The notes beneath the pieces were generated by a model, which saw only the letters and a list, made by a program, of their open reading frames with translations, had not been told where the DNA came from and did no database searches. From positions 115,819 through 179,818 of the forward strand of contig JBGAGM010000002.1 in assembly GCA_044226725.1 (NCBI GenBank): DNA of 64,000 nucleotides, in the 5' to 3' direction. The DNA comes from Ferruginibacter sp. GTDB taxonomy: Bacteria > Bacteroidota > Bacteroidia > Chitinophagales > Chitinophagaceae. This document shows, in pieces, positions 1 through 64,000 of the stretch. Numbering within the stretch: the stretch's first letter is position 1; the number at the start of each line of letters is the position of its first letter. The position numbers and the translations under genes are program-made.

Positions 1-222
1 ATTGACTTTCTTCCCTTCAATCGTGATGCTGAAATCATTTTTATCAACCGGTATTTTTTCACCGCCCGGCGCCAGGTAGTTCCACCCGGCAGGATTGATG
101 TCGATTTTGTAGGCTTCCCATCTTTCGGTATCCAGGTTCCTTTCAATGTTGCTGGCACTTTTATAGGATATAACTGCTTCTCCGGAATAACCCCCGGTAA
201 TCAATGCTATTTTTTTCTTCAT
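1..222 (-). CDS. ddl: D-alanine--D-alanine ligase, N-terminal 74 codons (gene runs off the window start)
   Basis: Own translation from ATG at 222..220: MKKKIALITGGYSGEAVISYKSASNIERNLDTERWEAYKIDINPAGW... This fits the conserved Ddl N-terminus (IAxxxGGxSxExxVSxxSA). It is absent from the ORF track because it is truncated by the window edge. Confidence 0.7.
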   Translation of the reverse strand, partial: MKKKIALITGGYSGEAVISYKSASNIERNLDTERWEAYKIDINPAGWNYLAPGGEKIPVDKNDFSITIEGKKVN

Positions 223-337
223 CTGGAATGCTAAAGGTTATTTTACAAAGAAACGAAATATCAATCAGGGATAACAATTTTTAGTTGCAGGGAGCGGTTT
301 TTAAATTGATTTAACATTTTATCAACCAATCATATAC

Positions 338-817
338 TTACTGTTCGGGCATGCTATCACCTATACCTTCATTGCCACTATCCAAAACATATTTCCAGGA
401 TCCGCTTTTTTCTTTTTTCCAAATACTTACATAGGTGCCATAGATAACAGTATCGCCCGATGAAGGACGCAGGGCATAAATGCCATAAGTATATCCCAAC
501 TCACCTGATTTGGCAATTACGCCGTTTTGTGGTTCCCAGGTAAGCGTATAATCGGTATCATTTTGCTGTATCAGAAAATCAACAGCATCAGCGCCGGCAA
601 TGGGCAGGTGGCCAGGTCTCAGTAAAACACCATTACTGTCAAGGTATTCAATAAATGCATTCTTCATTCCCTTTTGCTCACTCAATTTTGAGAATTGCCT
701 GTCAGCATCCATCAGTTCCATTTTGGCAAATGCATCAGCTTTGTCTGTCTTGTCATTTCCGGTTTTACAGGAGCAAAAAGAAAGAACAAACACAACAACA
801 AGTAAAATTCTGTTCAT
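338..817 (-). CDS. Small lipoprotein, NTF2-like/DUF4440-like fold
   Basis: The ORF 338..898 contains an internal ATG at 817 giving MNRILLVVVFVLSFCSC, a lipoprotein signal with a lipobox Cys. The remainder resembles SnoaL/DUF4440-type small proteins. Family assignment is from memory only. Confidence 0.45.
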   Translation of the reverse strand: MNRILLVVVFVLSFCSCKTGNDKTDKADAFAKMELMDADRQFSKLSEQKGMKNAFIEYLDSNGVLLRPGHLPIAGADAVDFLIQQNDTDYTLTWEPQNGVIAKSGELGYTYGIYALRPSSGDTVIYGTYVSIWKKEKSGSWKYVLDSGNEGIGDSMPEQ

Positions 818-960
818 ACAACAAATTAAATCAAATACCCGAAAGTAAAAAGGCGAAAGTATTGTACAATACCCTCGCCATGTTGCAGGAAATATCACCT
901 GCCTGTTACAGGCCTTTCAGCCTTAAAAACTCTTTCTATTTTCAGTCGTTTGATCAGTCC

Positions 961-1308
961 TCAAATATGCATTTTGTCTTTCTTCGCTATCAGCTGATCC
1001 ACTGTTTCAACATACATTTCATCAGGCACACAGCAATCTACCGGGCAAACTGCAGCGCATTGCGGTTCTTCATGAAAACCCTGGCATTCGGTACACTTGT
1101 TAGGTGTTATGTAATAAATATCCATACTTACAGGTGCCTGGCGCTGGTCAGCATCCACTACTGATCCATCCATCAAGGTAAACGAACCTTTAACACTGGT
1201 TCCGTCTGATATTGCCCATTCCACGCCGCCTTCGTATATGGCGTTATTTGGACATTCGGGCTCGCAGGCACCGCAATTGATACATTCTTCTGTGATCTTT
1301 ATAGCCAT
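961..1308 (-). CDS. 4Fe-4S dicluster ferredoxin
   Basis: There are two cluster motifs: CINCGACEPECP near the N-terminus and CTECQGF...CAAVCPVDC later. Confidence 0.85.
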   Translation of the reverse strand: MAIKITEECINCGACEPECPNNAIYEGGVEWAISDGTSVKGSFTLMDGSVVDADQRQAPVSMDIYYITPNKCTECQGFHEEPQCAAVCPVDCCVPDEMYVETVDQLIAKKDKMHI

Positions 1309-1370
1309 CTATCGTAATTTTGGGTTTTAAACCTCCTTATGGAGGCCAGGTGCAATTTAATAATAACAAA

Positions 1371-2366
1371 ATGAATTTACAAAAACGAATTGAAATTTTA
1401 CAGGCACTCCAAAAATATTTATTAAACAATGAGCAGGATTGGCAGTTGGCCAAATCAAGATCATTTTTTACTAACGGATGGTTTACGGAAGAATTTATTG
1501 ACCTGGCAGTAAAAAATATATGCAATCAGTTTCTGCAAAAAGAAAAACTGGAACAATGGGCTGCCCATTATCATCTCGATGATAATATCAGCGGCCGAAA
1601 TATAGGTATTGTGATGGCGGGTAATATTCCGCTGGTGGGTTTTCACGATTTTTTATGCGTATTCATCAGCGGCCATAAGCAAACAATCAAGTTATCCTCG
1701 AAAGATGATATACTGCTGAAGCACCTGGTGGAAAAAATGATTTCCCTGGAACCCGCACTCAGGGAGTATATCAGTTTTGCCGAAATGCTGAAAGGTTGCG
1801 ATGCCTACATTGCAACCGGCAGCAACAATTCGGCCCGGTACTTTGAACAGTATTTTTCAAAATACCCCCATATTATCCGTCGAAACCGCACAGCAGCAGG
1901 TATTTTGACCGACAGGGAGACTGCAGCCGAACTTGAACTGCTTGCTGATGACGTACACCAGTATTTTGGCATGGGGTGCCGGAATATCACAAGGTTGTTT
2001 GTACCAGTAGGATACGATTTTGTCCCCCTGCTGCAGGCTTTTAACAAATACTCCTGGTTTGCCGATCACCACAAATTCAAAAACAATTACGATTACCAGC
2101 TTTCCATAGCCCTGCTGAATAATATTTTTTACATGACCAATGGTTCTGCCCTGCTGCTGGAAAATGACGCCTTTTTTTCTCCCATCAGCCAGCTGAACTA
2201 CAGCTATTACACGGATGCAAACAAGGTGCTGGAAATGTTGAAAGACAATGAGGACATCCAGTGTATTTGCGGCTTAGGGGGGATTCCCTTCGGGCAGGCC
2301 CAGTGCCCGTCCCTTATGGATTATGCGGATGGTGTGGATACGATGCAGTTTTTGCTAACTTTATAA
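1371..2366 (+). CDS. Acyl-CoA reductase (LuxC-like) family protein
   Basis: The ORF track starts at a TTG at 1320; the ATG at 1371 (MNLQKRIEIL) is the more likely start. The GIVMAGNIPLVGFHDFLCVFISGHK segment and the divergent pairing with a ferredoxin gene are typical of Bacteroidota LuxC-like reductases. Confidence 0.55.
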   Translation: MNLQKRIEILQALQKYLLNNEQDWQLAKSRSFFTNGWFTEEFIDLAVKNICNQFLQKEKLEQWAAHYHLDDNISGRNIGIVMAGNIPLVGFHDFLCVFISGHKQTIKLSSKDDILLKHLVEKMISLEPALREYISFAEMLKGCDAYIATGSNNSARYFEQYFSKYPHIIRRNRTAAGILTDRETAAELELLADDVHQYFGMGCRNITRLFVPVGYDFVPLLQAFNKYSWFADHHKFKNNYDYQLSIALLNNIFYMTNGSALLLENDAFFSPISQLNYSYYTDANKVLEMLKDNEDIQCICGLGGIPFGQAQCPSLMDYADGVDTMQFLLTL

Positions 2367-2606
2367 CAGCAGATCGTAAATTACCCGCCCTTTGATGAAT
2401 GTTACAGCATGAAATTTCAGAGGTATTTCAGTGGGCATAAGGCATCTACGAAACCCTTCCTAATTAATTGTTAAACATGTCAGTTGGTAAATAGCATTTT
2501 GTCATTGCTTCGTTATTTTGCATCAGCAGGCACAGGACTTGATGTATGAAATGCCTGGCAAACAAAAAGTTTACAAAAATTGTTGAACAAATAAAACCTA
2601 AGAAAA

Positions 2607-4148
2607 ATGAAACTCAAGCAGATTTTCGCTACAGTTGCAATCAGTGCAGTAACAGCCCTTGCTGTTATGTGGGGTTATGGTACCTATGTAAAAAGCAGCA
2701 ATACTTATGCGGGGCAGCAAGCTGGCGTTATGCCGGCCAATTATAAATACGCAGGCTTGTTCGATGGAAATACGGCACCTCCGGGTACAGCCGTTGATTT
2801 TACGGCACCAGCAGAAGCAGCCACGCCGGCCGTAGTGCACATCAAAACAAAAACAAATGCCAAACAGGTGAACAACAGTTTGCCCAAAAGGCAGCCCAAC
2901 AATCCGTTCAGCGACCTGTTTGATGATGATATGTTCAACCAGTTATTTGGTGGCCGTGGCCGCAACATCATACCAGAACAACGGGCAAGTGGCTCAGGTG
3001 TTATCATCAGCGATGACGGGTATATTGTTACCAACAACCACGTGGTTGAAAATGCCGATGTGATTGACGTTACACTCAGCAATAAGAAAACATACAAAGC
3101 CAAGGTGATTGGTACCGATCCGGCCTACGACCTGGCAGTAATTAAAGTGGAAGCGGCTGGCCTGCCATTTTTACTTTATGGCAATTCAGACGACGTAAAG
3201 ATCGGCCAATGGGTACTGGCAATTGGATACCCTTTAAACCTGGAAGCAACCGTTACTGCAGGTATTGTAAGTGCAAAAGCAAGGTCACTGGGATTAAATA
3301 AAGACAAGAATGGCGATACAAAATCCGGTGTTGAATCATTTATACAAACAGATGCAGCGGTAAACATGGGTAACAGCGGCGGCGCCCTGGTAGGCACCGA
3401 TGGAAAGCTCATCGGGATCAATTCCGCCATTGCATCACCTACCGGTTACTACTCAGGTTATTCTTATGCCATCCCGGTTAACATTGTAAAGAAAGTGGTG
3501 GACGACCTGATCAAATTCGGAACAGTACAAAGGGGCTTTTTAGGAGTTAGTTATATAAATGCCAGTGATCTGTCGGATGACGACAAAACAAAACAGGGAA
3601 TACCAACCAGTGCGGAAGGTATCTACGTTACTGATGTGCCCAAAGATGGTGGCGCTTACGAAGCCGGGATGCGCAAGGGAGATATCATCAAAAAGCTGAA
3701 CGGTATCGAAATAACTAATGGGGGAGAAATGCAGGGCATCATCAGCCGCCAGAAGCCCGGCGATAAGCTGCCGGTAACCTATATAAGGAATGGAAAAGAA
3801 GGTACGGCCCTGGTTACTTTAAAGAACAAAGTTGGTAATTATGATATCGTAAAAGCTGATGCGCTGATCGAAGCACTGGGCGCCGAACTTACCACGCTTG
3901 ACGCCAAAAAAGCAAAAGAATACGGTGTGCCGGGTGGCGTTATTGTAAAGAAGATAAACGAAGGGGCATTGAACGATCAAACCCGTATGAAAGACGGCTT
4001 CATCATTTTAAAAGTAAATGATAAGGATGTGAAGAATGTGGATGAAATGAAAGCAGCTGTTGGCTCAAGCAAAAGCATCACCATCAGTGGTTTCTATCCC
4101 GGTTATGATGGTGTATATGAATATCCTATTTCGCTGGATGAGAATTAA
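2607..4148 (+). CDS. HtrA/DegP/DegQ-family periplasmic serine endopeptidase with two PDZ domains
   Basis: An N-terminal signal/anchor is followed by a trypsin-like core with catalytic motifs TNNHVV, DLAVIK and GNSGGAL. Two PDZ-like segments follow. Confidence 0.9.
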   Translation: MKLKQIFATVAISAVTALAVMWGYGTYVKSSNTYAGQQAGVMPANYKYAGLFDGNTAPPGTAVDFTAPAEAATPAVVHIKTKTNAKQVNNSLPKRQPNNPFSDLFDDDMFNQLFGGRGRNIIPEQRASGSGVIISDDGYIVTNNHVVENADVIDVTLSNKKTYKAKVIGTDPAYDLAVIKVEAAGLPFLLYGNSDDVKIGQWVLAIGYPLNLEATVTAGIVSAKARSLGLNKDKNGDTKSGVESFIQTDAAVNMGNSGGALVGTDGKLIGINSAIASPTGYYSGYSYAIPVNIVKKVVDDLIKFGTVQRGFLGVSYINASDLSDDDKTKQGIPTSAEGIYVTDVPKDGGAYEAGMRKGDIIKKLNGIEITNGGEMQGIISRQKPGDKLPVTYIRNGKEGTALVTLKNKVGNYDIVKADALIEALGAELTTLDAKKAKEYGVPGGVIVKKINEGALNDQTRMKDGFIILKVNDKDVKNVDEMKAAVGSSKSITISGFYPGYDGVYEYPISLDEN

Positions 4149-4160
4149 TATTAACGGTAG

Positions 4161-4200
4161 TCAATAAAAAAGGGCAACATCTGTTGCCCTTTTTTATTGA
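4161..4200. terminator. Bidirectional rho-independent terminator between convergent htrA-like and amylase genes
   Basis: Perfect 40-nt palindrome tcaataaaaaagggcaaca-tc-tgttgcccttttttattga, with a GC-rich stem flanked by A and T runs. Confidence 0.8.
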
Positions 4201-4203
4201 CTA

Positions 4204-5523
4204 CTATTTTCTCTCAAAAACCAAATAGTCCCAGGGCTGCATTTTTAAAAAAGTTCCCGGCTCCAGGAAATTTATTTCGCCGGTAAATACATTATTGTAG
4301 CTGTTATTGATTAACTGGTCCTTAATGCTGAATCCGGCAGCATCTTTACTCAGATTCAAAAATACCAGCACTTCATTCATATCAGATTTGCGTAAAAAGG
4401 CCATCACCTGCTTAGCTCCTTCTGTGATAATATGAAAAGTGGTCACAGCCTCGTCAGCTGAACGGAGTGCAGGGTTTGATTTTTTCAGGGTTAGCAGGGT
4501 TTTATAAAAATCATGCAGTTTATATTCCCCGTTCCACCCGATCGGGTCTTTCTCAAAAAACTGCAGACGTTTTGGGTTAGGCATTTCCTCCCCGCTGTAA
4601 ATAAGCGGTATCCCATTCCAGGTGCAACTGAAAACAGCAAGGCATGAAAGCATGTCCCCGTATTTTTCAGCCCCCGTACCATTCCAGGAATTCTCATCAT
4701 GATTGCTGGTAAAATACATCCTGTGGGCATTCCCCGGAAATTCAGCATCATATTTTGCCAATACCTGGTAAAGGCTGCTAAAGCTTGCATTCCCTTTATA
4801 AAAATTTTCGGTGCTGTGCATCCACTCCCAGGTAAAACTGGCATCAAATACTTCATGATAGCTGATCTCTTCTGATTCGGCCAGCCAGAAAAGTCCCGGT
4901 TTTAAAGGTTCAATGGCGGTCCTGGCTTTCTTCCAGAATGCTAGCGGGGTAAGATGCGCAAGGTCAGCCCGGAATCCGTCAATATCAAATTCGGTAACCC
5001 AGTATTGCATGGCCCCGATCATGGCGTCCTGCTCTGATTCACTATTATGATCAATTTGTATTACGTCTGTCCAGTCGTAAGGGGTTACAAAATTCCCTGC
5101 TTCATCCCTCACAAAATATTCAGGATGCTCCCCCGTCCACACATTATCCCAGGCAGCATGATTTGCTACCCAGTCCATGATCACTTTCATGCCCAGCTGG
5201 TGAGCCGCCTGCACCAGGTTCTTAAAGTCATCCACAGTTCCAAATTCGGGGTTTACTGCTTTGAAATCAGCAATAGAATAATAACTCCCTAAAGTTCCCT
5301 TACGGTTTGTTTTCCCAATAGGGTGAATAGGCATAAACCATAAAGTTTCCACTCCCATATCTTTTAGCCTTGGCAGTGAAGTGGCAAAAGCATTGAAACT
5401 GCCTTCAGTGCTGTATTGACGTAAATTAACTTCATATATATTGGTGCTGGCTATCCAGTCTGCCCTTTCGAAAGATCCATTGTTCATTTTTATCCGGTTT
5501 ACATTTTCATACCAAATGTACAT
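4204..5523 (-). CDS. Alpha-amylase family (GH13) glycoside hydrolase
   Basis: GH13 conserved regions are present: DWVANH, GFRADLAHL, WLAESEE and FTSNHDE. The start may instead be the internal ATG at 5487 (MNNGSF). Confidence 0.85.
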   Translation of the reverse strand: MYIWYENVNRIKMNNGSFERADWIASTNIYEVNLRQYSTEGSFNAFATSLPRLKDMGVETLWFMPIHPIGKTNRKGTLGSYYSIADFKAVNPEFGTVDDFKNLVQAAHQLGMKVIMDWVANHAAWDNVWTGEHPEYFVRDEAGNFVTPYDWTDVIQIDHNSESEQDAMIGAMQYWVTEFDIDGFRADLAHLTPLAFWKKARTAIEPLKPGLFWLAESEEISYHEVFDASFTWEWMHSTENFYKGNASFSSLYQVLAKYDAEFPGNAHRMYFTSNHDENSWNGTGAEKYGDMLSCLAVFSCTWNGIPLIYSGEEMPNPKRLQFFEKDPIGWNGEYKLHDFYKTLLTLKKSNPALRSADEAVTTFHIITEGAKQVMAFLRKSDMNEVLVFLNLSKDAAGFSIKDQLINNSYNNVFTGEINFLEPGTFLKMQPWDYLVFERK

Positions 5524-5589
5524 ACAGTATCACTAAAATGTTCAACGCTTTACCGGCAACAATGTACCTTTGCATTTGTTATATTTAGT

Positions 5590-6810
5590 ATGAAAAAGTT
5601 TGATGTACCAATCATTTACCGCAGTCCCTTAATTGCAGCTATTAAAAGCAGGCGTAAGGAAATGGATAAAATGAAAAAGGATTTTAGTCCTACCCTGCTG
5701 GATTATGGCCCCCTTAAAATATACCTGGCCCGTCATTTTGGTTTTTGTTATGGTGTTGAAAATGCCATTGAAATCGCTTTTCGTACCATCGAAGAAAATC
5801 CGGGAAAACGGATATTCTTATTAAGTGAAATGATACACAACCCCCAGGTAAATGCAGACCTGCTGGCCAAAGGGGTGCAATTTTTACAGGACACATATGG
5901 CAAACAGGTTATTCCTTTTGAATCCTTAACGAGTGACGATATTGTAATTATTCCTGCATTTGGCACCACACTGGATATTGAGGCAAAACTTACTGGTATT
6001 GGTATTGAAATTTATAAATACAATACCACCTGCCCCTTTGTGGAAAAAGTATGGAACCGCAGTGAACAGATAGCCAGGAAGAATTACACCGTGGTGGTAC
6101 ATGGAAAACCCACCCATGAGGAGACAAGGGCCACTTTCTCTCATGCATCTGCAAATACACCCACTATTATTGTTAACGATATACAGGAGGCGATTAAATT
6201 GGGGAAATACATCAGTGGTGAAAATGACCCTTCATTATTTTCTGCTGACTTCAAAGGAAAATATTCAGATGGTTTTGATATTTTCAAAGACCTTCAGCGC
6301 ATAGGTGTGGTTAACCAAACCACTATGCTGGCCAGTGATACACAGGAAATAGCTGATCACCTTAAGCAGGTTATGCTTGCAACCTTTAAGCCGGAAAACA
6401 TAGAAGACCGTTTTGCTGATACCCGTGATACGTTATGTTATGCAACCAACGACAACCAGTCTGCCGTATACGGGTTGCTTGAGAAAGAAGCCGATATGGC
6501 CATCGTAGTTGGCGGGTATAATAGCAGTAATACCACTCACCTGGTAGAACTATGCGAAGCAAAACTGCCGGTCTACTTTATAAATAATGAAGAAAAGATA
6601 CTTACCGGCAACTCAATATTGCACTACGATATTCATTCAAAAACGGAGAAACTTACGGAAGATTTCCTTGCGGCCGGTAAGCCGGTCACCATTTTAATGA
6701 CAAGCGGGGCCAGCTGTCCCGATGCGCTTGTGGAAGGCGTTATCAATAAACTGAAAGAAATTTTCAATGTAGATAAACCGTTTGAAGATATCCTGAAGAT
6801 CGCTGGTTAA
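5590..6810 (+). CDS. ispH: 4-hydroxy-3-methylbut-2-enyl diphosphate reductase
   Basis: FGFCYGVENAI, TCPFV and NSSNT motifs carry the three cluster-binding cysteines typical of IspH/LytB. This is the long Bacteroidota-type form. Confidence 0.85.
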   Translation: MKKFDVPIIYRSPLIAAIKSRRKEMDKMKKDFSPTLLDYGPLKIYLARHFGFCYGVENAIEIAFRTIEENPGKRIFLLSEMIHNPQVNADLLAKGVQFLQDTYGKQVIPFESLTSDDIVIIPAFGTTLDIEAKLTGIGIEIYKYNTTCPFVEKVWNRSEQIARKNYTVVVHGKPTHEETRATFSHASANTPTIIVNDIQEAIKLGKYISGENDPSLFSADFKGKYSDGFDIFKDLQRIGVVNQTTMLASDTQEIADHLKQVMLATFKPENIEDRFADTRDTLCYATNDNQSAVYGLLEKEADMAIVVGGYNSSNTTHLVELCEAKLPVYFINNEEKILTGNSILHYDIHSKTEKLTEDFLAAGKPVTILMTSGASCPDALVEGVINKLKEIFNVDKPFEDILKIAG

Positions 6811-6823
6811 GATCAAAAAAAAA

Positions 6824-6845
6824 CCTTGTACACGACAAGGCTTTT
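6824..6845. terminator. Weak hairpin terminator after ispH
   Basis: ccttgt-acacg-acaagg followed by ctttt and preceded by an A9 run. The stem is short, so confidence is modest. Confidence 0.4.
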
Positions 6846-6873
6846 AAGGTAATTATTAGAGGTAAGAAAAAGG

Positions 6874-8031
6874 TTAGTTAAGTTTCATTACTTTGGTTTT
6901 TAAGCTACGTGTGCTGCTTACCACTTCAATATAGTAAACACCTCCGGGCAAAGCATCTACTTTTTGTATAGTTATATTATTATCACCAACCTGGGTTTGT
7001 GCATCCTGGCTGCTCATTAAAATGCCGTTGCCGTTGATAATATTGATCGCCACTTTTTCTGCTTTATCCGAGTTGATGCGTATCTGCACCCTTTTACTGA
7101 ATGGGTTGGGATATACGATCATTACACTGATACCTTTAATATCAACATTTACCATAATGGTTTTACTATAGGTATAATTCCCGTTATTATCCACCATTGC
7201 AAGCCTGTAGTAGTTAGTACCACGCTGCGCTGTTATATCCAAATAACTGTAATTAGCATTGCTGCTTAGCTGGCCGCTGGCTGCATTAGATCTGCCTATC
7301 TGTCTGAAATTATTGCCATCGGTGCTTCTTTCAATATCAAAGTGATCGATATTGATCTCCGAGTATGTGCTCCAGGCCAGCTGAATAATACCATCTGAGT
7401 AATTACCATTGAATTGATTGACGATTAACGGCAACACCACTCCCGGTGCGTTCTTTATGCCTCCGTCTATATCTTTCCTTACATCACCACCACGCAATAC
7501 AAAAGGCCTGGTTCTGCCCGATATGGTATCGGATTTACTGTTTACGAATTGCATGATACTGTCTGTTACGAGGTTGGTATATGCATAATTGGGTGGTATA
7601 TTACTAAACCCAACCACAAATGTTTTTGAACCACCATCAGGAATATCGATCTTATTGAAATGATAATAGCCTGAGTCGTCAGTATATTTTGAGTCAAGTA
7701 CATTCAGCAATGAATCGTACAGCACCACTTCAATATTAGGCAAACCTGGTTCACCGGCATCCTGGATACCATTTACATTATTATCGATCCATACAAAATC
7801 TCCCAGAGAGGCAAATTTATTAACACTTACAGAGTCCTTTACTGCCTGTGCTGAATCTGAGACTATAGCTGCAGAGTCTTTCGAAATACTTGTATTTACG
7901 CCGGGAAATGTTGATTGGGCCTGAGTTTGGGTGATATTGACCGTCATCAGCAGAATAACCATAACAAAAAGATGCAGTGCTTTTACGAAGCCTGCTTCTT
8001 TTATTTTTTGTATGGTTTTATTCTGTATCAT
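6874..8031 (-). CDS. Secreted protein with an SdrD B-like domain and a T9SS C-terminal sorting domain
   Basis: N-terminal signal/anchor; GDFVWIDNNVNGIQDAGEPGLPNIEVVLYD is the SdrD-B/Cna-B-type repeat signature. The C-terminus (VYPNPFSKRVQIRINS...GGVYYIEVVSSTRSLKTKVMKLN) looks like a T9SS type A CTD. Confidence 0.75.
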   Translation of the reverse strand: MIQNKTIQKIKEAGFVKALHLFVMVILLMTVNITQTQAQSTFPGVNTSISKDSAAIVSDSAQAVKDSVSVNKFASLGDFVWIDNNVNGIQDAGEPGLPNIEVVLYDSLLNVLDSKYTDDSGYYHFNKIDIPDGGSKTFVVGFSNIPPNYAYTNLVTDSIMQFVNSKSDTISGRTRPFVLRGGDVRKDIDGGIKNAPGVVLPLIVNQFNGNYSDGIIQLAWSTYSEINIDHFDIERSTDGNNFRQIGRSNAASGQLSSNANYSYLDITAQRGTNYYRLAMVDNNGNYTYSKTIMVNVDIKGISVMIVYPNPFSKRVQIRINSDKAEKVAINIINGNGILMSSQDAQTQVGDNNITIQKVDALPGGVYYIEVVSSTRSLKTKVMKLN

Positions 8032-8730
8032 CTCAGGTTTTAGCTTTTGGCTTTATTTTTTATTTATTTACTGAAGTTGCTGTAAACTGATTTCATCCCG
8101 GTTGCATGATTTGTTCTGACTGGCAGCAAAACAGGTTTTACATCAGTCTTGCTGAAGCTATCAGCAAACCCCAAAAAGAATAATATTTTTTTTGATGATA
8201 AGAAGATCCTGGTTGCATACAGGAAATGTAACAGCAAAAAAATACCAGCATGCAATGCAGGTTGTATTGCAGTAACTGATAACTTATAAAAGAGTCCCCG
8301 AATTAATGGTTCATTCTTTTCGGTTCTCTTGTGAGTAGAATTTTTATTCATTTTATTTTCTTTCAGAGGTTTGATCCCTTGGGGGATATTATCTGGTTTT
8401 CAAAAATAAAAGAATACTGGATCGCTTTAAAGCCTTGCCAACTGATATTTTCATTACGATCCTTACAAGTAGTTGTAGAGAAAAGATTTGAAAAAGCCTC
8501 CTGGCAAATCGATTGAATTGTGTAATAACATAATCCAACCTTACTTAAAATAAGGGAGAAAACACGTGGAAGTAAGTAAAATTACTGTCGTTAGGGGATA
8601 CAAATATATAGAAACAGTTTTTACATTTCCTAATAATTTTAAAAATATTTTCCTCAGGAAAAAAAAGCTGGCCCACAAATAATTAACTATCAAATATTTA
8701 GAGACTCAAAAAAAAAATGGCTTTCCCCAA

Positions 8731-8760
8731 AAAAAAGAGCCCCCCGGTTAAGGCGGGGGG
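8731..8760 (-). terminator. Rho-independent terminator downstream of the 811-aa surface protein gene
   Basis: 7-bp GC stem ccccccg/cgggggg (8740..8746 and 8754..8760) with a 7-nt loop. On the minus strand it is followed by a T-run. Confidence 0.75.
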
Positions 8761-8803
8761 ACATCTTTTGCTTGTGCTTGGTTATCGAAACTCTTATTAA
8801 AAC

Positions 8804-11239
8804 TTAGTATTTTATCATTTTAGTTACGAATGTATTACCTGATTCACTGGTAATTTTCACCATATAAACACCTGGCGCAAGGCTCAGGATACTTACATCC
8901 TGCTGGGTTTGTGAACTCTTTTGTTGTTTTACCAGCTGACCATTAGAAGCATACACTTCGATCAGGTTCTTACCAGCTTCCATACCCCTTATTGTGAAGA
9001 TATCGGAAGTTGGATTAGGGCCAACTGTGATACCACCACCATTTTTGCCGCAACTTGCAGTTTGAATATTGCTGTAGATGAAAGAACCATTTTTATCGAT
9101 CATCTTGAGGCGGAAATAGTAAGTAACACCAGGTTGCATAGAGAAACTGTACTGGTAAGTTTTTACAGTTGAACTGGTTCCGGCTGCAGATACCGTACTG
9201 GCAAGTCCGTAAACAGGATTTCCGCTTGTAGCAACTTCAATCTCAAACCTGTCACTGTTAGACTCTGAAGAGGTTTTCCAGTTCAGGCTGGCAGTACAGC
9301 TATTTTTAGTAACTACAAATTCTGACAATGTAATTGGTAAAGGCCCGCCACTGCTCCAAACCAGTCTGTATATTGCAGGGGTCGGGTCAACTTGACCGGC
9401 TGCATCTACATAAGCATAATTGAATCTCAGTCCGGTACCAGCCCATCCGGTAACAGGTAATACAACAGTTAACAGTGATGGGTTAAAATTAGGTATCACC
9501 TGGTTAAGGGTAATATCTACACCATTGTATTTAAGGGTGGCAGGTTGGTTATCTGAACCTACAAGTGCCAGGGAAGTGATTTTAACTGATTTACCGGTTA
9601 ACACACCTTCAGCAGGCTGATCTTCCGGATCTGTTCCGGTTAAAATAGGCAGGTTGCCAAATCTTTGACCACTTGGGGTTGTTAATGCAATTGACTCTCC
9701 AGGCAATGGTGTTGTGATCAGCGTTGTAAATGATTTTGAATCCGGCAAACGCTCAATTCCAAAATTAATGTCAGATTTTATCTCGCCGGCAGCCACCACA
9801 ATAGGAGCAGATATGCCATTTATAGTTCCATCACTGCCTGCGCCTGCGCCATTGAATTCTCCGGTATTGATCCAACCTGAAGGCAATGCTGTTGCAGGCT
9901 GAGGCTGACCAACCACACCCTGGTTAGTTGTAATCTGAACAGTATAGGTACCCACGGCAACATTATCAAAGAGGAATGTACCATTGGCTGCAACAGGCAT
10001 AGTTGCCACAACCACTCCGCCAGATACTAAATTGGCAAATATCAAACCACCTGCATTAGTTTTAGGATTATCAACAGGTCCTACAGAAGTGAGTGTTTTT
10101 GAAACATTGTTATCAGCCAATCCGTCAGCATCATTGTAAACATTACCAGTAATTACCTGGAATGCAGGCCTGTCGTAACTGGCTGCCACATACCAAATAT
10201 CACCTGTAAAAGGATCTCTCGGAGAACCGGGGCCCAACACCAGGCTGCCGGGCGCTGACCAGGCAAACTGTGACGCAGTGCCACCTTGTAAATAAACCCT
10301 GTAAACAAGGGTTTGCACAGTACCATTGATCCTGATACTACCGGTAGCAGCACCGAGATTGTTGATAAATTCTGTAGGGTCATTTATTGATCCGCCATTA
10401 GGGTTGGCGTCATTGTTATTTAAGATATTGTTTCCGGAAAGGGTCATGAACTGATTTCCGGACATTAAGGTAGATGTAAGACCGGGGGTAGCTAATTCAA
10501 GTTCAGTTGAAAAGAAAGTTGAAACATAGTTAGAAGGTATATTGGCAGCTCCGAATGGCAGGTACCTGTAAGAACCTCCTAAACCTGCAATATGAATAAC
10601 CGGGTTTTTAACTGGCTGATTAAAAGTTAAAACCAGGTCACCAAAATACACCCTTGAACCAATAGGATAAGCAGGGTTGTTATACAGAGCCTGGGCAGTT
10701 GTAAATACTTCAACAGCACCGTTCAGGTTATTATTGGAAGCATTGGCCACATTAATACCTGTACCTAACTGGGCACCTGTAGCTGTAGGGTTTGATGTAA
10801 ACATAGAATTGGTAGGTCCGCCGTTTCCACCATATTCACCAATGATGTTGTAACGACTGTATGGATTACCACCCTGAGGTGAAGGGTCTGTTACAAGTGA
10901 AGGTCCGATTCCAAATACCAAACCGGTTGTCTGTACAGTACTTACACCTGTTCCATTGTAATTGGCAGTACCATAGTTTAAGCCTGTAAACTGCTGATTG
11001 GCAAATGAAACAGAGAAAGTTGACTGTGGTACATAATTGGTGAACACATTGCTGTTTGCATTGTCGTTCTTAAATTCTGTAACAACAGGAGTTGTACTGG
11101 CACCAACACCATAATTTGAATTACCTAAGACGTTTGGAAGCCTCGGCATTTCAATGGTTGGGATCGACTGCGCAAAGAGTCCCTGAACGGCTAAAAGCGC
11201 CATCCCAACAAGCATCAGAGGTTTTAAAGTTTTTTTCAT
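8804..11239 (-). CDS. Large secreted surface protein with a T9SS C-terminal sorting domain
   Basis: Signal peptide MKKTLKPLMLVGMALLAVQGLFAQ; one SdrD-B-like module (ITGNVYNDADGLADNNV...YTVQI). The C-terminal CTD reads ITVGPNPTSDIFTIRG...GVYMVKITSESGNTFVTKMIKY. Confidence 0.75.
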   Translation of the reverse strand: MKKTLKPLMLVGMALLAVQGLFAQSIPTIEMPRLPNVLGNSNYGVGASTTPVVTEFKNDNANSNVFTNYVPQSTFSVSFANQQFTGLNYGTANYNGTGVSTVQTTGLVFGIGPSLVTDPSPQGGNPYSRYNIIGEYGGNGGPTNSMFTSNPTATGAQLGTGINVANASNNNLNGAVEVFTTAQALYNNPAYPIGSRVYFGDLVLTFNQPVKNPVIHIAGLGGSYRYLPFGAANIPSNYVSTFFSTELELATPGLTSTLMSGNQFMTLSGNNILNNNDANPNGGSINDPTEFINNLGAATGSIRINGTVQTLVYRVYLQGGTASQFAWSAPGSLVLGPGSPRDPFTGDIWYVAASYDRPAFQVITGNVYNDADGLADNNVSKTLTSVGPVDNPKTNAGGLIFANLVSGGVVVATMPVAANGTFLFDNVAVGTYTVQITTNQGVVGQPQPATALPSGWINTGEFNGAGAGSDGTINGISAPIVVAAGEIKSDINFGIERLPDSKSFTTLITTPLPGESIALTTPSGQRFGNLPILTGTDPEDQPAEGVLTGKSVKITSLALVGSDNQPATLKYNGVDITLNQVIPNFNPSLLTVVLPVTGWAGTGLRFNYAYVDAAGQVDPTPAIYRLVWSSGGPLPITLSEFVVTKNSCTASLNWKTSSESNSDRFEIEVATSGNPVYGLASTVSAAGTSSTVKTYQYSFSMQPGVTYYFRLKMIDKNGSFIYSNIQTASCGKNGGGITVGPNPTSDIFTIRGMEAGKNLIEVYASNGQLVKQQKSSQTQQDVSILSLAPGVYMVKITSESGNTFVTKMIKY

Positions 11240-11302
11240 TTTTTTTGTTTTTAGTGATAACCAAATTTTAATTCTATATAAATTGTAACAAGCTCAAGTT
11301 TA

Positions 11303-14300
11303 TTAACCAACAATCACCTCTCCGCTGCTAACCCTGATTCCAAAGTTTGCATCGAAAATATCGCTGGTTTCTGTATCGATAAATAATAATCCGTTAGGTA
11401 CGCCATCGCTTCCTGAAAGCGGCCCTGCTCCAAGGTTTTCACCCACACGCTGCCATCCTGAAGGCAGGAATGGAATTGGAGAAGCCTGGCCAGGGAATGC
11501 AACGATTGTACTTAACACAACCACATAAGAATGATTAACATCCACATTGAAGAAGTTGTACGTACCATCCTGGTTGATAGATTCTGCCTGTACAACCTGG
11601 TTTGTTGCCACATCAACAAGATAAATATTAAGCGAGTTAGGTATGGCCTGCACACCGGTTCTGTTGATCTGCAGGTCAGTTAAACCATTCGCATCATTCC
11701 AAACATTTCCATGAATATTAATAAGGCGATAGATACCTGCATCGATATTGCTTACATTTTCTCCTTCAGCAACATTGAAAGGAGTTGATTTACCGGTTGC
11801 ATCAGCTTTGCTGTTATCTGTTGCAGCTGCACCACCTACATTTTGCAATGTGAATGGAGCTGCAGGATCAGGTGTATTACTGAATACAGTGTAGTATCCG
11901 TTACCGGCAGCAACATTGCTTATCAGGTAATAGCCGTTACCATCGGTTACAGCAGAACCTGCGGGCTGATTGGCAGCATTGTATAATGTTACCAGTACAC
12001 CTGGTACACCTGGCTCATCAGCATCCTGGATACCATCCCTGTTCAGATCGAACCAAACATAATCTCCCACAGTAGCTGGTACAAGTGGCTTCAAACCTGC
12101 ATCCACAGTCAGGTTAACCTGTCCGGCAACAAGGGAATAAGAACCTGTTTTGCCGGTTGCAGGATCCACATCACTATCTGCAGCATCACCTGCTGATACC
12201 ACATCTTTAGTTGTGAATACCAGTTTACCAGGAGTTGTTCCAAAACCAACTGTATAAGTACCTGCATTCAGGTTGCTGAAGAAGTACCTTCCGTTCTGAT
12301 CAGTAACTGCTGAAGTAACAGCAACATTGGCTGCATCATACAGTGTTACAGTGATACCCGGAATTCCTTTCTCAGCAGCATCCTGTGTTCCGTTGCTGTT
12401 TGCATCAAACCATACATAATCACCCAGGGCTGCTCTTGTTGAGTAAATACCTGCATCTACGGTAAGGTTTGTGTTTCCGCCTGAAATAGTGTATGTACCG
12501 GTAGTTCCTGTTGCAGGATCTGCATCACTATCTGTATTGTCGTTGCCACCAGCATCTTTTGCTGAGAATGTAAATCCTGCGGGCAGGTTGCTGAATTTAA
12601 CAGTATAAGAACCATCAGCAACATTCACAAAACGGTAATTACCATTGCCGTCTGTTACTGTTGTTGCCACAACTGTGTTTGAAGCATTGATCAATGTAAC
12701 CGTTACACCAGGCACACCTTGTTCTGTTGCATCCTGTACACCGTTGTTATTAGAATCGAACCACACAAAATCACCGATCTGGCCCAGTGGAGCAGTTGGG
12801 TTGAATAAGCCAAAATCTATATCCAGGCGTTCTTCTCCGGCTGCCAAACTCACTACATCTGTTGTTGATGTACCGGCAGCGATCGGGTTACCATCACTAT
12901 CTATATCCCTGTTGGTTCCTGCCGCTTTTGGTGAAGCATTGTAACCGGCAGGCAATGTGCTGAATCGTACTTTATAATCGCCTGCTGCCAACCCTGTGAA
13001 CAGGTATTCGCCCAAAGCATTGGTAACAGTTGTGGTAGGTTGCACACCAGCAGTATTTGGATCCTTATCGATCGGGTTGCCTGCGGCATCCAGTAATTCA
13101 ACTGTTACTCCTTGTATTCCCGGCTCAATAGCATCCTGTAATCCATTGTTATTTAAATCGGCCCAAACCCTGTTTCCGATTGATCCGGTTCCTGCCATTG
13201 AAGAGCGGATACCAGCATCAACATCCAGGTTTATCTGCCCTGCTGCCAAAGCAATGGTTGCAGTTTTGCCGGTTGCAGGGTTTGCATCGCTGCCATTTGC
13301 AGCCGTACCCAATCCCTGTGTAGTGAAAGTATATCCTGCAGGCAGGTTGCTAAAGCCTACTGTATAATTACCTGCAGCCAGGTCTGTGAACAGGTAGTTG
13401 CCATTAGCATCTGTTACAGCCATTTTAATAGCAGTATTTGCAGCATCATATAAGGTCACCGTTACGCCCTGTACACTGGCTTCTGTTGCATCCTGGATAC
13501 CATTTTGATTAGCATCCAGCCATACACGGTCACCAATTTTTCCGGTTCCGGGAGGAGTGGTTAACCAGTATCCTGCATCCACGGTGGTTATACGCTGACC
13601 AGCGGCCAGAGCAAATGTTGCAGTTCTTGAGTTTACCGGATCAACATCACTGTCAACACCGGAAGCTGTTACATTACTGTTCAGCTTGGTGGTGGTGGTA
13701 TAACCAGCAGGAGTTACAAATTCAACTTTGTAGTTTCCGGCCGGAAGATCATTGAAGATATACTTACCGTTGATATCGGTTGTTGTTGTTGCTATAACAG
13801 CATTGGTAGTTCCATCCAGCAACCTTACAGTTACACCGGCAATGCCCGGCTCTCCTGGTTCCTGGAATCCATTTTTATTAATATCATTCCATACATAATC
13901 ACCCACACTGCCATTTGCAGAATTTTGCGCTTTGATACCTCCATCAACATACGTGATCTGGTCGCCTGCATTTACAGTAAATGCTGCAGTTCTGCCGGTA
14001 GCAGGTACAATATCACTGTTGGTTGCGCCACTCACCGCTCCGCTGTTGGTGGTAAATACGAAAGCCGGTGGCAAGCTTACACCCACTGTGTAAGAACCTG
14101 GTGTTACATCTGTAAACAGGTAGTTACCATTTACATCAGTATAGGTGCTGCGAACAGCCACATTACTGCTGTTGTATAAGGTTACCAGCACATTGGAAAC
14201 ACCTGGCTCGCCTGCGTCCTGGTTGCCATTAGCATTGGCATCATACCAAACCCTGTCGCCAACGCTGGCAGTTGAAGGTTGTGTAAATTTAAGACCGGCA

Positions 14301-17300
14301 TCAATATCCGTACGGTTTTGGCCCGCAGCTAATGTTACCGTTCCGGTTGTATAAGTTATTGGATCGAAGTCACTGTCTAAATTAGTATCAGCACCCTGCG
14401 TTTTAGCTGATAAAGTATAATTTGAAGGAGGAGTTACCCTTACAGAATAGTTTCCTGCAGGTAATCCGCTGAATTTATAATTTCCGAATGCATCTGTTGT
14501 AGTGGTTGCAATTGGCTGACCGGCTGAGTTTAATAAAACCAGTGTAACACCTGCCACTCCTACTTCTCCCGCATCCTGGATACCATCACCATCTGTGTCG
14601 TTCCAAACCCTGTCGCCGATTGAACCTAAAGGAACAGCCGTTACAACCAGGCAGAATGCATCTATCTTCATGGTGTTGCATGTGATGGAGCTTTGTACAC
14701 GCACTTTAGCAGTTCCGGCAGGAACAACAGCGCTGATAGAATATTGCTCAAGCTGGCTGTAGTTAATATCAACATCCCTGGTCACTGTTACATCTGTCTG
14801 GCTGATAACCACATTAGAAGCATTTAAGAAAATCAGGCTCAGTTTCGGGCTGCAGCTGATACCTGGTGTATGAGTTCCGGCAAAGGCTTTGAAATCAACT
14901 GTTGATCCGACAGCCACATTAGAAACATCCTGCCAAACTTTAGCAGTACCCGTACTCCAGTTATTGAAACCATTGGCAGCTCCGCAGGCTATATAACCTG
15001 TTCCGGTAGTCAGACTGCCGCCGCTCCAGCTCCAGCCGGTTGTTCCGTTTTCAAAACTTGGATTAACCAGTAAATTAGATGCTGAATTCGGGCAAGAACA
15101 ATCTGGCAGTAAGCCAAAGTCATAAGTATTGTTGGTGCTTCCGCCAGGTTCTGTGCCGGAAGCTAATGTGATAGCAAGGCCCCTTACTTCATTACCGCTC
15201 ACAACCTGGCCATTATCATCAAGGTCAATATTATTATCGGGATCGCCGCCATTAACGCTGCTGCTCATATAGCCATTAGGCACAACAACACCAACGATAT
15301 AATTGCCGGGAACCAGGTTAGTAAATGAGTAATTACCATTTACATCAGTAGTAGTGGTTGCTATAGCCGCTCCATCCGCCACATTATCATTATTAGCATC
15401 TGCATATAATTTTACAGAAACATTCCTGATACCATTTTCTGAAGCATCATTCAGACCATTATTATTTGCATCGTACCAAACCCTGTTTCCAAGTGTTAAA
15501 AGCTGGCAAGACTGAATATTAACAGTAGCAACTGAAGTATCATTCGGGCAGGGAGCTGTTCCGGCCTTCACATACCTGAAAGTAGAATTGGTAGCGCCTA
15601 CTGCTGGCAAGAATGTACCCGCAGCTGCATTAAAAGTACCGCCGGTACCGGTCACCCTTGACCAGGTACCCCCGCTTTGTTCACCACTGATCAGGTTGTA
15701 TAAGTTAACTGCTGTGGCTAAAGTATCACAAACAGTTGTGCTTCCATCGGCACCTGCATTTGCCTGCGGGTTGATAACCACAGTAGCAATTGAGGTATCA
15801 TTGGCACATACAGTTGTACCGGTTACCACATAACGGAAGGTTGAAGTGGTAGCGCCGGCTGCAGGAGTAAATGTTCCTGAAGCGGCAACGAACGTACCAC
15901 CGGTTCCTGATACCCTCGACCAGGTACCTCCGCTTTGTTCACCGGTTATAATATTAAATAAGTTGATTGCAGTGGTTGAATTATCACACACGGTTGTGCT
16001 TCCATCAGTTCCTGCATTAATATTACATCCTGGTGTGGCAGTTAAGCAGAATGCATCAATTTTCAAAGTATTGCAGGTAATTGAGTTTTGTACTCTGACC
16101 TTTGCAGTACCGGCAGGTGCCACCGCTGTAATAGTATATAATTCCAGCTTGCTGTTATTTACATCCACATCCCTGGTAACTGTAACGTTTGTTTGAGTAA
16201 GAACTGCATTTGAACTATTCAGGAAGATCAGGCTAAGCATCGGGCTGCAACTGATACCCGGTGTATGGGTACCTGCATAACCTTTGAAAGTTACAGTAGA
16301 ACCCGGTGTCATGGTCACATCCTGCCATACCTTTGAAGTACCGGAACTCCAGTTATTGAACCCGTTGGCAGCACCGCAGGTTACATAACCAGTTCCCGTG
16401 GTTAAACTACCGCCGCTCCAGCTCCAGCCTGTTGTTCCATTCTCGAAGCTTGGATTGACAAGCAAATTACTGGTTGATGTAACACAGCTACAGTCAGGAT
16501 TGGTTACATAGAAAGTTATGGTAGTATCATGACACAGATTACCAGCACCCCCTGATTCACTATATGTTTTCAGATTTACCGTGTAAGTACCTACTGCGCC
16601 AGTCCAGGCGCCACCACCGGTAGCAGGACTATTATAAGGAGAAAAATTTTCAATATTTGAAGTGGCTGAAGGACCAGAAATGGTGAATTTAACACTTCCG
16701 ATTGTTCCGCTTGTAGCAGCTTCCAGGTTATACAATAACCCTAACTGGTTAACTGTAAAACTGGCTCCGTTGGTAATTGGTAAATCTGTTCCGCCATTTA
16801 ATTCATTAAAATACAAACCAGTTACACGGCCTCCGGAACAAGGAACATTTTTACACTCCCATTTAATCGCATCCTGATAGGCTCCATTTATTGATTTATA
16901 AAATTTTATCAGTGATTCTGTTCCGTTAGCTGCAGGTACTGCCGAAACAGCAGCCTGGGCAATCGTATTATTGACACCCCCTGTACCACATATGTACCAG
17001 ATTGCATTGGCAACGTCAGCAGCATTATAAGCATAGTTACAAACGATCCAGTTGAGGCGGCATGCCTGCAAAGCTGTTAAACCCACACCTGTATAGTCAG
17101 TTATATTGTATTTGTTACTGGCAGGAGGCGTGGAAAGATTCCCGTCAATACAATGCCACCTTCCGATTTGAGTAATGGTGCAGCTGGATGTGATTTCGAA
17201 ACCACATGGACGCCAGTCACTAAAGCTTGAATATCCTTTGCCCGACTCTGCATTTGTTATACTTCTCGCTGTACCTGCACAATCAGTATAACCTATTGTT

Positions 17301-17779
17301 GAACAAGTCACATTGGTTGGAGTAGGATCTTGAAAGCCATTGATCGCAGTTACTGTTGAATTTTTGAGTGAAACAGGAGAACTGAATTCACTACTTCTAT
17401 TATCAGCTGTTCTGATTACCCTCAGGTTATAATAATTGCCGATTTTAGCATTTTTAAGCGTTAATACACCTTTTACCGCAGTCAGTTCTTCCGAAACAAA
17501 CTTATTCCCATCGGTAAGAAAATCGTAGGAAATGCGATAATGAGATGGTGCAGCATTCAAATCATTGATGGTAACTTGAATTTTGCCATCAATAGCACCA
17601 CTGTATGTTTCATTAATTACATCAATTTTTGAGATGCTGATCGCACCGGATGTAACAGACTGGGCTACTGAGGGGAAACTGCATAACGTAAGGAAAAGCA
17701 GGAATGCTGTTCCAAAACATTTTGCCAAAAATGAATTTTTCAAAGAGTTAATTTTTCTGATAACCAATGCTTGTGTCAT
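11303..17779 (-). CDS. Giant (about 2158 aa) repetitive adhesin-like protein with roughly 10 SdrD B-like repeats, two CBM-like modules and Ig-like modules
   Basis: Probable start is the ATG at 17779 (MTQALVIRK...FPSVAQS signal) rather than the track start at 17833. About ten (I/V)GD(R/Y/F)VWxDxNxNGxQD repeats are present. A duplicated NLLVNPSFENGTTGWSWSGGS module resembles a CBM4/9-type sugar-binding domain. I could not recognise a T9SS CTD at the C-terminus. Confidence 0.8.
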   Translation of the reverse strand: MTQALVIRKINSLKNSFLAKCFGTAFLLFLTLCSFPSVAQSVTSGAISISKIDVINETYSGAIDGKIQVTINDLNAAPSHYRISYDFLTDGNKFVSEELTAVKGVLTLKNAKIGNYYNLRVIRTADNRSSEFSSPVSLKNSTVTAINGFQDPTPTNVTCSTIGYTDCAGTARSITNAESGKGYSSFSDWRPCGFEITSSCTITQIGRWHCIDGNLSTPPASNKYNITDYTGVGLTALQACRLNWIVCNYAYNAADVANAIWYICGTGGVNNTIAQAAVSAVPAANGTESLIKFYKSINGAYQDAIKWECKNVPCSGGRVTGLYFNELNGGTDLPITNGASFTVNQLGLLYNLEAATSGTIGSVKFTISGPSATSNIENFSPYNSPATGGGAWTGAVGTYTVNLKTYSESGGAGNLCHDTTITFYVTNPDCSCVTSTSNLLVNPSFENGTTGWSWSGGSLTTGTGYVTCGAANGFNNWSSGTSKVWQDVTMTPGSTVTFKGYAGTHTPGISCSPMLSLIFLNSSNAVLTQTNVTVTRDVDVNNSKLELYTITAVAPAGTAKVRVQNSITCNTLKIDAFCLTATPGCNINAGTDGSTTVCDNSTTAINLFNIITGEQSGGTWSRVSGTGGTFVAASGTFTPAAGATTSTFRYVVTGTTVCANDTSIATVVINPQANAGADGSTTVCDTLATAVNLYNLISGEQSGGTWSRVTGTGGTFNAAAGTFLPAVGATNSTFRYVKAGTAPCPNDTSVATVNIQSCQLLTLGNRVWYDANNNGLNDASENGIRNVSVKLYADANNDNVADGAAIATTTTDVNGNYSFTNLVPGNYIVGVVVPNGYMSSSVNGGDPDNNIDLDDNGQVVSGNEVRGLAITLASGTEPGGSTNNTYDFGLLPDCSCPNSASNLLVNPSFENGTTGWSWSGGSLTTGTGYIACGAANGFNNWSTGTAKVWQDVSNVAVGSTVDFKAFAGTHTPGISCSPKLSLIFLNASNVVISQTDVTVTRDVDINYSQLEQYSISAVVPAGTAKVRVQSSITCNTMKIDAFCLVVTAVPLGSIGDRVWNDTDGDGIQDAGEVGVAGVTLVLLNSAGQPIATTTTDAFGNYKFSGLPAGNYSVRVTPPSNYTLSAKTQGADTNLDSDFDPITYTTGTVTLAAGQNRTDIDAGLKFTQPSTASVGDRVWYDANANGNQDAGEPGVSNVLVTLYNSSNVAVRSTYTDVNGNYLFTDVTPGSYTVGVSLPPAFVFTTNSGAVSGATNSDIVPATGRTAAFTVNAGDQITYVDGGIKAQNSANGSVGDYVWNDINKNGFQEPGEPGIAGVTVRLLDGTTNAVIATTTTDINGKYIFNDLPAGNYKVEFVTPAGYTTTTKLNSNVTASGVDSDVDPVNSRTATFALAAGQRITTVDAGYWLTTPPGTGKIGDRVWLDANQNGIQDATEASVQGVTVTLYDAANTAIKMAVTDANGNYLFTDLAAGNYTVGFSNLPAGYTFTTQGLGTAANGSDANPATGKTATIALAAGQINLDVDAGIRSSMAGTGSIGNRVWADLNNNGLQDAIEPGIQGVTVELLDAAGNPIDKDPNTAGVQPTTTVTNALGEYLFTGLAAGDYKVRFSTLPAGYNASPKAAGTNRDIDSDGNPIAAGTSTTDVVSLAAGEERLDIDFGLFNPTAPLGQIGDFVWFDSNNNGVQDATEQGVPGVTVTLINASNTVVATTVTDGNGNYRFVNVADGSYTVKFSNLPAGFTFSAKDAGGNDNTDSDADPATGTTGTYTISGGNTNLTVDAGIYSTRAALGDYVWFDANSNGTQDAAEKGIPGITVTLYDAANVAVTSAVTDQNGRYFFSNLNAGTYTVGFGTTPGKLVFTTKDVVSAGDAADSDVDPATGKTGSYSLVAGQVNLTVDAGLKPLVPATVGDYVWFDLNRDGIQDADEPGVPGVLVTLYNAANQPAGSAVTDGNGYYLISNVAAGNGYYTVFSNTPDPAAPFTLQNVGGAAATDNSKADATGKSTPFNVAEGENVSNIDAGIYRLINIHGNVWNDANGLTDLQINRTGVQAIPNSLNIYLVDVATNQVVQAESINQDGTYNFFNVDVNHSYVVVLSTIVAFPGQASPIPFLPSGWQRVGENLGAGPLSGSDGVPNGLLFIDTETSDIFDANFGIRVSSGEVIVG
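14651..15100 (-). repeat. Intragenic repeat, copy 2 of a roughly 150-aa CBM-like module
   Basis: CSCPNSASNLLVNPSFENGTTGWSWSGGSLTTGTGYIACGAANGFNNW...KIDAFCL is highly similar to the copy at 16047..16492. Confidence 0.85.
15506..16030 (-). repeat. Two tandem modules of about 87 aa (GxDGSTTVCD...GEQSGGTWSRV(S/T)GTGGTF...STFRYV)
   Basis: The adjacent units 15766..16030 and 15506..15765 are clearly alignable residue by residue in the supplied translation. Confidence 0.8.
16047..16492 (-). repeat. Intragenic repeat, copy 1 of a roughly 150-aa CBM-like module
   Basis: CSCVTSTSNLLVNPSFENGTTGWSWSGGSLTTGTGYVTCGAANGFNNW...KIDAFCL; see copy 2 at 14651..15100. Confidence 0.85.
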
Positions 17780-18027
17780 GATCTTAACATGTTTAATAGT
17801 TACAATAACCTGCGTGCATGCACATACGCACACGGGGAATTAATACATGTTCCGATGGGGGGTGGTTGGAAATTCAGGAATATTAAAAATCAGGGTGGTC
17901 TTTGTGATAGGATGTCAAAATCCTATAGATGGGATATGTGGTAAAATGGTAAAGCGGAAACAAAAATATAACAAATTCCAAATAAACCAAATTTTTTTCA
18001 GTTTATTTTTAATACATAAAATTATAT

Positions 18028-18705
18028 TCAGGCAATCTTCTTTTTGGCAATGCCAAGTGCCAGTTCCAATTGCTCTTCGATGCTGATATTCGAATTATCC
18101 AGTTCAATGGCATCAGCTGCTTTTCGCAACGGGCTAATTTCCCTGTTGGAATCAATATAGTCACGCATTTCAAGATTTGCCTTCACATCCTCAATGGATA
18201 CGTTTGGATTTTTCTCAAACATTTCCATATATCTTCTCTCTACCCGTACAGCTATATCGGCTGTCATAAAGAATTTAAGCTCTGCATCAGGAAAAACAGT
18301 AGTCCCAATATCACGGCCATCCATCACAATCCCTTTTTTTTCTCCCATTTTTTGCTGCTGGGCAACTGCAAAATCCCTTACTTCCCTGATGGCGGCAATG
18401 TCACTTACTTTTTCGGCAACTACCAGGTCACGAATTACATACTCCACATTTTCTTCATTCAAATATATTTCCGACTGCTCGGATTTATTATTGAATTTAA
18501 ATGCCAGCGTAATTTCAGCCAATGCTGCATTTACCTGCGCCGGGTCAAGCCAGTTGATATGGTTTCTTAAAAAGTAGAGTGTTATAGCCCGGTACATGGC
18601 CCCGCTGTCTATAAATATGTAACCCAGTTCCTTTGCCAGCTGTTTAGCCAGAGTGCTTTTGCCGCAGCTGGACCATCCATCGATCGTAATGATAATTCGT
18701 TTCAT
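18028..18705 (-). CDS. cmk: Cytidylate kinase
   Basis: The likely start is the ATG at 18705 (MKRIIITIDGWSSCGKSTLAKQLAKELGYIFIDSGAMYRA), which carries the P-loop and the Cmk signature. The track ORF extends upstream to 18762. Confidence 0.85.
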   Translation of the reverse strand: MKRIIITIDGWSSCGKSTLAKQLAKELGYIFIDSGAMYRAITLYFLRNHINWLDPAQVNAALAEITLAFKFNNKSEQSEIYLNEENVEYVIRDLVVAEKVSDIAAIREVRDFAVAQQQKMGEKKGIVMDGRDIGTTVFPDAELKFFMTADIAVRVERRYMEMFEKNPNVSIEDVKANLEMRDYIDSNREISPLRKAADAIELDNSNISIEEQLELALGIAKKKIA

Positions 18706-18826
18706 TGTTGCAAAAATCATCAAAACTGAACAATAATAAAAATGAAAGGTTATAAAAAGCACATTTCTCCGGTATTAGAAACATTTTTGCCGGTGGTTAC
18801 GGGGTAACAGACCAGGTACCGGAAAC

Positions 18827-18881
18827 TTATAGAAGACTTATAGAAGACTTATAGAAGACATATAGAAGAGTTATAGAAGAG
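18827..18881. repeat. Five tandem 11-bp repeats (ttatagaagac x3, atatagaagag, ttatagaagag)
   Basis: Read directly from the sequence, in the clpC-cmk intergenic region about 120 nt upstream of the cmk start. Confidence 0.9.
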
Positions 18882-18946
18882 TAGCTCCATAGTAACCCGG
18901 TGATAATTCCATGCTAACTTTATATCAACTGGCTGCCAAAACCTAA

Positions 18947-18974
18947 AGAGCCACCCGGTAAACCAGGTGGCTCT
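18947..18974 (-). terminator. Rho-independent terminator after clpC
   Basis: 9-bp stem agagccacc/ggtggctct with a 10-nt loop. On the minus strand it is followed by ttt, and it lies 25 nt past the clpC stop. Confidence 0.7.
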
Positions 18975-18998
18975 TTACATAAGAATTAATAAAATATT

Positions 18999-21545
18999 CT
19001 AAGCCTCAGATTTCTTCTCTTTCTTCTTTTCTTCTTTTTTTAAGGTGAATTTTACTTTCTCACCGCTTTCATCCATCTCGGCCACCATAATATCCCCGTT
19101 CTTCACACTCATATTTAATATTTCTTCTGCCAGGGGGTCTTCCAGGTATTTCTGAATGGCCCTGTGCAACGGTCTTGCGCCAAACTGGGAATCATAGCCT
19201 TTATCGGCAATAAAGCTTTTTACCTCCGGTGTTAACTCCATAGCCAGTCCAAGATTGGTAAGGCGTTTAATTACACCCTGCATTACAATATCAATGATCT
19301 CGAAGATATTTTCTTTACTGAGCGAATTAAATACGACCACATCATCAATACGGTTCAGGAACTCCGGACTAAATGTACGTTTCAATGCCTTTTCGATCAC
19401 GGCCTTGTTGTTCTCTTCTGCATTTTCTATGCGGTTGGCTGTTGCAAAGCCCACTCCGTCTCCAAAGTCCTTCAATTGCCTTGCACCAATATTGGATGTC
19501 ATGATGATCAGTGTATTCTTGAAATCAACCTTACGGCCCATACCATCGGTCAGCATACCATCATCCAATACCTGCAGAAGAATATTATAGATATCCGGGT
19601 GCGCCTTTTCAATTTCATCTAATAATATTACACAATAAGGCTTGCGGCGTACTTTTTCTGTGAGCTGTCCACCTTCTTCGTACCCAACATATCCGGGAGG
19701 TGCGCCAATCAAACGGCTCACTGTGAATTTTTCCATGTACTCACTCATATCAATACGTATCAGCGCATCTTCACTGTCAAACATATGCCTGGCCAGTGAA
19801 CGGGCCAGTTCAGTTTTACCCACACCCGTCGGGCCCAGGAAAATAAAAGTACCTATTGGTTTCTTAGGATCCTTCAACCCTACCCGGTTACGCTGTATTG
19901 CTTTCACTACTTTTGAAATGGCATCATCCTGCCCCACAACAGCACCCTGCAAATCCGTAGCCATGCGGCGCAGCTTGTCAGTTTCTGCCTGAACCATTCT
20001 TTTCACCGGGATACCAGTCATCATATGTACCACTTCGGCAATATCTTCCTCTTCAATGGGGTAGCGTTTGTGTTTGCTTTCTTCCTCCCAGGCATTCTTG
20101 GCAGCCTCCAGTTCTTCCTGCAGGCGTTTTTCAGTATCCCTCAATGAAGCAGCTTCCTCAAAACGCTGGCTTTTTACCACTTTGTTCTTTTCCAGCTTAA
20201 TATCTTCGATCTTCTTCTCCAGTTCAATGATATCATCCGGCACATTTATATTTTTTATATGCTTCCTGGCCCCTACTTCATCCAGTACATCAATTGCTTT
20301 ATCGGGCAGTAAACGATCGGTCATATAGCGGTCACTTAATTTTACACAGGCTTCAATTGCATCCTGGCTATAAGTAACATTGTGATAATCTTCGTATTTG
20401 CTTTTGATATTATTGAGTATCTCAATGGCTTCACCCACCGATGGCTGCTCAACCAGCACTTTCTGAAAACGGCGGTCGAGTGCCCCGTCCTTTTCAATAT
20501 GCATCCGGTACTCATCCAGGGTGGAAGCCCCGATGCATTGCAGTTCGCCCCTGGCCAGCGCAGGTTTAAATATATTGGAGGCGTCGAGTGAACCACTGGC
20601 CCCGCCGGCACCAACAATCGTATGTATCTCATCAATGAACAGGATCACATCCCTGTTTTTTTCCAGTTCGTTCATGATAGCTTTCATACGCTCTTCAAAC
20701 TGTCCACGGTATTTTGTACCGGCAACCAATGCTGCAAGGTCCAGGCTTACTACTCTTTTATCAAATAATACACGGGAAACTTTACGCTGTACAATCCGAA
20801 GGGCCAAACCCTCTACGATGGCGGTTTTGCCCACCCCCGGCTCACCAATTAAAATAGGATTGTTCTTTTTGCGGCGTGATAATATCTGTGATACCCTTTC
20901 TATCTCGGTTTCCCTCCCTACGATCGGGTCCAGAGAACCGTTTTCAGCCAGGCGGGTTATATCCCTGCCAAAATTATCCAATACAGGAGTTTTGGTCTTT
21001 GGCTGGTTGGATACTCCCGGACGCTGGGATTTTTGTCCGCCATATTGTTTTCTTTCTTCATCAAAGTCATCCTCACCTTCATCACTAAATTCGGCCGATG
21101 GAGGGTTACTGGTTACGAAGCCAAGTTCATTTTTGAATACATCATAGTCCACATCAAACTGGTTCAATATCTGGGTGGCAATATTTTCCTTGTTCTTGAG
21201 AATGGAGAGCATGAGGTGTTCGCTTTCCACCAGGGCGCTTTTTTGTGCCTTTGCTTCCAATACCGTGATGCGGATCACTTTTTCGGCCTGCTTGGTCAAT
21301 GGCAGTGAATTGATATTGGCGATATTCTTACCGGTTTTGTCCTTAACGGCAATTTCTATCTCTTTGCGAAGCTCTGCAAGGTCTATATTGAGCGACCTTA
21401 GTATTTTGATGGCTGTGCTTTCCCCATCACGTATCAAACCCAGCACCAGGTGTTCGGTTCCAATAAAATCATTTCCCAATCTTAATGCCTCTTCCCTGCT
21501 GTACGAGATGATCTCTTTTACCTGTGCCGAAAAATTATTATCCAT
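18999..21545 (-). CDS. clpC: ATP-dependent Clp protease ATP-binding subunit, ClpC-type (class I Hsp100)
   Basis: Clp_N repeats at the N-terminus; two AAA modules (GEPGVGKT and GPTGVGKT Walker A motifs); a UVR-like linker (VVKSQRFEEAASLRD); 848 aa in total. Confidence 0.9.
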   Translation of the reverse strand: MDNNFSAQVKEIISYSREEALRLGNDFIGTEHLVLGLIRDGESTAIKILRSLNIDLAELRKEIEIAVKDKTGKNIANINSLPLTKQAEKVIRITVLEAKAQKSALVESEHLMLSILKNKENIATQILNQFDVDYDVFKNELGFVTSNPPSAEFSDEGEDDFDEERKQYGGQKSQRPGVSNQPKTKTPVLDNFGRDITRLAENGSLDPIVGRETEIERVSQILSRRKKNNPILIGEPGVGKTAIVEGLALRIVQRKVSRVLFDKRVVSLDLAALVAGTKYRGQFEERMKAIMNELEKNRDVILFIDEIHTIVGAGGASGSLDASNIFKPALARGELQCIGASTLDEYRMHIEKDGALDRRFQKVLVEQPSVGEAIEILNNIKSKYEDYHNVTYSQDAIEACVKLSDRYMTDRLLPDKAIDVLDEVGARKHIKNINVPDDIIELEKKIEDIKLEKNKVVKSQRFEEAASLRDTEKRLQEELEAAKNAWEEESKHKRYPIEEEDIAEVVHMMTGIPVKRMVQAETDKLRRMATDLQGAVVGQDDAISKVVKAIQRNRVGLKDPKKPIGTFIFLGPTGVGKTELARSLARHMFDSEDALIRIDMSEYMEKFTVSRLIGAPPGYVGYEEGGQLTEKVRRKPYCVILLDEIEKAHPDIYNILLQVLDDGMLTDGMGRKVDFKNTLIIMTSNIGARQLKDFGDGVGFATANRIENAEENNKAVIEKALKRTFSPEFLNRIDDVVVFNSLSKENIFEIIDIVMQGVIKRLTNLGLAMELTPEVKSFIADKGYDSQFGARPLHRAIQKYLEDPLAEEILNMSVKNGDIMVAEMDESGEKVKFTLKKEEKKKEKKSEA

Positions 21546-21787
21546 TTTATATTGAATTTTGCTTGTACAATAATAACGATTATTTCAAAGATATTGTTGG
21601 CCGTAAAGTGCAAATGTTAATATGTTCAAAATTAAAACTCTGATGAAGTTACTAATAATAACAAACTGCTTTCTGCATCTTAACATACTGATAACCATTC
21701 AATATTTTTATTGGTGATTGGTTTTCCAGCTTGTTAAATTTGCTTTACTTTACAAAGAACGGTCATTAAAATCCTGAATCTAAGTTT

Positions 21788-22162
21788 ATGAATGTCAAAA
21801 TAGATACCAAAGAGCGTTTTACTGTTATTACGCCCGAAGCTGAGCATTTATCTGTAAATATGACAGAGGAATTGAACAATTTGTTGCTTACTTACCTGCA
21901 AAAAGACATACCGCATGTTATTTTAAACATGGAGGCTGTAAAAACAACCGATGAACCCATGGCAGAAAATATTGCGCAAATGCAACAGCGGTTTTATGAA
22001 AAAAACTGCTCTTTTGTGATTTGTGGTTTGCAGCAGAATGTGGTACAATTATTGGAAGAAAAGGAACTGCTTGAATTCATGAACGTTACCCCCTCCGAGA
22101 GCGAAGCCTGGGATATTGTACAGATGGAAGAGATAGAGAGAGAGATACTGGGAGATGAATGA
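21788..22162 (+). CDS. STAS-domain protein (anti-sigma-factor-antagonist-like)
   Basis: Size and the alternating beta/alpha pattern (FTVITPEAEHLSVNMTEELNNLL...VILNMEAVKTTD...) resemble SpoIIAA/STAS proteins. Recognised by pattern only. Confidence 0.45.
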   Translation: MNVKIDTKERFTVITPEAEHLSVNMTEELNNLLLTYLQKDIPHVILNMEAVKTTDEPMAENIAQMQQRFYEKNCSFVICGLQQNVVQLLEEKELLEFMNVTPSESEAWDIVQMEEIEREILGDE

Positions 22163-22268
22163 TCAGGTCTGAGGTTGGTAGTTCATGGTTTGTGGTTAAG
22201 CAGCATTCAGGAATAAAACCCGGTCTTATATTAAAAACAACAAACCCTAAACAACAAACTAAAATAAC

Positions 22269-23171
22269 TTGCTTGCGGTAACTATACTAGGAAACAACTC
22301 TGCCATACCTGCTTTTGACAGAAATCCCACCTCCCAGGTTTTGCAAACCCCGGATGAGAGTTTTTTGATTGATTGCGGAGAGGGAACCCAGATGCAGCTG
22401 GCAAAGTATAAGATCAAACGCAGTAAGATTAATCACATTTGCATCTCTCATTTACACGGCGATCATTATTTTGGTTTAATTGGCTTGCTTACCAGTATGA
22501 GCCTGCTCAACCGCACGCAGGACCTTCATTTGCATGCCCCGCCCCCACTGGAACAACTAATAAAACTGCAGCTTGATTTTGCGTCAACCCACCTTTCATT
22601 CAACCTGCATTTTCATGCGTTGGAAAATGAGGGATTGATTGTGGACGGCAATAAAATGACTGTAGAGTGCTTTAAAGTAAAACACCGGATTGACTGCTGG
22701 GGTTTTCTTTTCAGGGAGAAAAAAAATCCGAGGAAACTTGATGCGGCAAGAGCGAAAATATACGAGATACCGGCTGCATTTTATGAGAACCTTCAGCGTG
22801 GGGAAGATTACATAACAAAAAAGGGAACCATTGTACCTAATGAGGAAGTGACCATTGCCGCACCAAAAGGAAGAAGCTATGCCTATTGTGCAGATACGAT
22901 TTTTGATGAGAGCCTTGCTGATAAAGTAAAAGATGTAGACTTGCTTTATCATGAAACCACCTATTTGAAAGACCTGCACGAAAGGGCAGCAGCCCGGTTT
23001 CACAGCACCACGGTGCAGGCAGGCAGCATTGCCAAAAAAGCCTGTGTGAAGAAATTACTGATTGGGCATTTTTCGTCCAAGTACGAAATGCTTGATGACT
23101 TTTTAACCGAAACAAGGGAGGTTTTTGAAAATACAGAACTGGCCATTGAAGGCAGTTGCTTTATGGTATAA
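22269..23171 (+). CDS. rnz: Ribonuclease Z (metallo-beta-lactamase fold)
   Basis: TTG start; ILGNNSAIPAFDRNPTSQVL plus the HLHGDHYFGL (HxHxDH) motif, and about 300 aa. Confidence 0.85.
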   Translation: MLAVTILGNNSAIPAFDRNPTSQVLQTPDESFLIDCGEGTQMQLAKYKIKRSKINHICISHLHGDHYFGLIGLLTSMSLLNRTQDLHLHAPPPLEQLIKLQLDFASTHLSFNLHFHALENEGLIVDGNKMTVECFKVKHRIDCWGFLFREKKNPRKLDAARAKIYEIPAAFYENLQRGEDYITKKGTIVPNEEVTIAAPKGRSYAYCADTIFDESLADKVKDVDLLYHETTYLKDLHERAAARFHSTTVQAGSIAKKACVKKLLIGHFSSKYEMLDDFLTETREVFENTELAIEGSCFMV

Positions 23172-24332
23172 CTATTCATCCGGTTTGATCACATAGTTGA
23201 ACCCATCGGCTATTATCCACTTATAAAATTCGGCAAACCATTTGCGCCATGCTTTTTCGTTATGCCTGCCTTTAGGATCGATAACAGCATAAACCTGGGC
23301 AGCTGATTTTTCACCCAAAGATTCCTGGATATCCTGCATATCTTTTACAAACGATTCGCCTTCCTGCCTGCCGGTATAAAAGAAGAATTTACCGGTATTC
23401 TTCACTGCCAGGGAATCGGTAAGGCGTTTGATGCCTGGTGCCGTCCAGAATGCAGGTGAAAAAATTCCTGCCTTTCCAAAAACAGCAGGCTTTGTTAGCA
23501 TGGCATAATAGGCAAATAAGGCACCCATCGAACTTCCGGCAATCAGCGTATTTTCTTTGTTGGACAATGTCCTGTAATGCTTGTCTACATAGGGCTTCAG
23601 TACCTCTGTAATAAATGCCAGGTATTGTTCTGCCTCGCCTTTTCCAAAATTTTGAAACTCGTATGGGTTATATTCGTTCAACCGCTGAGGCCCGTTATCA
23701 ACCCCCACCACTATGCATGCAGGTTTACCAGACCTGATCAATGTATCAAGACATTCATCAACTCCCCATTCACCAAAGGCAGAACTGGCTGCATCAAAAA
23801 TATTCTGTCCATCCTGCATGTACATAACGGGGTATTGTTTTCTGGAATCGGCATATCCATCGGGCAAATAAATCCAAATGCGGCGATACCTGTTTAATTG
23901 AGGTATAAAAAAAGCCGTATCCATTATATGCACCTGCCTGCTGGCAGTATGCCTCCGGCTCACACCGGAAAAGTCGTCCTTCCAGGCTTCAATATTTATT
24001 TCAATGGTGGTATCACTGTAAATTTCAAATTCACGGTTCTCAATATCGTACCCATGATCCTGGCATTCCACTTTTTTCCAGCTGCCCCTGGTGCATTTGA
24101 ATTCGTATTCGCCTGCAGGCAGTCTGGTGTACAGGGATATTGTATTATCATCCCCGTTTGTAAGGGCATAACTGTTATTGCGGGGATTCCAGTCGTTGAA
24201 ATTTGCAGCAATGAAAATGCTGTCCTGCACATGTTGCAAGGGGTACCTGCCCAGTTTGAACCGAACAGTAAATTGTGCTTCGCCTGCCAGTGATGCCGGC
24301 AATAAAAGAGCAAGGCACAACAGGTATTTCAT
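23172..24332 (-). CDS. Secreted alpha/beta-hydrolase esterase with an N-terminal CBM48/AMPK-beta-like domain
   Basis: Signal peptide; an N-terminal beta-sandwich-like segment (NFNDWNP...YEFKCTRGSW); an esterase core with the nucleophile elbow AGSSMGA. Confidence 0.65.
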   Translation of the reverse strand: MKYLLCLALLLPASLAGEAQFTVRFKLGRYPLQHVQDSIFIAANFNDWNPRNNSYALTNGDDNTISLYTRLPAGEYEFKCTRGSWKKVECQDHGYDIENREFEIYSDTTIEINIEAWKDDFSGVSRRHTASRQVHIMDTAFFIPQLNRYRRIWIYLPDGYADSRKQYPVMYMQDGQNIFDAASSAFGEWGVDECLDTLIRSGKPACIVVGVDNGPQRLNEYNPYEFQNFGKGEAEQYLAFITEVLKPYVDKHYRTLSNKENTLIAGSSMGALFAYYAMLTKPAVFGKAGIFSPAFWTAPGIKRLTDSLAVKNTGKFFFYTGRQEGESFVKDMQDIQESLGEKSAAQVYAVIDPKGRHNEKAWRKWFAEFYKWIIADGFNYVIKPDE

Positions 24333-24334
24333 CC

Positions 24335-25216
24335 TTATTTATTTAGAAATGCTTTCACTTTTTGATGAATGCTGCTGCTGAGCGGCACCAGTGGCAGGCG
24401 CAGCACATTCTCTATCAGGCCCATTTCATGTAAGAAGGCCTTTACACCCGCAGGATTGTTTTCTGCAAACAACAGATCATTTCCTTCGAGGCATTTATAA
24501 TGCAAAGGCCTTGCCGATCCAAAATCCCCTTTCAGGCAAAACCTTACCATATCAGAAAAATCTTTAGGAAAACAATTAGCCGCCACGCTGATCACGCCAT
24601 CCATTCCACAAGCTATCAGCGGAAGTGTAATATGGTCATCACCGCTCACTACTAAAAAATCTTCAGGCCTGTCACGCAAAATATGCATACACTGAACCAT
24701 ATTCCCGCTGGCTTCTTTAATGCCGGCAATATTCTCCACTTCGTTGGCAAGCCTCAGAGTGGTTTCGGCGCTGATATTGCTGCCGGTACGCCCTGGCACG
24801 TTGTAGAGCAGTACAGGCCTTGGGCTGGCGCTTGCCAGGTTTTTATAATGCTGGAAAATTCCCTCCTGCGATGGCTTGTTATAATAAGGACTGGCGCATA
24901 ATACGGCTGTCGCTTTTTCAAGCGGGTAGCTTTGCAGGTTTTCCATTATTTCCTTGGTATTATTGCCGCCTACACCCACTACAACCGGCACCCGCCCGTG
25001 AACCTTTTCAACGGTATAATGAATGATATCAAACTGCTCTTCGGTATCAAGGGTAGGAGTTTCGCCGGTGGTGCCTAAGCTAACAATATACTCAACACCA
25101 TCATTAATGATAAAATCTATCAGCTTTCCCAGCGCATCCATATCAACATCCATACTGGCTTTAAAGGGAGTAACGATGGCAACCCCTGTACCCTGCAATT
25201 GTGAACGCAAACTCAT
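24335..25216 (-). CDS. dapA: 4-hydroxy-tetrahydrodipicolinate synthase
   Basis: GTGVAIVTPF and GTTGE motifs, the YNVPGRTG motif, and 293 aa. Confidence 0.9.
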   Translation of the reverse strand: MSLRSQLQGTGVAIVTPFKASMDVDMDALGKLIDFIINDGVEYIVSLGTTGETPTLDTEEQFDIIHYTVEKVHGRVPVVVGVGGNNTKEIMENLQSYPLEKATAVLCASPYYNKPSQEGIFQHYKNLASASPRPVLLYNVPGRTGSNISAETTLRLANEVENIAGIKEASGNMVQCMHILRDRPEDFLVVSGDDHITLPLIACGMDGVISVAANCFPKDFSDMVRFCLKGDFGSARPLHYKCLEGNDLLFAENNPAGVKAFLHEMGLIENVLRLPLVPLSSSIHQKVKAFLNK

Positions 25217-25411
25217 GAGTTAATTTTTATGTGAAGGTATTGAGAAGTGCGGGATTTTTTAGAAAAAAATAGCTGTGTAAATGACTAAAATTCCTGTACA
25301 AAAAATTACAAAACATCAAAATGATTTATTATTTTTAAAACGACCTTCTATTTTGCGGGGTCTATAAACACTTATTTCAAAACATAAAAAAATTATCATT
25401 CAGTTTAATAC

Positions 25412-26269
25412 ATGTTCGCACAGATTCAAAAACAACAGGAAAACAAAAGAGTGCAGTTAATAAATAGTTCATTACAAAATCAGCCCATTAATACAAAGCC
25501 TTTACAGCTGCGCAATAACAGCACCGAAGCGGCTGTTCAAAGGAAACTGCAGGAAGTGACAAACAAGAGTGTGCAGGTACGGCAATTGAAAAAATTACAG
25601 GCCATGGTCGATTGCAGCAGACAGGTGAAACAAATGAAGGATTTGCAGGTACTGGCGAATGAAATTACACATAACACAGATCGGCCCGGTCAAATCAATA
25701 AAGAAAAACCTCTGCAACTATATACATATCAAAGGGGAATAAATCAGTCGGTGACCCTGAAGAGTACAAAGACCAATAATAAGAGTGTCACTTTTGATAT
25801 CTGCACATTCAATCAGGTACATTACGATAAGGGAGATAAAAAGCAAAGCGGCTCAGCAACAGGTAATGCTGACTGGAAAGGTTGGCTGATAGATAATGGC
25901 ACGAATAACAATGCCACACAACTGCACGTGGTGAACATGGAATGGGGGGGACTGGGTGGCGCAAAAGACGGGAATATTGCACCAGGATCGCAAGCCCTGA
26001 ACGGAAAGCACAAGAGCCCCGAGGGTATGTATAAAAATTTGTTCGACGGCAATGATAAAGCCAAGGCCGATATTACTTACAAGTGTGCGTTCGATAAAAA
26101 TGAAGTAGCAGGATATAACGGACAAACAATTGGGAAAGATGTGCCCATCAGCGATCCCGACATCTATTGCTCTATTAGTTCCGACGATAAAGCGGGCAAA
26201 GTTTTTGGTGAAGATTGGGTGGTGATAGGTAGTCACGCAAAGGGTATGGTCATAAGGGACGGAGGTTAA
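25412..26269 (+). CDS. Candidate eCIS cargo A: shared N-terminal leader plus a His-Me-finger (non-specific nuclease-like) C-terminal domain
   Basis: Leader block RKLQEVTNKSVQVRQLKKLQAMVD sits at aa 44-67. The C-terminal QLHVVNMEWGGLGG...NIAPGSQALNGKH resembles the H...N...N beta-beta-alpha-Me pattern; compare the Serratia-type nuclease segment remembered as roughly NITPQ...LNQG. Confidence 0.5.
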   Translation: MFAQIQKQQENKRVQLINSSLQNQPINTKPLQLRNNSTEAAVQRKLQEVTNKSVQVRQLKKLQAMVDCSRQVKQMKDLQVLANEITHNTDRPGQINKEKPLQLYTYQRGINQSVTLKSTKTNNKSVTFDICTFNQVHYDKGDKKQSGSATGNADWKGWLIDNGTNNNATQLHVVNMEWGGLGGAKDGNIAPGSQALNGKHKSPEGMYKNLFDGNDKAKADITYKCAFDKNEVAGYNGQTIGKDVPISDPDIYCSISSDDKAGKVFGEDWVVIGSHAKGMVIRDGG

Positions 26270-26443
26270 CCTGATATGAGAAAGATTTAAACGAGTAATC
26301 ACCTTTTATTGACGGGCATTATTCTAAAATTCAATCCCATTAGGAATGCTTTGTGAAAAAACGCCGTTACATTTGTTGGCAGCAGCCTGTTTGTTCCATT
26401 CAAACCCTGACATACAAGTTTAACCGGATTGAACCTCCCATTT

Positions 26444-27661
26444 ATGAATACGCACACTGATAAAATATCCAAAAGCGATTCTGCTTCATCAATATCCTCT
26501 GTCAATCAAAACAATGACCCGCAAAAAAAACAACTAAAAAGTTACAGGCCGGAAGCACTTAAACAAAGAAAAATACAGGAAATCATCAATGCCAGTGAGC
26601 AGGTAAACCAGGCAAGGTTCATTCAATCAATCGTTAATAATAAAAGTATAAAGCAAGTAAGAACAACAGAGGTTAGTAAAACTGCGCCTGTTGTACAAAG
26701 AACACCGAAAACATGGGAAACTAACGATGTGATTGCCAGAGCCCTTGCCCTGGAAAGAAGCGGGATTACAGAAAGTGGCAGTACCTGGGAAAAAATAAAA
26801 ACAGCCATTAATAATTACATAGCCTTTGGCCGCGACCAGTATCAGCCATTATATAATAGTGCAAATCATGTCGACCTTATATTTTCAGCAAGAACCGGAA
26901 AATTAAATGCCATCAAACTACTTATTACCAAATGGTACACTGACCATCCCATAAGGCCCTGGAACGGAGATAAAGTAAATAATATTCGGGGCATATTGCC
27001 TGAGCTGGAAAACACGATCAGAGATGAGGAAGAAGATATTATTGGCGAAAGATTTGCAAATAAGTTTTTAGTCGAAAGGCCGCCATTGGTTATTCCGCCT
27101 GAATTATCTGATGGTGTTGCGCTACAGGTTGGCAACGCAGCAAAGGCATTAAAACTTCATCAGAACTTTAATAATAATCTTCGTTTCCGGTATACAGGGG
27201 TAGGAACACCGCCTGAAGTTGGCCTTGCAGCACACCAGGGCGACTGTGGTACCCTGGCAAGGATATATATTGCTGTTGCCAATAACCTGGGTATTCCTGC
27301 TGTACTGGCAGACAGGCCCGGAAAACAACTGGTGGCGGCACAACCAATCAAAGGACGTTCCACAACAGGCAACACACATGACCAGGGCGCCTGGTATTTT
27401 CAGCAACATTTTTGGGCAGTAGCAGCCGGTACCAACTATGATATATTATTTATGCAAACCCCGCCTCCTGCTGCTATTGTATCAAACGGATCAGCCGTTT
27501 ACAGAGGTATTACTTATTACACTTTCCCGGATAATCGTTGTGTGATCGAACCTTTTGAAAAAGCTAAGTTCGGAGACCCGTCAGTTATTAAGGGTGAAGG
27601 TCGTGTTTTTGCTGATGCTGCAGCTACGCAACTGTTCATTGACGGACATATTGCCGGTTAA
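26444..27661 (+). CDS. Candidate eCIS cargo B: shared leader plus a transglutaminase-like cysteine protease/deamidase fold
   Basis: The ATG at 26444 gives MNTHTDK, as in cargo E. Leader block is RKIQEIINASEQVNQARFIQSIVN, with junction APVVQR. The C-terminal HQGDCGTLARIYIAVANNLGIPAV...QQHFWAVAAGTNYD fits a transglutaminase-core Cys/His/Asp arrangement. Confidence 0.55.
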   Translation: MNTHTDKISKSDSASSISSVNQNNDPQKKQLKSYRPEALKQRKIQEIINASEQVNQARFIQSIVNNKSIKQVRTTEVSKTAPVVQRTPKTWETNDVIARALALERSGITESGSTWEKIKTAINNYIAFGRDQYQPLYNSANHVDLIFSARTGKLNAIKLLITKWYTDHPIRPWNGDKVNNIRGILPELENTIRDEEEDIIGERFANKFLVERPPLVIPPELSDGVALQVGNAAKALKLHQNFNNNLRFRYTGVGTPPEVGLAAHQGDCGTLARIYIAVANNLGIPAVLADRPGKQLVAAQPIKGRSTTGNTHDQGAWYFQQHFWAVAAGTNYDILFMQTPPPAAIVSNGSAVYRGITYYTFPDNRCVIEPFEKAKFGDPSVIKGEGRVFADAAATQLFIDGHIAG

Positions 27662-27830
27662 CAAAGAATTTCCAACAGTTTTTTGGTGAAAAGCAGTGAA
27701 AAATATCATTGACACTACAGGCTTGTTTATCATAATATATCCGTACCTTAAGAATCAGTCATAAAATTGATGGCAACGGTAACCGGCATAATGCAACCGA
27801 TGAACCAGTTGATTAAAAAATATTTTGCTG

Positions 27831-28781
27831 ATGAACCTTTATACAGATAAAAAAAATGATGCAGGCAATCGGGCAATAGCTAATGATACTGCAGCCAGGT
27901 ATCCAATGGGGAAGAAAGTTTTTCAACTAACGCACGCATTACGGCCAGGTAATAATCAGCATCCGCTGCAGTTGTTGATAACGAGCAGTCCGAAGATACA
28001 GCAAATCAAAGCTGTTCAGCGCCTGGCAGATGAACGGAAAGAAAAAAAATTGCCCGTCGTACAACGCATGGTTGACTGGAGGGAGGAGGAAGTAGCCACT
28101 AAAAACCCGATCCAAGTTGCCATGCCTCCTTTAGATGATTGGGGATTTACCCATTTTGTTATTAACGGATCCGAAGACCAGGAAAAGGCTTTGAACGGTG
28201 CTGAATTTATTGTAGAAAAAACAAAATTAGGATTAACTGAGATTGGCGTTGCAAAAGAGCCTGAAAATTATCTTGGCACCCGAATGGAAATCCCGGTAGA
28301 TCCGCCATGGACAGCTAATGTTTCTAAATCCAAGGTTGGGGGAACATATTTTGCGGAAGCAAACGAACGTTTTAACATTGACCTTACACCGTATATGAAT
28401 GGTGTTGGGAACACGGCGTTGAGCGTGAAAGGAGTTCCCAGCGATAACACCATGGTATCGCACACACAGGAGCACGAACAACATCATGTTAATGATGATG
28501 TAAGGGCCCGGGAACAGATTGTAGATACCTGGGATAATGCTTTATATGATATGAAACAAAAGAGGGAAACTTTTTTGGGGTTCAATCCTGTACATGCACT
28601 TAAACGTCTTTATCAAAAAGCAGGGGGCACACCTGGTGAGATTGGCTCCAAATATTATAACAGGGTCAAAGAACTGGGCATTCAATACCACAACACCGAG
28701 GAAGGAAGCAAGCCCCCTTTGGCTAACATTGTAACTTCACATGACCAATCAACGATTGAGCTGCATTTTAAACCACATTAA
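27831..28781 (+). CDS. Candidate eCIS cargo C: degenerate shared leader plus a domain with an HExxH motif
   Basis: The ATG at 27831 gives MNLYTDKK. Junction is KKLPVVQR. A HEQHH (HExxH) motif is encoded at 28473..28487. The fold is otherwise unknown. Confidence 0.45.
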   Translation: MNLYTDKKNDAGNRAIANDTAARYPMGKKVFQLTHALRPGNNQHPLQLLITSSPKIQQIKAVQRLADERKEKKLPVVQRMVDWREEEVATKNPIQVAMPPLDDWGFTHFVINGSEDQEKALNGAEFIVEKTKLGLTEIGVAKEPENYLGTRMEIPVDPPWTANVSKSKVGGTYFAEANERFNIDLTPYMNGVGNTALSVKGVPSDNTMVSHTQEHEQHHVNDDVRAREQIVDTWDNALYDMKQKRETFLGFNPVHALKRLYQKAGGTPGEIGSKYYNRVKELGIQYHNTEEGSKPPLANIVTSHDQSTIELHFKPH

Positions 28782-28908
28782 TACTAATTTACTCCAGGTA
28801 TTTAAATTTATAAAGAGTATTTCACATTCGTATTAATTGCATACATTTAATACGGTTTTACTTATCCAGTTTCCCCAACTATTATTAACCGCTTAAGGAA
28901 AATATTGT

Positions 28909-37296: not shown

Positions 37297-40161
37297 TTAT
37301 CTTGATGTACCGGGGTTTATTTTGCTGAGCCATCTGATCAGTGAATTTGAACTTTCAAGTGCAGGGAGACTTAGCCGGCTTTTGTTTATTTCAGTAAGCC
37401 AGTTGAAATAAATTGTTTCAAACTGCTCCATCTTCGAAAAATCGAGCCAGACAAAGAAAAGCCGGATATGCGCCGGTGTATTTTCTATAAAAGTCTTTTC
37501 AAGATAATGGCGAAATTTATCATCCTGGAACCGGGCAGGCCAGGATGGCAGAACAACCGAAAGCCGGAAACTAAAAAAATCCTCCTCCACCAGTGCATCA
37601 TTGCCATATTTTACAAGCGAAACGATGCGGCTGCCGGATTGGGTTTTCTCAGCTATTTCCACAAGGCATACCCTTAATTCTTCAAGTACACTAAGTTGTT
37701 TTTTTTCATCATCCCTGTAGTGATGCTGAATGCTGGAATAGTTGTAGTAATGAGCCGGGTCATTTTTTAATTCCAGCGGAAATTTGCAATAATGCCCGCC
37801 TTCCTTTTTCATAAATTCCGTAAACGCTGAACTACCCTTCTTTGCTGCTTCCAATATTTTTTTTATAATCTCACTTCGTTGTCCATACAAGCTGCATTCA
37901 TTGTGCCTGCACAAAATATGTCCGTGACGGTTTACAACCTTAAAACCAAAGGAAGAAATAGGTTCATTATAAGGCGGCAGCAGTAAATTGTGTTCAACCA
38001 GGTGAAACCCTTCCGATTCAATATTTATTTTCCTCAGATATTCTATAACCTTATTTCTTGCTGCGATTGCCGAAAAATAACTTGAGAATTTACCAATATC
38101 GTGTTCTTCATGCTCATTTGAATTTCTAAATTTCAACAACTGGATCTGTCCGTTATCCACAGATACTATCTGGTAGTTATCGGGATTTAGTCCATTGCAA
38201 AAAAAGGCTATGTTCATTTTTTTAAACACCAAAGGTCCGTCCAGCTGCGGCAGCTTCATGGCCTTGTCGCCTCCGGTGGAAAATTCGGGGCCGGTTCCGG
38301 CATTAAATACCGGGCTAAGTTTTTTCTGCACCCTGTTGATGGTTCCGGATTCGTTATCAAGGCCTATATAGAGCAGTGCCTGCATCAAATGCTGAAATCC
38401 GCATATCTTCATTTCATCCGGTTGCTGGTAAAAATCATATGCCTGGTTCCTGTTTCTTAGCAGCGTAACAATATTCTCCAGCAAGAACTTTTTCCATAAC
38501 AGTAACTTCGTTTTTCTTCCCTCCACTTTGTATTTATCATAGAGCTCACTGTATAATTTAAGCGGATAAATGTTGAGGTCGATATTAAATCTTGCTAATG
38601 CATGATCGAGCACCCGATGCTTTCTGTTTAAAAATGAAGTATCCGATTCAATTTTCTGCCGAAGGAAACTGATATATTCATTATCGGTGTCCTTTTTAAA
38701 TGATTCCCAGTCGCTTGTTTTTGAATTAAAGTCATTAAGTATTCTCTCAACCCCCGGGATATTGTAAACGGGTTGAAAAAAATAGGTCTGCATCTTACCC
38801 TCATCCATTGTGCATGAAAAAATATTGCTGATATTGGAAAGCTGGGCCAGGTAATTTGCCATTACCTGCTCAAAGAACATTAAATATGCTTTCAGCTGGT
38901 TTATTGCGGCAATTTCCGCCAGGCTATTACTTCCTCTGCTATTCTCAAGTTCATCAATCCTCAGCTTAAGTTTGTATATCCCCGGGAAGAGATGCTGAAT
39001 GGAGTGATATTGCTTCGTGTTACGATAGTTTCCTGATACAGGCCTTGATCCATCTTCCTGACCGATAGCACCAATTGAAGTTTTTAGCTTGGTTGTGGTT
39101 GATGCATGATCAAGTTTAATTTTTGTTTTATTAATAAGGGTTTGGTTTTTTACAGGTATCTTAAAATCATCCTGAAAAAGATTGATCTTCTTGGTTTCGT
39201 TTTCATAGTTAAAGAATAAAAAGCAATCCTTCTGGCTTTTATCTAACACAAAGGTCTCTCTTTCGTATTCCGTTCCGTTAATAATAAAAGAAAAATCTCT
39301 TACCCGCAAAACGCCGGGAATGGCCGCAATAACTTTGGCAATATCAGTAGGATCAATCAGTGTTTGTCTTGAATTTAAAACACTATCCTGCAAAAAACCA
39401 TTTTTTAAAAAGGGACCCTGATTCATTTCGGCCGATGAGTAGCCCATTTGCTTCATATCCAAAGCTGCATAGAATTTCACAGGCGGATTAAGAAAACGAT
39501 AAACAGCAACATTTATATCCGCCAGCAGGTCCTCAGCAAGCTGGTTATCTTTTACAAGTATGTTTGCTTTAATATCCACCTCAAGAGGCTCCAGGAAAAC
39601 AATTTCATTAAACAAGTCTCCTAAGTTTCTGCAACCGCTGATAAACTTGCTTATTTTCTTTTTTCCGGACGAAATTAATTTCTCAAACTCCTGTTTATTA
39701 TTATTCATCAGTGAATACCTGTATTGGATCAGCACCCGGAACAAACCCCTGCAATGATCCACTGGTATTGCAGGCACATTAGGCTCAAGCCACACATTTT
39801 CTATTTCAGGGAAAGTGTCAATGAGTAATTTCCTGAAATCATTCACTGATACAGGGTTCGTGGCCAAAATATCGCGGGGAGGGATAAAGTAATTCTTCTT
39901 ACTGTCCACTGTCCCATCATTATCAGCAAGAATATCCTCAATTTTAAATTTGGTACGATAAGCCAGATCTGTAATGGCATAACAAATATTTTCGAGTATA
40001 GTAACACCCGGATCATGCAAATTATAATCTGTCCAGGTTTCGGCTGAAAAATCCTGAGTCAATTTTATTCCAAGAGAGCGCAGGTTCTCGAAAGTCAATG
40101 CCGATTCAGCAGTTGTCTTTTTTTCTATTGTGTATTGCTCTATGTTATTTAACTTGTCCAT
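37297..40161 (-). CDS. 954-aa eCIS baseplate-region protein (Afp12/gp7-like by position)
   Basis: Tightly packed within the operon between baseplate genes and the tape-measure candidate. No motif was recognised. Confidence 0.3.
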   Translation of the reverse strand: MDKLNNIEQYTIEKKTTAESALTFENLRSLGIKLTQDFSAETWTDYNLHDPGVTILENICYAITDLAYRTKFKIEDILADNDGTVDSKKNYFIPPRDILATNPVSVNDFRKLLIDTFPEIENVWLEPNVPAIPVDHCRGLFRVLIQYRYSLMNNNKQEFEKLISSGKKKISKFISGCRNLGDLFNEIVFLEPLEVDIKANILVKDNQLAEDLLADINVAVYRFLNPPVKFYAALDMKQMGYSSAEMNQGPFLKNGFLQDSVLNSRQTLIDPTDIAKVIAAIPGVLRVRDFSFIINGTEYERETFVLDKSQKDCFLFFNYENETKKINLFQDDFKIPVKNQTLINKTKIKLDHASTTTKLKTSIGAIGQEDGSRPVSGNYRNTKQYHSIQHLFPGIYKLKLRIDELENSRGSNSLAEIAAINQLKAYLMFFEQVMANYLAQLSNISNIFSCTMDEGKMQTYFFQPVYNIPGVERILNDFNSKTSDWESFKKDTDNEYISFLRQKIESDTSFLNRKHRVLDHALARFNIDLNIYPLKLYSELYDKYKVEGRKTKLLLWKKFLLENIVTLLRNRNQAYDFYQQPDEMKICGFQHLMQALLYIGLDNESGTINRVQKKLSPVFNAGTGPEFSTGGDKAMKLPQLDGPLVFKKMNIAFFCNGLNPDNYQIVSVDNGQIQLLKFRNSNEHEEHDIGKFSSYFSAIAARNKVIEYLRKINIESEGFHLVEHNLLLPPYNEPISSFGFKVVNRHGHILCRHNECSLYGQRSEIIKKILEAAKKGSSAFTEFMKKEGGHYCKFPLELKNDPAHYYNYSSIQHHYRDDEKKQLSVLEELRVCLVEIAEKTQSGSRIVSLVKYGNDALVEEDFFSFRLSVVLPSWPARFQDDKFRHYLEKTFIENTPAHIRLFFVWLDFSKMEQFETIYFNWLTEINKSRLSLPALESSNSLIRWLSKINPGTSR

Positions 40162-40187
40162 ATCATCAATAAAAAAAATGCAGAAGG

Positions 40188-40991
40188 CTATTTCTGAAGA
40201 TTTACTTTTTCATTAAAAAGCACATCATCCCAAAGCTGGGTTATTTTATATGAAATAACGGCTCCGTTTCCGTAGTTACTGTTTGTTTTTATTTGAAGCG
40301 AATAATCATGCGTGCCGTTTGCTTTCCACCGCAGGTTAAGCTTATTCCAGAAAAAACCATAGTGAGAAGAAGTTTTCCTGATCCTTCCCCTGGAGCGGCC
40401 GAATGTTGCCAATGCAATGGCATGCAACATAGCAAACTTACCACTGCCAACGATCCCCACCCGTGCTATGATCTCGAACCCGTTGCAATGATCAAGGTTT
40501 GGTATTATAGTATGCCACCTGCCATCTGCCAGTGGCTCTTCCAGCTGTACAGGGGATTTATAAGTGCCAACACGTCCTTTCATGCCGGCAAACCCATTTG
40601 TATCCAGGTGCAAAAACGGTTCTGCTTTTTTTCCGATTCCAAATTTTCCATCATGCCCGAAATAGAATCCGGCTGACATTTTTTTGTCTGCTCTTTTTTC
40701 ATCCCCGGCACCCGGTTTAAGAATGATCGCTGAAGACTCTTCGTCTTTTTCTATCGAAAAGAAAAAATTAAAATCATTTACGTCTTTGAAAAATGAAATG
40801 AACCTTTGATATTTCTGCTCGGTAAGTTTTATTTCAAACCCATTCTGTTCAGATTTGGAGAATCCATCATCCTGGATATTGATCATCGAATCGATCAATG
40901 ATTTAAAATCGGCCTCCTTCGGAATATTTCCGTCTTTAAAAAGATTTTCCAGGTCATCCCTCGTAAGTATGTTAACCGGTCTTCCAGCCAT
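40188..40991 (-). CDS. 267-aa eCIS-associated protein of unknown function
   Basis: It lies 18 nt downstream of the gp6/J-like gene. The N-terminal LTRDDLENLFKDGNIPKEADFKSLIDS motif is unassigned. Confidence 0.3.
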   Translation of the reverse strand: MAGRPVNILTRDDLENLFKDGNIPKEADFKSLIDSMINIQDDGFSKSEQNGFEIKLTEQKYQRFISFFKDVNDFNFFFSIEKDEESSAIILKPGAGDEKRADKKMSAGFYFGHDGKFGIGKKAEPFLHLDTNGFAGMKGRVGTYKSPVQLEEPLADGRWHTIIPNLDHCNGFEIIARVGIVGSGKFAMLHAIALATFGRSRGRIRKTSSHYGFFWNKLNLRWKANGTHDYSLQIKTNSNYGNGAVISYKITQLWDDVLFNEKVNLQK

Positions 40992-41009
40992 TGCAATATT
41001 ATGTTTGCT

Positions 41010-44000
41010 TTAAAATATAAAATCAAAAGTATCGCCATCAGCCTGTGTCTCTGTTTGCGATATCCCCGGATATTCAGATACCCTATATGGGTTCATTACC
41101 AGGAACTCTTCTCCAATTGCCAGCCGGCCAATACCAGATCTTGATTTTATCAGTTTATCAATATTTTGTGCATTTGCTTCAATCAGTTCTTCATCCAAAA
41201 CAGTTATCATGTGCTGCCTGGATGAGATTAAAATTGCCCCCGGCCTGGATCCCTTTAAGATGAGCTTCATGTTGTGATCCGGCACTTTAGGTTCAAAAGA
41301 ACTGCTGTGAATATTCTTATTGAAATAATGAGACTCCATTAACCGGCCGCCGGTTTTGCCTGTGCCAGCATCAGTATGTTCATAAAAATGGATAACGTTA
41401 AAGCCTTTTACCATATCAACATAAACCTGGTCTTTTATAAAATTCAAAATTTCGCCGGGATAAATTCCGCTATTTGTATTTATATCAAGGTTTCGCTTGT
41501 AAAGCCACGGTGTAATAAACATCCTCAGTTCCAGGTTTAATTTTTGAACCAGCATGCCCGTATTTTCATACCGCTTCCCTTTTTTGAACCTGACACTGCA
41601 CACTACTTTTATTTTTTCATAAATGGGGTTATATACATTTACTTTTACAACAGGCGAAACGATCTCATTAAGATAACTCTGAATTTTGTAGAGACCGTAT
41701 ATGCTTATCTTAGGTTCATACAATCTGTCTGTATCACCGTTATCGGTTATATCAACTTTTGGGATAACAAATACCCTTATATTTTCCACATCCCCGCTCC
41801 CTGCATGTTGCGAGTGGCTGTTAAAACAAAGCACTTTATGCACCTGCGGAAATTGTTCCAGTATTTTTTGTGAGATATCTGTTGCAGTAATAGCCCTGTT
41901 TTTATGCCTCAAAAGCTCGCTTATTCTTGCATAATACTGATTGGCAGTTTCTGATATTTGCCCGTGGTATGAAGGAAAAGGCTGATGAATTTCCTTTATC
42001 TCCGGGATCTTCCTGGAAAGTTCTTTTACACAATCCGGTTCCATACTAAGTGCTTCTTTAATCTCCTCATTGCCAATATGCCTTACCACGGTGGCCACCT
42101 GTGTAAAAATGGCCTTCACCCTTGATCCGTTCTTGTTATTCCCCGAAATCCTTATCCAGTAGTAAGCTGGGTCAAATAAGCTATTGCCATTGCTGATATT
42201 TTCCGGCAGCAATAGTTTTACTGTTCCGGTTCCTTTAAACCCGTAAGTATTATCTTCCAGTATATTTTCCCTGTCTATCACTTCCCATTTATTCCTGCGC
42301 AGAAAATGCCAGTTAAATGGCTGGATATTCTTTTCCAGTTCATCATAGTTGTTTTCTTCCAGTTGAAACAGAAATGTGATTACCTTACCTGGGGTCACAT
42401 CCTGCAATCCTATGTACAGGTTGCACTGACTGGAAATAAAGGGAACTACTTTTACGGGCTCCTGTATCAGCTGCGGATAAACCTGCCTGTACCCAAAAGG
42501 GCATATATGAAAAAGCTCAATTTGGCCTTTTGCATCATTGCCTTTTGTGCCAGAAATGATCTCGCTATATTCCAGTTCATAATTTACCTGCACTGAATTT
42601 ACCACAGGAGCATATGGCGGATTGGGTGTTGGCTTTTGTTTAAATACATACCACTTCGAATTGTGCATCAAAACTTTCGGGAATACAACAGGGTACAACT
42701 GGTGCCCGAATGCCACAGCAGGAGCTGCCAGTTCAATCCTTACAGTGCCGGTGCCGGGCTCCGGTTCTGCCCCTGGCTTGCTTTCCAGGTTCATCTCATT
42801 ATCGAAACGTATTTTAGGGAACTGGCTTTGAGAAAGCGTTGTATAGCCTGAAAGATATTGTGAAAGCTCCTCATCATTCATACTGAAAAGGTTGATCAAT
42901 TTATCGTCCTTTTTCCTGCCCTGATCCGATCCCGCAGCGGTGGAACTAACTGAAACTTTGAACGAGTCGTTTGTGATACCGGTTTCGTATCCTGCATAGT
43001 AGGTGGTAAAACCATCCGCATTCAGTGGCAACCCATCCCATTTAAGAACAATATCAAAGGTCCTGGTAAACCTGTTAAAAATATTTGAGTTGGAAATTTC
43101 AAGATAATTGCCAATTACAGGTACGGGGCCAAATAGCTGGAAAGGGACCGTGGGGAGGGCTTTTCCATTGTTATTCTTTAATTGCAAACAGCAGCTGTTC
43201 CGAACATCAATATGGAATGAGATACGATCAATTTCGAACCATTGGAAAAAATCAAAAGGATTATGAAGCTTGTTAAAGTTGAGCATGAGCCTGATTGCAG
43301 GTTTTCTGAAACCCATATCATTGCCGTGGACTATTGGCTGATAAACACCTACTGCAGGATCATCCGTATCCAGTATGAATTTTATTTTAACCGACTGGCC
43401 TGCTTTATCAGCCGAGTAGTTAACATGATATTCTGATACCTGTATCCACTCATGAGCACCCGTTATATCAATAATGAAAGCATTGGTCAAAATTTTCCGC
43501 ACCTCTTCCCTGTTCTTAATAAAAGCAGGTTTTGAAGTTTGGTTCCCACCCCCGGATGGCTTGAGGTAAAGTGTGATATTGAATGTTCTTTTTCCATCCT
43601 CTGTTAATAAAACAGGAGAGGCTATAAGCAACCCCATTTCTGCCAGTTGCATTGACGCCTGCTCCCGGGAAAGATATTTCTGATCTTCTCCAAAAAGCGG
43701 CCAGCCCCTGTCCCGGCTTTTCTTTTTTGTAATGGCAGCGGCATCAGCAACAGGGCAAGTAGCAGAATATACCATGCAGTCCGTTATGGCTGCCTCATCA
43801 TTATTATTTTGAGAAAGTCCGTGATACCGGCTCTTTTTATAAATACTATGTAAGGCAGCTATTTTTGCACGGGTAAAAAAAGTATCCTCTTTTAGTTTAA
43901 AAACTTGTTTTTCTGCAATACCCGGCAGAGTTGCCAGAAAAGATTCTCCGGCTTCCAGTGAAAATTCGTTTATCTCCTTATTAAGATTAACTATCACAGA

Positions 44001-44897
44001 CACCTTATCCGGCTCAGGTTTCCGGGCTTCGATCTCCAGTAATTGCCGGTAATAAAAGTCAAGGTGCTTTCCCGTTATTGAATTCATTTCCTTTTTCAGA
44101 ACCTGGTATAGCTCAAAAAAAGACAGCAACATGCTTATATGCGGCTTATACCAGATCTTTTCCTGCCGGTTTTCTTTTTGAAGATAATCAACCACCATCC
44201 TGAGTTGATTATACATTATATCAAACTTAATAAACAGTGTATCAAAAATGCCTGTCACTTCAGTAACCAGCATGGCATTTTTTGGTAATTGTGCTGCGGT
44301 TATCTGCCCAAGGCTTTTCACTTCTGCTTCCCGGATAATCTGTTCAATAGCCTCTTTGTTTTTATATTGGAAATTATATGCAGGATCATTCTGAAAATAA
44401 AGTGATGCTGAATAAAAAGCTATCCTGGCTGCTTCATATTCCTTATCAAAATTTATCAGTTTTGCACAAATCAATAGCCTGGGCGCATTGGCCTCTACTA
44501 TATCCCTTTTGAATTTTTCGAATATACCATATTGAAAAAGGATGAATTCGTAAATGTGCTCAAATGTTTCCCGGAGTTCTTTATTAAATTCCTCTTCGCT
44601 GGCGAGATTCAGTAATGCATACCTGTGTTTATTATATTGAAGTTCATAGCGTTTAAAATCAAAAGCTGAAAGCAGGCGCAGTAAAAGGTTTGCATCTGAA
44701 AGAAAAAAATCAAGCCAATCCCCGTCAATTTCGTTTTTTTGATTGTAATAATTAAACTTAGCTGCAAGTTCTGTTACAAATAAAAGCAGGTCGTCAACTG
44801 ACCGCTCATCTATTTGAAAATAAGCCGGATCGAGCTGCGCCGGAAACCTGTCACGCTGGCTTATTCCATTGGTCATATATGTGTTGTTTCTGCTCAT
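41010..44897 (-). CDS. Giant (1295 aa) baseplate wedge protein, gp6/baseplate-J-like (Afp11 position)
   Basis: Follows gp25 directly, as in Afp/PVC/T4-type baseplate modules. The call rests on position and size, not on a recognised motif. Confidence 0.5.
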   Translation of the reverse strand: MSRNNTYMTNGISQRDRFPAQLDPAYFQIDERSVDDLLLFVTELAAKFNYYNQKNEIDGDWLDFFLSDANLLLRLLSAFDFKRYELQYNKHRYALLNLASEEEFNKELRETFEHIYEFILFQYGIFEKFKRDIVEANAPRLLICAKLINFDKEYEAARIAFYSASLYFQNDPAYNFQYKNKEAIEQIIREAEVKSLGQITAAQLPKNAMLVTEVTGIFDTLFIKFDIMYNQLRMVVDYLQKENRQEKIWYKPHISMLLSFFELYQVLKKEMNSITGKHLDFYYRQLLEIEARKPEPDKVSVIVNLNKEINEFSLEAGESFLATLPGIAEKQVFKLKEDTFFTRAKIAALHSIYKKSRYHGLSQNNNDEAAITDCMVYSATCPVADAAAITKKKSRDRGWPLFGEDQKYLSREQASMQLAEMGLLIASPVLLTEDGKRTFNITLYLKPSGGGNQTSKPAFIKNREEVRKILTNAFIIDITGAHEWIQVSEYHVNYSADKAGQSVKIKFILDTDDPAVGVYQPIVHGNDMGFRKPAIRLMLNFNKLHNPFDFFQWFEIDRISFHIDVRNSCCLQLKNNNGKALPTVPFQLFGPVPVIGNYLEISNSNIFNRFTRTFDIVLKWDGLPLNADGFTTYYAGYETGITNDSFKVSVSSTAAGSDQGRKKDDKLINLFSMNDEELSQYLSGYTTLSQSQFPKIRFDNEMNLESKPGAEPEPGTGTVRIELAAPAVAFGHQLYPVVFPKVLMHNSKWYVFKQKPTPNPPYAPVVNSVQVNYELEYSEIISGTKGNDAKGQIELFHICPFGYRQVYPQLIQEPVKVVPFISSQCNLYIGLQDVTPGKVITFLFQLEENNYDELEKNIQPFNWHFLRRNKWEVIDRENILEDNTYGFKGTGTVKLLLPENISNGNSLFDPAYYWIRISGNNKNGSRVKAIFTQVATVVRHIGNEEIKEALSMEPDCVKELSRKIPEIKEIHQPFPSYHGQISETANQYYARISELLRHKNRAITATDISQKILEQFPQVHKVLCFNSHSQHAGSGDVENIRVFVIPKVDITDNGDTDRLYEPKISIYGLYKIQSYLNEIVSPVVKVNVYNPIYEKIKVVCSVRFKKGKRYENTGMLVQKLNLELRMFITPWLYKRNLDINTNSGIYPGEILNFIKDQVYVDMVKGFNVIHFYEHTDAGTGKTGGRLMESHYFNKNIHSSSFEPKVPDHNMKLILKGSRPGAILISSRQHMITVLDEELIEANAQNIDKLIKSRSGIGRLAIGEEFLVMNPYRVSEYPGISQTETQADGDTFDFIF

Positions 44898-44910
44898 TCT
44901 GAAATATCAG

Positions 44911-45336
44911 CTATCCGGGCAATAAAGTGCCTTCATTAAAATAAAACGGATACACAATATTGTGCCTTGTGTTTGTTATTATGATCTTGTAATTTATTTC
45001 AATCAGAATCAGGCCATTCATGTCATCACGTCCGGCCATCCGGGAATCTATAAATATTATCCGGGGTTCAAAATTCAATAAAGCTCTTTTAAGTTCTTCG
45101 TTGATCTTTATCAATAACTCATTATCTATATTCTCGAAAGACCAATCCCTGATATAACAACCAAATTTGGGTTGCATCACCCGCTCACCGGGGTATGTAC
45201 CCAGTATGATACGTATGCTTTGCTCAATATCCTGCTCATCAGAGATCATTTCAGCCGCATTGGTAAGTTTGCTGAATACAGGGGGGAAAGCCCAGCCTGT
45301 GCCCAAAAAAGATTTCATTTTCTTTATCATGATCAT
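44911..45336 (-). CDS. Baseplate wedge protein, GPW/gp25-like (Afp9)
   Basis: The ATG at 45336 overlaps the PAAR stop (ATGA). KSFLGTGWAFPP...ISDEQDIEQSIRIILGTYPGERVMQPKFGCYIRDWSFENI is the classic gp25 lysozyme-like signature. The track ORF start at 45474 lies inside the PAAR gene and is rejected. Confidence 0.85.
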   Translation of the reverse strand: MIMIKKMKSFLGTGWAFPPVFSKLTNAAEMISDEQDIEQSIRIILGTYPGERVMQPKFGCYIRDWSFENIDNELLIKINEELKRALLNFEPRIIFIDSRMAGRDDMNGLILIEINYKIIITNTRHNIVYPFYFNEGTLLPG

Positions 45337-45635
45337 CCTCCGATTAAAACGGTTGGAAACCCTAAAACAATTGAGCCTCCGTGTGCTGTTGTATCTCCCA
45401 TCCTGGCTGCCGGCTTGCCGCAAATCATCACCGTTGCAGAGCCTTTCACTATTGAATCGGGCGGGCCAACACACACAGCACTATCTCCCAGTACAGCTGC
45501 CGGTAAATTTCCAATTAATACAGTCGGGGCACCCGGTCCTGCAATTGGGCCACCCACATGCGGTACAGGTGGCACGCCCGGTGTTACCATCGGGCAGGTA
45601 TGCATATCTGTCAATCTTGCGGCTGGTGTTCCCAT
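45333..45635 (-). CDS. PAAR-domain spike-tip protein (Afp10)
   Basis: 100 aa with PAARLTD, PAAVLGD and PAARMGD repeats. Confidence 0.9.
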   Translation of the reverse strand: MGTPAARLTDMHTCPMVTPGVPPVPHVGGPIAGPGAPTVLIGNLPAAVLGDSAVCVGPPDSIVKGSATVMICGKPAARMGDTTAHGGSIVLGFPTVLIGG

Positions 45636-45643
45636 TTATCTTT

Positions 45644-47443
45644 TTAGTTTATCATCACTATTGCGCCTTTCACTGTTGTCTGCCCCGAGGCCGAAAGCTC
45701 GGCCGTAGCGTTGCCCTTTGCCGTAATGCCCACCTGGGCGGTAGCATTCACATTCAGTCCCGACAGCGCCAGGTCCTGCTGTGCAGATGCCGAAATTTTT
45801 GCTACTGCACTGATATTGACATTCCCTTTGGCAGAAATTTTTATATCCTTGGCACTGTCGAGGATTATACCATCTGAACTTAATTTTATGCTGTTGCTGT
45901 TTTGATCCTTAATTTCTATTGATTTTCCATCATCACTAATAACAATTGAATTATTTCCCGGGGTAAGTATGCTTATATTCTTTTTCTCTTCATCAAATTC
46001 AATTTTCATATTGGTTCTTGTTACAAATGCCTTGGTATTGTTCTTTGATTCGGGTGTATATGCCGGAGCATTTTTCCCGTTGTACAATGATCCAAGTATC
46101 ACCGGAAACCTGGTATCATTATCAAGAAAGCCCAATACCACTTCATCTCCAACCTCGGGAAGAAAAAAAGACCCGGATTTATTTGATGCATAATAATGAG
46201 CCATTCGTGCCCAGGTATTATTAGGCTTTCCGGAAACGGATGGTATCTCAAGCTGTATCCGGTACAGGTTATCAGGGTCCTGGTCTATCTTCTTTACAGT
46301 ACCCAGTTGCAAGCCCTGCATGGCCGGCAACTGGCCCATTGCAGGAGGATAGGAAAACCCGGGGCTTTCATGCATCAATTCCTTATCCAGCCCAAATGAA
46401 ACCGAAGTATTCCAATTGGCAGAATCAATAGTATGTGTTACTCCCGACACGAATGCCTCTCCGCTTAATTTTTCACCCACCCCGTCAATTTCAATGATAC
46501 TGCCTGTTTTAGCAAGCCCGTTACCAAAATAACGCACATTGCCGGTAAAAGCAGTTAGCCGCTTGCGCAGCAATATATTATCAGCCCATTGTTGCAATGC
46601 AGCACTTGACATAGGTGTTGCTGAAACCACATTTAATTCACTTTGCGATAGTTTTGAAGCAAGATCCTTAGGCGCAATACTTCCCTGTGTATTAACAGAT
46701 GGCTCAGCTGCCGTGGCATTGATCAGTGCAAGTGTATTGGGATCCCAGGCCGAAGCCTTGATACCAGACGGCTGAAATTCTGCATTCAATGTTCCTTCAA
46801 AAGACATCAGTGATATTCCTGCTTCAATTTTCAATACTGCAGATGCATCCACTTTCGGCTTGTCCAATACCATTCCGGAATCACCATCGAGCGTTACAAT
46901 GAAGCCGTTAAAATCACAGCGTGACAAAACAAAATCCCAGTCGGTAGCCATTTTTTGAAACAGTACCTCATTAGTAACTGAGCAGGAACCAACGGTGCAA
47001 CTGATACCATAGTTGCCTATTATACTATTGATAACTGCATCATCTGTCTGGTTCTCAAAATACTGATCGGTCCTGTTGAAAGTCATCTTAACCGCTTCGT
47101 GTTTACAATCCAGCAGGAATGAATAATGCGTTTCAGTATCAAGCCGTACGCTGTGCTTAACAATGATTCCCTGAAACAGACTGGTGCTTTCCGATCCAAC
47201 ATATCCTGCGAATATTTGAATCTTTTTTCCGGGATCGAAATCGCTGCTGTCTGTTATGGGTATATTTCCTGAATCGATCTCCACTTCTCCAATCAGTATG
47301 ATTTCGGCAGTGGATATTCTGTTGATGGTATGATTTATATGAATTGACTGTATACCATAAGCGTCACTCATATCGGCGCCGTCCAATTTTATTTTAACAA
47401 GCAGAGCGGTATCTTCCAATCCGGTAAAAGGTGTATTTGCCAT
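45644..47443 (-). CDS. VgrG-like central spike (Afp8; gpD plus gp5 OB-fold plus beta-helix)
   Basis: A gpD-like N-terminal half is followed by the gp5/base_V motif FFLPEVGDEVVLGFLDNDTRFPVILGSLYNG. The C-terminus is a repetitive beta-helix (ISILTPGNNSIVISDDGKSIEIKDQNSNSIKLSSDG...). Confidence 0.9.
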   Translation of the reverse strand: MANTPFTGLEDTALLVKIKLDGADMSDAYGIQSIHINHTINRISTAEIILIGEVEIDSGNIPITDSSDFDPGKKIQIFAGYVGSESTSLFQGIIVKHSVRLDTETHYSFLLDCKHEAVKMTFNRTDQYFENQTDDAVINSIIGNYGISCTVGSCSVTNEVLFQKMATDWDFVLSRCDFNGFIVTLDGDSGMVLDKPKVDASAVLKIEAGISLMSFEGTLNAEFQPSGIKASAWDPNTLALINATAAEPSVNTQGSIAPKDLASKLSQSELNVVSATPMSSAALQQWADNILLRKRLTAFTGNVRYFGNGLAKTGSIIEIDGVGEKLSGEAFVSGVTHTIDSANWNTSVSFGLDKELMHESPGFSYPPAMGQLPAMQGLQLGTVKKIDQDPDNLYRIQLEIPSVSGKPNNTWARMAHYYASNKSGSFFLPEVGDEVVLGFLDNDTRFPVILGSLYNGKNAPAYTPESKNNTKAFVTRTNMKIEFDEEKKNISILTPGNNSIVISDDGKSIEIKDQNSNSIKLSSDGIILDSAKDIKISAKGNVNISAVAKISASAQQDLALSGLNVNATAQVGITAKGNATAELSASGQTTVKGAIVMIN

Positions 47444-47446
47444 GCC

Positions 47447-48130
47447 TTAATTTTTTATTGGAGGAAAATACAATTCCATTCCGGGTTCAATCGCATTAAT
47501 ATGATCAAGCCCGTTGATACCGGCAATTTGATCATAATAAGAACTGTCGCCATAAACCTGGTATGTCATCAAAGGCAAGGTATCGCCGGCCTTAACAGTT
47601 CGCCAGTGTGTAAGGTCGGGCGAGGACAATTTTGCTTCCTTTAATTTTGAATCAAAATCTGCCGTAATAAGCAATCCAAGTTTTATTTTAGCACGTAATG
47701 CAGTACCATCCGGATTAAACAAAGTATAGGTCACATCAAAGGCGTTGCAAACACACTTACTTACCATTTTGCCCCAGGATATTTTCAGATATGGCGGCCT
47801 GTGAGAGGTTCCCACATATCCGCATACCACTTTCCTGAATTTCTCGATATACCCGTCAACATCTGTATTAACATATCCCTCCACTTCCTTTTTTAATTTT
47901 ACCAGGCCGGTTCCATCCACAATGATCTCTCCCAATTCCAGCTTCTCTTCGCCTGCATTGGTAAACACATAAGTAGACTTGGGGCTCCCAACAGTCTTTG
48001 TATTTTCATAGGTCATGGCAATTTTGCTGCTGTACTGGCCGGGATTAATAAAAGCGTAAACCTTATCCAATGCACTTCCGCTGCAATCTGCATCTTTATA
48101 CGACTCTATCTTTATTTTCTTGAGCTCCAT
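47447..48130 (-). CDS. Tube-initiator / LysM-domain baseplate hub protein (Afp7-like)
   Basis: A tube-like N-terminal domain is followed by a C-terminal LysM domain (WRTVKAGDTLPLMTYQVYGDSSYYDQIAGINGLDHINAIEPGMELYFPP). Confidence 0.8.
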   Translation of the reverse strand: MELKKIKIESYKDADCSGSALDKVYAFINPGQYSSKIAMTYENTKTVGSPKSTYVFTNAGEEKLELGEIIVDGTGLVKLKKEVEGYVNTDVDGYIEKFRKVVCGYVGTSHRPPYLKISWGKMVSKCVCNAFDVTYTLFNPDGTALRAKIKLGLLITADFDSKLKEAKLSSPDLTHWRTVKAGDTLPLMTYQVYGDSSYYDQIAGINGLDHINAIEPGMELYFPPIKN

Positions 48131-48303
48131 CAGCGTTCCCTGTTTTTTTGTAATCCTGCTTTTATTTTTTCAATACATTCTTTGACGATCCGGTTTTTCA
48201 TTTCCGACAGTTTATGATCAAGCAGCCTGTTGTCCGTTCCGGCCGGCTCATTACTTTCATTCACCGTTACCTTAATGATCAACTCCCGAATTTCCAGTGG
48301 CAT
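48130..48303 (-). CDS. 57-aa eCIS small protein, DUF5908-like (Afp6 position); below the ORF-track cutoff
   Basis: Own translation: MPLEIRELIIKVTVNESNEPAGTDNRLLDHKLSEMKNRIVKECIEKIKAGLQKNRER. The ATG lies 3 nt after the tube-2 stop, and the stop overlaps the LysM gene ATG by 1 nt (TGATG). An MPxEIRELxIK start is what I recall for this eCIS family. Confidence 0.65.
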   Translation of the reverse strand: MPLEIRELIIKVTVNESNEPAGTDNRLLDHKLSEMKNRIVKECIEKIKAGLQKNRER

Positions 48304-48306
48304 AAT

Positions 48307-48771
48307 TTATACATTGGTTTTCTGATCGGTTCTTTCATAATAATCATAGGCCAGCTCCAGTGTTTCAATAGCATATTTGTTTTCAGTGGAATTAAGGTCT
48401 GATACCTTTACTGAAACCGGATAAGCATTGTGGAATGCCCAGTTTACGAGCGGATCGCCCTTTGCGTTCATCAGCATCACATTCACCATTTTGGGTTCAA
48501 ACGTAAAGTTCTGTATCGCTTTATTGATCCATGTCATAAAAGGAGACCCCAGCAGGAGCCCCCTTTTAAGGACGAGGTTTGAATATTGAACGGCCTTCGG
48601 TAATTTCCTGGAAAACTGGTTTTCGCCACCTTCCTGGATCGTCTCTGTCTCAATCTTAACATCAAGCCCGCTTACATTTTCAAAGCCTGCTTCATACATT
48701 CCATTTACTCCTTCTACAATCACCTTAAAATAAAATACAACAGGTGGATCATTTCTTTGATTGTCAGCCAT
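48307..48771 (-). CDS. Tail tube protein 2 (Afp5-like, T4 gp19 family)
   Basis: PVVFYFKVIVEG...FENVSGLDVKIETETIQEGGENQFSRKLPKAVQYSNLVLKRG is the conserved phage-tail-region tube signature. Confidence 0.85.
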   Translation of the reverse strand: MADNQRNDPPVVFYFKVIVEGVNGMYEAGFENVSGLDVKIETETIQEGGENQFSRKLPKAVQYSNLVLKRGLLLGSPFMTWINKAIQNFTFEPKMVNVMLMNAKGDPLVNWAFHNAYPVSVKVSDLNSTENKYAIETLELAYDYYERTDQKTNV

Positions 48772-48822
48772 TGAAAAATAGGTGCTATGCTTAAGATTAT
48801 ACCATTAAATTACCGGACCTGC

Positions 48823-49275
48823 TTATGCCAGCGCCAATCCCTCATGTGCCAGTTCCATCGTTTCCACTGCTGGCTCATTGGCATCCGATTTCATATCGGT
48901 AACGGTTATCTTGCACGGAAATGCATTTGCCAGTGTCCATGACATAGCAACACCGTTTTTCTCATCCAGCAATGATATGGTTATTGTTTTGCGCTCAAAA
49001 GTATTCATCACTACCTGCTTGTAGAGGTCCCAAAAGCCCTTATCATCCTTGAAGATTCCTTTCTTCAGTGTAACATTTCCGAACTTTTTGATGCCCGGCA
49101 TTTTTACGGTTGAATATTCCTTGCTGTTGCCCTGGCGATATTCGATCTGCTGTATCTCGGCACTTAACCCGGTTACCTCCTGAAAAAATGCTTCCTTATC
49201 GCCTATTTTAACAGAGAATTGAAATTTTACCAACGGCCATGTTGATTTCGATTGCTCTTTACCTGTTTCTGCCAT
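48823..49275 (-). CDS. Tail tube protein 1 (Afp1-like, T4 gp19 family)
   Basis: WPLVKFQFSVKIGDKEAFFQEVTGLSAEIQQIEYRQGNSKEYSTVKMPGIKKFGNVTLKKG is the tube signature. Confidence 0.9.
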   Translation of the reverse strand: MAETGKEQSKSTWPLVKFQFSVKIGDKEAFFQEVTGLSAEIQQIEYRQGNSKEYSTVKMPGIKKFGNVTLKKGIFKDDKGFWDLYKQVVMNTFERKTITISLLDEKNGVAMSWTLANAFPCKITVTDMKSDANEPAVETMELAHEGLALA

Positions 49276-49327
49276 AAAATAATATTTAAAGGTTTTTGAT
49301 TAATAAAAATGAGTGAACTGATTTCTG

Positions 49328-50884
49328 TTAAGATTGCTGTTGTTGCTGCTGGAATGTTAACACAATGAATTCAGCAGGACGTACCAGTGCAAGCTTCACC
49401 GTTACCAGCAGGTATCCATCCAGGATGTCTGTTGGCGTCATGGTGGCGCCCAGACCCACCTGAACATCGAAAGCCTGTTCGGGAACGGCACCGGCCAGTG
49501 CGCCCTGTTTCCATAAATTGTTGAGGAAATTATTCATCATACTTTTCATGGTAACCCAGGTTGCAGAATCATTTGGTTCAAACACATATGCACGGCAGGC
49601 CAGTTTCAGTGATTGTTCTATCATGATCATGGTTCTGCGAACATTGATGTAGCGCCAGTCCTGGCTGTTTCCATCAAGTGTTCGGGCACCCCAAACCAAA
49701 CTTCCCAAACCGGGGAACGGACGTATAGCATTGATCGATTTGCCGGTGATAGCATCGATATTCATCTTTTGCTGTTCTTCGCCCGAAATATTTACAGCCG
49801 GTGAATTAACCATGGAAAGAGAAACGTTGGCTGGTGATTTCCATACACCCCTGGTACTGTCCACAAGTGAATAAATACCAGCCATAGCCGCACTTGGAGG
49901 CAACAGATTCAGCTTATTCCTTACCTCTGCCATTATTTGTGTGTAGGTAATGCTTGAAGCGATCAATGACTGGTGCAGGGTTGTAATTTCCCTGTCAATC
50001 CTCTTTTGCACTTCTGCTGCAGTTTCAGCTTTTGCCGGTGGCGATGCTGGCGGAGAAGCGGCCTTGTTCTTGGCCTCATTCCATTTGTCAATCACTTCAG
50101 CAACTTCCGGCTCTGGTAAGATTGCTTTCAGTTCATCAACCGAAACATCGAGGTTAGTAAAATTAATCTCAGACGCCATCACAATGGATGTATTTAACCA
50201 GGGATAATAAGCGGCCCCGTAATTCAGCGCCTCTGATCCAACACCATCACGGAATTTTAAAAAAGTGTCTTCCATTGTTGAATCTGCGGCATCCGGTATC
50301 ACATCAAAAATTCCAAAACGGCTTTGTGTTTCGTGACAATGCCTTAAAACCTTTACGTACAGGTTGTAACAATCGTCCCTTTTAGTAACAAAATCAGGGA
50401 TCACAACCATAGTAGGTTCAAATGTCTTTTTAAGCCTTTCAAAGACTGTGTCAGGAAGATCCGATATATCTACAGCAGTTTTTTTATCTTCTCCTTCTCC
50501 ATAAGTACCAATCGACAATATATAACAATTGCTTCCGCCATTCTGGTAAAAGAGCCGGATACAGTTGTAGAAATAAAACATTTCGGCAGGCTTTACAACC
50601 ATATCTGCATTGAATTTCGTGATAGCGGCAGGAGGAGAAGACGGTGGCGAGCCGGCAACATTTGTCAAACCAAATTTATGTTGATATCCATGTCCAAACC
50701 ATTGAACATATTCTGCAAATGAGCTGATCCGCACAGGTTCGCCAACTAGCGAAATGCCTTTTCGTTCAGCTTTTTCGGTATAGCCAATAAAAACCGGCAC
50801 AGCTGTTTCAACTGCAACTGCTGAACCGGGGAAGGCGTTTTTTTCTTCAATATAAACGCCGGGTGTCATGTAGGTAGATGCCAT
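49328..50884 (-). CDS. Contractile tail sheath protein (Afp2/3/4-like)
   Basis: The N-terminus TYMTPGVYIEEKN and the C-terminal sheath domain (INAIRPFPGLGSLVWGARTL...WRYINVRR) are present; 518 aa. Confidence 0.9.
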   Translation of the reverse strand: MASTYMTPGVYIEEKNAFPGSAVAVETAVPVFIGYTEKAERKGISLVGEPVRISSFAEYVQWFGHGYQHKFGLTNVAGSPPSSPPAAITKFNADMVVKPAEMFYFYNCIRLFYQNGGSNCYILSIGTYGEGEDKKTAVDISDLPDTVFERLKKTFEPTMVVIPDFVTKRDDCYNLYVKVLRHCHETQSRFGIFDVIPDAADSTMEDTFLKFRDGVGSEALNYGAAYYPWLNTSIVMASEINFTNLDVSVDELKAILPEPEVAEVIDKWNEAKNKAASPPASPPAKAETAAEVQKRIDREITTLHQSLIASSITYTQIMAEVRNKLNLLPPSAAMAGIYSLVDSTRGVWKSPANVSLSMVNSPAVNISGEEQQKMNIDAITGKSINAIRPFPGLGSLVWGARTLDGNSQDWRYINVRRTMIMIEQSLKLACRAYVFEPNDSATWVTMKSMMNNFLNNLWKQGALAGAVPEQAFDVQVGLGATMTPTDILDGYLLVTVKLALVRPAEFIVLTFQQQQQQS

Positions 50885-50967
50885 AATGTGAGGTTTATTT
50901 GGTTAAATAAATAATTTGTAAAAAGATGATCACATCTTTAAAGGAAGCAGTATTCAGTATTCTCTGA

Positions 50968-51072
50968 TTATCCCGTGAAAAGCTTGATAGGATCAGCTGA
51001 AATATGTGGTAAACTGACAGGCGTCAATTTCAGCTCCGTGCATACACGGGCTGGCATGAATAGATTGAACAT
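50968..51072 (-). other. 34-codon mini-ORF 1, copying the sheath leader and N-terminus (functional peptide or decayed duplication)
   Basis: Own translation: MFNLFMPARVCTELKLTPVSLPHISADPIKLFTG. It is preceded by TTAACC-N9-AACCTCAC-N3-ATG, the same leader pattern as the sheath gene (which has TTTAACC). Confidence 0.35.
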
Positions 51073-51147
51073 ACGGTGAGGTTATTAAAGGTTAATACTT
51101 AAGATACTCCTGAGGTGAAAGGATCTTAGGACATTTGAATACCGAAC

Positions 51148-51252
51148 CTAACCTGTAAGTGTAATTACTTGCCAGGAATAATTTCCTTTGCAGCAATAAA
51201 TGCATTTTTTCTCTTCAACGGGGACGTTGAAGCTTGTGAAGTTACTTGACAT
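51148..51252 (-). other. 34-codon mini-ORF 2, copying the sheath leader and N-terminus
   Basis: Own translation: MSSNFTSFNVPVEEKKCIYCCKGNYSWQVITLTG, to compare with the sheath MASTYMTPGVYIEEKNAFPGSAVAVETAVPVFIG. The same leader motif is present. Confidence 0.35.
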
Positions 51253-51339
51253 GATGTGAGGTTTTGTCAGGTTAAATAAAAAGAATTCCGGAAGGATATT
51301 AAATTGAAAGAGAAGATAAATATAATACTATAATCCGCA

Positions 51340-52350
51340 TTATAAAATTATTGTTGAAATTTTTTTTTCCTCGTTATGCTCATCTGTTCCAATTCTTCCT
51401 GATATTAAATTAACATCAGCATCCGGAAGGATCATGGGCGGATTCAGTTCTCTAAAGCTGCTGTTCTGTACGTCAAAATCGCTTACCAGCCTGAAGTTGC
51501 GCATAGGTTTGTTTGAAAGCGGGATACTTTTTTTTGACACTATTGACAGGGCAGTCATCCCCCCGGGAAGGCCAACAGGCACAGGCTCTTCAAATACAGG
51601 CTGGTTGGTATTGTCAACAATTGCGGGATTTTTCAGGCTTTGAAAATGCGGGCTTCTGAGAATATATTGCCGGTAAGTTGACAGCGCATCGAACTGCAAA
51701 ATAATTTTTTGATTAAAATCGTAAGCCGGATCAGGATTGAGCCTGATCGAAATCTGCCCGAAAGGTTTAGAAAAATAAGAATCCAATAAAGTTATATTAC
51801 CCTGGTATTGTTTTTTCCTGAATACATCTTCATTCAGGGCCTTTGCAAACATTTTGTCAAAGATGACGCTATTGGAGATATCGGCTCCTTCGGCAATCAT
51901 TTTTCTGGTAACATATTCCTTCATTTGTGCCCAAAGCCTGATGTCATTCATATCTGCCCCACTAATAAGCTCATCCTGTTGCAATTTTCCGCCTGGCCTG
52001 TACAAGGCATCAACAGAGTTATAATTCCAGAAATGAAACACCAGGTTACTTATGACAGGGGGAATGCCGGCAGTGTAGTTATAGAAATTGCTGTCCAAAA
52101 GATCAATACGAAATTTAAGCATCGCCTTTGTCTGCAGTAATGCTTCCCTGTTTTTTTGCCAGCTTCCCGGATCTGTTTCGTAAGCCACCAGGAAACCGGT
52201 TCCGTATGGTTTGAACAGCATCTGGCTATCAAGCATGATCTTTTGTGTTTCTGCTGCGGGGCTCACTTTAAGCCCGGCAAACAAACCATCGCCACTGAAG
52301 TACCTGTGACGGAATTCGACCCTGAATAGTTCTTCGTAATGAAAATTCAT
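51340..52350 (-). CDS. 336-aa eCIS-associated protein of unknown function
   Basis: It lies between the cap gene and the sheath region, 32 nt from the cap gene stop. No motif was recognised. Confidence 0.4.
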   Translation of the reverse strand: MNFHYEELFRVEFRHRYFSGDGLFAGLKVSPAAETQKIMLDSQMLFKPYGTGFLVAYETDPGSWQKNREALLQTKAMLKFRIDLLDSNFYNYTAGIPPVISNLVFHFWNYNSVDALYRPGGKLQQDELISGADMNDIRLWAQMKEYVTRKMIAEGADISNSVIFDKMFAKALNEDVFRKKQYQGNITLLDSYFSKPFGQISIRLNPDPAYDFNQKIILQFDALSTYRQYILRSPHFQSLKNPAIVDNTNQPVFEEPVPVGLPGGMTALSIVSKKSIPLSNKPMRNFRLVSDFDVQNSSFRELNPPMILPDADVNLISGRIGTDEHNEEKKISTIIL

Positions 52351-52382
52351 TGTGCGGTTTGTATTTGTTAATTACGTTAGAA

Positions 52383-52955
52383 TTAAGGGTTCCTCTCATT
52401 AGCAGATGTAATGGCAGGCCTGTATTCCTTCAGCTGATTGCTGCTGAAGGAAAGCATCCGCAACTTGTACAATACCGAGGGCATATATTTTGCCCCAAGC
52501 GTAGCCCAAAGGTTATTCAACTTTTCTGTACTAAGGCTTACCATTTCCAAAGACATTTTTTCAATATTGCTGTCGAGGGTTGGGGAATTAGCTGTTGTGA
52601 ATACATTTTTTTCCTGCAAAAAAGAAATTACCAGCGCAAGGAATTTAAGCGCCTCGTCATAATTCGAATTTGCAAAATAGGCAGAAAAAAGAACGTAAAG
52701 ATTAATGCTAACCGGGTTGTTCATATTTTCTGTGGTGCGGTTGTTTCCCGGGTTATAACTTTTGGAAACCGGCTCTTCTTCGATATTTACCAGTGTAACC
52801 ACTATTGTATTCTCCTCCTTGATAGCCACCTGCCCGGCCTGGTCAACAATGCCGGATAATAACACTTTTGATTTCAGGTCATTGCCAAACATATGCTGGC
52901 TTTTAAGGAATTCATTAAGCTCCGACACCAAACATTTCAAGGCTTCATTTATCAT
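52383..52955 (-). CDS. Tail terminator/cap protein, DUF4255 (Pvc16/Afp16 N-terminal domain-like)
   Basis: MINEALKCLVSELNEFLK..., VVTLVNIEEE, INLYVLFSAYF and LWATLGAKYMPSVLYKLRML match my recollection of DUF4255 conserved blocks. Confidence 0.7.
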   Translation of the reverse strand: MINEALKCLVSELNEFLKSQHMFGNDLKSKVLLSGIVDQAGQVAIKEENTIVVTLVNIEEEPVSKSYNPGNNRTTENMNNPVSINLYVLFSAYFANSNYDEALKFLALVISFLQEKNVFTTANSPTLDSNIEKMSLEMVSLSTEKLNNLWATLGAKYMPSVLYKLRMLSFSSNQLKEYRPAITSANERNP

Positions 52956-53137
52956 GGCATTGCTATTTATAGTGAAAGATCAAACGCTGCAAAACGTCAG
53001 ATACAATACTGATTAATGCAAACCAAAGTACAAAAAATAGTGTATTAAAATAAATAATACATTTTCAAAAAAAAATTATACTTTAGATTTCCTTGTAAAA
53101 CCAACACCACTAAATTTCTTTAACCAGCCTCACTATC

Positions 53138-55597
53138 ATGAAAAGTAAAACAAATCGTTTTGCAGTTCGGACTATTACTCTATTGGCTATTGCCTGCTTT
53201 TCTTTATCGGGGTTTACCCAAAAAGAAAAACTTCACTTCAGCCTGAAACTTAGCAGCAGCCTGAACTCCAGTACTTATATCAATGATAGCGCTCCGCCCC
53301 GTTTGGGTTATAAGAACACCGACACCCTTCCTTTTAGTTATAAGAAATTAAAAACAAACGATACCACTGCCAGCTTGTTGAAACGACTGGGTAATGTGTT
53401 TAAATTTAAAAAATTTGCACGGTTCAATGAAAAGAACAGGATCATTGATTTGCTAAACCAGCTTAACATTGGAGACTCCATCGTGGCCACACAGCAAAAT
53501 GTGGCATTCCTGAATAAGTACCTTACTGATACTGTAAATCAAAATATTGACTCTCTCTATTCACTCATTTATTTTCTTCAAAAAAGCGGGCAGGACCTTT
53601 ACAATGATATAAGTGACCTGGAATCAGAACAGGGAGACTTAAAGAAACGAATGGCTATCATTGATAAATATAATGAGGATTATCAGAAAATTGGTTTGGA
53701 TAAGTATGCAAGCAGGCTAGTATCTGATAAGGAATTGAACATCCTTGCCAGTAAGATTTTCCCTATCATATCTGTTTCAACGGATATTAAAAAAGCTGCT
53801 GAAAAAATTGCAAAGCTCACTTTGCTGAAAAACATAAGAGATTCTGCAGGCATTGTGCGTGAAATGACAGATGCTGCTACTGGCGAAAAGAAATATTTCC
53901 GCATTCGTGCAAAGAACAAGATCGAAGTTTATGGTTTTTATAATTACTTAAGCAAAGGCTCTTTTCAATCCGGCAATCTTAACTATCTCAATTCTCTCAT
54001 TTATTCCAACCTTTATATCAATAGTAAAACCGGTGATATAAAAGATCTGAATGGCTGGGATACCTCGTCCATAGTAACTATGGCTCAAAATGCCGGTTGC
54101 TCAGTGGCGGTTAGTTTTGCCATTGAAAATCCAAACAATGTCCAGGATTTTCTGAACAATAATAATGCACAGGTAAACTTTATTAAATCTGCTGTTTACC
54201 TTATGAAATTCAGGAATGCTAATATGATAAACATTGCATTCTACAATTTTCAACCTGAGTACGAAGTAAAGTTCACTGGTTTCATAAAAAACCTTAATAC
54301 CGCTTTAAAGCAGGACAATGCTGATTATTCACTACTTGTTACCATTCCCGCCCTTACTGCCGGTAATTATTACCCGCTTGCTCAATTGGGTGTTATTGCC
54401 GACAGGATCATTGTTGATTTCAGCCAGTATTATCATACAACTTATCTTCAGCCTGCTTACCCGCTTATGGGGCTGCCTGCGATGGAAGAGACAATCGCTT
54501 TTTTCATCAAATCAAAAGTGCTTCCTGAAAAATTGGTTGTATGTGTTCCCTATCATGGCGCCAAGTGGAGCACAGATCCATTCAACCCCGACAAGTTTAT
54601 TGAGTACATAAGCTATGCTACCTTACGTAAAAATTATCGTCTTTTTCCTGGCTATATCAATTACCTGGATGAAACCCTTGTCACTTCCGTCATGGATTCT
54701 GTTGGTTTTAAAAAAGATACTTTGAGAAGGATATATTATGATGACGAATCTTCCCTTGGTTTTAAGTATGATTTTATCTTGAAAAATGGCTTTAAAGGAG
54801 TTGCTGTAAATGCACTGGGTGAAGACAATGGTTATTCGGGGCTTTGGGATGAAATGAGTTATGCATTTGCAACCCCAGACACAGTTTTACTGAATGGCCT
54901 TGTAAAGAAGGCGCTTGTGAAGGAAAAGGGGCTCGGCTTTTTTCAAAAGCTATACAGGCAACTGACCCTATACAATTACATTTTACAAAACCCCTGTGAA
55001 ATATGCTTTGAAAATATTAAAGACTCTGCTCAAAATGAATTGATACAGCAATATCTCCTGGACCTTGATATTTATGCAAAAATGAAAGCTGCAAACTCTG
55101 AGCGGCTAAAAGAAGGCGCCTCTCCTTACAGAAGCCAGTTTCAATACGTAAATGAACAATTGACCCGTACTATTTTTATCATAACTGCTATACTTGTATT
55201 ATTGTTGCTTGCCCTTGGTATCTTTTATTTTCTAAAAACAAAATCACTTGGGGATAACTGGAATGGAAGGAAACTTATTGCCAGGTTGCTCCTGGCAGAT
55301 TCAATCCTGATTGTCCTCTTTTTGTTCACTTATTTATTCTGCAGTGACAATATCCTGTTTTTTGAATCAGCAGCTTCTGATAAATCAGGATATTCAAAAG
55401 ATTACAGTACAGACAACAGCGCCCCCGGCATCTTAAGTTCCAGCACCTTTGATTATTGTGTAAAAGATCCTGCTTCGGATTGTATCAATATGCCGCTACA
55501 AACTTTACTGGGTATTATGATACTGGGGTTGATCATAGGCGGCATTTTAACAAGATATCTTTTATTACCTATGCTCAAGCGATACGAGAAACCCTGA
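53138..55597 (+). CDS. Membrane protein with a GH18-like (chitinase-fold) domain lacking the catalytic DxxDxDxE motif, plus three C-terminal TM helices
   Basis: Signal/anchor, then a coiled-coil-like region. GH18-like blocks VYGFYNY, CSVAVSFA and GFKGVAVNALGEDN are present. ANMINIAFYNF replaces the DGxDxDWE catalytic strand. The C-terminal hydrophobic helices are IFIITAILVLLLLALGIFYFL, SILIVLFLFTYLF and LLGIMILGLIIGGIL. Confidence 0.5.
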   Translation: MKSKTNRFAVRTITLLAIACFSLSGFTQKEKLHFSLKLSSSLNSSTYINDSAPPRLGYKNTDTLPFSYKKLKTNDTTASLLKRLGNVFKFKKFARFNEKNRIIDLLNQLNIGDSIVATQQNVAFLNKYLTDTVNQNIDSLYSLIYFLQKSGQDLYNDISDLESEQGDLKKRMAIIDKYNEDYQKIGLDKYASRLVSDKELNILASKIFPIISVSTDIKKAAEKIAKLTLLKNIRDSAGIVREMTDAATGEKKYFRIRAKNKIEVYGFYNYLSKGSFQSGNLNYLNSLIYSNLYINSKTGDIKDLNGWDTSSIVTMAQNAGCSVAVSFAIENPNNVQDFLNNNNAQVNFIKSAVYLMKFRNANMINIAFYNFQPEYEVKFTGFIKNLNTALKQDNADYSLLVTIPALTAGNYYPLAQLGVIADRIIVDFSQYYHTTYLQPAYPLMGLPAMEETIAFFIKSKVLPEKLVVCVPYHGAKWSTDPFNPDKFIEYISYATLRKNYRLFPGYINYLDETLVTSVMDSVGFKKDTLRRIYYDDESSLGFKYDFILKNGFKGVAVNALGEDNGYSGLWDEMSYAFATPDTVLLNGLVKKALVKEKGLGFFQKLYRQLTLYNYILQNPCEICFENIKDSAQNELIQQYLLDLDIYAKMKAANSERLKEGASPYRSQFQYVNEQLTRTIFIITAILVLLLLALGIFYFLKTKSLGDNWNGRKLIARLLLADSILIVLFLFTYLFCSDNILFFESAASDKSGYSKDYSTDNSAPGILSSSTFDYCVKDPASDCINMPLQTLLGIMILGLIIGGILTRYLLLPMLKRYEKP

Positions 55598-55610
55598 CAG
55601 AATAAAATAA

Positions 55611-56219
55611 ATGTGTATGGAGCTTTTAGACAAAGCCAATATATTTCGTTTTCATAATCAACTGATCAATGCTTATGGTATCGGTACGGTGGATGCACTG
55701 GGATGGAATGATATCGGCGGGCAGCTTGCACGATTTAAAGTATTGTCCGGCATTGGTGATCTTACTGATCGCTCTGTATTAGACGCCGGATGTGGCTATG
55801 GCGATCTCTACGACTATCTGCAGGCTGCCTATCCCCGTCTTCGTTATTATGGTGTTGAGCAGATGCCCGTGATACTGAACGAGGCGCTAAGCAGGTACAG
55901 TCATAGACCGGGCACTTATTTTTTTGAAGGAGACTTTTCCGCTGCTGACCTGCCCATGGTTGATTATGTGATAGCGTGCGGATCGCTGAACTATCACAAC
56001 AGCGATAACCTGTTTGTTTTAAAGACCATTGAAAAACTATTCAATACAAGCCGCATCGGTTTTGGTTTCAATTTATTAAAAACGATCGACCCGCCAGAAG
56101 GTTTCCTGGAAGCATATGACCCGGCTTACATCATGGCTTTTTGCAGTAAATTAACAACACATATTAGGTTTATTGAGGACTATTATCAAGCAGACTATAC
56201 GATATTCATGTACCATTAA
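55611..56219 (+). CDS. Class I SAM-dependent methyltransferase
   Basis: Motif I is VLDAGCGYGDL, and the size is about 200 aa. It lies 13 nt downstream of the GH18-like gene. Confidence 0.7.
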   Translation: MCMELLDKANIFRFHNQLINAYGIGTVDALGWNDIGGQLARFKVLSGIGDLTDRSVLDAGCGYGDLYDYLQAAYPRLRYYGVEQMPVILNEALSRYSHRPGTYFFEGDFSAADLPMVDYVIACGSLNYHNSDNLFVLKTIEKLFNTSRIGFGFNLLKTIDPPEGFLEAYDPAYIMAFCSKLTTHIRFIEDYYQADYTIFMYH

Positions 56220-56231
56220 ATGCATTAAAAA

Positions 56232-56259
56232 AGGGTAATTCATTGTGTTGAATTACCCT
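56232..56259. terminator. Bidirectional hairpin terminator between the convergent methyltransferase and DUF4157 genes
   Basis: 11-bp stem agggtaattca/tgaattaccct with a 6-nt loop, flanked by an A-run and a T-run. Confidence 0.75.
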
Positions 56260-56296
56260 TTCACATAACTTGGTTGGTCTATTAAAAACCGGACGT

Positions 56297-56824
56297 TTAC
56301 AATGCCATTGCTTTTGCGCCCATTACATCCGCTTCATGTTCCAGGCCTGCATCATCATTAACCGGTATCCCTTCTTTCATCTGCATGGTGGGTTGCACCC
56401 GGCCCTGCTTCTGTTGAGCCACGTGCCATGCTTCATGCGGTAAGTGCCGCTCCTGCCCCGGCGCCACATGTATGTCTGTTCCCTGTGCGTAAGCAAGTGC
56501 ATTTAATTGTGCCGGTTGCGATGAATTGTAATGTACTTTAACGTCATCCATGGAAAGCCCTGAGAGTGTTTCAACTCCCGTTTTTAAATTATCAGGCAAT
56601 CCTGTATTATTTGCTTTTCTTTGAACCGGAGTGAATTTACCCTGCAATGCCTTCTCTTCCTCAATACCTGCTTTTTGAATGGTATCAAATTTTGCCTGCT
56701 TAGGTTCTTCTTCTTCAACCAGCATTTGTACAGCCGGTAAACTTTTTGTAAAAGCAGTTTTATTTTCGGCAGCAGCAAAACTCACTTTTTCGCTCTTACC
56801 AGTAGTTGAAATATATGCCGACAT
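56297..56824 (-). CDS. Stand-alone DUF4157 protein (175 aa) with no toxin domain
   Basis: TPVQRKANNTGLPDNLKTGVETLSGLSMDDVKVHYNS...HEAWHVAQQKQGRVQPTMQMK is a close paralogue (about 80 percent identical by eye) of the DUF4157 module of cargo E. It ends about 30 aa after the domain. Confidence 0.75.
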   Translation of the reverse strand: MSAYISTTGKSEKVSFAAAENKTAFTKSLPAVQMLVEEEEPKQAKFDTIQKAGIEEEKALQGKFTPVQRKANNTGLPDNLKTGVETLSGLSMDDVKVHYNSSQPAQLNALAYAQGTDIHVAPGQERHLPHEAWHVAQQKQGRVQPTMQMKEGIPVNDDAGLEHEADVMGAKAMAL

Positions 56825-57048
56825 TGTTTATATTTTTATTTACAATATACAACAATTACTACGTAAAAAGAACTAATTTTTTGACATGCTAAAATCAGGC
56901 TTTCCGCCACTGTGTAAAACTCATTCCTTAACAGAATATGAAACACAGCATTTTTTTAGAACAGTATACGGATCAATGCATATCCAGAGGTTTTACAATG
57001 GAATGAGTCATAATCATTTCTTGCTTGGCCTTTTTGAATTATACTTTT

Positions 57049-57582
57049 CTAAAGAAAATAATCCTGGCTTATTATCTGGCCATTATCATCAGGATTTGTT
57101 GGTGCCATTTCAATTTGAAGACGAGCAATAATATCTTCAATCCATTTTTGCGTTACGGCAGGATCATCAGACACTTCGATACAGCCATTGATACAATTAA
57201 AAAAGTAATCTTCATCTACATCAAATACATCACTTCCAACAGATGGTTCTACACCACCACTTTCAAAATATTCAATAATATGCATTTTTTGAATAGTATA
57301 ATAATGCATGTATAATATAACATGAAATGCTTTCAGCAATGATGGATTTTCATGGAACAATAATTCCTGCTCCATTAGTTTGGGATTATGTGTCCAGTAA
57401 ATAGAAGAACAACCAGGCTCTCTTTTCTCCAGCCAGCTCCAGCCATCATTTATCAACTGGCTAATCAAAAGAGCTGTATTTGGGTAACCTTGAAATATTT
57501 TTTTTACTCTTGTCGTACAAGCTAGTAAAAATCCAATACGTGCAGTTTTAGTAATAGTTGTTGTATCAAATTCCTTTATCAT
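57049..57582 (-). CDS. Candidate immunity protein for the upstream deaminase toxin
   Basis: 177 aa, with no signal peptide. Its ATG overlaps the toxin stop by 4 nt (ATGA at 57579..57582). The family was not recognised. Confidence 0.5.
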   Translation of the reverse strand: MIKEFDTTTITKTARIGFLLACTTRVKKIFQGYPNTALLISQLINDGWSWLEKREPGCSSIYWTHNPKLMEQELLFHENPSLLKAFHVILYMHYYTIQKMHIIEYFESGGVEPSVGSDVFDVDEDYFFNCINGCIEVSDDPAVTQKWIEDIIARLQIEMAPTNPDDNGQIISQDYFL

Positions 57583-60500
57583 GGTGTAGCTCTATTTACA
57601 ATTTTTCCACCTTTAACGAATAATACTTCCGGTGTTCTGTTATTGGTTACAATGAGTGTAATATTAGGATATTCCTGGCTAAATTGCTTCACAACTCCTG
57701 CATCAACTTCGGGATTGGTAAGTCCTTGCCGGCATGCACTACACACTTCCTGCTCTACTAATACATAAACATTACCCTTTGCATCAGTTTTAGACGTAAA
57801 GGTTGCATCCAGTTTATCAGCAAGATCGCCAAGTACATTTTGTTCTGCATGATTTTTTGTGCCCCCAAATTTTTGGGGAGATTGGTAACGGGGGTTATTT
57901 CTGACAGTAGCCGCACTGGCACCTTTAGACTTAGTAGAACCTTCAGTAATGATTTCTTCTGCAAAACCTTCTATTTTAGGTTTAGCAGCAGCGCTTGTGC
58001 CGCCTTTAACGCCTTCAGATGTTACTGTGCGGCCTATACCCGTCGATTTTCTAAAATCATTAATCGATTTTTGAAGCTGCGGCGTTACCTCTTCGAGTGT
58101 TTTTGTTGTGGCCTTAGCCTCTTCAAAAGCCTGCTTTAATATAGTAAGCTCTTCCGGCGTAAGATTAGCTGCATCCTCAATCACTTTTAAACCTTTTAAC
58201 TCTAGCAACCATTGTTCAAATCTTATTATACCGCGGCGCACTGCAAAATAAGCCATAGCAGAGTATGTGGGTATCAGATCTATCCCTATTGACATCCTTG
58301 CTCCGGGATTGAGCACTGCCATTACAGATTTATACTGTGCCTCTAATTTTGCAGCCTTTACAACATTTGCTTTTGTTACTGCATCAATTTCCTTTATTTG
58401 CGATACACTCTTTTCAAAAGTTACAATATCGCCGGTTTCATTTAAAATTTTTGCTGCAGGTGCCAAAGCTTTAACCGCAGCTACAGCAGCTCCAAGGTCC
58501 AGCCCTGCCCCTATAACAGCCACTACCACCCAACCTATACTTGGATCATCGGATAGCAAACCGGAACCATAAGCCGCATGTTTGGTTTCATATTCTTTAA
58601 ATTCCTGGATGGCCTGGAATGCACTGATACCAAAAGCCCCAACAGCTCCTATCACTGCTATGGTACCACCACCAAAGGTTAACAAGCCTAGAGCTACTGC
58701 AAATACTGCCACCAATATTTTTATAATAGCTTCATCTCTGCTGATCTGCCTTCGCCGGTCAGTAATGATCTGATCATGAATACCTCCGGGTTCAATTTGC
58801 TGCTGCTCATAGGCAGCTTTCAACAGATCATCAAGCTTAAAGATCAGCATAGGGTCATCAGCAAGGTCTTCCCGGGTAGTAGCAATATCTTCTCTGCGAT
58901 CGGCTATGTAAGAAAGCATTATTGACTTGATTTCATCCTGCTCAGCAAAAGCAAGTTCTCGCTTGTCAAAATCTTTATTTTTCATCAATGGGCTTGCAGA
59001 AGCAATACCCGACACATCACTTTCTGCTGATCTTTCGAGCGAATTAGCTTCAGTGCGAAGCTTGGCTTTCAGTTCTATGTCGCCCGGGGCATATTTGCCG
59101 GGGTCAGCCGGCATGATCATAGTAGCCGTACTCCGGTTACTGTCCGCCTCGTTATACTTCTCTTTTGCCTTAGTTTGGCTAAGTTGTGAATAGATTTGAC
59201 TTATATAGGCAGGATCATTGAACTTTTGTTCTTCTTCGTACAATACATGTTCGTACTTTGACAAAAGATCGTTAGCGATATGCACTGTTTCCGTTACAAA
59301 TGAACTTTCAAATTCAGCTATCAGCTTTTCGAATTCTCCAATACTGTTGATTTTATATTGCTGCAGGCTTGCAGTCAGGTCAAGCTCTGCCTGACTGAAT
59401 TTATCAAGCGTGCTTTTAGAGGCAGGAGTATATTTCATTCTCGGACCATCACCGGTACGTTCCCAGCCGGTAGTGCCATGCGAACTTATTTCAAGAGCTT
59501 TGTACTCCTTATATTTTACATAAATTTCATCAAGACCATATAATTGTGCACGTACTGTTTCAAGTTTTTCCTGTTCAATTTTACGTTGTTTCAGTTCTGA
59601 AATATATTGATCTATTGATGCTTCAAATTCATCAAAATTTGTTGTAGAAGCATTTATCTTGCTCTTATAGTCAGCAAGTTCTGCATTACTAAGGCTCATT
59701 AATTTTTGAATGATGCCTGCTACCTGTTCATAATTATCAGGAGTAATAGGATTAGGCCCTTTGAATAATTCCTTAATAGCAGGGGGCATATTTTCAATAA
59801 GTCTTTTCTCTGCCATTACCTTATCACGCAGGCTGTTCCATATGGCAATATTCCCCGTTTCATTTTTCGACTTGATCTTCTGATCAGAAGGTATGCCAGT
59901 ACTTTGATAATAGCGCCGGTCTATTTCTGCATTAATTCCTGTTCTCAATTCACCGGAAGTGGCGGCGTATTCTGCAGCACTTTGCTTTTTCTCTTTTTCA
60001 CCTGGTCCTTCACCATAATTATTAAGGTCGCTAACCGGAACAATGTAATTAATTGTTTTACCCGCTTTACTCTTGACGTCCAGGCCAAGCTGTCTCCATT
60101 TTTTATTGACAACTCTACCGAATATTTGTATTTCTGCATAGCGATCAAGTTCCTGTTCAGAGTTCAATCCGGGCGGAATAGTAATTGGCCGTTTTACAGT
60201 AGCAACTTGTGGATCACCTCCCTCTGCTTTTTGTATTAAATTTTGCTGAAAAGATGCCCCTTGCTGCACTACATGTGTTAGCTCGTGTGCCAGTAGTTTT
60301 TTCCCGCTTTCTGTATTAGGCCGGTATTGCCCTGTACCAAAAGCGATGTGGTGCTGGTGTGTATAAGCCAATGCATTGATATCCTTTGCTGATTGATGTG
60401 CAAGTGAGTCGTTATGTATCTGTACTTTGCCAAAATCAAATCCAAACCTGTTTTCCATGAATGAACGGGTTTGCTTGTCTAATGGCTGCCCCTGCGATTG

Positions 60501-61070
60501 TATTACCTGCTGTACATTGGCAGAGACAGCGGGGGCTTTATTATCCGATTCCTTTCTTTGTAATTGCTTTTCTTCTTCCTCTTCACATGCTGCACATTTA
60601 CGCTGAATATTTTTTATTAACCCGGTTTCAACATCTTCAGCCTCCTCTTCACGTTCTTCTTCTTTTCCGCAGCCGGCACACTTGCGTTGAATTTTTACCG
60701 GAGAAGGGCTGGCTTTAACCGGTCCACTCTCAGGCATACGCATAATTTTATCAGCAACTGCATCTGCCTCCTGTTCATATTCATCTGCGGGCGTATTGAT
60801 TGATAATTTTGGCTGAATACCTGCAGGAATCTTTTGGCATACCGAAATGTTTGCGAAATGATGTGCAGGTTTTACAGTATTCATATCTTTTTTTACAGAA
60901 CCAGTAAGGCTGGCTTTTCCTGTAAAGCCGCCTGCAACGCTTTTGCCGCTTATGAGTGCATGTTGCATATCATTACCTGCTTCTTCAATTTTACGGGAAG
61001 AAACGTTTTCAGATAATTGCAAAGACTCTTCTGAAGTATTTGTTCTTACTTCAGCTAATGCACCATTCAT
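57579..61070 (-). CDS. 1163-aa polymorphic toxin: DUF4157, long helical region, hydrophobic helices and a C-terminal deaminase-like domain
   Basis: DUF4157 preamble (QPKLSINTPADEYEQEADAVADKIMRM; QRKCAGCG/QRKCAACEEEEE) and core (RFGFDFGKVQIHND...AHELTHVVQQG). Two hydrophobic stretches occur (ILVAVFAVALGLLTFGGGTIAVIGAVGAFGISAF and GWVVVAVIGAGLDLGAAVAAV). The C-terminus carries NHAEQNVL (57843..57851) and VCSAC (57732..57743), the H-A-E...C-x-x-C zinc site of the cytidine-deaminase fold. Confidence 0.7.
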   Translation of the reverse strand: MNGALAEVRTNTSEESLQLSENVSSRKIEEAGNDMQHALISGKSVAGGFTGKASLTGSVKKDMNTVKPAHHFANISVCQKIPAGIQPKLSINTPADEYEQEADAVADKIMRMPESGPVKASPSPVKIQRKCAGCGKEEEREEEAEDVETGLIKNIQRKCAACEEEEEKQLQRKESDNKAPAVSANVQQVIQSQGQPLDKQTRSFMENRFGFDFGKVQIHNDSLAHQSAKDINALAYTHQHHIAFGTGQYRPNTESGKKLLAHELTHVVQQGASFQQNLIQKAEGGDPQVATVKRPITIPPGLNSEQELDRYAEIQIFGRVVNKKWRQLGLDVKSKAGKTINYIVPVSDLNNYGEGPGEKEKKQSAAEYAATSGELRTGINAEIDRRYYQSTGIPSDQKIKSKNETGNIAIWNSLRDKVMAEKRLIENMPPAIKELFKGPNPITPDNYEQVAGIIQKLMSLSNAELADYKSKINASTTNFDEFEASIDQYISELKQRKIEQEKLETVRAQLYGLDEIYVKYKEYKALEISSHGTTGWERTGDGPRMKYTPASKSTLDKFSQAELDLTASLQQYKINSIGEFEKLIAEFESSFVTETVHIANDLLSKYEHVLYEEEQKFNDPAYISQIYSQLSQTKAKEKYNEADSNRSTATMIMPADPGKYAPGDIELKAKLRTEANSLERSAESDVSGIASASPLMKNKDFDKRELAFAEQDEIKSIMLSYIADRREDIATTREDLADDPMLIFKLDDLLKAAYEQQQIEPGGIHDQIITDRRRQISRDEAIIKILVAVFAVALGLLTFGGGTIAVIGAVGAFGISAFQAIQEFKEYETKHAAYGSGLLSDDPSIGWVVVAVIGAGLDLGAAVAAVKALAPAAKILNETGDIVTFEKSVSQIKEIDAVTKANVVKAAKLEAQYKSVMAVLNPGARMSIGIDLIPTYSAMAYFAVRRGIIRFEQWLLELKGLKVIEDAANLTPEELTILKQAFEEAKATTKTLEEVTPQLQKSINDFRKSTGIGRTVTSEGVKGGTSAAAKPKIEGFAEEIITEGSTKSKGASAATVRNNPRYQSPQKFGGTKNHAEQNVLGDLADKLDATFTSKTDAKGNVYVLVEQEVCSACRQGLTNPEVDAGVVKQFSQEYPNITLIVTNNRTPEVLFVKGGKIVNRATP

Positions 61071-61108
61071 AAATAATATTCAGGAAATCGAAATTAAAAG
61101 AGAAGTGT

Positions 61109-63076
61109 TTAGCCCGGAGAAAATTCTTTTCCTGCACCTGAAGCTGTTTTTGCATCATCTCTTCTCTTAATCACTTCATCTTTATAGGCTTCAGCTCTTG
61201 CTGTATCACCATTATAGGCCTTAATAGCTTCGGCCCAGTTACTCGTTCCTTTTCTTTTTTCGTACAACCACCTAACACCCGTTCGTATCCAGAAATCGTA
61301 ATCCAGGTTGCGGGGATTGGAAGTTTCAGCAAAAAATTCTTTAACAGCAGCTATCCATCTTGGGTCTGTAAAATAATAGTCATTCCATCGGTATTTATCA
61401 GTAACGCTATTATAACCTGAACGCCTGTTTAATTCATCCAATTCAGCTTGCTCAACAGTAGTAATAGTACTTCCTTTTGCTTTGAGTTCTTTACTGCGGG
61501 CCTGGGCAGCCCACATATCTTTGGTTACATCGTCCAGTTTATATTTTGTGTCAATAGCCGGACTTATTTCTTTTATCATAAGAATTTGCTGCGGTCCGCA
61601 GCTATCAACTGCCTGCGGAATATTGAACCTTGTCATAACATCGTAACTATGATAGGGCGGCTGATGTAAATACCTGCCAGATGTGCCCATCTGCGATTCC
61701 TGGAATAACATGGATTTTACAATGTTCGGGTCCAGGGTTGACCAACCATTTGGCTTTCCAATGAGTGTCTCATAATGTTTCACCCATTTTACCACACTTG
61801 CGTCAAAGGTATTGTACATGGTTTCCTGTATAATCTTTTGATTAACCAGTACACTTTGAGGTGTGAGTGGTACCCAAACACCTGACCCTGACTTTGTCTC
61901 CCGCTTTAGTCTTTGTGGCAAAGTTAAAGCAGTGTAACCTCCGCCGCCGTTTAATTTATATTCCAGGTCGGCTAGCTCTGTTTTTTTCACATCCATTTGC
62001 CTCTGCCATTCGGCCTGGCCTTTGGCTGTTGTATATTTTGATTGTTCTGCACTCCAATCTGCTATAACCTTTTGCTGAGCTTTTATTTTTGTTTCAATGC
62101 CCCAGTATTTTGTTTCTGCTGCTGCAACACCTGCTGTATATTGATATAGGCCGGAAGCTTTATCTCTTATTGGTGTTAACCAATCTTTTTTTACAGTAAA
62201 AGTTACTTTGGTCATAGCAGGCTTCTCAATAGCCTCAACTGTTACCCGTTCATTTGTATTATCCCAGATTTTTACTGTAACCGTATCGCCTTTAGGATAA
62301 GTTTTTCCCTTAAAATTTATATCGATAGATAATAAAAAAATCTTGCCAATCATCTCCTGAGATGCATCTTCAGGAGCAAAACGCTGAATTAAGTTTTTGT
62401 TGTTCCCTTGCTGTATGGTATGAACCAGTTCATGTGCCAGCAAGTATTTTCCAGTTGATGCAAATGGATCATATTCTCCCTGGTTAAAGTAAATATCCCT
62501 GCCAAAAGTAAAAGCTCTCGCATTTATTTTCCGGTTCAGATTTACAGCCTCGCCATCCGTATGAATCCTAATATCACTAAAATCTGTACCGAATCTGTTT
62601 GACATAAAGGATTCAGTAACTATATCCATTCGATTTCCAGATCCCTGTGAAGCCGTGATTTTATCCTCGAGTACTGAATCAATCATTGTTCCGCCCGCAT
62701 CGGCTTTTGTTTGCATTACTGCGCCAATATCTGTTGAAAGCGGTTGTAATGCTTCTTGCTTTTTTAACTTTTGCTCTTTACTTCCAGGTTTATTTTGCGA
62801 GGCAGTTTCTCCTGATAGCTGCATCACAGTATTTGCAATTGCATCTGCCTCTTGTTCATATTTATCACCGGGAGCATTAACTGATAGTTTTGGCTGTATC
62901 ATCGTATTAGATGAAAAGAGCGATATATTACCATAGCTGTGAAGGGTTTGTGAAGCAGGGGGACTGCTTACAGTTTTTTTAGATAACCAACCTTCCACGA
63001 ATGAATCATTCAAACCATTATCATTCTTTTTTATAAGACCGTCAGCCGGTCGCTTTTTTTGTGAATGAGCTATCAA
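61109..63076 (-). CDS. 655-aa DUF4157 protein with a possibly lysozyme/lytic-transglycosylase-like C-terminal domain
   Basis: DUF4157 is supported by IQPKLSVNAPGDKYEQEADAIANTVMQL and RFGTDFSDIRIHTD...AHELVHTIQQG. The C-terminal segment LDPNIVKSMLFQESQMGTSG resembles the catalytic-Glu block of SLT-type transglycosylases, but this is a weak match. Confidence 0.6.
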   Translation of the reverse strand: MIAHSQKKRPADGLIKKNDNGLNDSFVEGWLSKKTVSSPPASQTLHSYGNISLFSSNTMIQPKLSVNAPGDKYEQEADAIANTVMQLSGETASQNKPGSKEQKLKKQEALQPLSTDIGAVMQTKADAGGTMIDSVLEDKITASQGSGNRMDIVTESFMSNRFGTDFSDIRIHTDGEAVNLNRKINARAFTFGRDIYFNQGEYDPFASTGKYLLAHELVHTIQQGNNKNLIQRFAPEDASQEMIGKIFLLSIDINFKGKTYPKGDTVTVKIWDNTNERVTVEAIEKPAMTKVTFTVKKDWLTPIRDKASGLYQYTAGVAAAETKYWGIETKIKAQQKVIADWSAEQSKYTTAKGQAEWQRQMDVKKTELADLEYKLNGGGGYTALTLPQRLKRETKSGSGVWVPLTPQSVLVNQKIIQETMYNTFDASVVKWVKHYETLIGKPNGWSTLDPNIVKSMLFQESQMGTSGRYLHQPPYHSYDVMTRFNIPQAVDSCGPQQILMIKEISPAIDTKYKLDDVTKDMWAAQARSKELKAKGSTITTVEQAELDELNRRSGYNSVTDKYRWNDYYFTDPRWIAAVKEFFAETSNPRNLDYDFWIRTGVRWLYEKRKGTSNWAEAIKAYNGDTARAEAYKDEVIKRRDDAKTASGAGKEFSPG

Positions 63077-63091
63077 AGGCTGATTTTTTAT

Positions 63092-63886
63092 TTAAGCAGA
63101 ACTTGCTGCAGTTTGAACTTTAGCTTTCTCAAATGGAATTACTTTCCAGTTGTTCCAGCTGTTAAAAACTGCCGTCTGATCATGGCAGCTATTTCTGAAA
63201 CGGCCATAAATAGTTTCCGCCACCGGCATGGGAAGCGGTTTAGCCCAATTTGCCGGTCTTTCAATCAATATCATGGGCACTTCCTGTTTTTGTGCAGCTA
63301 TTGCAAGCCAGATATCGCCCATGTTGGGTTTTTCACAATCCTCATATTTAAAATCGATAGCAGAACAATGCCATGCAGTTAAAGCAGTATGCAAAATGTG
63401 TACAGGCCTGTCCTGCGTATTATTTGTACTGATATGCCAGCTTGCCTTACGATCAGTATAAAACTGGTTTACCTGCTCTTTCATGGTGTATCCTCCGCAG
63501 CCCGCTATAACAAGCCGGTTATGCAGCTCGATTTTTTCAACCATTTTCCATGTGTAATCCGGCGGGTACAACATATCATCATCCAGTGTGAAATAATAAT
63601 AGTCTTTGTCGCTTATTTTGTTCAAGCCAAAAAATTTCCCGGCATCTCCCATGTCAGAATTTTCGGCACTGCTTAAAAAAGGAGTAATTTTCTCATGCCC
63701 ACTGATCCAATCAGGAACTTTACTGTAGCCATTCAGGTAGAGGTACAAATGATCCATATATGGCTCAATGCTGCTGATCGTTTTTTTTAATTGATTTTCC
63801 CGGCCGGGCACCGTTGCCATACCTGCATAAATAAGCGGCAGTTCCCCGGATTCTATTGGTTCTTTTTTTCTGATACCAGGATTCAT
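63092..63886 (-). CDS. Glycosyltransferase-like protein (DxD motif); may extend beyond the window end
   Basis: FTLDDDMLYPPDY (DxD) and GDAGKFF blocks are present. The reading frame stays open from 63886 up to 64000 (PEFSSGVGQQLSLRLHTKGFHLYQVTEKLAEHIGDVSI-MNPG), so the true start may lie outside the window. Confidence 0.4.
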   Translation of the reverse strand: MNPGIRKKEPIESGELPLIYAGMATVPGRENQLKKTISSIEPYMDHLYLYLNGYSKVPDWISGHEKITPFLSSAENSDMGDAGKFFGLNKISDKDYYYFTLDDDMLYPPDYTWKMVEKIELHNRLVIAGCGGYTMKEQVNQFYTDRKASWHISTNNTQDRPVHILHTALTAWHCSAIDFKYEDCEKPNMGDIWLAIAAQKQEVPMILIERPANWAKPLPMPVAETIYGRFRNSCHDQTAVFNSWNNWKVIPFEKAKVQTAASSA

Positions 63887-64000
63887 TATCGAAACATCCC
63901 CAATATGCTCTGCCAGCTTTTCCGTTACCTGGTAAAGATGAAAACCCTTAGTATGAAGCCTTAATGATAGCTGCTGGCCAACACCACTGGAAAATTCCGG

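Follow-up and report, generated by a model that had tools for sequence, protein, structure and literature searches.

The toxin gene and its surroundings

The stretch of DNA analysed here (the window, 64,000 nucleotides) contains a complete operon for an extracellular contractile injection system (eCIS) and, about 6 kb away on the same strand, a gene for a 1163-aa protein in which a hydrophilic N-terminal region is followed by an eCIS_core domain (formerly DUF4157), a long linker, hydrophobic segments and a C-terminal deaminase-fold domain (Table 1). This agrees with the earlier note, which had described a large DUF4157-led toxin adjoining an eCIS. Four eCIS_core proteins are encoded in the window according to Pfam (PF13699), and their alignment shows that the toxin and the neighbouring 655-aa protein have an N-terminal motif in common. 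The C-terminal domain of this neighbour, taken by the earlier note for a possible muramidase, gave no match in Pfam or in a sequence search of the PDB. Two plus-strand genes (53138..56219) stand between the toxin cluster and the structural operon, and this split leaves co-expression of the two a supposition.

Because homologues align over the full length at 33-37% identity (P0017, P0161, P0162 and L001), the toxin reading frame is regarded as a real gene. Its first 195 residues include two IQRKCAxC-acidic repeats. The linker has no family match in Pfam, PHROGs or NCBIfam, and when aa 281-990 were used as a blastp query, only P0017, P0161 and P0162 covered the full query length. The 19-residue Kyte-Doolittle mean reaches 2.58 in the Gly/Ala-rich hydrophobic segments (aa 781-819 and 845-873), which were found within about 30 nt of the place claimed for them previously (58480..58760). 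TM-like segments recur across the family (60 of the 85 proteins of at least 500 aa), and none of the window's remaining eCIS_core proteins has them; aa 781-873 are listed as a candidate membrane-insertion module.

Table 1. Features of the toxin cluster and the eCIS locus (positions in the window)
Feature	Position	Strand	Evidence and remarks
Fourth eCIS_core protein, 687 aa	29613..31676	(+)	PF13699, E = 3.1e-10
eCIS structural operon	31726..52955	(-)	Pvc16_N, sheath, two gp19 tubes, CIS_tube, spike, gp25, baseplate, CIS tape measure, AAA ATPase (Pfam)
Small eCIS_core protein, 175 aa	56297..56824	(-)	PF13699, E = 4.6e-9; downstream of the candidate immunity gene
Candidate cognate immunity gene, 177 aa	57049..57582	(-)	Acidic, all-helical; ATGA overlap with toxin stop at 57579..57582
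Toxin gene, 1163 aa	57579..61070	(-)	ORF; eCIS cargo-type with C-terminal deaminase domain
C-terminal toxin module, deaminase-fold, aa 989-1163 (175 aa)	57582..58106	(-)	Boundary set by homologues with different N-termini
CSAC, aa 1110-1113, two Cys zinc ligands	57732..57743	(-)	Both C invariant
HAE, aa 1074-1076, zinc ligand and catalytic glutamate	57843..57851	(-)	Start of helix 2; H and E invariant; pairs with ADAT2 HAE in PDB profile search
Three Gly/Ala-rich hydrophobic segments, candidate membrane-insertion module	58452..58730	(-)	aa 781-799, 802-820 (probable hairpin), 845-873; Kyte-Doolittle
Long linker, aa 272-780	58731..60257	(-)	Many charged residues; conserved only in closest homologues
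eCIS_core domain, aa 196-271	60258..60485	(-)	PF13699, E = 1.6e-29, 102 bits against a cut-off of 22
HELTH (HExxH) inside eCIS_core	60273..60287	(-)	
Hydrophilic N-terminal region, aa 1-195, candidate system-specific loading sequence	60486..61070	(-)	GRAVY -0.73, pI 5.3
N-terminal motif IQPKLSINTPADEYEQEADAVADKIM	60741..60818	(-)	Common to toxin and neighbouring 655-aa protein (alignment of the four eCIS_core proteins)
Neighbouring eCIS_core protein, 655 aa, second cargo candidate	61109..63076	(-)	PF13699, E = 1.9e-27

A deaminase domain outside the curated families

The zinc-deaminase signature reported near the C-terminus is present as described, with NHAE at aa 1073-1076 separated by exactly 33 residues from VCSAC, both within the last 91 aa. 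Not one of 53 diverged full-length relatives departs from H, E, C and C at these sites. Of 105 full-length copies of the domain, 102 retain the HxE...CxxC pattern, and two DAE variants occur. When the toxin protein was shuffled, [HC][AV]E-x(20-45)-CxxC occurred anywhere in only 5 of 20,000 shuffles. The family comprises at least 254 cluster representatives in the library searched.

The AF2 model (pLDDT 78, pTM 0.78) is deaminase-like with a C-terminal hairpin, its elements following the order strand-strand-insert-helix(HAE)-strand-helix(CxxC)-helix-hairpin. The top ranks of a Foldseek comparison with the PDB are taken almost entirely by blasticidin-S deaminase or APOBEC proteins, at weak E-values (0.14 or worse; TM 0.36-0.45), and a PDB profile search pairs the HAE and CxxC motifs with those of ADAT2, while solved structures gave no match at the sequence level. 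Among 27 diverse members, all Pfam matches are weak (PF14424 in 19, dCMP_cyt_deam_1 in seven, MafB19 in four and SNAD4 in three), and no curated deaminase model scored above threshold for the domain or for family members. The C-terminal 175 aa thus belong to the deaminase superfamily, as the earlier note had proposed, in a family absent from the curated models of Pfam and NCBIfam.

The nearest curated family is BURPS668_1122 (PF14424, Toxin-deaminase; Iyer et al. 2011), which gives the best and commonest Pfam match, from helix 2 to the C-terminus, and which also occurs in polymorphic-toxin contexts. However, its scores of 21-24 bits (24 for the toxin in the window) stay under the 29.6-bit cut-off, and the signature residues of the clade are missing: DxE or RxxDxExK is replaced by HxE, and CxxCxS by CxxCRQ. 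The elements after helix 3 are, moreover, not truncated in the domain described here.

The label 'DddA/SCP1.201-like' given earlier was not upheld. None of the 27 members matches the SCP1.201 Pfam model, hhalign assigns a probability of 3.7% to a match with DddA (using a reference whose identity to PDB 6U08 was verified), and DddA does not appear among the 50 best Foldseek matches. DddA with its partner DddI remains similar in general plan: a C-terminal deaminase module of interbacterial type in a large delivered protein, with an insert ahead of the HxE helix and an immunity gene downstream. The carrier and the delivery machine are different, and DddI is unrelated to the all-helical 177-aa protein. 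That the domain is nevertheless a true double-stranded-DNA cytidine deaminase of SCP1.201/DddA type seems most improbable to us. The domain does fall, with the SCP1.201 clade, into one higher-order group of toxin deaminases sensu Iyer et al., the rare DAE variants recall the [HD]xE variability of the SCP1.201 clade, and hhalign finds a local similarity at the turn between strands 1 and 2 (D-x-x-G-L-E-x-K-x-F). Yet in addition to the failed matches, the Q that follows the catalytic Glu is displaced by one position relative to [HD]xEx[KQ], and strand 3 closes with E-Q instead of N.

Homologous domains terminate an RHS protein of Oscillatoria nigro-viridis (WP_015179651), followed by Imm10, and an LXG toxin of Niallia (WP_237944355), followed by Imm6. 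PT-HINT and WXG100 carriers also bear the domain, and two loci (L007 and L019) hold stand-alone and orphan cassettes of it. Since RHS, LXG and PT-HINT toxins elsewhere end in the same domain, it is a polymorphic-toxin module. The Oscillatoria and Niallia modules are 30-35% identical to that in the window, keep the HAE, CxxC and GV.KQ[FL]S..YP motifs and likewise have an immunity gene directly downstream, whereas the carriers, secretion routes and immunity families differ: the 177-aa family matches neither Imm6, Imm10 nor any further Pfam Imm model.

It is quite unlikely that the deaminase fold serves another chemistry or substrate here (free nucleotides, a small molecule or non-catalytic binding) and that the protein is no nucleic-acid mutator. 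The family is uncharacterised, its ties to characterised deaminases are all remote, and a small-molecule enzyme, blasticidin-S deaminase, is among its best structural matches. Against this, the complete zinc and catalytic set is invariant, the domain is basic (pI 9.05), and RHS, LXG and eCIS carriers with immunity genes are typical of deaminase toxins that target nucleic acids.

The 177-aa gene downstream of the toxin

The start of the 177-aa ORF on the toxin stop, noted earlier, was recovered as an ATGA overlap. The AF2 model of the protein (pLDDT 94) is all-helical, and its pI of 4.67 complements the charge of the deaminase domain. In the window and in seven other locus types its place behind the toxin domain is conserved: every related locus with downstream sequence present has a homologue after the deaminase domain, whatever carrier lies upstream (L001-L006, L007, L008, L011, L012 and L019), except those of the more distant members (L013-L018), from which the family is absent. 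An orphan copy is found in L009/L010. The divergence of the two proteins runs in parallel, with immunity identities of 50/50/31/30/26/26% against 62/73/63/59/52/40% for the toxin. As the 177-aa family has no known relative in family and profile searches, it is the gene linkage that points to an immunity role, and by this linkage the gene is probably the cognate immunity gene of the toxin; it behaves as the earlier note had expected.

The 177-aa protein might instead be a chaperone or adaptor that keeps the hydrophobic cargo soluble or passes it on to the injection system, in the way Eag chaperones serve T6SS effectors with transmembrane helices: it is coupled translationally to a cargo with three hydrophobic helices, is all-helical and matches no known immunity family. 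We nevertheless find this very unlikely, as the 177-aa protein accompanies the deaminase module and not the hydrophobic or N-terminal parts. In L007 its homologue stands behind a stand-alone 159-aa deaminase, in L012 the region before the deaminase is unrelated to that in the window and has only a weak hydrophobic stretch, and in L019 the homologue lies between the toxin and an orphan cassette. The orphan homologue in L009/L010 and the charge complementary to the deaminase domain also speak against a chaperone.

Relation to eCIS cargo proteins and proposed mode of action

The AlgoCIS proteins Cgo1 and Cgo2 of Algoriphagus machipongonensis are DUF4157 proteins found to fill the tube lumen (PMC8894135). 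Their N-terminal regions were needed for loading and DUF4157 was not (bioRxiv 10.64898/2026.05.27.728243), the latter a point against the cargo reading proposed below. By analogy, aa 1-195 of the toxin may be a system-specific loading sequence. Cgo1, Cgo2 and the EAT toxins of Geller et al. 2021 share with the toxin a hydrophilic N-terminus, an eCIS_core with HExxH and a variable C-terminal effector, a resemblance that beyond eCIS_core is one of layout. Cgo2 (1228 aa) is close in size, and in AlgoCIS, as in the window, two cargo genes with a common N-terminal motif lie near the eCIS operon. The combination of DUF4157 and a deaminase is also known from EAT11 of Amycolatopsis nigrescens, lethal to E. 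coli and yeast (PMC8213781), the two deaminases being compared by description alone. Most EATs have no recognisable immunity gene (Geller et al. 2021, PMC8213781), in contrast to the candidate one here.

Another similar effector is Tme of Streptomyces davawensis, a membrane-associated DUF4157 protein that carries transmembrane helices and ends in a nuclease (PMC11126660). In it, as in the toxin of the window, DUF4157 lies in the N-terminal part, together with a long linker, several transmembrane helices by prediction and, at the C-terminus, a toxin domain directed (in the window presumably) at nucleic acids. However, Tme is tape-measure-related, whereas our toxin has no phage tape-measure homology detectable with Pfam or PHROGs and the operon has a separate CIS_TMP gene (33078..37292, Pfam). 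The toxin domain of Tme is an EndA-like nuclease and not a deaminase, and the toxin gene in the window is not immediately upstream of baseplate genes.

We consider it probable (about 0.78) that the 1163-aa protein is a DUF4157/eCIS_core-class cargo or effector of the adjacent eCIS, with a C-terminal deaminase toxin and the 177-aa protein as its immunity partner. The kind of bacterial weapon is already known; new is an example with a deaminase family that curated databases do not cover. In the producer, the translationally coupled, acidic and helical 177-aa protein would bind and block the basic deaminase domain, and the N-terminal region would steer the toxin into the tube lumen, probably unfolded by the AAA ATPase of the operon. 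Upon contraction the protein would be expelled into or onto the target, the hydrophobic helices would enter a membrane and aid the passage of the C-terminal domain to the cytoplasm, and there the domain would deaminate a base, for which cytosine, in DNA or RNA, is the likeliest candidate.

The toxin might instead act within or upon the population that produces it, as a membrane-associated effector for lysis, eDNA release or differentiation comparable to the Streptomyces CIS effectors and not as a weapon against other bacteria or eukaryotes, but this is unlikely. Tme and Sle1, which are DUF4157-associated and have transmembrane helices, sit in the membranes of the producer and affect its development; RS14790, a Sle1-type effector of another actinobacterium, has a cytidine-deaminase-like domain that its authors fused to Sle1; and the window holds no evidence on the target. 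The immunity gene, on the other hand, argues for a producer that avoids the activity; its presence shows only that the domain endangers the producer and says nothing on bacterial targeting by the eCIS. Furthermore, the features of the locus are those of a released Bacteroidota-type eCIS (Pvc16_N, AAA ATPase and tail proteins), and interbacterial RHS and LXG toxins with immunity genes use the same module.

A candidate toxin-immunity gene pair beside a complete contractile injection system

The six-frame ORF list gives the toxin and its downstream gene as minus-strand frames of 1163 and 177 aa, and in the raw sequence (...ACA CCA TGA) the toxin stop overlaps the ATG of the 177-aa ORF in an ATGA. 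The earlier note had reported this overlap, a DUF4157 domain (now eCIS_core, PF13699) leading the protein, Gly/Ala-rich hydrophobic stretches and an NHAE...33 aa...VCSAC signature at the toxin end; this sequence-level observation is right in all details. Six of the seven toxin cysteines sit in three CxxC pairs, and shuffling the toxin sequence 20,000 times produced a deaminase-type motif, at any position, only 5 times.

Features of the window and of the toxin (window positions; aa numbers refer to the 1163-aa toxin)
Feature	Position	Strand	Size or residues	Evidence
eCIS_core protein	29613..31676	+	687 aa	PF13699
AAA ATPase	31726..33087	-		Pfam
CIS tape-measure protein (CIS_TMP)	33078..37292	-	1404 aa	Pfam
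Two gp19 tube proteins, CIS_tube, spike, gp25, large baseplate proteins		-		Pfam
Sheath	49328..50884	-		Pfam
Pvc16_N, first gene of the structural operon	52383..52955	-		Pfam
GH18 protein and SAM methyltransferase (two genes)	53138-56219	+	819 aa; 202 aa	
eCIS_core protein	56297..56824		175 aa	PF13699
Candidate immunity gene	57049..57582	-	177 aa	ORF list
Toxin	57579..61070	-	1163 aa	ORF list
Toxin, IQRKCAxC repeats	60570-60690		aa 128-167	
Toxin, eCIS_core			aa 196-271	PF13699, 102 bits, E = 1.6e-29; HELTH (HExxH) at aa 262-266
Toxin, Gly/Ala-rich hydrophobic stretches	58452..58730		aa 781-819 and 845-873	
Toxin, hydrophobic hairpin	58569-58727		aa 782-834	
Toxin, deaminase domain			aa 989-1163	HAE at aa 1074-1076; CSAC at aa 1110-1113
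eCIS_core neighbour of the toxin	61109..63076	-	655 aa	PF13699

Pfam models identify a complete extracellular contractile injection system (eCIS) on the minus strand, together with four eCIS_core proteins and a Por_Secre_tail protein in the window, the last of which points to Bacteroidota. In the toxin, eCIS_core stands N-terminal to a variable effector region, as it does in eCIS cargo, and with Pvc16_N ending at 52955 and the toxin cluster starting at 56297 the pair lies within the roughly ten genes of an eCIS operon that are taken to mark cargo. The two plus-strand genes that part the toxin cluster from the operon encode a chitinase-like GH18 protein with several C-terminal hydrophobic helices and a SAM methyltransferase.

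The N-terminal region of the toxin is hydrophilic and shares the motif IQPKLS[IV]N.P.D.YEQEADA with the 655-aa neighbour. A comparable arrangement is known from AlgoCIS, where Cgo1 and Cgo2, experimentally shown to be cargo of the tube lumen (PMC8894135), have N-terminal regions that are common to both and needed for loading (bioRxiv 10.64898/2026.05.27.728243). The toxin also carries a tandem pair of IQRKCAxC motifs upstream of eCIS_core, and an acidic run comes after each of them (KIQRKCAGCGKEEEREEE and NIQRKCAACEEEEEK). The 175-aa and 687-aa proteins of the window have related PVQRK motifs ahead of their eCIS_core domains. The earlier note had called the gene next door a possible muramidase; the C-terminal ~270 aa of this 655-aa neighbour, which include FQESQMGTSG, have no match in Pfam and no sequence match in the PDB.

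The toxin end probably represents a distinct deaminase family

Homologues with differing upstream parts place the boundary of the toxin module at about aa 989. A word-indexed search returned only a handful of relatives of this domain; when 1.84 billion representatives were searched exhaustively with HMMER, 254 emerged at E <= 0.001 and 82 at E <= 1e-10. H1074, E1076, C1110 and C1113 are among the invariant columns in 53 full-length relatives and are likewise invariant in 27 diverged ones, and HxE...CxxC persists in 102 out of 105 full-length domains, the exceptions being two DAE variants and one copy that has lost a Cys. The active-site context is TKNHAEQN and CSACRQ in the window copy, with GHAEQ and VCSxCRxG as family consensus. 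The conserved motifs of the deaminase superfamily, [HCD]xE where helix 2 starts and (P)CxxC where helix 3 starts, are therefore both found in the domain.

In an AlphaFold2 model of the domain (pLDDT 78, pTM 0.78), two strands and an insert of ~30 residues precede the HAE helix; after it come a strand, the CxxC helix, another helix and a strand hairpin. The model has the element order of the superfamily's three-layer alpha/beta/alpha fold (strand 1, strand 2, helix 2, strand 3, helix 3, strand 4 and strand 5). [quoted passage not shown] 2011, PMC3239186). The top Foldseek ranks in the PDB are almost all deaminases (blasticidin-S deaminase and APOBEC3H, 2, 3G and 3B), none of them significant (E >= 0.14, TM 0.36-0.45); nothing reached E <= 0.001 for this model or for that of the 177-aa protein. 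With the single domain as query, the PDB yielded no sequence match; a 27-sequence profile retrieved only ADAT2 at E = 0.42, with HAE and CxxC aligned to it. NCBIfam has no model for the domain.

[quoted passage not shown] 2011, PMC3239186). BURPS668_1122 (PF14424) is the nearest Pfam model, weakly matched by 19 of 27 diverse members, compared with seven for dCMP_cyt_deam_1 (PF00383), four for MafB19 and three for SNAD4. The window domain nevertheless scores 21.2-24.5 bits, under the gathering threshold of 29.6, and the best E among the 27 relatives (2.6e-5, against 3.2e-5 for the 24.5-bit window match) is likewise below threshold. The window domain also lacks the clade signatures, RxxDxExK (helix 2) and CxxCxS (helix 3; PMC3239186), and the clade is often truncated after helix 3 whereas the window model keeps the hairpin. 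By score and by signature the domain falls outside BURPS668_1122.

The earlier note had called the toxin end a DddA/SCP1.201-like deaminase. The deaminase part of this call agrees with the superfamily motifs; the SCP1.201 part does not stand. The insert is present in the model (~30 aa), but none of the 27 members matches PF14428, hhalign gives 3.7% probability for DddA (a query identical to 6U08) against the family profile, and DddA is absent from the best 50 Foldseek matches in the PDB. The SCP1.201 signatures are [HD]xEx[KQ] and an N at the end of strand 3 (PMC3239186); in the window domain the Q directly follows the Glu (E+1) whereas the signature has it at E+2, and VEQ closes strand 3. The toxin domain is thus not a member of DddA/SCP1.201; it is probably a distinct family of the deaminase superfamily, within the hairpin division and outside the curated models.

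A profile scan of genome contigs with the close relatives gave no match in a collection that does not include the window's own genome, and a second contig scan found the family only in Synechococcales, Bradyrhizobium and one uncultured bacterium.

Carriers of the deaminase module

The module occurs on several unrelated carriers. Among the 53 relatives, 26 have eCIS_core, two PT-HINT and one WXG100. On an annotated plasmid of Oscillatoria nigro-viridis PCC 7112 the domain ends an RHS protein and is followed by an Imm10 gene, and on an annotated Niallia plasmid it ends an LXG T7SS toxin that is followed by an Imm6 gene. Stand-alone deaminase cassettes occur at two related loci (L007 and L019). 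One C-terminal module is hence shared by unrelated carriers and also found in stand-alone or orphan cassettes, the pattern of polymorphic toxins. At L019 (518-5749), a 1395-aa toxin with the deaminase domain at its C-terminus comes first; an immunity homologue (4718-5275) lies behind it, and behind that a second, stand-alone deaminase cassette of 155 aa (P0011). This is the classic orphan-module arrangement of such toxins.

The eCIS_core carriers have two architectures. The deaminase is either C-terminal behind a long linker, as in the window toxin, or placed directly behind eCIS_core and followed by a tail of 200-500 aa. About 35 representatives have the latter form (for instance P0046, P0047, P0090 and the Bradyrhizobium loci L015-L018), often with TM-like segments in the tail, so that the order of modules is reversed relative to the window toxin.

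A candidate immunity gene follows the deaminase domain

Homologues of the 177-aa protein lie directly 3' of the deaminase domain at L001-L006, L007, L008, L011, L012 and L019, whatever the upstream part of the carrier, and a 4-nt overlap with the deaminase gene is frequent among them. Their identity to the window copy drops together with that of the toxin domain. A small downstream gene that co-occurs and co-diverges with the deaminase module is expected of polymorphic toxins, and the earlier proposal of a candidate immunity gene gains from both observations: to judge from sequence comparison, the 177-aa protein seems to behave as expected of a cognate immunity protein. It could instead be a chaperone for the hydrophobic region, but its gene follows the deaminase domain and diverges with it whatever stands upstream, which speaks against that role.

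The candidate immunity protein has no match in Pfam at E up to 10 (Imm models included), NCBIfam or PHROGs. Its model is all-helical (pLDDT 94, pTM 0.91) and finds no structural match in the PDB with Foldseek (best E 0.35, TM < 0.3). The protein is acidic (pI 4.67, net charge -12), in contrast to the basic deaminase domain (pI 9.05). In distant relatives the family is missing from the locus and other genes lie downstream.

Homologues with 61% identity were also seen at L009 (1-752) and L010 (1-749), where the 215 nt upstream are unusually G+C-rich and contain no deaminase coding. With no toxin within this stretch, the copy appears to be an orphan immunity gene. In P0146, a metagenomic protein of 330 aa, the C-terminal half of the deaminase domain runs on in frame into a tail matching the immunity-family HMM (E = 1.8e-7); the explanation is either a fusion of toxin and immunity protein or an artefact of gene calling.

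Hydrophobic helices and comparison with known effectors

Of 85 family proteins with 500 aa or more, 60 have TM-like segments. These lie upstream where the deaminase is C-terminal and downstream where it sits mid-protein, and the linkers are not homologous. Such segments are missing from the window's other eCIS_core proteins. SLATT domains are two-helix membrane effectors, and the hydrophobic hairpin of the toxin has a faint match to NCBIfam SLATT_1 (E = 0.042, 13.8 bits against 41) that is too weak to carry any inference.

A published precedent is Tme of Streptomyces davawensis, a membrane-associated effector that combines DUF4157, coiled coils and several transmembrane helices with a nuclease at the C-terminus. 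It has been likened to the tape-measure proteins of phages, in which the helices are presumed to build a conduit through the membrane (PMC11126660). The window toxin resembles Tme in its N-terminal DUF4157, several predicted transmembrane helices and C-terminal toxin. However, it lacks tape-measure homology (no PHROGs or Pfam match), and while Tme-like effectors are expected to be the largest ORF, directly upstream of the baseplate genes, this place is taken in the window by the separate CIS_TMP. Effectors of the Sle1 type contain a transmembrane hairpin, and in some species they terminate in a cytidine-deaminase-like region. Given the recurrence of helices across the family and the precedents of Tme and Sle1, a role of the hydrophobic helices in membrane insertion or translocation is plausible.

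EAT11, a DUF4157-deaminase protein from Amycolatopsis, killed E. coli and yeast (PMC8213781); the second contig scan found no Amycolatopsis locus. DUF4157-led eCIS toxins, one with a deaminase, are already described, as are polymorphic deaminase toxins with immunity genes and DUF4157 effectors with transmembrane helices. New here are a deaminase family outside Pfam, NCBIfam and the PDB, an unannotated family of helical candidate immunity proteins, and the finding that hydrophobic modules repeatedly accompany this deaminase on eCIS carriers.

Proposed mechanism and significance

We suggest as the best-supported reading that the toxin would be eCIS cargo, loaded by way of its N-terminal region, and that the acidic immunity protein, made by co-translation, would neutralise it in the producer. 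After injection the hydrophobic module may engage a membrane and the deaminase end may damage nucleic acid. The immunity gene is no proof of an antibacterial role, because a nucleic-acid deaminase would be dangerous to any cytoplasm.

A wider reading, to which we give about one chance in four, is that an uncurated deaminase clade (at least 254 cluster representatives, with about half of those examined on eCIS_core) has become specialised for contractile-injection cargo, linked, in one order or the other, to a module of hydrophobic helices, provided with a new helical inhibitor and possibly having a substrate or sequence preference unlike that of DddA and SsdA. If this were true, the helix module could carry a nucleic-acid-editing enzyme from an extracellular particle across the cytoplasmic membrane of the target, and the deaminase with its inhibitor would be a useful base-editor scaffold with an off-switch. 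If the enzyme is active on DNA, so small a domain (~135-175 aa) might, with its inhibitor, attract developers of base editors.

Recognisable immunity genes are rare for eCIS toxins (Geller et al. 2021), and the eCIS cargo repertoire here gains a candidate toxin-immunity pair. A sizeable deaminase family, missed by Pfam and NCBIfam and without a solved structure, is delineated together with an unannotated helical family of candidate immunity proteins. The recurrent hydrophobic modules that accompany the deaminase on eCIS_core carriers fit the tape-measure-like effector model, and current understanding is not overturned by any of these findings.

A split homologue in soil metagenomes

Six to seven independent soil-metagenome assemblies (L001, also L002-L006) contain the toxin's closest full-length homologue in split form. 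At L001 (9940-10060), a 987-aa eCIS_core ORF ends at 10056 and the deaminase domain lies in the +1 frame. In that frame a TAA (9953-9955) stands shortly upstream, and the domain has an ATG of its own at 10001 (giving P0002). The arrangement may reflect a split gene, the decay of a fusion, or recoding. Programmed frameshifting was set aside because an obvious slippery site is absent from these loci and the downstream piece has an in-frame ATG.
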